57,938 nucleotides of DNA from an uncultured Bacilli bacterium (GCA_934085875.1 CAKOHQ010000002.1:1-57938); one strand, 5' to 3'. Counted from the stretch's first letter, positions 1 through 57,938 are shown. Translations and numbers: made by a program. Notes: generated by a model from the sequence alone, not told the origin.

Positions 1-145
1 GACTAAAGTAAGACTCTCCTTACCAAAATAAATTAAATAATCGTGTTATATTTTATCATATTTTTTGTTTTGTAAATAGTTTTTATAAAAAAATATGGTA
101 TATTTAAGCTTTTTTATTTAAAAATCACATATTTCCAATCAATTA

Positions 146-1153
146 TTATATTAACCCTTTTTCATAATAATTAACAAGTATTTTTTCGTTATTTGAATAG
201 TATTCATAATCTGTTTTTAGGTATTTTGTAAATCCCCATTTAAAATATATTTGAATATTTCTTGTCTCACATGGTTCAACACCCAGTGTTAATGACTTAA
301 AGCCTTTATCTTTTAAATCATTTTCCATAAATTTATATAATTTTGAAAAATATCCTTGATTTTCAAATTCTTTATTTGTTCTAAAAGCTGTTAAATATGC
401 TTTACCTTCGTCTATCAATGCTTCTTTATTTTGCGTATCTGTATCATTTTCAGAAATAATTGCTGTTGCTTCAGTAATTATTTCATTATTAAGAATACCC
501 ATATAGACAATTCTATTATCAATATTACGTAATGATTCTGCTTTAAAGTTTTTCCAAACATCTGAATTATCATGCTTTTTTATTTCTATATCCCATTTCT
601 TAGTTAATAATTCTTCTGTTGCAATAACACATTTATAATTATTTTCATTATTTATCTTTTTTACATCTGTTAAACCTCTTGTATGAAAACCAATTTTTTC
701 ATAAAATCTAATAGCATTTTTATTATAAGCAAAAACATCAACAAAAATATATTCACATCCTATACTTTTTAAATATTCTTCAATTTTTTGCATAAGTTGC
801 TTACCAACACCCCTGCTTCTAGCATTTTTGGATACTATTAATTCTGAAATCTCACCACTTCTAGGACATTTATAATCTAAATAATCATATTCATCATAGG
901 CTCTAACATACCCCATTATTAGACCGACAGCCTTATTATTTTCTACTGCTAAATAACACTTGCCATAATTATTATTCACTTCTTCCAAATCCAAAATAGC
1001 CATTTTATCTCTATATTCAGAATGTAATTGATCTAAGTTATCCTTATCAATAGATAATATATATTCTTCTAATTCTACTAATAAATCTTTAACATCTGCT
1101 AAATATTTTTTTTGATATTCTATTATTTGCATAAAATTTTTTATTCCTTTCAT
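146..1153 (-). CDS. GNAT family N-acetyltransferase with two tandem acetyltransferase domains
   Basis: 335-aa ORF. N-terminal half has GNAT motif A (ELIVSKNARSRGVGKQLM ... AIRFYEKIGF). C-terminal half repeats the fold (FENQGYFSKLYKFM ... IQIYFKWGF). Confidence 0.75.
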   Translation of the reverse strand: MKGIKNFMQIIEYQKKYLADVKDLLVELEEYILSIDKDNLDQLHSEYRDKMAILDLEEVNNNYGKCYLAVENNKAVGLIMGYVRAYDEYDYLDYKCPRSGEISELIVSKNARSRGVGKQLMQKIEEYLKSIGCEYIFVDVFAYNKNAIRFYEKIGFHTRGLTDVKKINNENNYKCVIATEELLTKKWDIEIKKHDNSDVWKNFKAESLRNIDNRIVYMGILNNEIITEATAIISENDTDTQNKEALIDEGKAYLTAFRTNKEFENQGYFSKLYKFMENDLKDKGFKSLTLGVEPCETRNIQIYFKWGFTKYLKTDYEYYSNNEKILVNYYEKGLI

Positions 1154-1211
1154 TCAAAACACACATAATCAAAAAAGTACCAAAATTATATTATTTTTAG
1201 ACTAACTTTTT

Positions 1212-1697
1212 TTACTTATTATTAAAAACAAAGAATTCATCTGTACCATTATTTTTAACAACATAATTACCACTTGTATATTCTTCTATTGTTTTTTTCC
1301 AAAATGAATATGCTTGTTTACTATTTTTTATTGGTTCAACTTCCCAATATCCTCTATATTTTTCAAAAATTTCCACTGCCACTTTTTTACCTATATGGTT
1401 TCTCCTATATTGTGGCATTATCAAGAATTCTGCTATACATTTTCCATTACTATTAAATTTCAAATTTTCATTTATCATTACAAATCCTAAATATGTTTTG
1501 CCACTTTTTATAAAATAAGCATCTCTATCTTCATCAGTAAAATAATTGTTAAACCATTTATACTGAAATTTAGCATTTTCATTTAAATTGTTTTCTATAT
1601 ATTGACTACCATCATATAAAGAAAACTGTAATAAGCTATATAATATTTCTTTTTTATCCAATGTTACCTTGTCTAATGTATAATTCATCAAAATCAC
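1212..1697 (-). CDS. GNAT-like acetyltransferase (predicted)
   Basis: 161-aa ORF. AEFLIMPQYRRNHIGKKVAVEIF resembles the acetyl-CoA binding motif A, followed by SFWKK. Confidence 0.55.
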   Translation of the reverse strand: MILMNYTLDKVTLDKKEILYSLLQFSLYDGSQYIENNLNENAKFQYKWFNNYFTDEDRDAYFIKSGKTYLGFVMINENLKFNSNGKCIAEFLIMPQYRRNHIGKKVAVEIFEKYRGYWEVEPIKNSKQAYSFWKKTIEEYTSGNYVVKNNGTDEFFVFNNK

Positions 1698-1732
1698 CTA
1701 TTTTTTAATTTTTTACTTAAATAATTTTTGAG

Positions 1733-2820
1733 TTATATATCACTGCTATCTATATTCATAAAATAATTCATAAATATTAATCCATGAGATTTAGTCATTT
1801 TCTCTTTAAGAATTAAATCATATATTTCATCTTCTGACATATAGCTAACATTATCAACTTCTTCTTTCTGCAGTGAAAGTTTATTAATATCAATATCTTC
1901 TTCTAAATAATAAATATCTGCAAAAGGAATACCTAAAAGTATATCATCAATATATTTTAACTTTTCTTTTTTTATTTCTATTCCTAACTCTTCTTTTAGT
2001 TCTCTTGTAATAGCATCTTTTGAAGTTTCGTTATATAAAACATGACCACCAGTCGAACTATATAATCCACCTTTTTCTTTCGATGTTTTTTGAATTAGAT
2101 ATTTTCCATCTTTATTTTTTATAAATACAATGGCAATTAAAATATGATCGCCAATATTTAATCTTTCACCTCTAATAATTTTCTTATTTGTTTTATTTTT
2201 TTTATTATCATATAAATTTAAATATTCTATTTTACTTCCTGATTTTGTATATTCTTCTTTTGTTATTTCATAGCAATAACATTCAGTTTTTTTAGTTTGA
2301 ATAGTATATTTAATCAATTTTGTTTTATTTAACCTACGAAAACCGAATTTCTCCATAATCTTCCATGAAGCTGGATTTTCTATTGCAGCACACGTTTCTA
2401 TTTTTTCAATTTCAACTTCGTAAAACATATAGTCAAGCATTAATTTAGCTGCTTCTGTTCGAATCCCATTCCTTGATAGCGTGAATCTAAAAACCAACCA
2501 ACGTCTCTTATAGAATCATTATTTTTATTACTACTTTCATCATAAGAACTTTGACAGCTTACTTGACCAATACATTCATTCTTTGTTTTTAAAATTATAG
2601 ACCACTGAAATACATCATTATTTAATGCTCTCTCTAGTTTTTTATATTGCCATTTTTTTTCATCTTCCCAATTATTATTAATTTTTCCTACTAAATAATA
2701 TTTGGATATTTCTTTATTTTTTAAAATATTCCATAAAACTTTTAAATCTTCTTCCTTAGTAGGTCTTAAAATTAATCTTTTTGATTCTAATACCTTTGAT
2801 CCAATATATTTCATAAACAA
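1733..2820 (-). pseudogene. RimJ/RimL-type GNAT fused to a NUDIX hydrolase domain, interrupted by a 1-nt frameshift near 2460
   Basis: ORF 2440..2820 ends ...DVGWFLDSRYQGMGF, then goes out of frame. ORF 1733..2497 continues in another frame with TEAAKLMLDYMFYEVEIEKIETCAAIENPASWKIMEKFGFRR, followed by a NUDIX box (GGHVLYNETSKDAITRELKEELGIE). Restoring one base (TTC GAA CA to TTC GGA ACA) would give QGMGFGTEAAKLML. Confidence 0.75.
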
Positions 2821-2954
2821 AGTACCTTCTTCCTATATAATATTATAGCATGAATCTAACAAAAATAACTTATTAGAAATATCATTTTATTAGTTAATAT
2901 CAAATGTCATTGTAAATGTCACTGTATTTTAATGTTATAGTTATATTCTACTTT

Positions 2955-3581
2955 TTAAACTAATATCATAGTACTATTCTTTTTCTTCCTTATAAAAGAT
3001 AAATAAGCTTCTAAGTTATTACTTTCTATCTCATTATCTATTCCCCATACTTTATCATATATTAATTCTTTACTTAATACTTGTTCTTTATTTCTAATAA
3101 ATACTTCTAATATTGTAAGTTCTTTACATACTAATTCTAACTTTATATTTGTTTTATTACAATATATATAAGAATTTTTTATATCTAACTCTATATCTTT
3201 ATATTTTAATATATTTTTATTTTCTTTATTATTTAGTTGTATATTTATTCTAGCAACTAACTCATCTATATGAAAAGGTTTTGTCATATAATCTACACAC
3301 CCATTATTAAGTCCATTTAATTTATCTTCTAATGTAGATTTTGCAGTTAACATTATTATTTTACTATCTATATTTTTATTTTTTATATTATCTAGTATTT
3401 CAAATCCATTCATACCAGGTAGCATTACATCTAGTATAACTAAATCATATGCATTAGTAAGTATATTATATAATCCTTCTAAACCATCAGTACATATATC
3501 TACAATATATTTTTCTTTTTCTAATCTAGATTTTATTACATCTGCTAAATTAAATTCATCTTCAATAATTAATATACGCAT
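2955..3581 (-). CDS. OmpR-family response regulator, C-terminally truncated (wing missing), with no adjacent histidine kinase
   Basis: Receiver motifs IIEDE, LDVMLPGMNG, MLTAKS and MTKPF are present. The winged-helix region ends at LEAYLSFIRKKKNSTMILV, without the terminal beta-hairpin (xTVRGxGY). Confidence 0.7.
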   Translation of the reverse strand: MRILIIEDEFNLADVIKSRLEKEKYIVDICTDGLEGLYNILTNAYDLVILDVMLPGMNGFEILDNIKNKNIDSKIIMLTAKSTLEDKLNGLNNGCVDYMTKPFHIDELVARINIQLNNKENKNILKYKDIELDIKNSYIYCNKTNIKLELVCKELTILEVFIRNKEQVLSKELIYDKVWGIDNEIESNNLEAYLSFIRKKKNSTMILV

Positions 3582-3634
3582 AAAACATCACCTACTTAAC
3601 TTTATTATATATTTATTAAATGAATATTAAAATA

Positions 3635-4726
3635 TTATTTTTTTAATGTTAAAGTAAATTGATTATTTTCATCATTAATATATTGTTTTAAATCTAATAG
3701 ATTTATTTCTTTTAATACTTTTATTATATCTTTTTTATTAAACACTTTATCTTTACAATTTCTATAATCTATATATATTATTGTATCATTTATATAAGAA
3801 TTGATATATTTTATAAAAGTATCATAATCTATAATTTGTTTATCTAAAGCAAGTTTTAATCTTACTATATAGCATTTTATTAAAAATAAAGATGATTTTT
3901 TTATAATTTCATTCATAAATTCTCTTTGATATTTATTCATATTACTTTCTAATGGATGCTCTATTAAAAAATCTAATGATGATATAAATTGTTCTACTTC
4001 ACTTATGTTTGTATATTTAGTCATTTCATGTATTAAACCTAATAGGTTTGCATTCAAATATAATTTTTGCATTTTTTCTTTACCAATGATATATTCTAAT
4101 TTTTCTGCAAAATATCTATGTAAAGCGTAAGATTGTGGTATTTTTTGATCATTAAAGTATCGTTCAGTTAAATATTGTGTATATCCTTCATTAAATCCTT
4201 TACCAATATTAATTAAATTATCTAAATCATAACATTTTTGTGAAAATCCACAATACACTGTATCATTTTTAATATACGAAGAAGATAAATGCATTAATTC
4301 ATGAAATATCGAAGAATATATACTATCTTTCTTTAATAGGATTATATTATTAAATACATCATATAAGCCTAATACTTCAATATCAAGTACATCAATATTT
4401 AATTCATTAATATTATTTTTTAAACATTTTAAATCTTGTTTTTTAAAGTTTTTTAACATAATATCAACAAACAACAATATATCTTCACTAAATTTTTTAT
4501 CTAATATTTTTTTATAATTTATATCATTATTTGTTTCTATATTTTTTGGAATATTAAGTTTTTCAACGCTTTTTACTTTAAAGTCTTTTCTTAAAGTATA
4601 CGCTTTTTTTGCACTTTCAGCTTTTTCACAATTACAATAAGTAATTATTAAAAATAATCTGTCATCAATTAATTTATTTTTTATTTTGTCTAATTTTGTA
4701 GCAAACTTTTCTTTTAAATCGTTCAT
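3635..4726 (-). CDS. hypothetical protein with an HExxH (HELMH) plus downstream NEG motif, possible gluzincin-type metallopeptidase
   Basis: 363-aa ORF with SIFHELMHLSSS ... GKGFNEGYTQYLTERYF. Confidence 0.35.
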   Translation of the reverse strand: MNDLKEKFATKLDKIKNKLIDDRLFLIITYCNCEKAESAKKAYTLRKDFKVKSVEKLNIPKNIETNNDINYKKILDKKFSEDILLFVDIMLKNFKKQDLKCLKNNINELNIDVLDIEVLGLYDVFNNIILLKKDSIYSSIFHELMHLSSSYIKNDTVYCGFSQKCYDLDNLINIGKGFNEGYTQYLTERYFNDQKIPQSYALHRYFAEKLEYIIGKEKMQKLYLNANLLGLIHEMTKYTNISEVEQFISSLDFLIEHPLESNMNKYQREFMNEIIKKSSLFLIKCYIVRLKLALDKQIIDYDTFIKYINSYINDTIIYIDYRNCKDKVFNKKDIIKVLKEINLLDLKQYINDENNQFTLTLKK

Positions 4727-4783
4727 ACATCTGCCTTGTACTTAATGCCTTTCTTGTATAATATATTATAATATTTTTACCTA

Positions 4784-5974
4784 TTATTCAAATTTTAAAT
4801 TTATAACAGTAATTTCAGCTTTAGTTCCTATTCTCATATTAGGTCCATATAAACCTACACCAGAAGTAACTATATTATGTAAATTACCATATTTTTTATA
4901 TCCATAAGCATTATCCCACATTATATTTACAGTAATATTGCCTGGAAACAATTGTCCATCATGAGTATGCCCAGATAAATCTAAGTCAACGCCCGCTTCA
5001 TTAAGCAAATCTTGCTCTTTTGGTTGATGATCTAATACAATTATAGGTTTACTTTTATCTAAATCTTCTGTTAATTCATTAGGCGTTTTTCTTACGCTTA
5101 TATCTCTTCCTGGTCTAGTTCTATCTGCTCTTCCTATCAAATATACACTATCATTTAATAATACATTCTCATCTCTTAATAAAGTTATATTTGCCTTATT
5201 TAAAAAATCATCCATTTCTTTAGCACTCATTTTTTCATCATGATATTTAAAAGTAAAACCAAATAAGGTTTTTTCATCTATATCATGATTACCGTAAACT
5301 GCATAAACTCCATTTTTTGATTTAATATTTTTTAAATCATTTATTATTTTATCAGGATTATCAATAGCTTCATAACTATTATCAAATATATCTCCAGCAA
5401 TCAAAACTAAATCAGCATCTTCTTTATTAATCAATTTAACCATATTACTTATTTGTTTATCTCCAATATTATAACCAATATGTAAATCAGCTACCATAAC
5501 TATTTTCATATTACTAACATCATTTATCTTTTTATTAATTTTAATATCATAGTTAGTAGTATGAATAATTCTTGCATTTATAACACCCAATATACATATA
5601 GATGCAATTATAACAGTACATAAAATACCATTAATAAAATATCCTTTACTAGTATATAATTTACTATTTCTTAACTTACCATTTGTTTTAAATATAATAC
5701 GTAGTATTTCAAATACAATAATTGTCAAAAACAAATATAGTAAAACACCTAACCAATAATTACCTATACACATAAATATTCGTTTTAATTTACATTGTTT
5801 TAGTATAAAACCAATTACACCAGACAATGCAAAAAAGAAATAAGTACTTAATAATATATACTTAAAATACTTTTTCTTAAAAAATTTATTACATATATGA
5901 AACCATTTAAGTATCTTTCTATATAAGTAATAATTTATAATCAAATATATTGGTGACAAAAATATTGCTATCAT
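4784..5974 (-). CDS. membrane-anchored metallophosphoesterase (calcineurin-like)
   Basis: N-terminal TM helices, then the motifs VADLHIG, AGDIFDN, GNHD and GHTHDGQ. Confidence 0.8.
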   Translation of the reverse strand: MIAIFLSPIYLIINYYLYRKILKWFHICNKFFKKKYFKYILLSTYFFFALSGVIGFILKQCKLKRIFMCIGNYWLGVLLYLFLTIIVFEILRIIFKTNGKLRNSKLYTSKGYFINGILCTVIIASICILGVINARIIHTTNYDIKINKKINDVSNMKIVMVADLHIGYNIGDKQISNMVKLINKEDADLVLIAGDIFDNSYEAIDNPDKIINDLKNIKSKNGVYAVYGNHDIDEKTLFGFTFKYHDEKMSAKEMDDFLNKANITLLRDENVLLNDSVYLIGRADRTRPGRDISVRKTPNELTEDLDKSKPIIVLDHQPKEQDLLNEAGVDLDLSGHTHDGQLFPGNITVNIMWDNAYGYKKYGNLHNIVTSGVGLYGPNMRIGTKAEITVINLKFE

Positions 5975-7731
5975 ATCAATCTCTTTTCTATTTTTATATT
6001 TAATCTATCATAATCTGTTATACCTTTTCCAGTATTAGGATAATGTTTTGAATATATTAAATCTATAATATATAAACTAGTAAATGCTACACATAATATA
6101 ACTAAATATTTTGAATTAATTTTTCTTATATAATTATCTAATATTGGAATTATAAAATATACAACTGCTACTCCACCTAATCCGAATATCAATAAACCTT
6201 CTAAACATATTCTACCATTTATATTTAAGAAATATCCTGTATAATCCCACCACTTAGTTCCATTCATTACTTTTTCTAATATAAATGAAGCACTATATTC
6301 TAAAACTCCACATAATATAATTGAAAGTAAAAATAATTTCCAAAGATTTTTACGAAATCTATATAAAAAAACTAAAATCATTATACATCCTATACCATAT
6401 ATAGGAAGTATTGGTCCGTGTAAAACACCTCTATTAACAAATATACCATCTCCAACTAAATGAAGAGTTACTTCCCATAACCATCCAACAAAAGACAATA
6501 TAAAAAATATTAATATTAAAGAAGTAATTGTATAGTGTTTTAAATAATTTATATTACTAAATCTATCTTTTTTCTTTTTTATTTTAATTGAATGTAACAT
6601 ATCAGGATAACTTTTACCATTCATTATATCTTCATAATTATATATAGCTCTAACTCTATTTTGTTCACGTTCTAATAAAATATTATCATTATTGCTATAA
6701 GTTGTTATTCCAAAATTTTTATCTATAAAACCTCTTATACCAACTCTTTGTTCTAATTTAGGTTTCTTTTCTTTCATTTTATTAGTTATATCACTATAAG
6801 TTTCTTCTAATAACTTTTTACTAGCTTTCTTATATAAATATTTATCATTAAAGTATAAATAACCTTTTACTTTATTTTTTATAGCAAGATTTCTTAAATA
6901 AACATAATATTCACTATAAGTAGATACATTGTATGTATTTGAATAAAATAATCTACTTAAATTAAATGTAAATATTCCAAGAATTTCCCAACCTATAAAA
7001 GATAAATGCAATTTAAAAGATTCCCACTTATGACCATTCATAATAGTTATAGATAATTTTATAGCATCACCACTAGGTATATCAGGATTCTCAGCTAAAA
7101 TAAAAGGTACCATAGAATAAGAATAAGTTTTAATAATTCCACCAATTATTGTTAAATACCATAAAAATAATCTAACAGATGTTCTAAACATAGTAAATGA
7201 TACTTTTAACCATTTCTTACATTTTATTATAAATATAAATTTTTCAATTTTTATCTTCTCATACGTTCTAGCTTCTAAAAATATTCTTCTAACAACCACT
7301 TTAAATATATTTATAATAAAATACCATATAGAAAAATAAAATATAAAGTTTAAAAATAGAATAATAATATATGATATAGACTTAGAATGAGTAATATTTT
7401 CTACTACATTTAACATTGTTAAATATATTTTATCACTACCAATAGAATTAGCAATTAGAGATAATACTCCCTTTTTTCTAGATAATGATTTTGATTTAGA
7501 TACTTTATCAGTGGTTTCTTTTGCAGTATTTTTTATTTCTTCATATGTTTTATTAACTTTAGGAGATACTGTTTTAAATGATGAAATAACATCAGTAGTA
7601 CTATTTAATAAAAAAGAATTAGTAAATTCAGAACCTATAAGTCCTGCTAACGCACAAGCAAGTATTAATATTAAATAATGTTTTTTTAGTGTTTTTCTAG
7701 CATTATATTTCATGTCTTTAAACTTCATCAA
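5971..7731 (-). CDS. polytopic membrane protein, function unknown
   Basis: 586-aa ORF with many hydrophobic segments. The C-terminal part (GWLWEVTLHLV...GVLHGPILPIYGIG) resembles the 'putative ABC-transporter type IV' membrane family. ATGA overlap with the downstream gene. Confidence 0.45.
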   Translation of the reverse strand: MMKFKDMKYNARKTLKKHYLILILACALAGLIGSEFTNSFLLNSTTDVISSFKTVSPKVNKTYEEIKNTAKETTDKVSKSKSLSRKKGVLSLIANSIGSDKIYLTMLNVVENITHSKSISYIIILFLNFIFYFSIWYFIINIFKVVVRRIFLEARTYEKIKIEKFIFIIKCKKWLKVSFTMFRTSVRLFLWYLTIIGGIIKTYSYSMVPFILAENPDIPSGDAIKLSITIMNGHKWESFKLHLSFIGWEILGIFTFNLSRLFYSNTYNVSTYSEYYVYLRNLAIKNKVKGYLYFNDKYLYKKASKKLLEETYSDITNKMKEKKPKLEQRVGIRGFIDKNFGITTYSNNDNILLEREQNRVRAIYNYEDIMNGKSYPDMLHSIKIKKKKDRFSNINYLKHYTITSLILIFFILSFVGWLWEVTLHLVGDGIFVNRGVLHGPILPIYGIGCIMILVFLYRFRKNLWKLFLLSIILCGVLEYSASFILEKVMNGTKWWDYTGYFLNINGRICLEGLLIFGLGGVAVVYFIIPILDNYIRKINSKYLVILCVAFTSLYIIDLIYSKHYPNTGKGITDYDRLNIKIEKRLI

Positions 7732-7823
7732 TACTCACTCTCTTTCTACTTTTATTTTATCATTTTTGCTATACTGATACAATACTATTAAAAAATAAAA
7801 AACTTAGACATAATCTAAGCATT

Positions 7824-8948
7824 CTATACATTACCACTAACTATATATTTAAAATTCTTTTTATATAAATCCCATATATTAGCTTTCTCTATACTTTCTT
7901 TAATAGTTATATCAAAATTATTTATTTTCTTACCATCTTTATATAATTCCAATACTCCAACTTTATCTCCTACATATACCGGTGCTTTAATTTCATTTAT
8001 CTTTAATTTATGGTCATACTTACCTTCTTCATTAACGTCTACTAAATCAACAACATCATTTAAAAGTTTTAAATCTACATAATCTTTTTTACCATTATTT
8101 ACTTTTACTTTACCTAATTTTATATTATTTTTAAATATAGTTTTTAATTTATAATTATTATATCCATAATCTAAAAGTTCTACAGTGTCTTTACTTCTTA
8201 TTTCACTAGTTTCTTCTCCCATAACTACACTTATAAGTCTCATATTATTTCTTTTAGCAGTTGCCGTTAAACAATAACCAGCATTATCAGTAAAACCAGT
8301 TTTTAATCCGTCTAAACCTTTATAATATCTTATGAGTTTATTAGTATTAACCATCCATACACTAGTCCCATCATTCTTTTTTAAATATTCTTCATATATA
8401 CTAGAATAATCTAATATTTTTTGATGCTTTAAAAGTTCTTTTGCAATTACAGCCATATCATTAGGACAACTATAATGATTTTCACTATGAAGTCCATGTA
8501 CGTTTTCAAAATTTGTATTAGTAAGTCCTAATTCTTTTACTTTATCATTCATTAATTTAACAAATTTTTCTTCACTTCCAGCAATAAATTCAGCTAAAGC
8601 TACTGCTGAATCATTAGCGCTTGCAATACAAATACTTTTAATTAAATCATCTACACTCATTACTTCTCCAACATTTAAATATACTTGACTTCCACCCATA
8701 TTAGATGCATTTTCACTCACTGTTACTTTATCAGTAAGTTTTATCTTACCACTATCTACACTTTCCATAATTAATAAAAGAGTCATCATTTTTGTCATAC
8801 TAGCTGGATACATATGTTCAAATGAATTTTCCTCCATTAAAATTTCTCCAGTCGAATATTCCATTAATATACTTCCCTTAGCATTAGTTGCAAAAACATT
8901 TATTGTTAATGCAAAAAAACATAATATAAATACTACAAATTTCTTCAT
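7824..8948 (-). CDS. D-alanyl-D-alanine carboxypeptidase (peptidase S11, low-MW PBP)
   Basis: Signal peptide plus SxxK (SMTK), SxN (SANDS) and KTG (LKTGFT) motifs. 374 aa. Confidence 0.85.
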   Translation of the reverse strand: MKKFVVFILCFFALTINVFATNAKGSILMEYSTGEILMEENSFEHMYPASMTKMMTLLLIMESVDSGKIKLTDKVTVSENASNMGGSQVYLNVGEVMSVDDLIKSICIASANDSAVALAEFIAGSEEKFVKLMNDKVKELGLTNTNFENVHGLHSENHYSCPNDMAVIAKELLKHQKILDYSSIYEEYLKKNDGTSVWMVNTNKLIRYYKGLDGLKTGFTDNAGYCLTATAKRNNMRLISVVMGEETSEIRSKDTVELLDYGYNNYKLKTIFKNNIKLGKVKVNNGKKDYVDLKLLNDVVDLVDVNEEGKYDHKLKINEIKAPVYVGDKVGVLELYKDGKKINNFDITIKESIEKANIWDLYKKNFKYIVSGNV

Positions 8949-9002
8949 AATTCACCTCTAATAAATTATATAAAATAAAAATAATATTATGATCACATAA
9001 TA

Positions 9003-10124
9003 CTATTTAGCTTTTATTCTATTATTTACATCTTTAACAAATATAGCATAGCATATACTAGCTAACGGTAACCCAACAAGCATACCAACTACACCAAACA
9101 AGCTTCCTCCGACAGTAACAGCAAGCAAAGTCCAAATAGGACTAAGTCCTACACTTTTACCAACTACTTTAGGATATATTAAATTACCTTCTATTTGTTG
9201 TATAACAATAAATAAAACCATAAATACAATTGCTTTTACAGGACTAATAGTTAATATTAGTATTGTTCCTATACACATTGCAATTAAAGCACCAAAAATT
9301 GGTATTAGTGCAGTTATACAAGTAAGTAATGAAATTAATAAAGCATAAGGAAACTTAAATATACTAAGTATTACAAAGAATATAGTTCCAAGTATTAAAG
9401 CTTCTAAACATTGACCAGAAACAAACTTAGAAAATGTATTATTACTTAATGTTGCTATACTAAATATTTTATCTGTTTTTCTTTTACTTAAATAAGCATT
9501 TAATACTTTTTTTATACCTCTAATTAAATATTCTTTTTGACTTAACATATAACAAGCAAATACTAAAGCAGTAAATATAGTAATGACACTACTTATAAAA
9601 CTAGTAATAATATTTATAGAACCATTAACTAAGTAATTTAATATCTTTTTTAATATATCATTTATATTAGCGGTATCATTAAACATATTAACTATACTTT
9701 TTTGTATATCTGGATAATCTTTTAATAATTTTAATAAATAATCTTCTATTTTTTTTAACATTATAGGTATATTTTTAATTAAACTTTCTATATTATTTAC
9801 TAATTCTGGTACTAATTCTAATAAAATAAATGTTATTACTATTACAAATATTAATATTGTTAGTGTTAATGATAATATTCTATTTAATCTATCATTTATT
9901 TTATTTTTGCTAATTCTTTTTATTAATTTTTCTATTTTTACCATAAATATATTTAATACAAATGCAAGCACTATTCCTAATATAAATGGAAAAATAGCAT
10001 TAAATAGTTTAGCACAAACAATACTTACAAATTTAAAATTAGAGATTATTAAATAAGATGCTACGAATATAGAAATCATAATTATTATTTTATTTATATC
10101 ACTCTTTTTATTCATCTTTATCAC
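9003..10124 (-). CDS. AI-2E family transporter (PerM/YtvI-like permease)
   Basis: 373-aa polytopic protein with the typical C-terminal motif IEGNLIYPKVVGKSVGLSP. Confidence 0.75.
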   Translation of the reverse strand: MIKMNKKSDINKIIIMISIFVASYLIISNFKFVSIVCAKLFNAIFPFILGIVLAFVLNIFMVKIEKLIKRISKNKINDRLNRILSLTLTILIFVIVITFILLELVPELVNNIESLIKNIPIMLKKIEDYLLKLLKDYPDIQKSIVNMFNDTANINDILKKILNYLVNGSINIITSFISSVITIFTALVFACYMLSQKEYLIRGIKKVLNAYLSKRKTDKIFSIATLSNNTFSKFVSGQCLEALILGTIFFVILSIFKFPYALLISLLTCITALIPIFGALIAMCIGTILILTISPVKAIVFMVLFIVIQQIEGNLIYPKVVGKSVGLSPIWTLLAVTVGGSLFGVVGMLVGLPLASICYAIFVKDVNNRIKAK

Positions 10125-10204
10125 TCTTTTCTAATTAATTATAGAATAAATGATAAAATGTAGTAATTAAAATTATCAAATTTTATCATTTTAGTTATTT
10201 ATTT

Positions 10205-10243
10205 TTTATTTTATAAAAAAGTAGTATAAATAAATTTATACTA
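10205..10243 (-). terminator. rho-independent terminator after tsf
   Basis: AGTATAAAT/ATTTATACT hairpin directly after the tsf stop, followed by a T-run on the minus strand. Confidence 0.5.
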
Positions 10244-11110
10244 TTTTATTTGATTCATAACTTCTTCAGCAAAGTTTTCTTCACGTTTTTGCATTCCTTC
10301 ACCAACTTCAAAACGTATCATAGATTTTACAACTCCACCATTGTTTTTAACATAAGTTTCTACATCAACGTCTCCATCTTTAATGAATGCTTGATTTAAT
10401 AAACATACTTCTTTATAGAATTTTTTAATTCTACCAGTTACCATTTTTTCTGCTATATCAGCTGGTTTTCCTTCTTCCATAGCTTGTGTTTTAAATACTT
10501 CTTTTTCTCTTTCTAAAACATCACTAGGAATTTCATCGCTATTTAAATATTGTGGTTTCATTGCAGCAGCTTGCATAGCAACATCTCTTGCAACTTCTTC
10601 ATTTGCTCCATCAACAATAGTTAATACAGCAATTTTACCACCCATATGTAAATAACTACCAAATGCTTCATTATCAGTTTTTTCTACTAATTCAAATCTT
10701 CTTAATGATAATTTTTCACCAATTTTAGCAGTTTTTGCAATAATTAAATCATTTATTGTTCCTTCACCAGTAGATAATTCTAATGCTTCTTCTAAAGTTT
10801 TTGCATTACTGTTTAGAATGGTTTTACCAATAGTGTCGATCATACCTGTAAATTCTTCATTTTTACTAACAAAATCTGTTTCACTATTTACTTCTAATAT
10901 AACCGCTTTATTTCCTTCAACATATATATTAGCTAAACCTTCAGCAGCAATACGACTTGCTTTTTTAGCACTTTTTGCAATACCTTTTTCTCTTAACCAA
11001 TCAACTGCAGCATTAATATCTCCATTGCATTCAGATAATGCTTTTTTGCAATCCATCATACCTGCACCAGTTAAATTTCTTAATTCACTAACTTGTTTTG
11101 CACTTATCAT
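10241..11110 (-). CDS. tsf: translation elongation factor Ts
   Basis: 289 aa. The N-terminal UBA-like sequence VSELRNLTGAGMMDCKKAL is canonical for EF-Ts, and the gene lies downstream of rpsB. Confidence 0.97.
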   Translation of the reverse strand: MISAKQVSELRNLTGAGMMDCKKALSECNGDINAAVDWLREKGIAKSAKKASRIAAEGLANIYVEGNKAVILEVNSETDFVSKNEEFTGMIDTIGKTILNSNAKTLEEALELSTGEGTINDLIIAKTAKIGEKLSLRRFELVEKTDNEAFGSYLHMGGKIAVLTIVDGANEEVARDVAMQAAAMKPQYLNSDEIPSDVLEREKEVFKTQAMEEGKPADIAEKMVTGRIKKFYKEVCLLNQAFIKDGDVDVETYVKNNGGVVKSMIRFEVGEGMQKREENFAEEVMNQIK

Positions 11111-11129
11111 AATATTCTCCTCTTATAAA

Positions 11130-12080
11130 CTATTTTTTTAATATATTTAAAAGTTCATCTTTTTTCATAGAAGTATATCCACTTATACCTTTTTCTTTTG
11201 CAATTTTTTTAAGTTCTGCAACAGTCTTTGTAGATAAATCTTCCTTAACTTCTTCAATTTTATCTTTTATTTCTTCTTTTTTTTCTTCTATTTTTTTAGC
11301 AACTTTTTTTACTTCATTCTTTATATTTTCTTTAATTTCTTCTTTTTTAACTGTTTTCTTTGCAGGTTCTATATCAGTTATATAATCTACAATTTCTAAT
11401 CCTTTTGCTTCACAAATAGCATTAGTTAATGCCCCTAATATAACTTTAACACTTCTAACTGCATCATCATTTCCTGGTATAACATAATCAACATCATCTG
11501 GATCACAGTTAGTATCAACTATACCAATTACAGGTATATTTAATTTTCTTGCTTCTCTTATTGCATTAATTTCTTTTTTAGGATCAACAATAATTAAAGC
11601 ATTTGGAAGTCTATCCATATTACGTATACCACATAATACTTTATTTAACTTATCATATTCCTTCTTTAATCCAATAACTTCTTTTTTTGGAAGTAATTCA
11701 AATGATCCATCAGTTTCCATATTTTCTATTTCTTCCAAACGTTTAACACGTCTTCTAATAGTACGGAAATTAGTTAATGTTCCACCTAACCATCTTTCTG
11801 TTACATAAAAACTTTCACTACGTGTAGCTTCATCAACACATACTTCACTAGCTTGTTTTTTTGTACCAACAAATAAGAATTTTCCTCCATTTTCTGCAAT
11901 TTTCTTAATCACTTCGTATGCTTTTTCCATACATTCAACAGTTTTTTCAAGATTAATTATATAAATATCATCTCTTGAAGTAAAGATGTATTCCGCCATT
12001 TTTGGATTCCATCTTTTAGTTTGATGTCCAAATTGAACACCTGCTTCTAATAAATTATTCATAGAAACAATTTCAGCCAT
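11130..12080 (-). CDS. rpsB: 30S ribosomal protein S2 with a roughly 85-aa K/E-rich C-terminal extension ending in a Rho-N/SAP-like motif
   Basis: [19 protein letters not shown] ... core, then a tail ending in [32 protein letters not shown]. Confidence 0.95.
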
Positions 12081-12200
12081 TTTTTCTCATTCCTTTCGTT
12101 ATTCTTCCATTTATCTCTTCTTGCTTCACCAACAATAGCCACTAGGATTAGCAATCAATAAATGTGTATATTTGGTTTCAAAAACCATATGTATTTTATC

Positions 12201-12245
12201 AAAAAAAATAAGAAATATCAAGAGAATTCTCACTATTTCTTATTA
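12201..12245 (-). terminator. rho-independent terminator
   Basis: 11-bp stem AATAAGAAATA/TATTTCTTATT overlapping the stop of ORF 12233..12586, followed by a T8 run on the minus strand. Confidence 0.6.
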
Positions 12246-12586
12246 GAATTATATTTTCTTCTACCAAATTTTATACAATTATTAAATTCATCTATTTCTT
12301 TTACGTCTATTATTATCTCACTATTATATTTTTTTGTTACCAAATTAATAATATCATTAATAACTATACTACCATTTTTCTTATTTGCTAACATACATTC
12401 AGTATCAACAATATTTTCTTCTCCATCAAATATATTCAATTTTAATACATAATGATTATCTTTCTTTAAATAATCTACTAACATATTATATACATTTTTA
12501 GTCTCTATAAAAGAATTTAAAAACAATATATTATCAAGAAAATTAATAGATGTAATAAATTTATTATCTAACACTAAGTTATTCAT
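12233..12586 (-). CDS. hypothetical protein
   Basis: 117-aa ORF, co-oriented with its neighbours and followed by a terminator. No recognisable motif. Confidence 0.4.
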   Translation of the reverse strand: MNNLVLDNKFITSINFLDNILFLNSFIETKNVYNMLVDYLKKDNHYVLKLNIFDGEENIVDTECMLANKKNGSIVINDIINLVTKKYNSEIIIDVKEIDEFNNCIKFGRRKYNSNKK

Positions 12587-12641
12587 ATAATCACTTCCTA
12601 GTTGAATATTATATATGAATAATCACTAAAACACAATATTT

Positions 12642-13574
12642 TTATAATTTTAATTTCTTTTCTTCTTTATTATCTAATATTTCTTCACATAATCTTTTAT
12701 CTTTTTTATCACATAACTTAAATTTTAAATATATGTTATTAGCTAATAAAATATCATATATATCATCATCACTATTATATGTAAATATTCCATTATCACT
12801 ATATTGTTTCAAATATAATAATAACATTTTATTAATTATATCTTTATTTTTTATAGATATTTTAAATTTTATTATTTCATCAACATTATAAAAACCTCTA
12901 TTTATTTTCAAATTATAACTATAACAATTCTTTTTATAATCAAAATAATTTGTTATTTCAAATATAAAAGGTTTTATATTTATATAGTTTTCGATATTAT
13001 TATATTCTGTTAACTGATTAAGCATTTCAAAGTAAGTATCTAATATTTTCTTTGCTTTCTCTATTTGTATAATATCTTTATCCTTTTCTTTTTCATCAAT
13101 ACTCACTTTTATATAATTTGAATTTAATCTATTGCTAACTATAATTGCTCTTTTTATATCATCTTCATTTTTTAATTTGAAATCAAGTTTTGTATTACCT
13201 TTTAAATGTAATGATAACAAATTATATGTATCATTATAATCTTTTGTTAAACAAGTATAATTTAATAATTTGTTACTATTTATACTTTTTATTAAAACAT
13301 CAAATATTTCTAAAGAACTATTTTCTGAAACAAATCTCATTTTAAATATTTCTTTCGGTTTATTAATTCCTCTTTTAATTGTTATTAAGTATAAACATTT
13401 GTCTTTGTCTTTCGCTAATTTTTTATCGATAATAATATTGAAATTTTTTTGATTATTATATCCTTCAATAGAGTTATATTCTGATAAATTTTTAATTAAA
13501 ATAGATAATAATTCTAATTTTTGATAATTTTTTTGGTCTTGAATGCTTTCCATTTTTTTATCTTCCCCTTTCAA
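12642..13574 (-). CDS. hypothetical protein built from two internally duplicated domains
   Basis: Both halves share LSEYNSIEGY/LTEYNNIENY, ITIKRG/LKINRG, FKMRF/FKISI and LDFKLKNEDD/LKFKLCDKKD. Confidence 0.45.
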   Translation of the reverse strand: MKGEDKKMESIQDQKNYQKLELLSILIKNLSEYNSIEGYNNQKNFNIIIDKKLAKDKDKCLYLITIKRGINKPKEIFKMRFVSENSSLEIFDVLIKSINSNKLLNYTCLTKDYNDTYNLLSLHLKGNTKLDFKLKNEDDIKRAIIVSNRLNSNYIKVSIDEKEKDKDIIQIEKAKKILDTYFEMLNQLTEYNNIENYINIKPFIFEITNYFDYKKNCYSYNLKINRGFYNVDEIIKFKISIKNKDIINKMLLLYLKQYSDNGIFTYNSDDDIYDILLANNIYLKFKLCDKKDKRLCEEILDNKEEKKLKL

Positions 13575-13654
13575 ATGGAATTATATACTACTACTAATGT
13601 TATATTTTGTCAAATTTTGTGATTATTAATATTTTTTTTAATATAATTTACTAG

Positions 13655-13991
13655 GTGATTTGTTTGATATTAAATTTAATTAGTATGTTTAAGTATATGT
13701 ATTTCTTCACTGGTTCATACTCTATTAACGTTTTTCCAGAACCTTTAAGTAAAGAAGAAGAAAGTATTTGTTTATATAATGCAAAGATGGGAGATAAATC
13801 TGCACGTTCTAAATTAATTGAACATAATTTAAGGTTAGTAGCACATATTGTAAAAAAATATGATGTTAAAGAAAAAGATGTAGACGATTTAATTAGTATT
13901 GGAACTATTGGTTTAATAAAAGGTATAGATAGTTTTAAAAATGAAAAAAACATAAAACTAACTACATATTGTGCTAAATGTATACAAAATG
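13655..13991 (+). CDS. sigK: sigK 5' segment (pro-sigma-K N-terminal part, spoIVCB-like), interrupted by the intervening element
   Basis: FPEPLSKEEE...LIEHNLRLVAHIVKKY...DLISIGTIGLIKGIDSF...KLTTYCAKCIQN is colinear with B. subtilis SigK regions 1.2-2.4 as I recall them. Homology stops after CIQN at 13990. The likely start is GTG 13655 or TTG 13664, after an AGGTGA RBS. Confidence 0.9.
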
Positions 13992-14004
13992 GAATTGTCA
14001 CATC

Positions 14005-14823
14005 ATGGAATACGATAATGTTATAAATAGTCTTTTAAAATCAAAAAAAGAATACTATTCATTAGAGGCAAATATAAAAGAAAATTCTATTGATAATATA
14101 AAACCATTAGATATAAATTGTTCTTTAGGAGATCAAATTAAATATTATCGAGAAATAAAAAACATTAAACAAAAAGATTTAGCAAAAGAATTAAATATAG
14201 ATAGATATACTCTTCACTGCATTGAAAATAAAAAAAGCAAAATTATTTTTTATCCAGAAACTATTAATAAAGTAATAGATAAACTAGAAATAAAAGATAA
14301 ATTAATTTGGAATGATTCTTATGAAGAATATATTATCAAAAACAACCGAAACATTTTTAAAGAATTTAGAACAAAATATAATTTAACTATTAAACAATTA
14401 AGTAAACTTTTAAATGAGCATATTTCAGCAATTGGTACATGGGAAAGAAAAAATACAATAATATCTAGAAAAAAATATTATGAAATATTAAATAAACTTA
14501 ATACTATTACAAAAGAATATATAGATAATTATTTTGAAACAGACTATACATTATTTATAAAAAATAATCCACATAAACAAATAGTAGATTATATTAATAA
14601 AGAAAATATAAGTTTAAAAGAATTTTCTAAAAGAATAAATAGACATGAATATACAATAAAAAGACTATTAAAGGAAAAAACCTTGGTATCAGAAGATATA
14701 TATAATCAATTTATAAAATTAAAAGAAAGACAAGACAATAATGAAATTCATAGTGATGAATACATAAAATTTATAAAAAGTGGTTATCCTACTATCATAA
14801 AAGAAATGCTTAAAAAAAAATAA
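14005..14823 (+). CDS. multi-HTH XRE-family protein (three helix-turn-helix repeats, with a fourth out of frame downstream)
   Basis: Repeats QKDLAKELNIDRYTLHCIENKKS, IKQLSKLLNEHISAIGTWERKNT and LKEFSKRINRHEYTIKRLLKEK. The open frame extends up to 13978 across the left junction. Confidence 0.6.
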   Translation: MEYDNVINSLLKSKKEYYSLEANIKENSIDNIKPLDINCSLGDQIKYYREIKNIKQKDLAKELNIDRYTLHCIENKKSKIIFYPETINKVIDKLEIKDKLIWNDSYEEYIIKNNRNIFKEFRTKYNLTIKQLSKLLNEHISAIGTWERKNTIISRKKYYEILNKLNTITKEYIDNYFETDYTLFIKNNPHKQIVDYINKENISLKEFSKRINRHEYTIKRLLKEKTLVSEDIYNQFIKLKERQDNNEIHSDEYIKFIKSGYPTIIKEMLKKK

Positions 14824-14965
14824 TTTATCGGCATCTAAATTCACGAAAAATAATAATATTCATAATGATACTATAAGAAAGTGGATATATGGTATTGCAA
14901 TTCCCAAAAAAGGAAGTTATGAGAAAATTAAAAAATATCTATAATTTATTTCAAATAAAAAAGTT

Positions 14966-14986
14966 GCACTAGTCAAAAACTAGTGC
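14966..14986. terminator. bidirectional hairpin terminator between convergent genes
   Basis: GCACTAGT-caaaa-ACTAGTGC, with T-rich tracts on both strands. Confidence 0.55.
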
Positions 14987-14987
14987 G

Positions 14988-15197
14988 CTATTCTTTTTTA
15001 CTTTTTTTTGAATAATATAAATCATGCCTTTCCTTGGCAATCTCAACCATTTTTTTATATAATCTATTTTTAGAATCTACATCAACATCCATTTTATCAA
15101 TCGCTGAAGATAATATCATAGCTCTGCATTTAGCACAATCAGATATTAATTCTTTTATTTCTTCAGGATCTGTTGGATAATTAACTATTACTTCCAT
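14988..15197 (-). CDS. hypothetical small protein (element cargo)
   Basis: 69-aa ORF downstream of the T4CP remnant, followed by a terminator. Confidence 0.35.
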   Translation of the reverse strand: MEVIVNYPTDPEEIKELISDCAKCRAMILSSAIDKMDVDVDSKNRLYKKMVEIAKERHDLYYSKKSKKE

Positions 15198-15228
15198 ATA
15201 TTCCCCCTTTGCTTAATTTATATTTTTT

Positions 15229-15573
15229 TTAAGAATTTTTATGTATTTCAATAATCGTTGTATTATTTACTACATCTATTTTAATGATAATTGAATTATT
15301 CGCTAAAAATTTAATTCTATCTCTATCATCTCCACCAATTATAAAATCTTCTATAACTATTTTACAAAATACAGAATAATTACATGATAGATAAGATATT
15401 TCATAAGTTTGATTAATTAGAATATCTTTTATATTTTCTACTATTTCTTTATAACTTTCTTTCATACCATCTATAAAAAAATTAAATTCTTCTTTATTTT
15501 CTATCTCATCTACTTTTTTTGCTTGATTTAAATCTTCAACTGTATAATACGTATTTGATAAATCTTTTAACAT
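15229..15573 (-). CDS. hypothetical protein (element cargo)
   Basis: 114-aa ORF, co-oriented with its neighbours. Confidence 0.35.
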   Translation of the reverse strand: MLKDLSNTYYTVEDLNQAKKVDEIENKEEFNFFIDGMKESYKEIVENIKDILINQTYEISYLSCNYSVFCKIVIEDFIIGGDDRDRIKFLANNSIIIKIDVVNNTTIIEIHKNS

Positions 15574-15610
15574 TTGTGGAGTTCTAGTTATTTCACCAGA
15601 TCTATAACAA

Positions 15611-16483
15611 CTAAATTTTTTTATATACTACAGTATCTCTAAATATAGGATATCCTATAATAGGAAATATTATAGTTTTATAATGTAATTGTTTAACTTC
15701 TTCTGGTGTTAATAAATCTCTACCAATTAATGAATATGTTCTATTACCATCATACGTTACTTTTCCGACAGATTGACTGACCGAATTTGATTCGATTGTT
15801 TTTTTACCTAGTCTTTTACTTATAGCTTCCGCTGTTTCTTGTGTATTAGTTTTTAAATAAACAAGACCACAGTTATCTAAAATAATCTGAGCTACATCTT
15901 TACCATATACATTATCTAATTGAGAAAATGATTGTATAAAAAATTGAAATCTCATACCTCTAGATCTTGCTACTGATACTATTGATTCTATACTTGGTTC
16001 TTTTAATGGTGGACAATTTGCAAATTCATCTAATAACCAATCAATTTGAATTGGAAGTTTTTTATCTTTATTACTATTCGCCAATTTAACTAATTCTCTA
16101 TATAAAAGACCAATAATTATTGTTATAAGTTTATAATATGTTTTATCTTCATCTGGAACTATGATATAAAATGCAGTAATTTCTTTTCCTAAAATATCAA
16201 ATTCAAAATCACTAGTAGAAGTAATATTAGCAACATTAACATCATCAAATAACGACATTTTTTCTGATAGTGTCGATACAATAGATTTATAAGTATTTTC
16301 AGCAGAAACATATATAGATGCTAAACTATCTTTACTTTTTGTTCCATATGGTTTTTTATCTATATATTCTTTTAATTCTTCAAAATTTTCTTCATTCATA
16401 GATGAATTTTGAAACTTTTTAATACTTGTTAATGTTATTTGACTTTCATCTATTTTACCTTCTTTATACTCTTCTAAAACCAA
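15611..16483 (-). pseudogene. C-terminal fragment of a VirD4/TraG-type type IV coupling protein (conjugative-element remnant)
   Basis: Walker B region and beyond (IQIDWLLDEFANCPPL ... ARSRGMRFQFFIQSFSQL). The N-terminal TM and Walker A half is absent, and the reading frame runs into an oppositely oriented XRE gene. Confidence 0.7.
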
Positions 16484-16695
16484 TTATTTTAGAATATAAA
16501 CAATATATTGAAAATTTAAAAAAATTTAGAGAAGAAAAAAATTTAAAACAAAAAAATTTATTTATTTTATTAAACATAGCATCATCTTCATATTCTGTAT
16601 ACGAAACTAGCAAAGTTCTAATTCCTACAATATTTTTATATAAAATAGCAAAAACCTATAATTACTCAATCGATAAATTATTAGGAAAAAAATAA
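16426..16695 (+). CDS. XRE-family HTH protein (start uncertain, possibly 5'-truncated)
   Basis: IENLKKFREEKNLKQKNLFILLNIASSSYSVYETSK...SIDKLLGKK. There is no good ATG near the expected start, and the upstream part of the ORF is antisense to the T4CP fragment. Confidence 0.45.
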   Translation: MLMLFDFHLFYLLYTLLKPIILEYKQYIENLKKFREEKNLKQKNLFILLNIASSSYSVYETSKVLIPTIFLYKIAKTYNYSIDKLLGKK

Positions 16696-16785
16696 AAAAA
16701 CATAATTTTTAGTAATTTATGTTTTTGTTTTTTATATAATGCTTGATTTTCTTATTTAGTTTTGATATATTAATATTGTTGTTAA

Positions 16786-16862
<77 letters not shown>

Positions 16863-16893
16863 TTAAATAAACAAAAAAATATAATTTAAACTG

Positions 16894-18255
16894 TTATATT
16901 TTTTTTAATACTTTTATTTCATCTTTTACAAGATTTTCTAAAGTTATAGATTCGTCTATTTTTAATTGTACAGATAAAGTTTTTAAGATATTTACAAAAT
17001 CTTTTCTATCAATACTTATTTTTTCATTAGTTTTAGTATTTTCAATTTCAAAATATTTGTCATCTACTTTATGTCCTAATATCAATAAATATGGAGTTCC
17101 CATATAATGAGCATCTTTTATTTTAGCACCTAAACTTAAATCATTTCTATCATCATATAATAAAAATACTCCATTTTTAATTAATTCATTATATAAATTA
17201 TCAGCTAAATCAATACTATCTTTATTATCATTAGTTATCATATGTAAATGATATGGTGCTAAATTTAAAGGTAATGAGTATCCTATTACATTTTGATTTT
17301 TATCATAAATTGCATTTTTTTCGTATACATATGCTAAGACTCTACTAACACCAATTCCATAACATCCCATTTCATAAGGTATTTGTTTTCCACTTTCAGA
17401 AATATAACATGCCCCCATAGATTCAGAATATTTAGTCCCTAATTGAAAGATATGCCCTAATTCTAGTGTTCTTTTCTTTTCTAGTTGCTCTATACCATCA
17501 ATATTATATATTTCTTTTAAATACTCCATAGCATTTGATAATTCTAATAATTCACTATTAATTGCTTGTCCAGATTCATTATTATATAATACAGTATCTT
17601 CTCCTAAATCTGAAATTACCATAAATTCTTCAGATTTTTTACCACCTATACTGCCACTATCAGCTCCAACTGGAAAAACATCCATACCTAATCTATTAAA
17701 AATATTAAAATATGCTTGTTTCATTTCAGCATAAGTTTTATCCAAATCATCTGAATCGACATTAAAACTATATGCATCCATCATTTCAAATGATTTTCCT
17801 CTTAATAAAAATCCTCTTGCTCTTAATTCATTTCTGAATTTTTCACCTATTTGAAAATATGTAACTGGTAATGATTTATATGATTGAAGTCTATTTTTAG
17901 CAAATTCAACAATTGCTTCTTCAGCAGTTGGTGCCAAACAATAATTTCCTTTAGATGTTATAGTTCTAAACATCACATCATCTGATACATATTTATCTAA
18001 TCTTCCAGATGCTTCCCAAATTGATTCAGGTTGTAGCACAGGTAATGACACTTCAACACATCCAGCTTTAGTTAATTCTTCAGAAATAATTCTTTTAATA
18101 TTATTTTTTAATAAAAATGGTATATTATCATAAGCGTAAATACCACTAGAATATTGTGTTAATTGTCCAGTTTTAGATAATATATCTTGAACTGGAAATT
18201 GCGCATCAATATTTAAAACTTTATTTCTTGCTATTCCCATTTTTGATAATTTCAT
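16894..18255 (-). CDS. proS: proline--tRNA ligase, bacterial-type but lacking the INS editing domain
   Basis: Motif 2 FRNELRARGFLLRGKSFEMMDAYSF, motif 3 GCYGIGVSRVL, and a C-terminal anticodon-binding domain. About 453 aa from MKLSKMG; the ORF track start is 18279. Confidence 0.85.
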   Translation of the reverse strand: MKLSKMGIARNKVLNIDAQFPVQDILSKTGQLTQYSSGIYAYDNIPFLLKNNIKRIISEELTKAGCVEVSLPVLQPESIWEASGRLDKYVSDDVMFRTITSKGNYCLAPTAEEAIVEFAKNRLQSYKSLPVTYFQIGEKFRNELRARGFLLRGKSFEMMDAYSFNVDSDDLDKTYAEMKQAYFNIFNRLGMDVFPVGADSGSIGGKKSEEFMVISDLGEDTVLYNNESGQAINSELLELSNAMEYLKEIYNIDGIEQLEKKRTLELGHIFQLGTKYSESMGACYISESGKQIPYEMGCYGIGVSRVLAYVYEKNAIYDKNQNVIGYSLPLNLAPYHLHMITNDNKDSIDLADNLYNELIKNGVFLLYDDRNDLSLGAKIKDAHYMGTPYLLILGHKVDDKYFEIENTKTNEKISIDRKDFVNILKTLSVQLKIDESITLENLVKDEIKVLKKI

Positions 18256-18314
18256 AAATTCATCTCCCTCATAAATCATATTATAGCATAATAATTAAAT
18301 TGTTGCTATTCCTT

Positions 18315-19196
18315 TCAAACATTAATATCAAATTCTTCTTTCAATATAGCTTTTATAATTTTGGTTCTTTCTTCTAATAAATCTTCTTTATAAAATTTAT
18401 TATTAAATCTTGTTGGATCATATTGTTCTATATGAACAAATCCAAAATCCCGATAACATAAATCCATACTAGCAAAACTAGGATTTTGTTCTAATCCATA
18501 TGATAACATTTTAGCATCTGAATTATCAACTAAATATCTAAAAAAAGAACCAATATCAAAAAAGCAATTCTTATGTTCTCCTTTAATTAAATCAAAATTA
18601 GGTTGTTTTTTAATCCAATTTATGTATTTATTATCCTCATTTAAATCAAACCAATAATGCCCCACAAATAATGGATAATCTAAATTTTTATTACTAATAT
18701 AATCTTTATAAATATTGTTATTTACACAAAACAACCATGTACATATCCTAGGTGCTATTAACATACATTTTTCTTCATTTATATGATATGTACTTTTATA
18801 TTCTAATAAATCTGTTTTCCAAGAAACTAACATATTATCTGTATTTTTTAAATCAGATAACATTTTTTCAAGAACATTTTCTTTATATAAAAATATGTCA
18901 GCATGCATTATAAAAAAATAATCATAATTTTTATTACTTATCCAATCTATAAGGCATTGTTTATATAAACCACCTCTATTGTTTTTATAATACTTTATTC
19001 TTATTTCATTATTTATTTCTAGTATATTTTTAATAGAAAAATTTTGTTCTATTTCATCATTTGTATAATCTACTAATAAAAATAAATCAAATTTAAAACT
19101 TACATACTTTTTTAATGATGCTAGACATAAAATTAAACTATCTATTTTATTACTAGCTCTAAATGGAATTCCAATCGCTACTTTCTCTTGATTCAT
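18315..19196 (-). CDS. GT-A-fold glycosyltransferase-like protein (tentative)
   Basis: VAIGIPFRASNKIDSLILCLASL...FDLFLLVDYTND and FFIMHADIF resemble the GT2 N-terminal Rossmann fold and DxD-like region. Confidence 0.35.
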   Translation of the reverse strand: MNQEKVAIGIPFRASNKIDSLILCLASLKKYVSFKFDLFLLVDYTNDEIEQNFSIKNILEINNEIRIKYYKNNRGGLYKQCLIDWISNKNYDYFFIMHADIFLYKENVLEKMLSDLKNTDNMLVSWKTDLLEYKSTYHINEEKCMLIAPRICTWLFCVNNNIYKDYISNKNLDYPLFVGHYWFDLNEDNKYINWIKKQPNFDLIKGEHKNCFFDIGSFFRYLVDNSDAKMLSYGLEQNPSFASMDLCYRDFGFVHIEQYDPTRFNNKFYKEDLLEERTKIIKAILKEEFDINV

Positions 19197-19205
19197 AATA
19201 CCACC

Positions 19206-20045
19206 TTAAATATCATCTAAATTAGGTGTTAATTTATAATTAACCTCTTTATACTTTTTATCAACTTTATTCCATAATTCATCAACTGTATTATTTATTA
19301 TATTACCTAAATAAAAATCAGTTTCTTCTCCATTTATATAAAAAGGATGTAAATAAACATTACCATTTGCTCTAACTAAAAAATGTTTTCCTTCAGCCCA
19401 TTTAAATAAACGATATTTACATTCAATTTTGTTTTTATATTTTTCAAATATATTATTAATTACTTCATCATTAGGTAAATTTTTCATATTTTTAGCTTTC
19501 CCAATATTTAAGATCGGAATCAAAACAATTTCATATATGTTAAATTTTACTAAATCGTCAATAATTTGATCTAAGAATTTAATATTTTCCTCAAATAATG
19601 GTATATTAACTTGAATTTTAACATTATTTTCACTTAATAACTTTATAGTATTAATAACAGTCCTATATCTAAACAATTTATTTTTAGTTATTTTTAAACA
19701 ATCTTCGTCAGTATAACCATAAATTGATACTCTTATTAATTTAAAATTTTTAGATAAATCCTTAATATTTTTATCTGTTATAAACGTTCCATTTGTATCT
19801 AATGTTATTTTTGTATCCTTAGGATTTATATTATTAAAAATATCAAAAAAAGAAGGATATAACAGCGGTTCCCCTCCTGTTATACTAATAGAACTAATTC
19901 CTTCATCAATACTTTTCTGTATTATATTTATCCATTCACTATAATTTAAATCATTGTCCTTTTTATTTGCAAAACAGTGTATACAATTTAAATTACATTT
20001 ATCTGTTATTTCTATAATCATTCTTGACGGTTTTTCTAAATTCAT
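19206..20045 (-). CDS. radical SAM protein (MoaA/NifB/PqqE-like core)
   Basis: CNLNCIHC (Cx3Cx2C) near the N-terminus and ISITGGEPLLYP. Confidence 0.75.
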   Translation of the reverse strand: MNLEKPSRMIIEITDKCNLNCIHCFANKKDNDLNYSEWINIIQKSIDEGISSISITGGEPLLYPSFFDIFNNINPKDTKITLDTNGTFITDKNIKDLSKNFKLIRVSIYGYTDEDCLKITKNKLFRYRTVINTIKLLSENNVKIQVNIPLFEENIKFLDQIIDDLVKFNIYEIVLIPILNIGKAKNMKNLPNDEVINNIFEKYKNKIECKYRLFKWAEGKHFLVRANGNVYLHPFYINGEETDFYLGNIINNTVDELWNKVDKKYKEVNYKLTPNLDDI

Positions 20046-20048
20046 AAA

Positions 20049-21194
20049 TTACACCTCATATTCTTGAATATCCCACTCCAAACCAGAAATTCTATTATTT
20101 TTAGACCAAGGTATTCTTAAATCATATTTTTTTGACATTTCATAAATAAACTTATATGCTTCTATATAATAATCAATATTTTTATTTTGATAATCCTCAT
20201 TTAAAATTGCACCAGGTGTAGGATAAAAGATAGTACCAGATGAAAAACATCCTTTTTTAGCTAAAAACTCTATTCCATCTTTTAATGATTCTATACTTTC
20301 CAATCCTAATACAAAATTAGTTTTTACAAAACCTTTTTTATATCTATTACAAAGTAAATCAAACATTTCAATATATTTTTCTCTACCAAATATACTTTCT
20401 TTTCCAGGACATAATTTTTTAAATAAATTTTTATCCCATATTTCAATATTAATTGAAATCATACCTAATCCAATATCATACAATTTATCTATCAACTCTA
20501 TTGGTATGTTTTGAGCAGGTACAAATACAGTATTAGCTAATAAAGAAACTCCATTCTTTCTTTTTTTTATTTCGTTAAACAATTTTTCAAAAAAAGCATA
20601 TTCATCAACATTAAAATGTGTCCCAGTTGACATAAAAATATAATTTGGTTTGTATTCTTCATTAGCAATATCAAAAGCCCATAAATATTCTGATAACAAC
20701 GTTGTATCATCAAATTTATCTTTAATTGCATTTACACCACAAAATTTACATTTTATATCAGTTCTATCAAAATCACAATGTAATTTAGGATATATTCTCA
20801 AGCAATCCTCACCCATAATATTTACATATTTTTTTAATGGTATGCCTAATGGAGAAATCTTATTCAAAAAATTTGGTAATTTATCAACAAGAATATTTAT
20901 TTTTATACCATCATAATTTAAATATAAGTTGTTATCTTTTATAAATAAATTAAATTTACTATTCTTATTGCTTCTTGTTTCAATTCTAATTTTATTACCT
21001 TTATATTCTGCAATTATTTCATTTGGAACAAATTTCTTTGTATCATGATAATTAAATAAACCATGACTTGCTTCTTTACTACCATTTGAAATATCTACTA
21101 AAAATTCTTCAACATCTGGATTTGAAAAATTCAAACCATTTAATAATAAATCTATTTTTAATTTTAATAATACGTTAAAATCTTTACTATCCAT
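20049..21194 (-). CDS. radical-SAM-like TIM-barrel protein with a non-canonical Cx8Cx2C motif and a roughly 130-aa N-terminal extra domain
   Basis: HCDFDRTDIKCKFCGV. The downstream segments (IFMSTGTHF, MISINIEIWD, NFVLGLES) resemble the radical SAM partial barrel. Confidence 0.45.
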   Translation of the reverse strand: MDSKDFNVLLKLKIDLLLNGLNFSNPDVEEFLVDISNGSKEASHGLFNYHDTKKFVPNEIIAEYKGNKIRIETRSNKNSKFNLFIKDNNLYLNYDGIKINILVDKLPNFLNKISPLGIPLKKYVNIMGEDCLRIYPKLHCDFDRTDIKCKFCGVNAIKDKFDDTTLLSEYLWAFDIANEEYKPNYIFMSTGTHFNVDEYAFFEKLFNEIKKRKNGVSLLANTVFVPAQNIPIELIDKLYDIGLGMISINIEIWDKNLFKKLCPGKESIFGREKYIEMFDLLCNRYKKGFVKTNFVLGLESIESLKDGIEFLAKKGCFSSGTIFYPTPGAILNEDYQNKNIDYYIEAYKFIYEMSKKYDLRIPWSKNNRISGLEWDIQEYEV

Positions 21195-21203
21195 AACTAT
21201 CTC

Positions 21204-22025
21204 CTATAATTCATGTTTTTTATTATATAATTCCCTTAATTTTTCTAATTTTAATGGTGTAGGTATTATTTCATTGTTTTTTTCTTCCATTATTTTATTA
21301 GCTAATTCTTTAAAAATATCAGCTAAATCAGAATCAGGTAATTTTTCAATAATTGGTTGATGATAATCACAACATTCTTCAATTCTATTATCCCTAGGAA
21401 TCATACTAATTAATGGAATATTAATTGCTTTTGAAAATGACTCTATTATTTCTTTTTCATTTTTTATATTTCTACAATTACCAATAATACCTACTAATTT
21501 AACATCATTATATTCTAAACAACTATTTATATATCCATAAGCAAGATTATTAGCAGCGAATAAAGAATTAAATTCTCCAGAAGTAACAATATACATTTCT
21601 TGTGTTTTTCCACTTCTTAATGGTTCAAAAAAACCACCACATACAACATCACCCAAAATATCAAATAAAACCAAATCCAAATTTTCATCATCTAAACAAT
21701 TAAATCTATTCAACGTTTCTAGTCCTTTAATTACTCCTCTTCCAGCACAACCTACTCCTGGTCTAGGACCACCTAATTCAACACATTTTGTTCCAAATTT
21801 ACCTTCAACAACAATATCTTCAACTTTAATATCACTACCTTTTTCCATAATTTTATTTAAAGCAGTTTCATCTGTTTTATCTGACAATAATAAAGTAGAA
21901 TCATGTTTAGGATCACAACCTATTTGTAAAACTTTTTTTCCCATAAATCCTAATGTAGCTGATACATTTGATGATATAGTTGATTTTCCAATACCACCTT
22001 TTCCATAAATTGCTATTCTTTTCAT
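21204..22025 (-). CDS. NifH/BchL/CfbC-family ATPase (nitrogenase iron-protein-like)
   Basis: P-loop IYGKGGIGKST, 4Fe-4S ligand contexts VGCAGRGV and GDVVCGGF, and GCDPKHDST. ATGA overlap with the upstream NifD-like gene. Confidence 0.9.
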   Translation of the reverse strand: MKRIAIYGKGGIGKSTISSNVSATLGFMGKKVLQIGCDPKHDSTLLLSDKTDETALNKIMEKGSDIKVEDIVVEGKFGTKCVELGGPRPGVGCAGRGVIKGLETLNRFNCLDDENLDLVLFDILGDVVCGGFFEPLRSGKTQEMYIVTSGEFNSLFAANNLAYGYINSCLEYNDVKLVGIIGNCRNIKNEKEIIESFSKAINIPLISMIPRDNRIEECCDYHQPIIEKLPDSDLADIFKELANKIMEEKNNEIIPTPLKLEKLRELYNKKHEL

Positions 22026-23222
22026 CGTTTGCCTCCTTCATAATTAACTAAATACTCTGCAAAACGTATTGCACCTTCAAAACCAGCGAAATCTTCTTTT
22101 GGTCTAAAAATAGTCTTATAAGGATAAACTATTTCTCCAAATGTAGAAAAAACAAAATCAGGTTTTAATTCTTCTATAATTTTTCTTAAATCATCAGAGT
22201 TTTCCTCTATTAAAACTTTATCAGTGAATTTATAATAATCTTCTTTATTAAATTCTTCTAATGATTTTTCAGTAAAAATACACTTTATTTTAATACCTAA
22301 TTCATTTAACAAATTTGCATACCCTAAAGACCTCCTATTTCCGCTTATAATTATTGCTGTCTTTCCATTTAACTTATCATAAAATTTTTTTAACTCTTTT
22401 TTTGTTTTTATATATATGTTTTGATAATCTCTATTTTTTATATTAAAAAAATTAAATATCTCTTCTAAAATCGAATATGAATTTTCAACACCAAAAAAAC
22501 CAAAATTATTATATATAGAATGAATATTAAATTTATTTTCTAATTTTTTTGCTATATTTTTAGATGCATTATTACAGACAACATAATTTAATTCAGCACT
22601 CCCAATGTTATTTATTTCTTCAATAGTAGAAGTTGCTGGAAATATGGTATTTACTTTTATACGACCAGCAGTTAAATATTTTTTTAATTCTTGTGTAGTA
22701 TTTAAATTAATATTAAATTCTCCTAAGATATTTAATGTGTTTTTTTCTTTATTTATATTATTATCACTTAATGAATCAATTAATAGATTTCCAGCGTTAA
22801 TCATACCAACTTTATGATCTCCTTTAAATCCAGCACTATTTAAAGTAAATATTTTACAACCTAATTTATCCCCTAATAAATTTGCAACATCTTTTATGTT
22901 TTCTCCAATTATTTCTGTAACACAACAATTTAAAACAAATATTATTTTAGGATGGTATTTATTATAAATATCATTAATAGCTCTCTCTAATTTTTTTTGT
23001 CCTCCAAAAAACAACATCATCATCATTAAAGCATGTGCTAAAAATTCTAGGTCCTGAATGTTCAACTGTATCTTTATATCCATTTAATATCATAACTGAA
23101 TTTCTACAAAAAAACGAGCAACCAGTTGGTCCATGTATTAGACATACTGTATCCTTTAAATTTGCCAAATATCTCAATGCTCCAAACAAATAACAAGATC
23201 TAAAAGGTTCTTCATAATTCAT
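22022..23222 (-). pseudogene. NifD/NifE/BchN/CfbD-family subunit (nitrogenase component-1-like), split by a +1 base in a homopolymer at 23006-23011
   Basis: CLIHGPTGCSFFC ... STCFNDDDVVF, then after a frame switch GGQKKLERAINDIY...IIFVLNCCVTEIIGENI. About 399 aa if the frame is repaired. A GGAG RBS precedes the ATG at 23222. Confidence 0.8.
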
Positions 23223-23232
23223 ATTAACACTC

Positions 23233-24036
23233 CTATATTCTTCCACAAGCACTTGAAGTACATTGTGAACATTTATTTATCATTGGAAATCCCAATTCTT
23301 TTAATTCTTTTACTTTATTCTTGAAATTATCTAAATATAAATCTTTATCATAGTTAAATTGATTATTTATTTGTCTTAAAGGTAATAAATTAAAACAATC
23401 AACACCCATTTTTAATAAAAAGCTAAACATACTATTTATTTCATTATCATTTATATTTGGAATATATATAGTATTGATTTTTATTTTTACATTTCTGTCT
23501 TTCATATCTTTAATTATGCTTTTCTGTTGATTAATGATTTCATCCGCCTTTAAAATACCATCATTTACAGAACGATATAAAAATTTCATTTTTCTAATAT
23601 CTAAAGTATTTATAGTTAAAGTTAAATACTCTAACTTATTTAAATTTTTTATTCTATTGATTACATTATTATAATTATATCCACAAGAACAAATACATAA
23701 TTTATAATCTTTATATTGTTCATTCATAACTTCATTTAAAATTTCAAGATTATCCATATTATCTAATGGATCTCCAGGACCACTAACACCTATTATATTA
23801 ATCTTAGGAAATATTTTTGTTTTTTCTTCTAAATATTTTAACATTTCTTCTCTATTATTAATTACAAGATTTGATGTTCCAGGTCTGTTTTCTATATTAA
23901 TACCTACATTTCCATCCATAACATAATTACAATATTTGCATCCCATTTTACATACTTTCGCAATAGGAATATGTATTCTGCCATATCCGAGATCATTGCT
24001 ACTTGTATTAAAACAAGAATGAATTTCGTTTTTCAT
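23233..24036 (-). CDS. NifB-like radical SAM protein (minimal form without a NifX-like domain)
   Basis: HSCF...GRIHIPIAKVCKMGCKYCNYV...ENRPGTS...IGVSGPGDPL...LTLTINT... C-terminal CSQCTSSACG. This parallels NifB HPCY...ARMHLPVAPxCNxxCxYCNR...ESRPGV...GIAGPGDPL...CxQCRADAxG. Confidence 0.8.
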   Translation of the reverse strand: MKNEIHSCFNTSSNDLGYGRIHIPIAKVCKMGCKYCNYVMDGNVGINIENRPGTSNLVINNREEMLKYLEEKTKIFPKINIIGVSGPGDPLDNMDNLEILNEVMNEQYKDYKLCICSCGYNYNNVINRIKNLNKLEYLTLTINTLDIRKMKFLYRSVNDGILKADEIINQQKSIIKDMKDRNVKIKINTIYIPNINDNEINSMFSFLLKMGVDCFNLLPLRQINNQFNYDKDLYLDNFKNKVKELKELGFPMINKCSQCTSSACGRI

Positions 24037-24044
24037 ATTAATCC

Positions 24045-25475
24045 CTACTTTTTGTTAAATTCCTTTATTTTTTTCTTAGCATGAGTAGTTTGCACTTTAT
24101 CAATCCAATCAATTCTAGGACCATATGATAATTCATCAGTTATTATTCTGACTCTATCTTTATTAGATAATCTATAATCAACTGATACAAACTCATCATT
24201 AACAAAAGCCCCAACCATAGTATTACCTATATCTGTATGAATTTTATAAGCTAAATCTATTGGTGTTGATCCTTTTGGTAATTCTATAATATCACCTTTT
24301 GTTGTATATACATATATCCTATCTGAAAATAATTCATTTTTTACTTGACTTACAAATTCTTGATTATCCCCAAATACAGAATTAATTTCTATTAATGATT
24401 TAAAAAACTGATATTTTTTCTTTAAATCATTTTGCATTATATCTCTTGCTTTTCCTTTTTCTAAATCCCAATATGCAGTTAAACCAAACGAAGCAATATT
24501 GTCCATATCAAAAGTTCTAATCTGAGTTTGAACTAATTTATCTTGTGGACCAAATACTGTTGTATGTAAACTTTTATACATATTTGTTTTTGGATTACAA
24601 ATATAATCTTTAAATTTATCATTTATTGGATGATATTCATGATGTATTAAACCTAATGTTCGATAACAATTTGATATGTCATCAACCATAATTTTAAGTG
24701 CTAATAAATCATGTATATCTGATATACGTTCTCCTTCATTTAATCTTTTGTATAAGCCATAAATATTTTTTGTTCTTACTTTTATTTGATTAGGAATATT
24801 ATTTTCACTTAGAATCATATTTATATTATTTAACATTTCATTTAAGCAAGATTCAGAGTCTAATTCTATTTTTTGTTTTCTTAACTCTAAGTCTTTATAT
24901 GTATCTGGCTTTAAATATCTTAAACATAAATCTTCTAATTCACTTTTAATTCTATATGCTCCTATATAATAAGCAAGAGGAACAAATATTTCCATTGTTT
25001 CTAATGAATTTTCTTTTTGTTTAAATTCGCTTTTAAATTCTAATGTTCTCATATTATGTAATCTATCTGCAAGCTTTATGATTATTATTCTTACATCATC
25101 TGTTATTCCTGTAATTATTTTTCTAGTATTGGCATTGTTTTGATCTAATTTAGAAGAAAAATTCATCTTTGCTAATTTCGTAACACCATCAACCAAATTT
25201 GCAATATTTTGATTGAATTCATGAGATATATCTTCTTTAGTAATATTAGTATCTTCTATTGTATCATGTAAAAGTCCTGCACATATCGTATCTTTATCAG
25301 CATGAATTTCAGCAAGTATATATGCTACATTTAAAGGATGTGATATATAAGGTTCTCCACTTTGTCTATATTGTCCCTTATGAAGATTATCTGCATAATC
25401 ATATGCTTTAGATATAATATCTACTTCTTCTTGATTATAACTTTTTATCAAATTAATTAAATCTTTCTTTTCCAT
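24045..25475 (-). CDS. RelA/SpoT homolog with HD hydrolase, synthetase-like and TGS domains only (no helical/ZFD/ACT C-terminal region)
   Basis: HKGQYRQSGEPYISHPLNVA, HDTIEDT and KLADRLHNMRTL (hydrolase); RTKNIYGLYKRL and YKSLHTTVFGP...QTQIRT (synthetase-like); TGS YVYTTKGDIIELPKGSTPIDLAYKIHTDIGN. 476 aa. Confidence 0.85.
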   Translation of the reverse strand: MEKKDLINLIKSYNQEEVDIISKAYDYADNLHKGQYRQSGEPYISHPLNVAYILAEIHADKDTICAGLLHDTIEDTNITKEDISHEFNQNIANLVDGVTKLAKMNFSSKLDQNNANTRKIITGITDDVRIIIIKLADRLHNMRTLEFKSEFKQKENSLETMEIFVPLAYYIGAYRIKSELEDLCLRYLKPDTYKDLELRKQKIELDSESCLNEMLNNINMILSENNIPNQIKVRTKNIYGLYKRLNEGERISDIHDLLALKIMVDDISNCYRTLGLIHHEYHPINDKFKDYICNPKTNMYKSLHTTVFGPQDKLVQTQIRTFDMDNIASFGLTAYWDLEKGKARDIMQNDLKKKYQFFKSLIEINSVFGDNQEFVSQVKNELFSDRIYVYTTKGDIIELPKGSTPIDLAYKIHTDIGNTMVGAFVNDEFVSVDYRLSNKDRVRIITDELSYGPRIDWIDKVQTTHAKKKIKEFNKK

Positions 25476-25494
25476 AATATTCCTCCTATCAAAT

Positions 25495-25534
25495 AAAAAA
25501 ATGGCGACAAAAATAACAGGTAATTATTTTGTCG
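25495..25534 (-). terminator. intrinsic terminator inside the 5' leader of the RSH/nif-like array (candidate attenuator)
   Basis: Minus strand: CGACAAAATAA-ttacctg-TTATTTTTGTCG followed by T7. It lies about 10 nt upstream of the AGGAGG RBS of the RSH gene. Confidence 0.55.
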
Positions 25535-25684
25535 TCACTTTAGACATATCTATTTCAGAAAAGTTGCTTAATAAAAGAAAGTAAACAGAATATAGTTTAC
25601 AAATGTATAATATAAAACTAATTAATACTATAACATTTTTTACTCTCATATCACAAAAACCTTCCCAAAAAATATATTGTATTA

Positions 25685-25714
25685 ATAATACCACTTATAA
25701 AAAGATAAAGTCAA
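25685..25714 (-). promoter_or_regulatory. candidate sigma-A-type promoter for the RSH/nif-like array
   Basis: Minus strand: TTGACT, then 18 nt ending in TGg, then TATTAT. Confidence 0.4.
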
Positions 25715-25811
25715 GCATAAATACTATAAATTATAAAAAATAAAATAAAAGTACATGATTTGAAATATGCGACAATATGTGATATATTAAATTTATTAAT
25801 GGAGGTATTTT

Positions 25812-27500
25812 ATGGAAATAATAAAAAAACATGTTATTTATGCAAGAAAATCTAAATATACTGGTAAAGGAGAAAGTGTTGATAATCAAACAGAATTATG
25901 CAAAGAAAAATTAAAATTAAAATATCCTGATATTGATTTAGAAAAAGATGTAGTTTATTTAACAGATGAAGGATTTACCGGAGCTAACACAAACAGACCA
26001 GCATTTCAAGAAATGATGAAATTAGTAAAAGAAAAAAAAGTGTTATCTGTTACATGCTATAGATTAGATAGAATAAGTAGAAATGTTGGGGATTTTTGTG
26101 ATTTAATTAAAGAATTTGAAAAATATGATGTAAGTTTTTTATCAATTAGAGAGGATTTTGATACAGTTACACCTATGGGAAAAGCTATGATGTTAATGAG
26201 TTCTGTATTCGCTCAATTAGAAAGAGATACTATTGCAGAAAGAATTAGAGATAATATGTTAGAACTTGCTAAAACTGGAAGATGGTTAGGTGGAACTACT
26301 CCTACTGGATTTAAATCAGTAGAAATTAAAAATATTACTGTTGATGGAAAAACAAAAAAACTATTTAAATTAGAAGAAATTCCAGAAGAAAAAGAAATAG
26401 TATTATTATTAGTTAATAAATATAAAGAAATAAAATCTCAAACAGGATTAGAAACTTATACTATTCAAAACAATATCAGTACAAAAAGAAATAAAAAATT
26501 TACAAGATGGTCACTAGTAAATATCCTATCAAATCCTGTATATGCAGCAGCAGACGAAGATAGTTATAACTATTTTTTAAATAAAGGAGCTAATGTAATT
26601 GGTGATATAAAAGATTATGATGGAAAACATGGATTAATGGTTTATAACAAAACAAATCAAACTAATAATAACAACAAAAAAGAAACTCCTATTACAGAAT
26701 GGATCGTTGCAATTGGAAAACATAAACCTTTTTATTCAGGAAGTGAATATATAAAAATACAAGATTTATTAAAATTAGGGGCTGATAAAAGATTTAGAAA
26801 ATCTGCAGTAAATAATGCTTTATTATCAGGCTTATTAAGATGCGAACATTGTGGAAGTTTTATGAGACCAAAATTAAGTAGAAATACAGATAAAAATGGA
26901 AATAAAAAATTTAAATATCTTTGTGAGTTAAAAGATAAAAGCAGAAAAACAAAATGTAATACTCCTAATTTAGATGGAAATGAAGCAGACAAAAAAGTAA
27001 TAGAAATTATTAAAGAACTTATAACAGAAAACAGCGATTTTTATAAAGCAATTAAAGAAATTGCAGATGGAAAAATTGGAAAAGCAAATGATAAAAATAC
27101 TGAAATAGTTAATATATCAAATATGATAAGTAAAAATGAAAAATCTATCGCTACCCTAGTAGATAGATTAAAAGAAGTACCTTCAGAAATTGTTTCTGAT
27201 ATAGCCAATGAAATAGCAAAATTAAAAAAAGAAAATAAAGTTCTAATAAGAAAGAAAAATGAATTAAACGAACATGAATCACAGTATATAGATGATTCTG
27301 AAACTGCACAAATCATATTGAACTTATTTGATAACATATATAAAAATTTTGATGAGATGGATTTATTTGAAAGAAGAACAGTTGCAAGATTAATAATTCG
27401 ATCTGCTTATAGTGATGGAAAAAATCTAACTATCAATTTAGGTGGAACAAGAATGTCAGCTAAATCACTTAATATTCCAACTAGTGACAATTACAAATGA
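25812..27500 (+). CDS. large serine recombinase (SpoIVCA-like)
   Basis: N-terminal resolvase domain (VIYARKSKYTGKGESVDNQ, YRLDRISRN), recombinase domain, zinc-ribbon cysteines (CEHCGSF...YLCELKDKSRKTKC) and a coiled-coil tail. The stop codon overlaps the sigK junction. Confidence 0.92.
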   Translation: MEIIKKHVIYARKSKYTGKGESVDNQTELCKEKLKLKYPDIDLEKDVVYLTDEGFTGANTNRPAFQEMMKLVKEKKVLSVTCYRLDRISRNVGDFCDLIKEFEKYDVSFLSIREDFDTVTPMGKAMMLMSSVFAQLERDTIAERIRDNMLELAKTGRWLGGTTPTGFKSVEIKNITVDGKTKKLFKLEEIPEEKEIVLLLVNKYKEIKSQTGLETYTIQNNISTKRNKKFTRWSLVNILSNPVYAAADEDSYNYFLNKGANVIGDIKDYDGKHGLMVYNKTNQTNNNNKKETPITEWIVAIGKHKPFYSGSEYIKIQDLLKLGADKRFRKSAVNNALLSGLLRCEHCGSFMRPKLSRNTDKNGNKKFKYLCELKDKSRKTKCNTPNLDGNEADKKVIEIIKELITENSDFYKAIKEIADGKIGKANDKNTEIVNISNMISKNEKSIATLVDRLKEVPSEIVSDIANEIAKLKKENKVLIRKKNELNEHESQYIDDSETAQIILNLFDNIYKNFDEMDLFERRTVARLIIRSAYSDGKNLTINLGGTRMSAKSLNIPTSDNYK

Positions 27501-27867
27501 AATATTAATGTATTTTAGAAATAATAAAAAACATGTACATGATGTAAGTCTAAATGATTCTATTGGATATGATAAAGATGGTAACGAAATTAATTTAATG
27601 GATGTTGTAAAAAGTAATGACGAAGATATTTTAACTACATTGCATAATAAAGATTCTGTTGAAACTCTCATTAAATATTTAAGTATACTTAACGAAAGAG
27701 AAAAAGAAATTATCATTAAAAGATATGGATTATTTAATAATGATGAATTAACACAAAAAGAAATATCCGAAAAACTTAATATATCAAGGAGCTATGTATC
27801 TCGTATAGAAAAAAGAGCACTTTTGAAAATATATAAAAAATTCTTAAAAGATAAAAAAGAATATTAA
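27499..27867 (+). CDS. sigK: sigK 3' segment (regions 3-4, spoIIIC-like)
   Basis: EILMYFRNNKKHVHDVSLNDSIGYDKDGNEINLMDVV...REKEIIIKRYGL...QKEISEKLNISRSYVSRIEKRALLKI. It continues the SigK alignment exactly where the 5' segment stops. Confidence 0.9.
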   Translation, partial: EILMYFRNNKKHVHDVSLNDSIGYDKDGNEINLMDVVKSNDEDILTTLHNKDSVETLIKYLSILNEREKEIIIKRYGLFNNDELTQKEISEKLNISRSYVSRIEKRALLKIYKKFLKDKKEY

Positions 27868-27890
27868 AAAATGTACTGCGCGTACATTTT
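27866..27890. terminator. bidirectional terminator hairpin (copy 1)
   Basis: AAAATGTAC-tgcgc-GTACATTTT, flanked by A/T runs. Confidence 0.65.
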
Positions 27891-27952
27891 ATTTATTTGT
27901 TGAACCAAATCCAGCTATTCTTCCACCAGTTGCATCATCATCTAAAGTTATT
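27866..27952. repeat. direct repeat copy A (terminator plus dut 3' end)
   Basis: Near-identical to 28526-28613, with a handful of mismatches. Confidence 0.85.
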
Positions 27953-28470
27953 ATGTATTTACAAATTATTTTATTTGTATCATTATCAATTACTTTACTA
28001 TCTAATATTCCCCCATTTTTCAAAATAACTTTTTTTGAAAAAATATTATCATTATAACAAGTTATTAAAATTTTTTTTACATACATTTTTTTATATTTAT
28101 TTAAAGCCAATTTTAATGCATTTGTTGCAATTTTATTATTTCTTTTAGAAGGTTTAATGTAATAAGCTATATGTCCATATTTTTCAAAATAACTTTTATT
28201 TAATTTGTGACGTAAATCTATTGTTCCAACAATTTCATTTTCAAAGATTATCCAATAAATAGTTGAAGGAACATCACATCTTGCTATATTTTTTCCAAAT
28301 CTTCTATTATTAACTCTTTTTAACATTAAATTAAATGTTTCATTATCTCTTATTAAAGAATTTCCCATCTCTTTATAATCGCCATAATCATAAGCTTCTT
28401 TAATTAGAAAATTGTAGCTTTCTTCATATTTCTTTGTAGGTAGTATCAGTTTTAGTTGCACCATAAACAT
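27889..28470 (-). CDS. GNAT family acetyltransferase whose last ~18 codons come from a duplicated dut 3' end
   Basis: GNAT core (IVGTIDLRHKLN...YGHIAYYIKPSKRNNKIATNALKLAL), then DDDATGGRIAGFGSTNK. Compare the dUTPase tail DDDDATGERIGGFGSTNK. Confidence 0.7.
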   Translation of the reverse strand: MFMVQLKLILPTKKYEESYNFLIKEAYDYGDYKEMGNSLIRDNETFNLMLKRVNNRRFGKNIARCDVPSTIYWIIFENEIVGTIDLRHKLNKSYFEKYGHIAYYIKPSKRNNKIATNALKLALNKYKKMYVKKILITCYNDNIFSKKVILKNGGILDSKVIDNDTNKIICKYIITLDDDATGGRIAGFGSTNK

Positions 28471-28525
28471 CTCCTTTAATATATATTAACGTTAAAATAT
28501 TAATACGTCAACTTTTACTTTGAAT

Positions 28526-28613
28526 AAAAAAATGTACTGCGCGTACATTTTATTTATTTGTTGAACCAAATCCACCTATTCTTTCACCAGTTGCATCATC
28601 ATCATCAGTTATT
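28526..28613. repeat. direct repeat copy B (terminator plus the authentic dut 3' end)
   Basis: See copy A. It includes a second copy of the terminator hairpin at 28528-28550. Confidence 0.85.
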
Positions 28614-29008
28614 AAGAACTTTTGAAAATAAGCTTGAGCTATTTTATCGCCTTTTTTTATTTCTACATCAGTATCTTTTATATTTATACATTGTACAAAT
28701 ATGTGACCTTCATTATCAATATTATTATAATAATCACTATCTATTACTCCCATACTATGAGGAAACATTATCCCTTGTTTTTTTGGTCCACTAGAACGTG
28801 GTAAAATCATTAAAACTTCATCATCCAACATATAAGCTTTTAAACCTGTAGGAATGAGCGTAGGTTTCAGCCCAATTTTAAATGATGGAATAACCATATC
28901 ACAAGCAGCTTCTATATCATACGCAGCACTATGTGCCGTACTTCTTTTTGGCAAATTTATATTTTTATTTTCATATTCTTTAACTATTTCAAATCCTCTT
29001 TGTTTCAT
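28550..29008 (-). CDS. dut: dUTP diphosphatase (trimeric dUTPase)
   Basis: AAYDI, PRSSG, GVIDSDY and the motif V sequence RIGGFGSTNK. Confidence 0.9.
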   Translation of the reverse strand: MKQRGFEIVKEYENKNINLPKRSTAHSAAYDIEAACDMVIPSFKIGLKPTLIPTGLKAYMLDDEVLMILPRSSGPKKQGIMFPHSMGVIDSDYYNNIDNEGHIFVQCINIKDTDVEIKKGDKIAQAYFQKFLITDDDDATGERIGGFGSTNK

Positions 29009-29009
29009 C

Positions 29010-29504
29010 TTACACCTCTATTAATTCTATATTATTTGTCTTTAAACTTTTTTTAATATCTATTACTCTTTGATTAGATGAACCTCTATATTTTAAAGTA
29101 AAATCATGTAATTCATCTTTATATACACCATCTACTAACACATCTATATAATTTAATATTTCAAAATTATTTAAATTTTTATCAAATAAGAATCCAGTCC
29201 AAACCCATATATTCTTATCTGGATAAATACTTTTAAACTTTTTAGCAAGTTTAGTTGTTCCTTCAATATTTTTTGGATGAAGTGGCTCACCACCTAATAT
29301 AGAAAGTCCAACAATATAATCTGGTTTTGCGAGTTCTATAACCTTATTAATTACTTCATCAGTGAATTCTTTGCCTCCGTTAAAATCATGAGTTTCTTTA
29401 TTAAAACAATTTTTACAATTAAATGTACAACCTTGCATAAATATTGATACTCTTATACCAGGACCGTTTGATATATCCATTTTTCTAATTTTATTATATC
29501 TCAT
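29010..29504 (-). CDS. nrdG: anaerobic ribonucleoside-triphosphate reductase activating protein
   Basis: SNGPGIRVSIFMQGCTFNCKNCFN, downstream of nrdD. Confidence 0.92.
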   Translation of the reverse strand: MRYNKIRKMDISNGPGIRVSIFMQGCTFNCKNCFNKETHDFNGGKEFTDEVINKVIELAKPDYIVGLSILGGEPLHPKNIEGTTKLAKKFKSIYPDKNIWVWTGFLFDKNLNNFEILNYIDVLVDGVYKDELHDFTLKYRGSSNQRVIDIKKSLKTNNIELIEV

Positions 29505-29506
29505 AA

Positions 29507-31666
29507 TTATTCCTCAGAATCTTTATTATCTATATGTATTACTCTTTCTTTTATTTCTTGTGTTCTTCCTTTGTTCCAGAAATTAGTTCCAATATAACCA
29601 CAAGTACGTCTTGCAACATTTAATTTATCATGATCTCTATTACCACAATTAGGACAATACCATTCTAATTTGTCATCTAAAAGTATTTCACCTTCATAAC
29701 CACATTCTTGACAATAATCACTCTTTGTATTTAATTCAGCATACATAATATTATCATATATGAATTTAATTACTTCCATAACTGCATCTAAGTTATTAGT
29801 TAAATTTGGTGTTTCTATATAACTTATTGCACCACCTGGAGATAATTTTTGAAATTCACTTTCTAATTTTAATTTAGTAAATGCATCTATTTCTTCAAAT
29901 ACAGGCACATGATATGAATTAGTAATATAATCTCTATCTGTAATACCTTTAATTACACCAAAACGGTCTTTTAAACATTTTGCAAATTTATATGTAGTTG
30001 ATTCGATAGGAGTTCCGTAAACACTATAATCTATCTTTTCAGTTTCTTTCCATTCGTTACATTTATCATTCATTTTTTTCATTACTTCTATTGCAAAATC
30101 GTGTCCCTTACCACCATCTGTATGACTATGACCTGTCATATATTTAACACATTCATAAAGTCCTGCATATCCTAAAGATATTGTTGAATAACCATCATGT
30201 AATAAATCATGAATAGATTCTCCCTTCTTAAGTCTTGCTAGAGCTCCATGTTGCCAAAGTATCGGTGCAACATCACTAGTTGCTTTACTTAATCTTTTAT
30301 GTCTTATTTGTAAGGCTCTATGACACATCTCTAATCTATCTTCAAATATCTTCCAAAAGTCTTCCATATCTTTATCACTTGATAATGCAACATCTACTAA
30401 ATTGATTGTAACAACACCTTGATTAAATCTACCATAGTATTTTGGTTTTCCATTTTTATCAACGTATGGTGTTAAGAATGAACGACATCCCATACATGGA
30501 TAACAATTTCCATTTCCATTCTTATCTATTTTCATTTCTTTCATAACTTTTTCAGAAATATAATCCGGTACCATACGTTTAGCAGTACACTTACAAGCAA
30601 GTTCTGTTAAATAATAATATTTTGAACCTTCTTTAATGTTATCTTCTTCAAGTACGTATAAAAGCTTAGGAAATGCTGGAGTAATATATACACCTTTTTC
30701 ATTCTTCATACCTAATATTCTTTGATTTAAAACTTCTTCTATTATCATCGCAAGTTCATCTTTATATTCCTCTGTCTCTCCTAAATACATACATACACTT
30801 AAGAAAGGTGCTTGTCCATTAGTTGTAGTCATAGAATTAATTTGATATTGAAAAGTTTGTACTCCATCAGTTATTTCTTTCTTTAAATCTTCCTTAGCAT
30901 ATTTTTCACATTCTGCTTTAGTAAATTTGCGTTTCTTATATTTGTCTAAATATTTATTATAACTATCTCTTACGAATGGTGCTAAATGTGTTAAAGTTAT
31001 AGTACAGCCTCCATATTGACTACTAGATACTGCTGTAATAAGTTGTGTTGCAATAGTCATTGCAGTTAAGAATCTATGTGGTTTTTCTATCATAACACCA
31101 TTAATATTAGTACCATTTTGTAACATATCTTCTAGATTAATTAAATCACAATTATGTAAAGCATTTTGAGCAAAATAATCCGCATCATGGAAATGAATTA
31201 TACCATCATCATGAGCTTGAACTATATCTTCTGGAAGTAAAAATCTTCTTGTTATATCAGTAGAAGTAATACCAGCTAAATAATCTCTTTGTGTAGTAAC
31301 TACTTTAGCATTCTTATTAGAATTTTCAGTATTCCAATATTCATTTTCTCCATCTATTAGCTCTTTTATAGCTAAATCAGTAGTATTACTACGTCTAACT
31401 AATTCTCTTGTATATCTATAAGTAATATATTTCTTAGCAAGTTCATATTTACCAATAGACATCAATTTCATTTCAATAATATCTTGTATATCTTCAACTA
31501 ATATTCTTTTTTTATTTAATCTTTCTATATACTTAATAATATTTTTTATTTGAGTACTGGAAGCTTGGTCTTCTTCCTCTACTTCAATATTTGCTTTATT
31601 AATAGCAATTTCAACTTTTTCTGGACACCAATCAACCATATGTCCGTCTCTTTTAATAACCTTCAT
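29507..31666 (-). CDS. nrdD: anaerobic ribonucleoside-triphosphate reductase (class III)
   Basis: 719 aa with an ATP-cone N-terminus, a Zn-ribbon (CQECGYEGE...CPNCGN) and the glycyl-radical motif RRTCGYIG. Confidence 0.95.
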   Translation of the reverse strand: MKVIKRDGHMVDWCPEKVEIAINKANIEVEEEDQASSTQIKNIIKYIERLNKKRILVEDIQDIIEMKLMSIGKYELAKKYITYRYTRELVRRSNTTDLAIKELIDGENEYWNTENSNKNAKVVTTQRDYLAGITSTDITRRFLLPEDIVQAHDDGIIHFHDADYFAQNALHNCDLINLEDMLQNGTNINGVMIEKPHRFLTAMTIATQLITAVSSSQYGGCTITLTHLAPFVRDSYNKYLDKYKKRKFTKAECEKYAKEDLKKEITDGVQTFQYQINSMTTTNGQAPFLSVCMYLGETEEYKDELAMIIEEVLNQRILGMKNEKGVYITPAFPKLLYVLEEDNIKEGSKYYYLTELACKCTAKRMVPDYISEKVMKEMKIDKNGNGNCYPCMGCRSFLTPYVDKNGKPKYYGRFNQGVVTINLVDVALSSDKDMEDFWKIFEDRLEMCHRALQIRHKRLSKATSDVAPILWQHGALARLKKGESIHDLLHDGYSTISLGYAGLYECVKYMTGHSHTDGGKGHDFAIEVMKKMNDKCNEWKETEKIDYSVYGTPIESTTYKFAKCLKDRFGVIKGITDRDYITNSYHVPVFEEIDAFTKLKLESEFQKLSPGGAISYIETPNLTNNLDAVMEVIKFIYDNIMYAELNTKSDYCQECGYEGEILLDDKLEWYCPNCGNRDHDKLNVARRTCGYIGTNFWNKGRTQEIKERVIHIDNKDSEE

Positions 31667-31721
31667 TTTTTACCTCTCCTATCTTCATGACAAAATCATA
31701 CAATAATTTTTATAATTAATA

Positions 31722-31739
31722 TTGTTGCAATTGCAACAA
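31722..31739. promoter_or_regulatory. perfect 18-bp palindrome in the nrdD / crp-fnr divergent intergenic region (candidate operator)
   Basis: TTGTTGCAATTGCAACAA. It contains TGTTG-N6-CAACA (CRP-like spacing) and TTGTT...AACAA ends (Rex-like). Confidence 0.45.
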
Positions 31740-31777
31740 ATACAAAAAAATGATATTATTTAACTAGGTGATGTAAA

Positions 31778-32422
31778 TTGAATAATTTATTTAATAATAT
31801 TACTGATAATAATAAAGAAAAAATATTAAAATCATTAGAAGGTAATACTCTGCATTTTAAAAGAAACAATACAATATTAACCAATATAAAAAAAGATAAT
31901 ATAATAGGAATTATATTAGAAGGATATATTCAAATAGTTAAAACGGATTATAATGGAAATAGAACTATAATAGAAGATTTATATGAAAATGATATATTTT
32001 CTTCTAAAATGTCTAATATATCAAATAACGAATATAGTGTTATTACAAAAGAAGATACCAAAGTAATAATTATATACTTTAATGAAATATTAAATAATGA
32101 TTTAAATACATCATACTATAATCAATTTTTAAAAAATTTACTTTATATTATGTCAGATAAAATGACTAATATAAATAATAGAATAGAAATATTGTCTAAT
32201 AAAACTATAAGAAATAAATTACTTGCATATTTTAAAATAATGTCTAAAAAAAATAATTCAAAAATAATATATTTACCCTATACTTTTATAGATTTAGCAG
32301 ATTATTTAGGTGTTGATAGAAGTGCAATGTATAGAGAACTTAGAAATTTGAAAGAAGAAGGTTTAATAACAATTGTAAATAAAAAAATAATATTAAATTT
32401 TTACGAAGAACAATTTATATGA
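31778..32422 (+). CDS. Crp/Fnr family transcriptional regulator
   Basis: 214 aa with a cNMP-binding-like beta-barrel N-terminus and a C-terminal HTH (LADYLGVDRSAMYRELRNLKEEGLI). Confidence 0.8.
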   Translation: MNNLFNNITDNNKEKILKSLEGNTLHFKRNNTILTNIKKDNIIGIILEGYIQIVKTDYNGNRTIIEDLYENDIFSSKMSNISNNEYSVITKEDTKVIIIYFNEILNNDLNTSYYNQFLKNLLYIMSDKMTNINNRIEILSNKTIRNKLLAYFKIMSKKNNSKIIYLPYTFIDLADYLGVDRSAMYRELRNLKEEGLITIVNKKIILNFYEEQFI

Positions 32423-32445
32423 TAAAATATATTTGGTGATATAAA

Positions 32446-33633
32446 ATGAAAGAAAAATATGCAGATTTGTTATTAAAAAGATGCCTAAATTTAAAATGTA
32501 CTGATAGTTTATTAATAAATGCTCCAATTGATTCAATAGAATTTATTAGATTATTAACTAAAAAAGCATATGAAATTGGTATTAAAGATATATATTTAGA
32601 TTTAGAAGATGAAGAGTTAAAACATAATGAATTAAAATATTTATCTAATGATGAATTAAGAAATAGCAAAAGTTTTAATAAAGAAATATTTGATATATAT
32701 GCAAAGAAAAATGCTGCATTCTTAATGTTATGTGGTGAAAATCCAGATACAATGAATGATATTGATAAAGATAAAATAAATTTTACAGGAAAATTATTAA
32801 GAGAAAGCAAACCAATATTTAAAGAAAAAGAAATTATATACGAAATACCATGGTGTATTGCTTTAATTCCAACTCATAGGTATGCAAAAAAAGTATTTCC
32901 AAACGATGTAGATGCTTATGATAAATTATGGAATTTAATTTTAAAAATAACATTATGTGATAAAAGTAATCCAATAGAAGAATGGAATAAAAAAATAGAA
33001 TTAAATAAAAAAAGAGTAAAAATATTGAATGATTTAAAAATAAAATCATTAACGTATTCTAATAAATTAGGCACTAATTTTAATATTGGTTTTACTGATA
33101 ATATGTGGTGTGGATCTGATACGGTTAGTAAAGATGGACGTAATTTGATAGTAAATATGCCAACCGAAGAAATATTTACAACACCTAACAAGTATACAGC
33201 AAATGGTATTGTTTATGCATCACGTCCCCTAGTCTATAATGGTTCATTAATTAATAATTTCTGGATAAAATTTAAAGATGGTAAAGTTATTGATTATGAT
33301 GCAGAAACAGGAAAAGAAACCTTAAAAAGTATTATAAATATAGAAAATGGAGATTATTTAGGAGAAGTAGCATTAGTAGATAAAACTAGTCCAATTTTCG
33401 AGTCAAATACTATATTTTATGAAACATTATATGATGAAAATGCAAGTTGTCATTTAGCTTTAGGACAAGGTTTTACAGAATGTATAGATACAGTTAAAGA
33501 ATTAAATGATATTGGTTTTAATGATTCATTAACTCATGTAGATTTTATGATTGGTACCGAAGACTTAAATATAATTGCCGATTGCAATAAAGGTAAAATT
33601 AAAATAATGGAAAATGGAAAATTTACAATATAA
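32446..33633 (+). CDS. aminopeptidase, M29 family (AmpS/PepS-like)
   Basis: 395 aa with the typical motifs EEIFTTP, GEVALV, YDENASCHLALG and HVDFMIG. Confidence 0.85.
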   Translation: MKEKYADLLLKRCLNLKCTDSLLINAPIDSIEFIRLLTKKAYEIGIKDIYLDLEDEELKHNELKYLSNDELRNSKSFNKEIFDIYAKKNAAFLMLCGENPDTMNDIDKDKINFTGKLLRESKPIFKEKEIIYEIPWCIALIPTHRYAKKVFPNDVDAYDKLWNLILKITLCDKSNPIEEWNKKIELNKKRVKILNDLKIKSLTYSNKLGTNFNIGFTDNMWCGSDTVSKDGRNLIVNMPTEEIFTTPNKYTANGIVYASRPLVYNGSLINNFWIKFKDGKVIDYDAETGKETLKSIINIENGDYLGEVALVDKTSPIFESNTIFYETLYDENASCHLALGQGFTECIDTVKELNDIGFNDSLTHVDFMIGTEDLNIIADCNKGKIKIMENGKFTI

Positions 33634-33648
33634 AAACTAAGTATTATA

Positions 33649-34329
33649 TTATATTTTTTTACTTAGTTTTTTTGTTAAATAATTATAAGCATCCAAACTA
33701 TCATTTATCATTTTTTCTTTCATTTTTTTGTTTCTAATATTCTCAGTTAAATATTTTAAATATGAAAATGCATTCTTTTTCAAAGTCTCATTATCAAACT
33801 CATTTGGTAAATCAAATAATTCTTTATAATAGTCTTCTTTTGTTTTTGTTTTACTCATTACCTTCTTTAACTCTCTTTCTAAAGTCATACTTTTATCAAA
33901 AAAATTAATTATATCTGCTATTACAGATAAATAACTACTTTTTAAGATTTCACTAACATTTGTCATTATATTATATTTAATTTCATCAATATCATAATAA
34001 TCAGGCATATCTTTATTATCTAATATATAATCGTAATCATAATCTAATTCAATGTTAGAATTATTATTTACTATACTTATATTTTTTCTACGATATAAAA
34101 TCATATAATTTGTTTTTTTATCTTTTAATCCTATATATTCAGAACTTTCTACAAATTCATCTAATGTTATATAATTTTCTTTCAAAGTTTCATAGTGTAT
34201 TTTGCTTATTTTTAAATCAAAATCACATATTTCAAGCATTAATATACTATCTAATAATTTAAATCCTATATAAAAATTAGAAGAATCATGTTCATCAATA
34301 TTTTTTTTAATATAAATATTATAATTCAT
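33649..34329 (-). CDS. hypothetical protein
   Basis: 226-aa ORF. The C-terminal stretch DYYKELFDLPNEFDNETLKKNAF...AYNYL is faintly J-domain-like but lacks HPD. Confidence 0.35.
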   Translation of the reverse strand: MNYNIYIKKNIDEHDSSNFYIGFKLLDSILMLEICDFDLKISKIHYETLKENYITLDEFVESSEYIGLKDKKTNYMILYRRKNISIVNNNSNIELDYDYDYILDNKDMPDYYDIDEIKYNIMTNVSEILKSSYLSVIADIINFFDKSMTLERELKKVMSKTKTKEDYYKELFDLPNEFDNETLKKNAFSYLKYLTENIRNKKMKEKMINDSLDAYNYLTKKLSKKI

Positions 34330-34391
34330 AATAAAACCTCACTTAAAATAAAAATTGTTTTTAGAATATCACATCTTTACAAGATATTCAA

Positions 34392-35258
34392 TTATTTAAT
34401 TAAAATTTTCTTATATTCTTTAAAACTTTCTACTATTTCTGTATCTTTTATATTTAATTTATTCATTATAAAACTTATGTCTTGATTAGGATATTGATTA
34501 ATTATATCTAACACTTTTAATACATTTTCAAAACTACATCCATTATTTTTAATAAATGGTACTGCTAAAAGTATTGCGATACAGTATTCTAAGTCAACCG
34601 TATATTTAAGTCTATTTTGTTTTTTAAACATCTTAAGTGTTATTTCTTTTAAAATACTAATATCTTCTAATCTGTCAGATAAATCTCCTAATTTATATTT
34701 TGATGCAAATGATAATTCTCCTAATATACTTGGAAATTCTGCATATTTTTCTGATATATTTTCTAAATGAAGTAGTTCGTGTAATAAAGTTACATTTTCT
34801 TTGCTATAAAGCATAATAATATTTTGTGTTCTTAATGGTAAACACGCATTTAAATCTGGATCACTAGTTTTAATAAAATAAACGTTACTAATAAGTGACA
34901 AATATTTTTTATATCCTATATAATCAATTAATAAATCAGTATTCTTACATTTTTTATATCCTACAAATATTGTTGTGTCTATATGACTTACTATTTCTTT
35001 CATAAACTCAAATTCACTTTCATTAAATTTTTGTTCTTCTTTAAAGTCTTGATATTTTAACCATTCTCTATATTTTTTTCTAAAATTTTTATCAACAATC
35101 ATCTGTTTTGATATAATTAAATTTGCTAATAATCTTTTATTATATTTATTATCATTCAAATCTTTATGTATATCAAAAATATCATAAACAATATTTTCAT
35201 CTTTAGTAAAATCACTTTTTCTGAAACAATCTCTCATGTATAAAAATAATTCTTCCAT
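34392..35258 (-). CDS. hypothetical protein with an HExxH motif (HELLH)
   Basis: 288-aa ORF with VTLLHELLHLENISEKYAEFPSILGELSF. Confidence 0.35.
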   Translation of the reverse strand: MEELFLYMRDCFRKSDFTKDENIVYDIFDIHKDLNDNKYNKRLLANLIISKQMIVDKNFRKKYREWLKYQDFKEEQKFNESEFEFMKEIVSHIDTTIFVGYKKCKNTDLLIDYIGYKKYLSLISNVYFIKTSDPDLNACLPLRTQNIIMLYSKENVTLLHELLHLENISEKYAEFPSILGELSFASKYKLGDLSDRLEDISILKEITLKMFKKQNRLKYTVDLEYCIAILLAVPFIKNNGCSFENVLKVLDIINQYPNQDISFIMNKLNIKDTEIVESFKEYKKILIK

Positions 35259-35357
35259 ATAAATTCCCCTTTATGCATAAAAGATATATTAACATATTTT
35301 AGTATAAAGTCAAGAAAAAAACAAATTCAGTAATTTTGAATTTGTTTGTATTTCAAA

Positions 35358-35434
35358 TGGTAGCGGCGGAGAGGGTCGAACTCCCGACCTACCGGGTATG
35401 AACCGGTCGCTCTAGCCAACTGAGCTACACCGCC
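35358..35434 (-). tRNA. tRNA-Met (CAU), elongator type
   Basis: The reverse complement GGCGGTGTAGCTCAGTTGGCTAGAGCGACCGGTTCATACCCGGTAGGTCGGGAGTTCGACCCTCTCCGCCGCTACCA folds as a cloverleaf. It closely resembles Bacillus elongator tRNA-Met as I recall it. Confidence 0.88.
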
Positions 35435-35487
35435 ATCGATAAGAACAAATTAATTATAACAAATATAACTTGTTCTTGCAAGCATTT

Positions 35488-35679
35488 TTATTCTTCATTA
35501 TCTTTTTTTATTTCAATAACTTCTTTTCCTTTATAATTACCACATTCTGTACATGCTCTATGAGGTTTGATAACTGCACCACATTTTGTACAAGTTGTCA
35601 TTCCTGGTAATTCTTTCTTTAAATGAGTACGACGCATTCTCTTTTTAGTTTTACTTGTTCTTCTAAATGGAACTGCCAT
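35488..35679 (-). CDS. rpmF: 50S ribosomal protein L32
   Basis: [19 protein letters not shown]..., with CxxC...CxxC. Confidence 0.95.
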
Positions 35680-35697
35680 AATATCACTCCTTCCTTA

Positions 35698-36111
35698 TTA
35701 TTCACTTATTAATTCCCATCCATCCCCAGATGTGTTGGAAGGTTTTATATCTTTAGACACAACACGAATGGGAATTTCCAATACAATATTCTCCCATAAA
35801 ACTGGAGATATTTCAAGTGTATTTTTATTATTTTTGTAAATTTCTTCAAATTTTCCTATATTTTCTTCAATACTAGTATCAAAATCATATGGTACATCAA
35901 CTAATGAAACAGCGCAAGGTAAAATCATTCTACCAGTAATTTTTAATTCAAAATTAATATTATCTTCATAATCTACGTTGATTAATCCAGAAACGTGTAA
36001 ATTTTCCAGTTTTCTAATATCAGTATTCTTATAATAAGATTCATCAATATTAAAATCACTATCAACTTCTATTTTACCAAATCTATTTAAATAATTTAAA
36101 TCTATTTTCAT
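35698..36111 (-). CDS. YceD/DUF177 family protein (large-subunit accumulation protein)
   Basis: 137 aa, immediately upstream of rpmF as in many bacteria, with an acidic C-terminus. Confidence 0.65.
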   Translation of the reverse strand: MKIDLNYLNRFGKIEVDSDFNIDESYYKNTDIRKLENLHVSGLINVDYEDNINFELKITGRMILPCAVSLVDVPYDFDTSIEENIGKFEEIYKNNKNTLEISPVLWENIVLEIPIRVVSKDIKPSNTSGDGWELISE

Positions 36112-36320
36112 TACATCATTTTATTCATTTGTTGCATTAATTGTTTTACTTGTTTTTGACTCGGTTTTCTACCCATACCACTCATCAAAGTTTCAATCAT
36201 TTTCTCATTTATAGGTGGATTCTTTTTAAAATATTTTTGCATATAATTCTTTGCTATAAAAAAACCTGCTAACCCACCTATTATTAATCCTACAAGTACC
36301 AATAATATATCATGTAACAT
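36111..36320 (-). CDS. UPF0154 (YneF-like) small membrane protein
   Basis: An N-terminal TM helix, then [43 protein letters not shown], typical of YneF. Confidence 0.8.
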
Positions 36321-36373
36321 AATATCCCTCCTCTTTTAAATTATACTAGATATAACGTATTTTTACAAGAAGT

Positions 36374-36823
36374 TTATTTCAATTTATCTTTAACAATGGC
36401 AAACTTATTTTTATTAAAATAATTATAATATTCGTTTATAAAATCACATACAAATAATTCTGTTAAATCTTTTAAATTATATAAAAAAACATTATCTAAT
36501 TCATTACTTTTTATTCTAATATGACTTTTATATATGATCATTTTACTCTCTTCTCCACTAAAATAATTATGATACATATGCGTATTTTTAAATTTAGTAT
36601 ATAATTCGTCATTTTTTAGTCTATCATAAATATATTTATTAAAAAAATCTATATTGATTGGCAAACATATTTCATTGAATAAATCAAACGCAGCCATTAC
36701 ATTTTTTTCTTTATAACCATAAATACTTTTAAATAGTGCATATAGATTACTAGGATTATTTATACCAATTAAACTATAATTTTTATTAATTTTAAATATA
36801 TAAAAAGTTTTCAATATAATCAC
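36374..36823 (-). CDS. hypothetical protein, possibly SirA (YneE)-like by size and synteny
   Basis: 149 aa, directly upstream of the yneF-like gene as sirA is in B. subtilis. Sequence similarity could not be verified by eye. Confidence 0.3.
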   Translation of the reverse strand: MIILKTFYIFKINKNYSLIGINNPSNLYALFKSIYGYKEKNVMAAFDLFNEICLPINIDFFNKYIYDRLKNDELYTKFKNTHMYHNYFSGEESKMIIYKSHIRIKSNELDNVFLYNLKDLTELFVCDFINEYYNYFNKNKFAIVKDKLK

Positions 36824-36973
36824 CTAAATAACTATATCAAAAACTTATTATTTATTTTGTCGAAGCTTGTTTTTAAGACATTATTAATATATTTTTAAAA
36901 TTACAAATCACTAGATTAATCAATTAAATTATACACAAACTAAAAAGAACAAATCATTGTTCTTCTACTCAAA

Positions 36974-38995
36974 TTAATTATTATTAAATATTATTAGTTC
37001 ATGTTGACTACGAGTTACTGCAACATAATACAAATACTTATCTTTATCAAAATTATTTATTATTATTACAGAATCAAATTCTAATCCTTTAGATGCATAA
37101 GCTGGTATAATTAAGAAATTTTTATTAAATTTATCAGTATCAATATCAACTATATTAATATCACTTATATTACTTTTAATATTATCATATATGATTTGTG
37201 CTTCTTCTATACTTTTTGTAATTAGTGCTACACTATTATATTTACTTCTTAAATCATTAATTTTATCTGTTAATAACTTATAATCTACTTTATCATACAC
37301 TTTAACAGGTATATTATTATTTCTTCTAACCGCACTAAAATATTTTAAACCTAATATTTTATTAGAATATTCTATAATTTCTGGACTAGATCTGTATGTT
37401 TTATTCAATTCAACATATTTACTAACTCCATCAAATACATTTTCTAACATATTTAAATTGTTATATTTATAAAAAGGATTAATAGTTTGATTAACATCAC
37501 CTAATATAGTAAAATCAGTATTTCTAAATAATAATTTAATTATTTTATATTGTAATAATGTATAATCTTGTGCTTCGTCAATTACAACTAACTTAGTACT
37601 AACTCTATAAGGTATATTTGAAAGTAAAAATTTAAGATATATAAATAAAGTTGAATCTTCATAATTTAATACTTTTTTATTTAAATTTTTTATATTTTCA
37701 TTTCTATTAAAATATCCTTTATAATTATTTAAAAACTCTTGACTATCAAAAAAACTTTTATAAATATCTTTCATTTTTATTGTTATATTTATATTTTTTA
37801 ACAATAATGCTTTTAATCTTACTTTATCTTGTTTTTTGCCATCATAATATCTATTATTTATCTTTTCTGCTATATAATCAAATTTATCAAATAAATTAAA
37901 TTTATTATATCTATTATGTAATAAATCATTTAATTCTTCTTTATCTATCACTTGTTCTTTATAAGTTATATTATTTATAAACCTAGTTAAATTAGTAATT
38001 GTTTTTGCATAATTCTCTAAAATAGGTATTATTTCATCACTAAGTTTATATTTTATTAAATCATTATTTTGATATTCATTTTTATAATATCTTGCTAAAA
38101 ATTCACTATATGATTCTACTCTATAATATTCTTTTATATATGTTGATGCAAATTCATGAAATGTTGTTATCAAAGTATTATCTTCTCCAAGTTCAGGAAG
38201 TACATTACCAATATACTCTTTAAATATATTATTAGGCGAAAATATTAGTACGTTGTTACTATTTAAATATTCTAATTTATATAACAAATATGCTATTCTA
38301 TGAAGTGCAACACTAGTCTTACCACTACCAGCAATACCTTGAACAATCAAGTTATTTGTTTTATCATCTCTTATAACTACATTTTGTTCTTGTTGTATAG
38401 TATTAACAATATTTTTCATATGTTCACTAGAATTTTCTTTTAATACCTTTTGAAGTACATCATCATCAATATTAATAGTTGTATCAAAAACATTATCTAG
38501 CTTACCATCACTTATTTGATATTGTCTTTTTAAAATTATTTCCCCGTCTATTTTTCCATCTGGAGAGTTGTAACTAGCAACACCTACTCCATAATCATAA
38601 AACATAGAACATATTGGACTACGCCAATCATACACGTAATAATTTAAATCTTCTTCTACATTAGTTATTCCAATATATATTTTATCTAGAATATTATTAG
38701 TTTTAAAATCTATTCTAGCAAAATAAGGTTTATTTTGAATAGAATATAATTTTTTAAATTTTTTCGCTTTCTGTTCTAGAAAAAATACTTCTAAATCATT
38801 ACTGCTTCTTAATGTTTTCATTTCAGCAGGATCAAGTTCTGCCTTATTATCCCACATCATCTTCTGAAACTCTCTTAATTTAGTTTCTTTGTCATAAAGA
38901 TCTGCACTAAGTATTGATATTTGTTTTCTAACAATACTTATAGTACTTTCAAGTTTTTGTTTTTCAAGTAAAAGATCATTTTTAGATATACTCAT
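36974..38995 (-). CDS. helD: HelD-type UvrD/Rep-like helicase (RNA polymerase-associated helicase IV family)
   Basis: IVQGIAGSGKTSVALHRIAYLLY (Walker A), VVIDEAQDY, and a C-terminal KGLEFDSVII...YVAVTRSQHEL. The likely start is the ATG at 38995 after GGAGG; the ORF track start is 39031. Confidence 0.8.
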   Translation of the reverse strand: MSISKNDLLLEKQKLESTISIVRKQISILSADLYDKETKLREFQKMMWDNKAELDPAEMKTLRSSNDLEVFFLEQKAKKFKKLYSIQNKPYFARIDFKTNNILDKIYIGITNVEEDLNYYVYDWRSPICSMFYDYGVGVASYNSPDGKIDGEIILKRQYQISDGKLDNVFDTTINIDDDVLQKVLKENSSEHMKNIVNTIQQEQNVVIRDDKTNNLIVQGIAGSGKTSVALHRIAYLLYKLEYLNSNNVLIFSPNNIFKEYIGNVLPELGEDNTLITTFHEFASTYIKEYYRVESYSEFLARYYKNEYQNNDLIKYKLSDEIIPILENYAKTITNLTRFINNITYKEQVIDKEELNDLLHNRYNKFNLFDKFDYIAEKINNRYYDGKKQDKVRLKALLLKNINITIKMKDIYKSFFDSQEFLNNYKGYFNRNENIKNLNKKVLNYEDSTLFIYLKFLLSNIPYRVSTKLVVIDEAQDYTLLQYKIIKLLFRNTDFTILGDVNQTINPFYKYNNLNMLENVFDGVSKYVELNKTYRSSPEIIEYSNKILGLKYFSAVRRNNNIPVKVYDKVDYKLLTDKINDLRSKYNSVALITKSIEEAQIIYDNIKSNISDINIVDIDTDKFNKNFLIIPAYASKGLEFDSVIIINNFDKDKYLYYVAVTRSQHELIIFNNN

Positions 38996-39099
38996 TTTAC
39001 CTCCATAAAATGTCTTTAAAAAACTAAGCAAATTAATAATAACATAATAATATAGTTAAAGGCAATACATTTTATGTTATTTATTAAAAATAGAAGAGT

Positions 39100-40104
39100 T
39101 TAATTTTCTTCTACATAAAAATTAGGTTTTATCAAAAGTTCTAATTTTTTTCCATTTGTTTTTAGATCGCTATCATCAATTTTTGTGGCAGCACTATATA
39201 TATTTCCTCCACCATTCATTATATTCATTATTTTACTCACATCAATTTTTCCATTACTTCTTGCACTTATTGATATTAATTCCTTGTCAATTAAACCTAC
39301 TGCAAATGCTGCATCAGTTTTAAATTTTAACAAATAATCTGCAACTTTTGCTAATTCTTCTTTTGTATAAATTACATCTTCATCAGCAATACATAATCCT
39401 ATTTTATAAGTGATAAATTTAGCTTTATTTACTAGATTTTGTACTTTTCTATCACTACCAAAATCCATTTCAAAAAATTCATTTACTCTATTTATATCCG
39501 CACCATAACTCATTAATTTAGATCCTATTTCCAATGTTTTGCTACTACAATTTTGTGAATAGTATTTTGTATCTAAATATATTCCTGCTAAAAGATAATT
39601 AGCTAGATTCTTTGTAAATTTTATTTTATATATCATAAGCAAATCAGTAATTATTTCGCTCGTACTAGATACATCAGATAAAATATAATTATATTCAGTT
39701 TCTATTGGATATTTAGTTTGTGTATGATGATCTATAACAATTATATTTTTAAAATGTTGTAAATAATTAGAACATGGCAATAAATCTTTACTACTAACAT
39801 CTAAGGTTATCAATAAATCCTGATTACTTTTTATTTTGTTGTATTCTTCATTATTTATATAGTTAATTATTGAATTAGTACTATTTATCATTTCTTTAAC
39901 ACCTTGTTGTATTACTTCTTTTTCATCACATAGTATATATACATCAGTATTAAATTTTTTTATTATTTCACTCATTGCAATACAAGAGGCTATTGAATCA
40001 TAATCAGCGCCAATATGTCCAGATAATATAACTTGTTTTGATTTGCTAATTTTTTCTTCTAAAACTTTTTTTAAATCCAAAATATTTGTCATAAAATCAC
40101 CCAT
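39100..40104 (-). CDS. DHH/DHHA1 family phosphoesterase (NrnA-like)
   Basis: GHIGADYDSIAS, LDVS, VIDHHT and a C-terminal GGGNIYSAA (DHHA1). Confidence 0.75.
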   Translation of the reverse strand: MGDFMTNILDLKKVLEEKISKSKQVILSGHIGADYDSIASCIAMSEIIKKFNTDVYILCDEKEVIQQGVKEMINSTNSIINYINNEEYNKIKSNQDLLITLDVSSKDLLPCSNYLQHFKNIIVIDHHTQTKYPIETEYNYILSDVSSTSEIITDLLMIYKIKFTKNLANYLLAGIYLDTKYYSQNCSSKTLEIGSKLMSYGADINRVNEFFEMDFGSDRKVQNLVNKAKFITYKIGLCIADEDVIYTKEELAKVADYLLKFKTDAAFAVGLIDKELISISARSNGKIDVSKIMNIMNGGGNIYSAATKIDDSDLKTNGKKLELLIKPNFYVEEN

Positions 40105-40202
40105 GTATCACTATTATAATAGTTATTTTATTTTTGTCAATCAGTAAATTTTTCGAGTAATTTTATTTAATATTTAAATTTTTTATTTTTTTATATATTA
40201 GG

Positions 40203-40250
40203 AAAAAAGACTAAGATTATATAAGAGTCATAATAGTCATCTCAGTCTTT
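40203..40250 (-). terminator. terminator after ppdK
   Basis: AAAGACTGAG...CTTAGTCTTT hairpin followed by T6 on the minus strand. The loop is long. Confidence 0.4.
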
Positions 40251-40255
40251 AAATA

Positions 40256-42889
40256 TTATTTATTATTTCTTTCATTAATTGCAGCTTGTGCAGCAGCAAG
40301 TCTTGCAACTGGAACTCTAAATGGTGAACAAGATACATAATCAAGTCCTACATTATGATAGAATTCTATTGATTTAGGATCTCCACCAGTTTCTCCACAT
40401 ACACCTAAATGTATATCATTTCTAGTTGATTTACCTAATTTAACAGCTGTTTCAATTAATTTACCAACACCTTTTTGGTCAAGTGTTTTAAATGGATCTT
40501 CTTCATAAATTTTATTTTCATAATATGAAGGTAAGAATTTACCAGCGTCATCTCTTGAGAATCCAAATGTCATTTGAGTTAAATCGTTAGTACCAAATGA
40601 GAAGAATTCAGCTTCTTTAGCGATTTCATCTGCTGTTAAAGCAGCTCTTGGTATTTCAATCATTGTACCAACTTTATATTCTAATTCAATATTAGCATTC
40701 TTTATTTCCTCATCAGCAGTTTTAACAACTACATCTTTAACATATTTAAGTTCTTTAACTTCTCCAACTAATGGAATCATTATTTCAGGAACTACATTCC
40801 AATCGCTATGTTTTTTCTTTGTATTTATTGCAGCACGAATAACTGCTTTAGTTTGCATTTTTGCAATTTCTGGATAAGTAACTGCAAGTCTGCATCCACG
40901 ATGTCCCATCATAGGGTTAAATTCATGAAGTGAAGCAATTATTTCTTTAATTCTTTCAACACTCTTACCTTGAGCTTTTGCTAATTTTTCAATGTCTGCT
41001 TCTTCTGTTGGAACGAATTCATGTAGAGGTGGATCTAAATATCTAATTACAACTGAATCACCTTCTAAAGCTTCATATAATGCTTCAAAATCACCTTGTT
41101 GGTATGGTAATATTTTATCTAATGCTATTTCTCTTTCTTCTACTGTATCAGCACAAATCATTTCTCTGAATGCTGCAATTCTATCTGCTTCAAAGAACAT
41201 ATGCTCTGTTCTACATAAACCAATACCTTCAGCACCTAATTCATGTGCCTTTTTTGCATCTCTAGGTGTATCTGCATTAGTTCTAACTTTAAGTCTTCTA
41301 AATTTATCAGCCCAATTCATAACCCTTTCAAATTCACCAACTATTTGAGCGTCAACAGTTTTAATAATACCATCATAGATATTTCCTGTAGTACCATCTA
41401 TTGATATAAAATCACCTTCATGATATGTTTTACCAGCTAAAGTGAATTTCTTATTTTCTTCATCCATAGCAATATCACCACATCCTGATACGCAACAAGT
41501 ACCCATACCACGTGCAACAACTGCTGCATGGCTTGTCATACCACCACGAACTGTTAAAATACCTTGACTAGCTTTCATACCAGTTATATCTTCTGGAGAA
41601 GTTTCAAGTCTTACTAATACAACTTTTTCTCCTCTTTCATTCCATACTACAGCATCTTCAGCAGTAAATACAATCTTACCACAAGCAGCTCCAGGTGAAG
41701 CTCCAAGTCCTTTTCCAACTGGTTTAGATTTCTTTAATTCTTCTGTATCAAATTGTGGATGAAGTAATGTATCTAAATTTCTTGGATCAATCATTGCAAC
41801 AGCTTCTTCTTCAGTACGCATACCTTCATCAACTAAATCACATGCAATTTTTAAAGCAGCTTGTGCAGTTCTTTTACCATTTCTAGTTTGTAACATATAA
41901 AGTTTACCATGTTCAACAGTAAATTCCATATCTTGCATATCTCTATAATGACTTTCTAGAGTTTTACAAACTTCCTTAAATTCTTTAAAAGCTTCTGGGA
42001 ATTTATTTTCCATTTCACTTATATGCATTGGAGTTCTAACACCTGCAACAACATCTTCACCTTGTGCATTAGTTAAGAATTCTCCAAATAAACCTTTTTC
42101 TCCAGTAGCTGGATCTCTTGTAAATGCAACACCAGTACCACAATCATCTCCCATATTACCAAATGCCATTGATTGTACGTTTACAGCAGTTCCCCATGAA
42201 TAAGGAATATCATTATCTCTTCTATAAACATTAGCTCTTGGATTATCCCATGAACGGAATACAGCTTTAATAGCACCCATTAATTGTTCTTTTGGATCAG
42301 TTGGGAAATCACTACCAATTTTAGATTTATATTCTTCTTTAAATAAACGTGCTAACTCTTTTAAATCATCAGCATCAAGTTCAATATCTTGAGTAACACC
42401 TTTCTTTTCTTTCATTTCATCAATAAGTTGTTCAAAGTATTTTTTACCTACTTCCATAACAACATCTGAATACATTTGAATAAATCTTCTATAACAGTCC
42501 CATGCCCATCTAGGATTATTAGTTTTTTCTGCTATTGATTCTACAACTTCTTCATTTAAACCTAAATTTAAAATTGTATCCATCATACCTGGCATACTTG
42601 CTCTTGCACCACTTCTTACTGAAACTAATAATGGATTCTCTTTATCTCCAAATTTTTTACCAGTTTCATCTTCTAATTTTAGAATATATTCATTAATTTG
42701 TGCTTGAATATCTTCATTAATTTCTCTACCATCTTCATAGTACTTAGTACATGCTTCAGTAGTAACTGTAAAACCTTGAGGTACAGGTAAGCCAATACTT
42801 GTCATTTCTGCTAAGTTTGCACCTTTACCACCTAAAAGGTTTCTCATATCTTTATTTCCTTCTTTAAAGGAATATACATATTTTGTCAT
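40256..42889 (-). CDS. ppdK: pyruvate, phosphate dikinase
   Basis: 877 aa with GGKGANLAEM, the phospho-His region GGMTSHAAVVARGMG, and a C-terminal PEP-utiliser TIM barrel (FFSFGTNDLTQ, CGE). Confidence 0.96.
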   Translation of the reverse strand: MTKYVYSFKEGNKDMRNLLGGKGANLAEMTSIGLPVPQGFTVTTEACTKYYEDGREINEDIQAQINEYILKLEDETGKKFGDKENPLLVSVRSGARASMPGMMDTILNLGLNEEVVESIAEKTNNPRWAWDCYRRFIQMYSDVVMEVGKKYFEQLIDEMKEKKGVTQDIELDADDLKELARLFKEEYKSKIGSDFPTDPKEQLMGAIKAVFRSWDNPRANVYRRDNDIPYSWGTAVNVQSMAFGNMGDDCGTGVAFTRDPATGEKGLFGEFLTNAQGEDVVAGVRTPMHISEMENKFPEAFKEFKEVCKTLESHYRDMQDMEFTVEHGKLYMLQTRNGKRTAQAALKIACDLVDEGMRTEEEAVAMIDPRNLDTLLHPQFDTEELKKSKPVGKGLGASPGAACGKIVFTAEDAVVWNERGEKVVLVRLETSPEDITGMKASQGILTVRGGMTSHAAVVARGMGTCCVSGCGDIAMDEENKKFTLAGKTYHEGDFISIDGTTGNIYDGIIKTVDAQIVGEFERVMNWADKFRRLKVRTNADTPRDAKKAHELGAEGIGLCRTEHMFFEADRIAAFREMICADTVEEREIALDKILPYQQGDFEALYEALEGDSVVIRYLDPPLHEFVPTEEADIEKLAKAQGKSVERIKEIIASLHEFNPMMGHRGCRLAVTYPEIAKMQTKAVIRAAINTKKKHSDWNVVPEIMIPLVGEVKELKYVKDVVVKTADEEIKNANIELEYKVGTMIEIPRAALTADEIAKEAEFFSFGTNDLTQMTFGFSRDDAGKFLPSYYENKIYEEDPFKTLDQKGVGKLIETAVKLGKSTRNDIHLGVCGETGGDPKSIEFYHNVGLDYVSCSPFRVPVARLAAAQAAINERNNK

Positions 42890-42978
42890 ATCTCTTACCC
42901 TCCATTATTATCTGACTCATTTAGTATATCATAAAAAAAATATTGTAAACAATACTTTTTATACGTTTTTACAATATT

Positions 42979-45150
42979 TTACTTAATTTTATCTTCTATG
43001 ATTTCTTTTATCTTATTTATATCAAAATTTTTACTTATAACTCTATCAAAACCTTTATAATTACTAAAATAATAATTGTTTTCATTATAAGTATGATTTA
43101 TTTGTTCTTCATCTGTCATATTAGGAAATATTATAAAATTATAATTATTATCTGCTGTTACAACATCAATATTATATGTATTGTAATAACTATATTTATA
43201 TAATCTCATAAATTTTTTATCTCCATGCGTTTTTTGTACTGCAAAAATATAATATTTCTTACCATCTTTTTCATATTCATATAACATTTCATACCAATCA
43301 CCAATTTTTGAATCTGGTATAAAGTATCTATATTTACTACATTCATACTTACTATTACAACAATAACTTATATGATCTTGACATATATTATTTTTATAAT
43401 CCTTCCATATATCATATTTAATATTAAAATATTCACTATTCTTTTCGGTTATTTGTTTAATAAAATCAGATGGTTTATCACTTAATGATTTTAATTCAGA
43501 ATTTTGATAAAGTTTTCTTAAATTATTATATGTACTATAATTCTTTTCATATCTTGTTTTTTTACAATAAATTTCATATCTTTTATATGCTCTTTCTACT
43601 GCTTTCTCTGTTATTCCTGAAAAATATTTACCATCTTTTATTAATTCAAATTTGTCATATAAATCATATTCGTACCTTTGGTTACCGCCGGCATTATCAC
43701 AGCAATTATAACAACTTCCTCTATCAAGAAAACTATATTTATTATAGGAATATAAGTATTTATCATCATATTTAAAATTATATAAAGATACATAATTAGC
43801 AATTTGGCTTCTTATTACTGTGTGTGTTCCATCTACTATATTTCCAACAAAAGTATAATAATAACCTGGCTTACCTGTATATCTTAAATTAATAAATATT
43901 AAATTATCTAAAAAGCCTAAAGTTTCTATTGAATTAAAATGTGTATAATCCGAATCAACCATATCATACTTATATAATAAATCTAACTCACCTTGTTTAT
44001 TATTTTGTTTTTTATTTATACAATAATAGTTATAAATAATGTCCTTACCATTACCTGGTTGATAATTATATCCATCCATTTGACTTTTTACATTATCACA
44101 ATAAGAATCTTTTATATAGAAATTAACATTATGTGTTGTTTTCTTATTATAGTATTTAAATTCTGTACCTTTTTTCTCTAAACTATCTAAAACATTATCA
44201 CCAAAATAATTCGGATATATATTAATAATTACCTTTGGAGTTACTTTTACTTCAGTATCATACACATTTAATTCTTTTGTATATGTATTATTAGAATTTA
44301 AAACAAATTCTTCTTCATCTTCTTCATATTGATACTTTATATTCTTGAAATTATCTTTTTTTACTTTCTCAACACTTTCTACAAATGATAGATTATATTG
44401 AACTTCGTATATGTTATTTAATAACTTATCATTTATTTCATTACCACTATTATCTGTTACTTTAAAATTAAAATCATCAGCTGTATATTTAGGTAATATT
44501 ACGACAGGCAATTTTGCCTTTTTAGTAACAGAATAGGTTTTACCTATATTATCTGTTTCTTCAATCGAGTAATTAAAATATACATATTGTTGTTCATTTG
44601 ATTTTTCATAATCTATTTTAGATGAATCACATTTAGTAAATGCAAAACTTTCATCTTTTAATATTTTTTCATTTATTATTTCTTTTTTATTACAATCAAA
44701 TTCTTCTCCCTTTTGCAAATATATAGTATCAAATTCTTTTTTATTTTGATTTAATTTATTATATGGATAATAATAATACCTCATACCATTTTCAAAATCA
44801 TACGAAACTAATATTTTAGATGAATCTTTAAAAGAACCATCTTCTATATCTTTATCTATTAAATCTTTCATTTCAGAATAATATTCTTTACTTAACAACC
44901 CATCATTTATTAAATCATCTATCTTTATCACAGTATAACCATTTTCATCAATTAAATCATCTTCATTAATAATATTTTTATCATAATAAACAGCAGCATT
45001 AGTTATTACATCATTAACAAATTTTGCTTTCTTTTTTTCATTTTCATTATTATGTCTTATAGAAATTATTGATATTGTTGCTACCAAAGAAATTAACACA
45101 ATACATATTATTATTTCAATTAAAGTAAACCCTTTTCTATTTCTTTTCAT
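42979..45150 (-). CDS. large prepilin-type N-terminal cleavage/methylation domain protein (pseudopilin-like, 723 aa)
   Basis: MKRNRKGFTLIEIIICIVLISLVA is a class III signal sequence with G-1 and E+5. The rest is a Tyr/Asn/Lys/Cys-rich extracellular region. Confidence 0.7.
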   Translation of the reverse strand: MKRNRKGFTLIEIIICIVLISLVATISIISIRHNNENEKKKAKFVNDVITNAAVYYDKNIINEDDLIDENGYTVIKIDDLINDGLLSKEYYSEMKDLIDKDIEDGSFKDSSKILVSYDFENGMRYYYYPYNKLNQNKKEFDTIYLQKGEEFDCNKKEIINEKILKDESFAFTKCDSSKIDYEKSNEQQYVYFNYSIEETDNIGKTYSVTKKAKLPVVILPKYTADDFNFKVTDNSGNEINDKLLNNIYEVQYNLSFVESVEKVKKDNFKNIKYQYEEDEEEFVLNSNNTYTKELNVYDTEVKVTPKVIINIYPNYFGDNVLDSLEKKGTEFKYYNKKTTHNVNFYIKDSYCDNVKSQMDGYNYQPGNGKDIIYNYYCINKKQNNKQGELDLLYKYDMVDSDYTHFNSIETLGFLDNLIFINLRYTGKPGYYYTFVGNIVDGTHTVIRSQIANYVSLYNFKYDDKYLYSYNKYSFLDRGSCYNCCDNAGGNQRYEYDLYDKFELIKDGKYFSGITEKAVERAYKRYEIYCKKTRYEKNYSTYNNLRKLYQNSELKSLSDKPSDFIKQITEKNSEYFNIKYDIWKDYKNNICQDHISYCCNSKYECSKYRYFIPDSKIGDWYEMLYEYEKDGKKYYIFAVQKTHGDKKFMRLYKYSYYNTYNIDVVTADNNYNFIIFPNMTDEEQINHTYNENNYYFSNYKGFDRVISKNFDINKIKEIIEDKIK

Positions 45151-45157
45151 AATTAAG

Positions 45158-45346
45158 TCACTTTCTAATATTTTCTATATTACTTTTTTTAAAATCAATT
45201 TCTTTATCAATTATTTTATCTTTTAAAGTTTCTAATTCTTTTCTATCCATTAAATTCAATACTTTATCTGTATTTCCTTTTTCTACTTCTTTTTTTATTT
45301 CTAATATTTCATCCATTTCTAATTTTCCATCTTTAAAATTTGTCAT
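45158..45346 (-). CDS. hypothetical small charged protein
   Basis: 62-aa ORF, 8 nt upstream of the pilin-like gene. Confidence 0.3.
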   Translation of the reverse strand: MTNFKDGKLEMDEILEIKKEVEKGNTDKVLNLMDRKELETLKDKIIDKEIDFKKSNIENIRK

Positions 45347-45397
45347 AATTAATTCTCCTTACTCTTAAAGTATATATTATAATAATAATTTTTACAA

Positions 45398-46267
45398 TTA
45401 TTTTCTTGGATTTGTATGTAAATAAACCCTTTTTAATTCTTCATTAGATACATGAGTATATATACTAGTAGTTGACAAAGAAACGTGTCCTAATAGTTCC
45501 TGCACACTTTTTAAATCACATCCTTCATTAAGAAGCATTGTAGCAAACGAATGTCTAAAAGTATGGGGTGTAATTTTTAAATCACTACTACTTTTTAACA
45601 ATATTTTATCTATTATATCTCGTATACCTCTAGTACTTAATTGATTACCTAAATGATTTATAAACAAATAATTATTATCTTTTTTCCCTAATATTTCTTT
45701 TCTAACAGATAAATACTCTCTTATACTATCAATCGCATAACTTCCTAAATAAACTATTCTTTCTTTATTTCCTTTACCTAAAACTTTAATTTCTTTATTT
45801 TCTAAATCAATATCATCTAATTTTATATTTATAAGTTCATTACATCTACATCCAGTACATAATAGCACTTCAAATATACATCTATTACGTTTACCTAAAT
45901 TATTATTTGTATCTATACTGTTTATTAACTCTTCATATTCATTATATTTAAAATAATTAGGTAATTTTTTTTCTTTTTTCATACTATTTACCAACTTAAA
46001 AGGATTATTGTTAATCTTTTCTTTTTTTATTAAAAAATTATAATAGCTTCTTATACAACTTAAAGTTCTATTTATACTAGTTGATTTATGATCTGTTTTT
46101 AAATAACTTATAAAATTTAATACATCTTTATATTCTACATTATATAGTTTAATTTTCTTAGAATTTAAATACGTTTCATATTTATCAATATCTAATTCAT
46201 AATTTAAAATCGTATTAGTACTATATTTTTTTATTTTAATTAGATAATTTAAAAAATCTTGTTTCAT
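45398..46267 (-). CDS. tyrosine recombinase, XerC/XerD family
   Basis: RNRCIFEVLLCTGCRCNEL and HTFRHSFATMLLNEGCDLKSVQELLGHVSLSTTSIYTHV (R..HxxR..Y catalytic set). Confidence 0.85.
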   Translation of the reverse strand: MKQDFLNYLIKIKKYSTNTILNYELDIDKYETYLNSKKIKLYNVEYKDVLNFISYLKTDHKSTSINRTLSCIRSYYNFLIKKEKINNNPFKLVNSMKKEKKLPNYFKYNEYEELINSIDTNNNLGKRNRCIFEVLLCTGCRCNELINIKLDDIDLENKEIKVLGKGNKERIVYLGSYAIDSIREYLSVRKEILGKKDNNYLFINHLGNQLSTRGIRDIIDKILLKSSSDLKITPHTFRHSFATMLLNEGCDLKSVQELLGHVSLSTTSIYTHVSNEELKRVYLHTNPRK

Positions 46268-46318
46268 ATTCTACCTCTAAAATTAATTATAAAATAAAAG
46301 ACAAGTTTTATCAACTTA

Positions 46319-47137
46319 TCATTTTATTGTCTCGTCTAAAGACAATTTTAACACTTTTTTAGATAATGATTTATAATAATCATTTCCATCTATTAATTCA
46401 TAACTATCTACTATTTTATTTGCTAATATTTCTTCATTAATAGATTTATCACTTTCTTCAAAAAATTCTTCATTTTCATATTTGTTATAATCTAATTCAT
46501 CATTCAAATTATCTTTCTTATAGTTATATTTTAAATAACTATGTTTTCTATCTAAATCAAATAAATCATCAACATACATCATATTTACTACAAAATCTCT
46601 TATAGTTGAATAATCTTCTACTATTTTATTTTGTCTTTTAAAATAAAATTCAGTTCTTATAAAATCAGTAAAATATTCTTCTAATCTACTTTTTTCGTCA
46701 CTTGATAATGAATTATAATATTTTTCTTTTTTTGTAGAAGCATATTGACATAAATTTTTTATTTTATTTATCATACCACTTTTATTCTTATATTTTTTTA
46801 AATATATTTTTAATAAAATAAATAAATCTAATGGTTTATTTTTTAATTCTGCTAAGTTTTCTTTTACATAATTTATATTTAAATTAATTTTATTATTTTT
46901 ATATAATATTATATCACCATTATATATAATCTTTTGTTTGTTTAAATTATATACATAAAGATTAATATTTTTTTCTGGAATTAGATTTTTATCATATAAT
47001 TCATTTAACAATTCTTCCATATTATTAAAAGTAGTTGTAAATTCATCCAAAGATTTAATATTGCTTATATTATAATCTTTTAAATTAATTAAACTTATTT
47101 TCTCATCTTTAATATAACATAATGTATAATTTGCCAT
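46319..47137 (-). CDS. hypothetical protein
   Basis: 272-aa ORF with no recognisable motif. Confidence 0.35.
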   Translation of the reverse strand: MANYTLCYIKDEKISLINLKDYNISNIKSLDEFTTTFNNMEELLNELYDKNLIPEKNINLYVYNLNKQKIIYNGDIILYKNNKINLNINYVKENLAELKNKPLDLFILLKIYLKKYKNKSGMINKIKNLCQYASTKKEKYYNSLSSDEKSRLEEYFTDFIRTEFYFKRQNKIVEDYSTIRDFVVNMMYVDDLFDLDRKHSYLKYNYKKDNLNDELDYNKYENEEFFEESDKSINEEILANKIVDSYELIDGNDYYKSLSKKVLKLSLDETIK

Positions 47138-47199
47138 AAATACCCCCTATTAACAACTAAAGTATATCAAAATAATATAATTTTGTCAAAAAATTCCAT

Positions 47200-47227
47200 T
47201 TGACATCGCAAACATTTGTTTTATAAT
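47200..47227 (+). promoter_or_regulatory. promoter (TTGACA - 16 nt - TATAAT) with an embedded LexA/Cheo-box-like palindrome AAAC-N4-GTTT
   Basis: TTGACAtcgcAAACATTTGTTTtTATAAT, upstream of the Y-family polymerase gene. Confidence 0.5.
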
Positions 47228-47244
47228 TATATTGGGTGATCTAT

Positions 47245-48510
47245 ATGGATGATTTAAAATTAGTTAGAAATATAATATGTATTGATCTAAAAAGTTTTTT
47301 CGCTTCATGTGAATGTGTAGAAAGAAAGTTAGATCCTTTTATTACTCCACTTGTGGTAGCAGAGCCTAATAGAGATGGCGCAATAACTTTAGCAGTTACT
47401 CCATATATGAAAAGTCTTGGAGTTAAATCACGTGGCAGAATATATGAAATATCAAAAAAAATAGATTATACGGTTGTACGTCCTAGAATGAGTTTATATA
47501 TAAAGAAAAGTAAAGAAGTAGTAAATATTTACTTAGATTATGTATCTATTGATGATTTACATATCTATTCTATTGATGAATGTTTTTTAGATGTTACTAA
47601 TTATTTAAAAATGTATAATAAAACAACTAAAGAATTAGCACTTGATATAATGAAAAGTATTTATAATAAAACTGGCTTATACGCAACAGCAGGTATTGGC
47701 CCAAATATGTTACTAGCAAAAATTGCAATGGATACTGAAGCTAAAAAAAATAAAGACTTTATAGCAGAATGGACATATGACGACGTTGAAAAAAAGCTAT
47801 GGAATATTTGTCCTCTATCTAATATGTGGGGAATTGGTTCAAGAATGGAAAAAAAATTAAATGATTTAGGTATTAAAAAAATTGGCGATTTAGCACATTA
47901 TGATAAATTAAAATTAAAAGAAAAATTTGGAATTATAGGTGAAGAATTATGGTATCATGCTAATGGAATTGATCAAAGTAAAATATCAGACTTTAAAAAA
48001 GAAGCTAAAGAAAAAAGTATATCAAATAGTCAAGTTTTATATAAAGATTATTATAATAATGAAGTTTTATTGATAATTAAAGAAGTTTTAAGTTTACTTC
48101 TAAAAAGATTACGAAAAGAAAATTTTTTAGCTGGTGGAATTACATTATATATAAGTTATTCAAAAGATATACATAATGGTTTCAATGTTTCTAAAAGAAT
48201 TGATAATACTACAAATGACGAAGAAGTTTTATATAAAATTCTAGTTAATATATTTAATTCATATTATGAAAAAGATTTACCTGTAAGAAAAATTGGAATA
48301 AGTTTATCGCGATTAGAAAAAAATAATGGTATCCAACTAAGCTTATTTGAAAGCGTCAATAAATATAATGAAAAAGTCAATTTAAATAATACGATAGACA
48401 ATTTAAATGATAAATTTGGCAATAATAGTGTTCTTAAAGCCACCAGTTTATTATCTACTTCTACTATAAAATCTAGAAATACAAAAATAGGTGGTCACAA
48501 TGCTAGATAG
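47245..48510 (+). CDS. Y-family DNA polymerase (DinB/UvrX/YqjW-like)
   Basis: IICIDLKSFFASCECV, SIDECFLDVT and GIGPNMLLAKIAMD. ATG 47245 follows a GGGTGA RBS; the ORF track start is GTG 47236. Confidence 0.88.
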   Translation: MDDLKLVRNIICIDLKSFFASCECVERKLDPFITPLVVAEPNRDGAITLAVTPYMKSLGVKSRGRIYEISKKIDYTVVRPRMSLYIKKSKEVVNIYLDYVSIDDLHIYSIDECFLDVTNYLKMYNKTTKELALDIMKSIYNKTGLYATAGIGPNMLLAKIAMDTEAKKNKDFIAEWTYDDVEKKLWNICPLSNMWGIGSRMEKKLNDLGIKKIGDLAHYDKLKLKEKFGIIGEELWYHANGIDQSKISDFKKEAKEKSISNSQVLYKDYYNNEVLLIIKEVLSLLLKRLRKENFLAGGITLYISYSKDIHNGFNVSKRIDNTTNDEEVLYKILVNIFNSYYEKDLPVRKIGISLSRLEKNNGIQLSLFESVNKYNEKVNLNNTIDNLNDKFGNNSVLKATSLLSTSTIKSRNTKIGGHNAR

Positions 48511-48817
48511 AGGTTATAAAAAATGGGCTCCCTTCAATTCTGTTATAAGTGATAAAGAAGTATTAAACGAATTAAGTATTAAAAGAAACAAAATAATTAA
48601 ACCTACTCTATCAGAAGATCAAATAGAATTTTTAAACGAGAGAATATTCGAAGCATTTACTAATCACTTAAAAGTATATTTATATATTTATAATAATTAT
48701 AATATTATTAAATTAATTGGATACATAAATAACATAAATATTAATAAAAAATACATTACATTTAACAAAAGTCATATATATTTTAATCAAATTTTAAAAA
48801 TTAATAATTTTTTTTAA
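48500..48817 (+). CDS. YolD-like protein (Y-polymerase accessory)
   Basis: RGYKKWAPFNSV... motif. It overlaps the polymerase stop, as in the uvrX-yolD and yqjW-yqjX pairs. Confidence 0.6.
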   Translation: MLDRGYKKWAPFNSVISDKEVLNELSIKRNKIIKPTLSEDQIEFLNERIFEAFTNHLKVYLYIYNNYNIIKLIGYINNININKKYITFNKSHIYFNQILKINNFF

Positions 48818-48869
48818 AAAAGTAATTGACAACAGATAAATTATATTGTAAAATTAATTTATCGTTTGT

Positions 48870-48946
48870 GGGGAATTAGCTCAGTTGGCTAGAGCATCAC
48901 GCTTGCACCGTGGGGGTCAAGGGTTCGAGTCCCTTATTCTCCACCA
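48870..48946 (+). tRNA. tRNA-Ala (UGC)
   Basis: Acceptor GGGGAAT/ATTCTCC with G3:U70, anticodon loop CTTGCAC, T loop TTCGAGT, and an encoded CCA. Confidence 0.93.
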
Positions 48947-49025
48947 TTTATGATTATAAAAGTCCATTAAAAGACTTTTTTTATTTTATAAAAAATATTA
49001 AATAAAAAAACAATAAATTTTTATA

Positions 49026-49895
49026 TTATTTATTGCTTTTCAACGAATTTAATTTATTTAATAAATCTTCTTTGTTTATTGCTGTTGTTTCTGTTTTCAC
49101 TTCTTCTTTTTTATTATCTAATGCTGTTTTCAAATCATCCAATGTATTTTTATTTTCTTCTTTTATTTCTTTTTTATCTTCTGGTTCAGTTACTTCTTCC
49201 ACACTTTCATTTTTTTCTTGTATAGATGATCCAGTTAATTCTTCCTTTACATCTTTATCTAAATTTATTTTATCCATAACTTCATCAAGTTTCATTGTAT
49301 TATCATTTACATAAACTGAACTAAATTGTTCATTTTTTTCATATGTTTTTTTCATAATATCATTTACAAAATCATCAACATCTGGTATTTCTTTTTTTAA
49401 TTCTGCAGTTTCTTCTTCATTTAAACTAACAGGCTCTTCTTTTTTTTCAATTGGTTTTTCAACATTTTCTAAAGCTTTTCCAATGTTTTCTTCTTTAGAT
49501 AATACAGGTTCATCTGCTTTAACATCTGATAATGGAATTATTGTAGTTTTCTCAAAAATATCATCTGATAATACCTTATCTTCAGTTTTTTTCTCTTCTA
49601 TTTGTGTATGTTCATCATTATTTAATATAGGTTCTGCCTTTTCTTTTATATCACTTTCAACAATTGTATCTTTTATTTCTTCCTCTACCTTACTATCATC
49701 TTTATTATTATTATCATCTTTATTATTTTCTGTTTCATCAATTATTTTAACATTTTTATCATCATTTGTCTTTCTTAAACTAAATATTAATAATACTATA
49801 AAAATAAATAATAATACTGCTCCAACAATATATATAGTTGTCATAGCTTTATCATCACTATATATTTTATCCATAAAATTTAACATTATATTCAT
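49026..49895 (-). CDS. membrane-anchored acidic low-complexity (K/E/D-rich) protein
   Basis: A single N-terminal TM helix (TTIYIVGAVLLFIFIVLLIF), then a charged repetitive region. Confidence 0.45.
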   Translation of the reverse strand: MNIMLNFMDKIYSDDKAMTTIYIVGAVLLFIFIVLLIFSLRKTNDDKNVKIIDETENNKDDNNNKDDSKVEEEIKDTIVESDIKEKAEPILNNDEHTQIEEKKTEDKVLSDDIFEKTTIIPLSDVKADEPVLSKEENIGKALENVEKPIEKKEEPVSLNEEETAELKKEIPDVDDFVNDIMKKTYEKNEQFSSVYVNDNTMKLDEVMDKINLDKDVKEELTGSSIQEKNESVEEVTEPEDKKEIKEENKNTLDDLKTALDNKKEEVKTETTAINKEDLLNKLNSLKSNK

Positions 49896-50004
49896 CTCTA
49901 GCCACTCCTTAGTATATTTAAATTATAATACAATATTAATAACTAATCAATATAATTTTTTAAAAAATGTAAATAAAAAGTGAAATTGTTATTTCACTCC
50001 TTAA

Positions 50005-50277
50005 TTAATTTAAAGCATCTTTTAATTTGCTACCAGCCTTAAATGAAGCAACCATTTTTGCTGGAATATGTAAAGGTTCTTTAGTTAATGGATTAATTCC
50101 ATCTCTAGCTTCTCTTTTTTTAGCACTGAAAGTACCAAATCCTACTAAAGCTACTTTTCCTTCATCTTTTAATCCTTTTTCAATTCCTGCTAATGTAGCA
50201 TCTAATGCACGAGTAGCATCTGCTTTTGTTAATCCAGCTGTTTCAGCTATGAATTCTACTAATTCTGTTTTTGACAT
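50005..50277 (-). CDS. hup: HU family DNA-binding protein
   Basis: MSKTELVEFIAE...GFGTFSAKKREARDGINPLTKEPLHIPA. A GGAGG RBS precedes the second ATG. Confidence 0.93.
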   Translation of the reverse strand: MSKTELVEFIAETAGLTKADATRALDATLAGIEKGLKDEGKVALVGFGTFSAKKREARDGINPLTKEPLHIPAKMVASFKAGSKLKDALN

Positions 50278-50389
50278 TTTAATTCCTCCCATTTCATATT
50301 TATGTCTCTTAGGGCTTTACCCTACATATAAAGGTTATCAAATAATTTTATTCTTTGCAATAGATTTCTGTTATTTTTTGTAAATTATC

Positions 50390-51022
50390 TTATTTTTTTT
50401 CATTTATTAAAGTTTTTATATATTCAGTTATTTCTTTATCTTGAGAATTAATAAAAAAATAATCTAAGAATTTTTTTCTATTAATTGTTTCATAAAGAAA
50501 ATTTTGATCTATATTTTTTAATATGTCTACCATTTTAGAATGTGTAACTTCTTTTATTTTAAATAATACTTCTCTATTCTTTTTTTCACTTTCACTTCTT
50601 TCTTTTGGATACCCTTTTCCAAATTCATTAGCAAATAATTTTTCAAAAATATAATCTAGTTGTATTTCACTACCCCAACCAAATTTTTTAGCATATGGAA
50701 TACTTACAGCATTACCTGCATTTATTTGACTAAATAAATAAGCATCAAGTGGAGTTTCAATCAATCCACACGTAATATTAGGAAATGCATTTAAGCTCAT
50801 CATAGCTCCTTCCCCAGTTCCACATCCTGATACAATAAAATCAACGCATCTTGTGTTAATTAATATTGCACCTAATAACCCTACTTGTACGTAAGTAAGA
50901 TCATTATCTCCTTTTTCCATTCCAAAATTAATAATTTCATTATTTGTACTTCTCTTTAAACTTTCATAAATTAAATTATTTTTCAAATGTTGACTATTTT
51001 CATTTATTAAAGCAATTTTCAT
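50390..51022 (-). CDS. RpiB/LacA/LacB family sugar-phosphate isomerase-like protein
   Basis: VSGCGTGEGAMMSLNAFPNITCG. 210 aa. Confidence 0.6.
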   Translation of the reverse strand: MKIALINENSQHLKNNLIYESLKRSTNNEIINFGMEKGDNDLTYVQVGLLGAILINTRCVDFIVSGCGTGEGAMMSLNAFPNITCGLIETPLDAYLFSQINAGNAVSIPYAKKFGWGSEIQLDYIFEKLFANEFGKGYPKERSESEKKNREVLFKIKEVTHSKMVDILKNIDQNFLYETINRKKFLDYFFINSQDKEITEYIKTLINEKK

Positions 51023-51082
51023 AATATCCCTCCATATTTATTATAACAGTTTTATTATTTAATTAAAATCATATATTTTATT

Positions 51083-52369
51083 ATGAAAAATAAATTTGTT
51101 AAATCAACATTAATTTTAATTATAGGTGCTTTATTGACTAAAATATTAGGCTTTATTATAAAAATTATATTTACTAGAACTGTTACCAGTGATGCAATAA
51201 ACTTATACAGTATTATTATGCCTACATACTCATTACTTATAACATTAGCACAATTAGGTTTACCTCTTGCCATAAGTAATATTATTGCAAAATCTAAAAA
51301 TTCAAGCAAAAAAATATTATTTTCTATAATACCTACTTCACTAATAATAAATATTTTTTTAATAACATTAATATTTATATTAGCTCCCTTTATATCTAAT
51401 AATTTATTGAATAACAAAGAAACATACTATCCCATTATATCTATTGCTTTTATATTACCTTTTATTTCTTTATCTAGTATAATTAGAGGATATTTTTTCG
51501 GAAAGCAAAGAATGCTTCCGCATACTTTATCTAATATAATTGAACAAATATTTAGACTATTATTAACTCTATTATTATTACCAAAAATTTTAAAATATGG
51601 TACTGTTTTAACTGTTTCTCTATATATACTTCTAAATATATTATCTGAAATTATATCTATTATAGTATTCTTATTATTTGCACCTAAAAATTTTTCTATA
51701 AAAAAAGATGATTTAAAACCTGATATTAGCATAATAAAAGATGTATTTTCAATTGCATTACCAACAACTTCAAGTAGAATAATAGGTAATATAGGATATT
51801 TTTTTGAGCCTATAATTTTAACATTTACACTATCATTAAGTGGATATTCTAATAGTTATATTTTAAATGAATATGGCATCTATAATGCTTATGTACTTCC
51901 TCTTTTAACAATTCCATCTTTCTTTATACTAGCACTAAATACTTCATTAGTACCAGAAATATCTAAAAATAGAAATAATATAAATATTATAAAAAGAAGA
52001 TTAAAACAATCTATTATATTTTCTTTACTAATAGGCTTGATTTCTAATACTTTTGTATATATATTTACATGTGATATATTAAAAATTATATTTAATACAG
52101 ATAAGGGAATACTTTATATTAGATTTTTAGCACCATTCTTTGTATTTTTATATTTAGAAGGTCCATTATCGAGTACATTACAAGCTTTAAATTATGCTAA
52201 ATACACTATGAATGTTACAATAATTACTACATTAATTAAATTAATAACATTATTTATATTCAGTTTATTACATATTGGAATTTATGGATTATTAATATCA
52301 GAGATTATAAATATATTTTTAGTTATATACTTTAATACTATTAAAATTAAAAAAATACTTAAAGAATAA
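51083..52369 (+). CDS. MOP-superfamily flippase, SpoVB-like
   Basis: The N-terminus FVKSTLILIIGALLTKILGFIIKIIFTR...LYSIIMPTYSLLITLAQLGLPLAISNIIAKS parallels B. subtilis SpoVB. 428 aa, polytopic. Confidence 0.6.
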   Translation: MKNKFVKSTLILIIGALLTKILGFIIKIIFTRTVTSDAINLYSIIMPTYSLLITLAQLGLPLAISNIIAKSKNSSKKILFSIIPTSLIINIFLITLIFILAPFISNNLLNNKETYYPIISIAFILPFISLSSIIRGYFFGKQRMLPHTLSNIIEQIFRLLLTLLLLPKILKYGTVLTVSLYILLNILSEIISIIVFLLFAPKNFSIKKDDLKPDISIIKDVFSIALPTTSSRIIGNIGYFFEPIILTFTLSLSGYSNSYILNEYGIYNAYVLPLLTIPSFFILALNTSLVPEISKNRNNINIIKRRLKQSIIFSLLIGLISNTFVYIFTCDILKIIFNTDKGILYIRFLAPFFVFLYLEGPLSSTLQALNYAKYTMNVTIITTLIKLITLFIFSLLHIGIYGLLISEIINIFLVIYFNTIKIKKILKE

Positions 52370-52396
52370 AAAATAGAACCATCAAGATTCTATTCT

Positions 52397-52630
52397 TTAT
52401 TCTAAAACTTTTAAAATATTAGTTACCATATCTATATTATTTATAGTATCATTTACTTTATTAGTTGTAACTTCCCTATTATATTTTTTATAAGAATTTA
52501 TGAATAATTCATAATTTTTCTTATCTCTATTCAAATATTTATACCAATAGCTATGAGTTCTTAAATAATCATAGTGTTTTTTATCTTGTTTTATTTTATA
52601 CATAACATCAAGTTCCATATTAGTCTCCAA
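52397..52630 (-). CDS. YlbE-like protein
   Basis: YDYLRTHSYWYKYLNRDKKNYELFI matches the YlbE family signature, and the gene follows a YlbD-like gene. Confidence 0.55.
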   Translation of the reverse strand: METNMELDVMYKIKQDKKHYDYLRTHSYWYKYLNRDKKNYELFINSYKKYNREVTTNKVNDTINNIDMVTNILKVLE

Positions 52631-52952
52631 AAAATTTAGTTATTGGACGTGGTGTTTTACTAACTATATTTGGTGCACTTTTATTAGTTAATTCTTGTAT
52701 TAAACTAACTGCTTTTTGGGCATTGTTAATATGTTTTTGAACATTATCCATATTAATATTTTTAAATAAATTAGTAAGTTCACCAATCGAATCACTATCA
52801 TTATTAAAATATTTATCCCAAGCATTTTTATCTTCACCATATATGTCATATATTTCAAAGAAATCTTGCCATGTACTTTCTTTATTTTTAACATATTTAA
52901 TTAGTTCAGGATGTTGTGAAACAAATGATTTAAAACTTTCTTTTTTATCCAT
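52620..52952 (-). CDS. YlbD-like putative spore coat protein
   Basis: FKSFVSQHPELIKYVKNKESTWQDFFEIYDIYGEDKNAWDKY. Confidence 0.55.
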   Translation of the reverse strand: MDKKESFKSFVSQHPELIKYVKNKESTWQDFFEIYDIYGEDKNAWDKYFNNDSDSIGELTNLFKNINMDNVQKHINNAQKAVSLIQELTNKSAPNIVSKTPRPITKFFGD

Positions 52953-52998
52953 AAAACCACCTATTAAAATATATTTGAATTATTTAATTTTATGAATA

Positions 52999-53799
52999 TT
53001 ATATTTTTTTTAATAATTCTATTTTAGTTTTATGATCTATATCTAAACCATATCTTACTCTATCACTCATATCCATTTGTTCATTAAATTTATTATATAA
53101 ATTTTGATATTTATTTCTCATAAATAATTTATTAAATGTTTCTTCAATACTTCCATTATAATTATTTTTATATCCAATTATATTACATAAATTGTATAAA
53201 TCTTCAAATTGTAATACACACTCTGTATCATTCAATTCTTTAGCTACTGTATTAATTAATTCAAAAGCTTCTATATTTGCATTTCTTTCTAATAAATAAT
53301 AAAATTGATTTTTTGAATATATTAAATGCCTTATAAATTTTAATGTATCAGTAATAGGACGTGGTATAATACTATCACTTTTAGTAACTATTTTTATTAA
53401 TTCCTTATATGATAAAGCTACTATCTTAGGAGAATTTATTTTTCCCTCACTTATTAAATGTTGGTATAAATGTGCTATTTCATGTAATAAAGCAAACATT
53501 ATTAAATAAGCTTTTAAAGAATCTAAATCTCTTACTTTATAATCAATTAATTCCCTTTCAATTACCTTTTCTAATTTATATAAAGAAATATTAATATTTT
53601 TATATTTAGTATTATATATAGCTGCTTTTATACCATTATACTTTACTGTATAACTTGCAGTTTTTTCATTATTTATAGTAGGAATTAAAAAATTTATAAT
53701 TTCTTTTATTAAATTTTCATCAATACTATATTCTTTTAAATAACAAATATATCTTTTTAAAGATTCTAAATTATTCTTATTTTCTAATATTATTGACAT
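52999..53799 (-). CDS. hypothetical protein with an HExxH motif (HEIAH)
   Basis: 266-aa ORF with IMFALLHEIAHLYQHL. Confidence 0.35.
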   Translation of the reverse strand: MSIILENKNNLESLKRYICYLKEYSIDENLIKEIINFLIPTINNEKTASYTVKYNGIKAAIYNTKYKNINISLYKLEKVIERELIDYKVRDLDSLKAYLIMFALLHEIAHLYQHLISEGKINSPKIVALSYKELIKIVTKSDSIIPRPITDTLKFIRHLIYSKNQFYYLLERNANIEAFELINTVAKELNDTECVLQFEDLYNLCNIIGYKNNYNGSIEETFNKLFMRNKYQNLYNKFNEQMDMSDRVRYGLDIDHKTKIELLKKI

Positions 53800-53813
53800 T
53801 ATTCACCTTTTTC

Positions 53814-54683
53814 CTAATCATATTTTTCTTTTTCCCACCTAGCATAAATTCCACAAGGTAAGATAATATCTTCATCTATTGTTTTTATACCTAATTCATC
53901 ACTTGAAATAAAACCTTTATATTTATTACTAATATTTAATCTTAAAATATTTTCTAATACTGTCATTGATAAACCTGTTGTATATGAATTTATTAAGAAT
54001 AATATTGGATCATCTGATAATAATTTTGAACATTTTTCTACTAAATTAAAAAGATCATTTTCAATATTCCATATTTCTTTATTGGCTCCTCTACCAAATG
54101 ATGGAGGATCCATTAAAATAATATCATATTTATTTCCACGTCTAATCTCTCTATCCACAAATTTTACTACATCATCTACAATAAATCTTATCGGTTTATC
54201 TTCTAAATTATTTGATATAACATTTTCTTTTGCCCAATCGATCATTCCACGCGATGAATCTACGTGCACAACACTAGCGCCAGATTTTAATGCCGCAATA
54301 CTTGCACCACCCGTATAAGCAAATAAATTTAATACTTTAACATTTTTTTTATTTGAAATCTTTTGCCTTAATAATTCCCAATTATGTGCTTGTTCTGGAA
54401 ATAGTCCAGTATGCTTAAATCCCATTAATTTTAAATTAAAAGTTAAGTCATTATAATGAATTTGAAACTTCTCAGGCATATTTTTATTGAAAATTTGCCA
54501 TTCTCCTCCACCTTTATTACTTCTAATATATTTTGCATCAATAGAACCCCAAAACTCATTCTTTTTTTTTGTCCATATAATTTGTGGATCTGGTCTCAAT
54601 AATTTTATTCCATTCCAATTTTCTAATTTCATTCCATCTTTAGTATCTAATATTTCATATTCAGGAAAATTTATTGTTTTCAT
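53814..54683 (-). CDS. class I SAM-dependent methyltransferase (RlmI/RlmK C-terminal-domain type)
   Basis: VLNLFAYTGGASIAAL...VVHVDSS...IILMDPPSFG. Confidence 0.75.
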   Translation of the reverse strand: MKTINFPEYEILDTKDGMKLENWNGIKLLRPDPQIIWTKKKNEFWGSIDAKYIRSNKGGGEWQIFNKNMPEKFQIHYNDLTFNLKLMGFKHTGLFPEQAHNWELLRQKISNKKNVKVLNLFAYTGGASIAALKSGASVVHVDSSRGMIDWAKENVISNNLEDKPIRFIVDDVVKFVDREIRRGNKYDIILMDPPSFGRGANKEIWNIENDLFNLVEKCSKLLSDDPILFLINSYTTGLSMTVLENILRLNISNKYKGFISSDELGIKTIDEDIILPCGIYARWEKEKYD

Positions 54684-54729
54684 TTAATCACCATTTCAAT
54701 TATAAAATATATATTTATAAAAATAAATA

Positions 54730-55992
54730 CTATTTTTTTAAAATTTTCTTATCATCTTTTCTATATCTATAACAAGCTTCGTTCACTACACTAATATCAA
54801 CACCAACTAAATCTGCAATTTCTTTATTTGTATATTCTCTATCTACATTATTTCCAAATTTCAAAGATAGTATTTGTTTTATTTGAATAGGACATTTTTT
54901 TTCATTTATATTTTGATCAAGTGCTAAGTTATTTAATTTTAATAATCTATCATTTATTACTGTTCTCAATATATCAGACATTTTTAATTTCAAATTATTA
55001 TATAATTCATACATATAAATTGGAATATGTTGATTTGTCGGTTTTGCTAAATCATCTCCAAAAATTTTATGCAACAAAATTATTTCATTTTTATTTAACT
55101 TTGTTAACATCGTATCTACATCATTGATGGTACATTTTGGAAAAAACTTATCCATAAGGTAACTATAAATGCTTTCTGTTATGACTTTTGTAGATTCTTC
55201 ATTATCACTTTGCATTGTTTCTTTATCATTTACAAGTTGAAATACCTTATTACCTAAATTCGAGTTTCTTAATTTTCTTAAAGCTTTTAATTCAATTTGT
55301 CTAACTCTTTCTCTAGTCACCCCACCAATATAAGTTGAAGTTTTTTCTAATGTTTTGTATTCACCATCTAGTAAACCATATCTCATAAATAATACTATTC
55401 TTTCTTTTTGACTTAAGTTTGATTTCATTAATCTTCTATGCAACTCTGTCTTCATATAATTATTATTTACATCATCAAAAATATCTGTTTTATTTTCAAT
55501 TAAATCTCCAAATTCAGTTTCGTCTTCATCACTTATTTTTTTATTTAAGCTCAATATACTAGTAGAATATTTTAATGCATTTTCAACTAATTCTATCGAC
55601 ATATCCAATTCTTTTGCAATCATATCATTAGTTGGTTTCTCACCAGTTTCTTTTAAATAATTATCAATAAAATTAAATATTTTTGTTTGACTTTCATATA
55701 AATTAGCTGGTTTTCTAATAATGCTTTTATTCTTTCTAATATATTTTGTAATATATGCTCTAATATAATAATAACAATAAGTACTAAATTTAAATCCAAG
55801 ATTTGGTTCATATTTTTCTATTGCTTTCATAAATCCTATACAACCTTCTTGAAATAAATCTTCATTATCTATATCTTCATATTTGTATCTGTTTGCAATT
55901 TTTCTAACTAAATTTTTATTGTTATTTAGAAATGTCTCCAATAATTCTTTATCCCCATTTTTTATTTTGTTTATTATTTCTTTTTCATCCAT
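54730..55992 (-). CDS. sigma-70 family factor (regions 2-4) with a roughly 175-aa C-terminal extension containing two more region-4-like segments
   Basis: DLFQEGCIGFMKAIEKYEPNLGFKFSTYCYYYIR (region 2) and GVTRERVRQIELKALRKLR (region 4). The extension has LNKNEIILLHKIFGDDL and ILSLKFGNNVDREYTNKEIADLVGVDISVV. Confidence 0.75.
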   Translation of the reverse strand: MDEKEIINKIKNGDKELLETFLNNNKNLVRKIANRYKYEDIDNEDLFQEGCIGFMKAIEKYEPNLGFKFSTYCYYYIRAYITKYIRKNKSIIRKPANLYESQTKIFNFIDNYLKETGEKPTNDMIAKELDMSIELVENALKYSTSILSLNKKISDEDETEFGDLIENKTDIFDDVNNNYMKTELHRRLMKSNLSQKERIVLFMRYGLLDGEYKTLEKTSTYIGGVTRERVRQIELKALRKLRNSNLGNKVFQLVNDKETMQSDNEESTKVITESIYSYLMDKFFPKCTINDVDTMLTKLNKNEIILLHKIFGDDLAKPTNQHIPIYMYELYNNLKLKMSDILRTVINDRLLKLNNLALDQNINEKKCPIQIKQILSLKFGNNVDREYTNKEIADLVGVDISVVNEACYRYRKDDKKILKK

Positions 55993-56064
55993 ATTTTCTC
56001 CCCCTTAAAAAACAAAATATATTTTATAACAAAAGCATAAAAAAAGCAAGTTTTAATATACTTA

Positions 56065-57351
56065 CTATTTTTTAGGACAAATTTTCTTTACACCACCCAT
56101 ATAAGGTTGTAAAGATTGTGGTATGTTAATTGTTCCATCAGCATTATAATTGTTTTCTAAAAGTGCAATTAAAGCTCTGGTTGATGCTAAAACAGTATTG
56201 TTCAAAGTATGTAAATAATAATTTCCTTTTTCACTTTTTACACGTATTCCTAACCTTCTAGCTTGAGCATCTGTTAAATTCGAACAACTTCCCACTTCAA
56301 AATATTTTTGTTGTCTAGGACTCCAAGCTTCTATATCACATGATTTATATTTCAAATCCGCTAAATCTCCACTACAACATTCAAGTTGTCTAACTGGAAT
56401 ATCTAAACTTCTAAATAATTCAACAGTATATTGCCACATTTTTTCGTACCAAACTTTACTATCCTCTGGTTCACATAAAACTATCATCTCTTGTTTTTCA
56501 AATTGGTGTACTCTATATATTCCACGTTCTTCTATTCCATGAGCTCCTACTTCTTTTCTAAAACATGGGCTATATGATGTCATTGTAATTGGTAATGATT
56601 CTTTCTTTAAAATTTGATCTTTAAATTTACCTATCATAGAATGTTCACTTGTTCCAATTAAATATAAGTCTTCTCCTTCAATTTTATACATCATTGCATC
56701 CATTTCTGAAAATGACATAACTCCAGTTACAACATCACTTCTAATCATAAAAGGTGGAATACAATAAATAAATCCTTTATCTATCATAAAATCTCTCGCA
56801 TAACTTAACATTGCACTTGAAAGTCTTGCAGCATCTCCCATTAAATAATAAAATCCATTACCACTCGTTCTACCACTTGCATCTTTGTCTAAACCATTGA
56901 TACTTTCTAAAATATCTGCATGATATGGTATTTCATATTCTGGAACAATTGGTTCTCCAAATTTCTTTAATTCAACATTTTCACTATCATCTTTTCCTAT
57001 CGGTACATCTTCTGCAATTATATTTGGAATCAACATCATTTTTTCTTTTATTATTTTAGATAATTCCTCTTCTCTTTTTGTGAGTTCGTCAATTTCATTA
57101 TTCATATCAGATACTTTAACTTTTATACTATTTGCTTCATCAATTTTTTTCTCTCTCATTAAACTGCCAATTTCACTACTTAATTTATTTTTTTCTGCCC
57201 TTTTCTCGTCCATATTTAATTTAACATTTCTATATTCAACATCTAAATCAAATATTTCATCAACTAACATTAATTTTTCATTCTGAAATTTCTTTTTAAT
57301 ATTTTCCTTTACTAATTCTTTATTTTCTCTAATTAATTTAATATCTATCAT
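56065..57351 (-). CDS. serS: serine--tRNA ligase
   Basis: 428 aa with an N-terminal coiled-coil arm, class II motifs (FRKEVGAHG...RVHQFEKQE, GSCSN) and a T-box leader upstream. Confidence 0.96.
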   Translation of the reverse strand: MIDIKLIRENKELVKENIKKKFQNEKLMLVDEIFDLDVEYRNVKLNMDEKRAEKNKLSSEIGSLMREKKIDEANSIKVKVSDMNNEIDELTKREEELSKIIKEKMMLIPNIIAEDVPIGKDDSENVELKKFGEPIVPEYEIPYHADILESINGLDKDASGRTSGNGFYYLMGDAARLSSAMLSYARDFMIDKGFIYCIPPFMIRSDVVTGVMSFSEMDAMMYKIEGEDLYLIGTSEHSMIGKFKDQILKKESLPITMTSYSPCFRKEVGAHGIEERGIYRVHQFEKQEMIVLCEPEDSKVWYEKMWQYTVELFRSLDIPVRQLECCSGDLADLKYKSCDIEAWSPRQQKYFEVGSCSNLTDAQARRLGIRVKSEKGNYYLHTLNNTVLASTRALIALLENNYNADGTINIPQSLQPYMGGVKKICPKK

Positions 57352-57361
57352 ATTATCACCT

Positions 57362-57572
57362 TTCTTAATTTTATTTTATATAAAAAAAAGATAGTACAAG
57401 GAGCGTTAACACGCGGTACCATCCTTTATTTAACTTAATTAATATAACGGCTATTAACCGGCGACTATTAATCGCTCTATTAGGTAGATTAAATAATTCC
57501 CATTATCGATTTTCACCAACCATCGACTCTCTTAAAATAAGATATTATTATTGTCCCAAATAATCAATTTAT
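57362..57572 (-). ncRNA. T-box riboswitch leader (serS), candidate specifier UCU
   Basis: Minus strand: Stem I AGAGAG...GGTTGGTGAAA, candidate specifier context AATCTACC, the T-box sequence GGATGGTACCGCG (57412-57424), then a hairpin and T8 before the RBS. Confidence 0.8.
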
Positions 57573-57578
57573 AATATT

Positions 57579-57606
57579 ATTATACTAAAAACTAAAACAT
57601 TGTCAA
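57579..57606 (-). promoter_or_regulatory. promoter of the serS leader
   Basis: Minus strand: TTGACA - 16 nt - TATAAT. Confidence 0.55.
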
Positions 57607-57621
57607 CCATTTATCAAAATA

Positions 57622-57936
57622 TTAAAGCATTGTAACTATCTTTTCAGATAATTTTGTTATTTTTAGTATTCTTTGAATTGGAAATCCTTCTTTTTTTAAT
57701 TCTTTTGCTAAAGATAACTTTTCTTTATGTAAGGCTTGTTCTTTTGTTTCAAGTTCTTGCTCCTTAACTTCTAGATTTTGCTCCTTAACTTCTAGATTTT
57801 GTTTTTTCATTTCAAGCTCTCTCTCATGCTCAAGCGCCATCTCCTGTTTTACTTTCTCAGTTTCTATATAATTATATGTTACTGGATCTCCTTCTCTAAA
57901 ATCTAATCTTGACATATAGTCCATTATATTCTCCAC
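57622..57936 (-). CDS. hypothetical coiled-coil protein (at the window edge)
   Basis: 104-aa ORF with the heptad-like repeats KQNLEVKEQNLEVKEQELETKEQ and a C-terminal KKEGFPIQRILKITKLSEKIV (HTH-like). Confidence 0.35.
   Translation of the reverse strand: MENIMDYMSRLDFREGDPVTYNYIETEKVKQEMALEHERELEMKKQNLEVKEQNLEVKEQELETKEQALHKEKLSLAKELKKEGFPIQRILKITKLSEKIVTML
57760..57801. repeat. two perfect tandem copies of a 21-bp unit inside the coiled-coil ORF
   Basis: CTCCTTAACTTCTAGATTTTG x2. It encodes the repeated KEQNLEV heptad. Confidence 0.8.
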
Positions 57937-57938
57937 TT

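Follow-up and report, generated by a model that had tools for sequence, protein, structure and literature searches.

The window analysed here is a stretch of 57,938 nucleotides from an uncultured Bacilli bacterium. It contains an operon of eight genes in the order rel476-nflB-nflD-nflH-rSAM381-rSAM279-GT-like-proS with an adjoining tRNA-Pro gene, all of which are carried as cargo of an element that interrupts sigK. The features are as follows.

13655..13991, plus strand: 5' half of sigK (sigma-70 region 2 fragment), from Pfam labels, translation and the junction sequence
13992..27497, no strand assigned: sigK-intervening ('skin'-type) element, ~13.5 kb, holding the operon, tRNA-Pro, TraG remnant and recombinase
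15229..16483, minus strand: broken remnant of a TraG/VirD4-type coupling protein, from the ORF list and comparison with contigs L012-L014
16786..16862, plus strand: tRNA-Pro (UGG), from ARAGORN; Rfam tRNA 67.7 bits
16894..18279, minus strand: proS paralogue, last gene of the operon; TIGR00409 383 bits (cut-off 307), in two stretches
18315..19196, minus strand: GT-A-like protein, 293 aa, from AlphaFold and Foldseek
19206..20045, minus strand: rSAM279, 279-aa radical SAM protein (CNLNCIHC); Pfam Radical_SAM 76 bits, SPASM 21 bits
20049..21194, minus strand: rSAM381, 381-aa variant radical SAM protein (Cx8Cx2C); NCBIfam NF045502
21204..22025, minus strand: nflH, NifH-family ATPase; Fer4_NifH 304 bits and NCBIfam
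22022..23222, minus strand: nflD, NifE/NifD-like component-1 gene, frameshifted; corrected product 399 aa
23006..23011, minus strand: T6 run causing the nflD frameshift, from comparison with related contigs
23233..24036, minus strand: nflB, minimal single-domain NifB-type radical SAM protein, from Pfam/NCBIfam and structure-sequence alignment
24045..25475, minus strand: rel476, truncated RelA/SpoT homologue with HD, pseudo-synthetase and TGS domains, stopping after TGS
25476..25714, minus strand: predicted operon promoter and leader (TTGACT-18-TATTAT with extended TG)
25812..27500, plus strand: large serine recombinase with Resolvase, Recombinase and Zn_ribbon_recom domains
27497..27867, plus strand: 3' half of sigK (region 4 fragment), where the reading picks up again at EILMYF...

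The element and its operon

The 5' half of sigK, whose translation matches the Sigma70_r2 fragments of L012-L014, stops at ...CIQN, which is the left junction of the element, and the stop codon of the recombinase falls inside the right junction. An imperfect core, ACAAA(A)TG(G/A)AAT, is common to both. The preliminary description had placed the cluster in a developmentally excised sigK-intervening element, and this was correct, as both halves of the split gene and both junctions were found. When we compared the element with those of L012-L017 and L001, the identity was 98-99.6%, while that of the flanking chromosome was only ~84%. The TraG/VirD4-type remnant, present as two ORFs here and as a single 460-aa ORF in L012-L014, is probably the relic of a conjugative element within the skin element.

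The cluster had been described as six tightly packed minus-strand genes at 18315-24036. The packing was confirmed (neighbouring genes are 3-10 nt apart, apart from a single ATGA overlap where nflD meets nflH), but the extent was too small, since rel476 and proS are part of the same conserved operon. The 20-nt overlap reported there was an artefact of an upstream GTG start; with the ATG at 23222 as start codon, nflB and nflD lie 10 nt apart. The hydrolase motif of rel476 (HDxxED) is unbroken, and Gln replaces the Glu of the 'LEVQIRT' motif of B. subtilis Rel, which we take to be the catalytic residue of the synthetase. The Rel protein of L062 shows 73% identity and the identical Glu-to-Gln change. 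The proS product (453 aa as called in other assemblies, 461 aa in the ORF list) belongs to those prolyl-tRNA synthetases that lack the INS editing domain, and the gene is kept in L001, L012-L017 and L061 with a dN/dS of 0.11. Its closest non-orthologous relative (63%) is also found in L062, where another Rel...ProRS bracket encloses a different biosynthetic cassette. The tRNA-Pro gene is convergent with proS at 31 nt from its stop, and the same tRNA gene is present in L012. In the leader, we observed a candidate hydrophobic small ORF of 41 aa (~25524-25649) and a predicted terminator-like hairpin (GACGACAAAA...TTTTGTCGCC followed by a T-run) directly 5' of the rel476 ribosome-binding site; the leader gave no Rfam family match, and no T-box or other known riboswitch was found.

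The D-like subunit does not exist as one ORF in this genome, and the earlier 'VVFGG' reading had merged two frames unnoticed. A +1 frameshift in the T6 run splits nflD into ORFs 22974-23252 and 22022-23083, and removal of one T gives a 399-aa protein that matches P0001 at 398/399 residues. The gene is intact (399 aa) on eight related contigs (L001, L012-L017 and L061), and T5 stands in place of T6 in the seven related contigs matched by pattern search. Over the 11 kb of element body compared with L014, no other indel occurs. The two products of the split gene, P0053 and P0054, were found on 10-13 contigs. Because of this frameshift, we suggest that the nflD copy, and with it the pathway, is probably inactive in this strain.

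The encoded proteins

NflB aligns over its full length with the minimal NifB structures 7bi7, 7jmb and 6y1x. It keeps every residue aligned to their conserved Cys and His positions (Cys7, His22, Cys29/33/36, Cys114 and Cys256/259), which are presumably the ligands of the K1, RS and K2 clusters, and all of these are retained in nine locus types. The motifs listed earlier (HSCF, CKMGCKYC, ENRPGTS, SGPGDPL and CSQC) are all present, and the score was 110.6 bits against a NifB equivalog cut-off of 343.65. NflH aligns over its full length with C. pasteurianum NifH (1CP2, 236 bits) and carries Walker A, switch I and switch II as well as the equivalents of Cys97 and Cys132, so that its description as a NifH-type ATPase with both 4Fe-4S cysteines is upheld.

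NflD has a Pfam Oxidored_nitro match, and its AlphaFold model (pLDDT 89.5) gave Foldseek TM scores of ~0.8 to NifD, VnfD, NifE and MarD. In an alignment of 38 family members, Cys10, Cys35, Cys100 and Cys216 are invariant. First, Cys10, Cys35 and Cys100 align with NifD 62, 88 and 154, the cysteines of the inter-subunit bridging cluster in NifD/NifE. Second, Cys216 aligns with NifD Cys275 and NifE Cys250, a ligand of FeMo-co or the L-cluster. Of the three cluster-ligand cysteines claimed previously, Cys64 of 'STCF' is unconserved and off the ligand position, and its place in the bridging-cluster set belongs to Cys10 (RSC). So corrected, the list survives alignment, with Cys216 as a fourth invariant cysteine that had been overlooked. 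Since this cofactor-ligand cysteine is also kept, the idea of a complex cluster is strengthened, although Cys216 by itself is insufficient proof that such a cluster would be bound.

Both H and D proteins fall outside the known families, as had been proposed. The NCBIfam scores of NflH were 301 bits for NifH (cut-off 394) and 306 bits for CfbC (cut-off 402), and those of NflD were 164 bits for NifE (cut-off 505) and 32 bits for CfbD (cut-off 268). In an exhaustive profile search of 1.84 billion representative proteins, the D family stood apart as a closed group: its 11 clusters scored 441-622 bits, and the next matches were NifEN fusions with 242 bits. Its nearest outgroups are NifEN or NifE-like. 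Among 185,579 species genomes, one carrier was found, Blautia glucerasea.

The Radical_SAM Pfam domain is present in three of the six genes described first. The rSAM279 protein is MoaA-like and viperin-like (MoaA ~79 bits, pVip 76 bits), and its SPASM-like tail is without the auxiliary-cluster cysteines. The assignment of the 381-aa protein as radical-SAM-like was borne out by NF045502 ('variant_rSAM'), which it passes with 174.8 bits against a cut-off of 125. The GT-A-like label was upheld in part: the top Foldseek matches are all of the GT-A fold, but no Pfam or NCBIfam match was obtained and the model itself is of low confidence (pLDDT 58). For one homologue, Glyco_tranf_2_5 gave a match below threshold, and the 293-aa protein probably has a GT-A fold.

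Conservation and linkage to aminoacyl-tRNA synthetases

The neighbourhood, whose conservation the preliminary description had proposed to test, is conserved: the complete operon recurs at 84% NflD identity, and the trio of NflB, NflD and NflH recurs in 12 locus architectures. The dN/dS values of all seven operon genes tested were 0.05-0.20, which points to purifying selection. No second Oxidored_nitro gene is present in the window, and no K/N-type partner of NflD or NifDK-like gene was found in any member locus. Each of these loci has one D gene with NifB-like and NifH-like genes, and the combination of one D subunit with a NifB-like gene and no K subunit therefore holds family-wide.

The neighbours of the trio in the member loci include sugar-nucleotide genes, PKS/NRPS, chorismate/PabA-B-like genes, AsnB, AMP-ligases, kinases and B12-radical SAM genes, which are typical of specialised metabolism. 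The recurrent partners of the trio are limited to GT-A-like or TrpD-like proteins, synthetases and Rel-like proteins, and the GT-A-like family, present in 5 of the 12 architectures, is mutually exclusive with the TrpD-like ('Glycos_transf_3') family. The NflD family is patchy and lies in mobile contexts (the skin element, conjugative-transposon genes, integrases and transposases).

An aminoacyl-tRNA synthetase is found in nine of the 12 architectures, with seven specificities (ProRS, two AsnRS-like, SerRS, MetRS, PheST, two HisRS-like pairs and ThrRS), while the other three have none within 10 kb. By a binomial estimate with a 15% background, the probability of such linkage by chance is ~5e-6. 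The order rel-dtd-hisS-aspS is common housekeeping synteny in Firmicutes and might account for some of the His and Asx cases. Judged by score, the MetRS of Blautia and the PheST of L018 resemble ordinary housekeeping enzymes; their cassettes are similar and the synthetases different. Four architectures contain Rel-like HD-TGS proteins, which have retained the hydrolase motif but lost the synthetase Glu. Based on these observations, the cluster is not the orphan system that had been described, since it is tied to ProRS, tRNA-Pro and a hydrolase-type Rel here and to aminoacyl-tRNA synthetases family-wide, and this changes the functional reading.

Proposed function and comparison with known systems

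We suggest, with a probability of about one half, that the trio forms a homomeric reductase which is driven by ATP and carries a cluster made by the NifB-like protein, and that it acts in a pathway of specialised metabolism linked to tRNA synthetases. NflB would build an 8Fe carbide-type (L-cluster-like) core, which would be held at Cys216 of a homodimeric NflD2 with a symmetric bridging cluster on 2 x (Cys10, Cys35, Cys100); the absence of a partner gene is the sole basis for the homodimer. NflH2, hydrolysing ATP, would supply low-potential electrons, and the enzyme would carry out a difficult reduction. Its substrate would be an organic intermediate that the neighbouring radical SAM enzymes and the glycosyl- or phosphoribosyl-transferase-like protein make or tailor. 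Because synthetases of so many specificities recur, often with a hydrolase-only Rel-like protein, we propose that the product may be an amino-acid-related or aminoacyl-adenylate-related antimetabolite. The linked synthetase (here ProRS) would be the insensitive copy of the producer, and the Rel hydrolase would dampen the stringent response that the product would set off. The undescribed reductase with a complex metallocluster, which we infer from the genes as the preliminary description did, was not refuted by placement, cysteines or neighbourhood, although the copy here is frameshifted. The skin element may also carry the cluster as passive cargo, which would speak against our reading.

With the chemistry unchanged, the synthetase might be no immunity copy at all, and might instead provide an aminoacyl-tRNA or aminoacyl-AMP building block, the travelling synthetase of each cassette fixing which amino acid is attached. 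Aminoacyl-tRNA-dependent enzymes are reportedly the subject of a review, and a tRNA-dependent step with a dedicated synthetase is known from valanimycin, as cited in the tiarin preprint (bioRxiv 10.64898/2025.12.02.691738). Similar cassettes do carry different synthetases (MetRS in L011 and PheST in L018; ProRS in the window and ThrRS in L024), and in two host backgrounds the element has tRNA-Pro directly adjoining proS. Immunity needs no tRNA, and this arrangement suits supply better. However, a tRNA gene is found in no other related locus, and that of the window may be an integration-site relic beside the TraG remnant. Moreover, the genes conserved with the core include no recognisable transferase that depends on aminoacyl-tRNA (Fem/GNAT-type, cyclodipeptide synthase or PEARL). 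We consider a supply role unlikely, though more likely than the other alternatives.

We give a slightly smaller likelihood to a reading in which NflDH, in the manner of CfbCD or DPOR, is a simple reductase with [4Fe-4S] clusters only and the NifB-like protein is a substrate-tailoring radical SAM enzyme. CfbCD has the same architecture that we propose for NflD/NflH, a homomeric D with an H partner, and no equivalent of His442 was found in the NflD family alignment. In addition, NifB homologues need not make L-clusters, as exemplified by IsrB, which accompanies a nitrogenase-like (NFL) enzyme predicted to be [4Fe-4S]-only (PMC13474568), and the low score of NflB against the NifB cut-off also counts against our reading. 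On the contrary, IsrB has the radical SAM domain only (PMC13474568), while in all nine locus types NflB also retains the putative K1/K2 ligands, namely Cys and His in the N-terminal part, a Cys in mid-protein and the CxxC near the C terminus. The Cys275 equivalent, invariant in NflD, is absent from CfbD, DPOR, COR, Isr and Group VI (PMC13474568), and NflD scored 67 bits with the BchN model and even less with CfbD, compared with the higher score for NifE.

NifE is indeed the nearest known family by profile, HMM and plasmid BLAST. NifEN also works with NifB and NifH, so NflD2 could be a non-catalytic scaffold or maturase from which the metallocluster built by the trio is passed to another protein. 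As no candidate recipient is conserved with the trio and no member locus has a NifDK-like gene, this seems improbable. Finally, a role in primary or salvage metabolism, freeing a nutrient under amino-acid or sulfur starvation with synthetase and Rel genes adjacent through shared starvation control, would fit the salvage function of Mar and Isr, the characterised Group IV NFL systems with NifB homologues (PMC13474568), the starvation link common to Rel and synthetases, and the attenuation control suggested by the leader hairpin, but is very improbable given the extremely rare, patchy and mobile family, the secondary-metabolism neighbours, the lack of a T-box or other known riboswitch and the lost synthetase Glu of the linked Rel proteins.

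Our preferred reading of a reductase in an antimetabolite pathway can be compared with known systems as follows. The more distant relatives that have a NifB-like gene all possess D/K-type pairs, whereas the NflD family has a single D. In the tiarin gene clusters, a conserved core is accompanied by synthetases that vary, and these have been shown to be immunity copies (bioRxiv 10.64898/2025.12.02.691738). They are a precedent for the logic proposed here, and the near-constant synthetase adjacency among the relatives of the operon suggests an undescribed specialised-metabolite pathway.

The nfl operon and a frameshift in its central gene

The operon, whose order is rel476-nflB-nflD-nflH-rSAM381-rSAM279-GT-like-proS, was examined by family searches together with its leader and the adjoining tRNA gene. 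The preliminary description had presented a six-gene nitrogenase-like set; most of its gene calls were borne out by these searches, but the D-like gene proved to be broken and the unit extends beyond six genes.

Features of the operon region in the window
18315-24036, minus strand: six ORFs with gaps of 3-10 nt; the nflD/nflH overlap is ATGA
24045-25475, minus strand: truncated RelA/SpoT gene (rel476), 8 nt upstream of nflB
16894-18279, minus strand: prolyl-tRNA synthetase gene (proS), 35 nt downstream of the 293-aa gene
16786-16862, plus strand: tRNA-Pro(UGG), convergent with proS and 31 nt from its stop, with the CCA end encoded
25476-25714, minus strand: operon leader with a promoter-like site, a small ORF and a hairpin

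The nflH product is a NifH-family ATPase (Fer4_NifH, 304 bits) and matches C. pasteurianum NifH (1CP2) over its full length, with GKGGIGKS, CDPKxDS, GCAGRG and VCGGF aligned. It carries Walker A, switch I and II, and both [4Fe-4S] cysteines (Cys97 and Cys132). The nflD product belongs to Oxidored_nitro (PF00148, 203 and 32 bits on its two fragments), and ATP-dependent electron transfer from an NflH2 component to the D-type component is predicted for the pair. The six-gene block also encodes three radical SAM proteins. Among the models searched, NflB is closest to NifB; the 381-aa Cx8Cx2C protein passes NCBIfam NF045502 'variant_rSAM' (174.8 bits against a cut-off of 125, profile positions 5-356 of 357); and the 279-aa protein scored 76 bits to viperins in PADLOC, the same level as MoaA. 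A role in anti-phage defence was rejected, since PADLOC returned this generic radical SAM likeness only and nothing for the other core proteins. The remaining 293-aa protein had no match in Pfam- and NCBIfam-type family searches, and its AlphaFold model (pLDDT 58, from an input alignment of four sequences only) supports a GT-A fold class and nothing finer.

Both rel476 and proS are present in every related contig, including the diverged orthologue L061, whose NflD is 84% identical. When we compared the window with L061, the dN/dS values of the seven genes from nflB to proS were 0.05-0.20 (rel476, only partial in L061, did not enter this comparison), and we therefore consider the operon to be under purifying selection in this lineage. 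The tRNA-Pro gene is common to the window and L012, a contig with the near-identical element; no tRNA gene was found in any other Nfl locus, so that an orthogonal synthetase/tRNA pair was rejected as a general feature. The tRNA may serve this ProRS specifically, or it may be left over from an old integration site next to the TraG remnant described below.

The operon leader contains a strong promoter-like site (TTGACT-18-TATTAT with extended TG), a candidate 41-aa hydrophobic small ORF (MRVKNVIVLISFILYICKLYSVYFLLLSNFSEIDMSKVTTK) and a terminator-like hairpin immediately before the rel476 ribosome-binding site. It matched no Rfam family, a sensitive scan gave chance-level matches only, and it may be an unknown attenuator. 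Control by a T-box or another riboswitch was rejected, as the sole Rfam matches at the gathering threshold were three tRNAs in the window, and seven related loci had none. A ribosomal peptide, made from the leader small ORF with a SPASM-like radical SAM protein, was also considered and found no supporting evidence.

The D-like gene had been described as a single gene. In the window it is split into two overlapping ORFs, 22974-23252 and 22022-23083, by a +1 frameshift where six T stand in a row (minus strand, 23006-23011) and the DNA reads GTTGTTTTTTGGAGG. When one T is deleted, a 399-aa NflD results that has 398/399 residues as in P0001, a database protein representing intact NflD. An intact nflD is found on eight related contigs: the seven pattern-matched contigs with the near-identical element (L001 and L012-L017) have five T at the run, and L061 encodes an intact 399-aa protein. 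The T-run is the sole indel across 11 kb of sequence shared between the window and L014, and database records (NCBI, Logan and ENA) place the split products (82 and 333 aa) on 10-13 contigs and intact forms on about 30. Sequencing error was thus rejected as the whole cause, and we therefore treat the T6 form as a real loss-of-function allele and not as a general assembly problem. The practical consequence for this genome is that the central gene of the system is frameshifted.

Metal sites and separateness of the NflD family

Residue conservation was read from an alignment of 38 NflD family members. Four cysteines are invariant, namely Cys10 (RSC), Cys35 (HGPxGC), Cys100 (NCCV) and Cys216 (VxCxNA). 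The 'STCF' cysteine, previously listed as a cluster ligand, is replaced by G, D, N or A elsewhere in the family and does not sit at a ligand position. When the PDB was searched with an NflD profile, the top match was NifE in the NifEN fusion 9i0g (226 bits), followed by NifD, and the profile alignment pairs all four cysteines with NifE and NifD ligand cysteines; the equivalents of Cys37, Cys62, Cys124 and the L-cluster ligand Cys250 of 9i0g are all kept. In A. vinelandii NifD numbering these are Cys62, Cys88 and Cys154 of the P-cluster half and Cys275, the FeMo-co/L-cluster ligand (PMC13474568). No conserved histidine equivalent to His442 was found in the corresponding region of the 38 members, where the consensus is RxDxDYxGFxG. 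The AlphaFold model of NflD, which is confident (pLDDT 89.5) and shows the three-domain Oxidored_nitro fold, superposes on NifD, VnfD, NifE and MarD with TM values of about 0.8.

NflB matches the minimal archaeal NifB structures 7bi7, 7jmb and 6y1x end to end. Across nine locus types it keeps the Cys of an N-terminal HxC, the His of RxH, Cx3Cx2C, GPGD, the Cys of C(I/L)(C/S)TNG and a C-terminal CxxC, whose Cys and His positions we take to be the K1, RS and K2 cluster ligands. Carbide insertion and formation of an 8Fe core by NflB are predicted on this basis.

The conserved residues support the view that Nfl would be a two-component system of the NFL type, whose D protein combines the bridging-cluster cysteines with the cofactor cysteine and is always accompanied by a NifB-type protein. 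In what appears to be the simplest mechanism, NflB would make an L-cluster-like core, NflD2 would bind this core at Cys216 and hold a symmetric bridging cluster, and NflH2 would give electrons with ATP hydrolysis. NifB homologues can play other roles, as exemplified by IsrB (PMC13474568), which cautions against over-reading NflB.

All scores against the curated models listed here were far below the respective cut-offs.

Scores of the Nfl proteins against family models (bits; cut-off)
NifE: 164; 505
NifD: 111; 654 (larger NflD fragment)
VnfD: 84; 823 (larger NflD fragment)
AnfD: 68; 874 (larger NflD fragment)
BchN: 67; 420
CfbD (TIGR03282): 32; 268
CfbC (NF033200): 305.6; 402
NifH: 301; 394
NifB (TIGR01290), NflB: 110.6; 343.65

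When an NflD family profile was run exhaustively with HMMER against 1.84 billion representative proteins, 11 clusters scored 441-622 bits and the next match 242 bits. Directly under this gap lie two kinds of protein: NifEN fusions scoring above the NifE cut-off, and unclassified proteins of about 390 aa that resemble NifE. When one genome was scanned for each of 185,579 species, the sole carrier was Blautia glucerasea MSK.18.94. An origin from phages or plasmids was rejected, as no family member was found among IMG/VR viral contigs and tblastn against PLSDB plasmids recovered only true NifE at 27-28% identity.

When all fetched loci were scanned with local HMMs, each NflD-family locus had exactly one Oxidored_nitro gene, and NflB and NflH were both present at every locus on a contig of sufficient length. 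Relatives at 22-27% identity all have tandem D/K-type pairs, and a third group of distant relatives has a single D gene with an H gene and no NifB-like gene. From this clean split we therefore regard 'one D plus NifB' as a trait of the NflD family; the combination first noticed in the window thus holds across the family. A separate outgroup metagenome locus (L030:4871-16096) contains at least two D/K-type pairs, a further Oxidored_nitro ORF cut by the contig end, and NifH-like and NifB-like genes; it looks like a multi-copy NFL/nif locus unrelated to the NflD family. Full-text literature searches found no description of the NflD family and none joining 'nitrogenase-like' with 'tRNA synthetase'. 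Judged from these sequence comparisons, the Nfl system belongs to the nitrogenase-like superfamily and is genuinely rare within it; its subunit make-up and genomic association are new, and we could find no earlier description.

Mobile setting, neighbouring genes and a possible product

The operon lies in an element that interrupts sigK (13992-27497).

Junction features of the element
13655-13991 and 27497-27867: sigma-factor fragments which, when joined, run from ...AKCIQN directly into EILMYF..., a sigK-type sequence

The right junction coincides exactly with the end of a 562-aa serine recombinase, and both junctions have the core ACAAA(A)TG(G/A)AAT. Related contigs show the identical layout (Pfam Sigma70_r4, Resolvase/Recombinase, Sigma70_r2). 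Thus, by its sequence features, the operon is the main cargo of a 13.5-kb skin-type element; the location originally proposed, inside an element of this type, is borne out, and excision in the mother cell during sporulation is predicted. When the window (13444-27937) was compared with L012-L014, the element was 98-99.6% identical, whereas the flanking chromosome was only about 84% identical and differently arranged; in those hosts the neighbours, serS among them, are about 40 kb away and arranged otherwise. These identities point to a recent spread of the element between species, in which the sigK insertion site appears to have been kept.

Two further genes of the element were observed. A TraG/VirD4-type coupling-protein gene (15229-16483, minus strand), of which every copy is truncated and the window copy is in addition divided into two ORFs, is probably a conjugative-element remnant inside the skin element. 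At the left end, a 281-aa multi-HTH protein (13978-14823, plus strand), for which PADLOC gave weak matches ('HTH_VI', 'mad1' and control proteins of restriction-modification systems), may be the regulator of the element.

We distinguished 12 locus architectures. All-against-all clustering covered the first nine; for three metagenome loci added later (L021, L024 and L026), gene labels come from BLAST, Pfam and local HMMs.

Gene families in the 12 architectures
NflB, NflD and NflH: 12 of 12
GT-A-like 293-aa family: 5 of 12
TrpD-like 'Glycos_transf_3' family: 5 of 12
Adjacent aminoacyl-tRNA synthetase: 9 of 12, with 7 specificities
Rel-like HD-TGS protein: 4 of 12

Synthetases by locus
Window: ProRS
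L008 and L020: divergent AsnRS-like
L009: SerRS
L011: MetRS
L018: PheS and PheT
L019 and L026: HisRS-like pairs
L024: ThrRS

The GT-A-like and TrpD-like families never co-occur, which suggests equivalent roles. Other neighbours are variable and biosynthetic-looking: sugar-nucleotide enzymes, PKS/NRPS, AsnB, AMP-ligases, kinases, aminotransferases, further radical SAM enzymes, and a GATase with a chorismate-binding and chorismate-mutase fusion and a U32 protein. In the Blautia-type loci (L011:12989-16305 and L018:12942-16559) the nfl trio is interleaved with four genes, for a U32-family protein, a class-I glutamine amidotransferase, a chorismate-binding/chorismate-mutase fusion and a TrpD-like protein, a set presumably akin to aminodeoxychorismate (PapA/PapB-type) chemistry with a phosphoribosyl transfer after it.

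Rel476 ends after the TGS domain and has an intact HDxxED hydrolase motif. It has Gln in place of the Glu of 'LEVQIRT' in B. subtilis Rel, the synthetase catalytic residue, and because of this replacement Rel476 is probably hydrolase-only. The four Rel-like HD-TGS proteins of the 12 architectures likewise retain HDxxED and lack the synthetase Glu or the motif as a whole. The RelA/SpoT homologues listed below, that of L062 among them, all keep HDxxED and TGS and have either Gln for the Glu of 'E-x-Q-I-R-T' or no such motif.

Cluster-linked RelA/SpoT homologues
Window 24045-25475, minus strand
L062:5039-6478
L009:16305-18293
L020:8296-10080

In three loci a 356-396-aa protein adjoins the linked RelA/SpoT homologue, with an HTH match in two of the three and a sub-threshold match in the third. 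L062 (2992-10653) is a cassette with no nfl genes, in which a LysRS-like gene is followed by Rel479, radical SAM, PIG-L, a 175-aa gene, WbqC and ProRS. Its ProRS is the nearest non-orthologous relative of the window ProRS (63% identity), and its Rel is 73% identical to Rel476 with the same Glu-to-Gln change. Based on these likenesses, we therefore conclude that the Rel-ProRS bracket travels as a unit around differing biosynthetic inserts. The cassette also suggests a wider class of Rel-synthetase brackets whose biosynthetic inserts can be exchanged.

Specialised metabolism is the setting indicated by neighbours that vary and by a distribution that is both mobile and patchy. By analogy with the tiarins, compared below, the recurring but variable synthetases would indicate a product that targets the matching synthetase. 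We favour this reading, in which ProRS would be an immunity copy and the Rel hydrolase would protect the producer from a stringent response of its own making. In the main alternative, the synthetase, accompanied in the window by its own tRNA, would supply an aminoacyl building block. At least nine synthetase-adjacent loci among 12 would arise by chance with P of about 5e-6, our own estimate with a generous background of 15% per locus. Against over-reading the link, MetRS and PheST resemble ordinary housekeeping enzymes, three architectures have no synthetase, and rel-dtd-hisS-aspS is a common housekeeping synteny in Firmicutes.

Our boldest reading, to which we give a probability of about one in four, is that a homomeric NifE/D-like protein, with a NifB-made carbide cofactor and a NifH-like ATPase, might reduce an organic intermediate in the making of antimetabolites whose target, or whose maker, would be an aminoacyl-tRNA synthetase. 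The module would spread among gut anaerobes on mobile elements including the skin element, with an immunity kit made of an insensitive synthetase and a hydrolase-only Rel. If true, secondary metabolism would for the first time be seen to use nitrogenase-cofactor chemistry, and the family may extend complex-cluster chemistry to natural-product biosynthesis in gut anaerobes. Nitrogenase was long regarded as the sole enzyme with a complex, carbide-containing iron-sulfur cofactor, and only recently have others come to light, in Mar and in the activation complex of methyl-coenzyme M reductase. As a minimal version, with one structural subunit and NifB-like and NifH-like proteins, the Nfl family would offer a simple system in which to study the making and the use of such clusters, and would bear on the proposed evolution from a homodimeric ancestor to D/K heterotetramers. 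The linkage to synthetases of seven specificities is a concrete, testable handle on the target of the product, and B. glucerasea MSK.18.94, as a cultivable carrier, opens the way to experiments.

Comparison with known systems

A 2026 review of NFL systems has no 'one D plus NifB' entry; in it CfbCD is the simplest system, Group VI is without NifB, and Mar and Isr are D/K heteromers (PMC13474568). By every measure (the 9i0g profile, NCBIfam and the plasmid tblastn) NflD is nearest to NifE, and as in the NifB-NifEN-NifH system it is partnered by NifB-type and NifH-type proteins. However, it has no NifN-like partner, being unpaired and unfused, and no NifDK; it is about 400 aa long without the N-terminal extension, and it is surrounded by genes for specialised metabolism and tRNA synthetases instead of nif genes. 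Nitrogenase proper (Nif/Vnf/Anf HDK) differs by its D and K pair (alpha2beta2), absent from the window and from every member locus. Nfl shares the Cys275 equivalent (Cys216) with these enzymes but lacks His442, and falls below the NifD, VnfD and AnfD cut-offs.

MarBHDK (Group IV-C NFL) needs a NifB homologue, has P- and L-like clusters, and keeps the Cys275 equivalent with His442 absent (PMC13474568). Nfl likewise has a NifB homologue and the Cys275 equivalent and no His442. Mar, however, is a D/K heterotetramer in sulfur-salvage loci, whereas NflD is without a K partner and a curated match; neither the K gene nor the sulfur-salvage neighbours of MarBHDK and IsrBHDK (Group IV-F) were found at Nfl loci, although the NifB homologue is present. 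CfbCD of F430 biosynthesis (Group IV-B) and the D-only Group VI resemble Nfl in having a single D-type subunit with a NifH-type reductase. They have no NifB homologue and no Cys275 equivalent, and use two cysteines per subunit for a [4Fe-4S] cluster (PMC13474568), whereas Nfl always has an adjacent NifB-type gene. No cfbABE or tetrapyrrole context genes were seen among the window proteins and neighbouring genes scanned.

With regard to the genomic setting, tiarins have a conserved core flanked by synthetases of many specificities, which were shown to be resistant duplicates (bioRxiv 10.64898/2025.12.02.691738). Nfl clusters likewise have synthetases of differing specificity around a conserved core, but tiarins are ribosomal peptides made via YcaO/SagB-type enzymes, and none of those genes is conserved at Nfl loci. 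The skin elements of Bacillus and Clostridium resemble the window element in the split sigK, the large serine recombinase at one end and the short core common to both junctions; the window element differs from them in that its cargo is a biosynthetic-type operon, and in its 98-99.6% identity between hosts with flanks of only about 84% identity.
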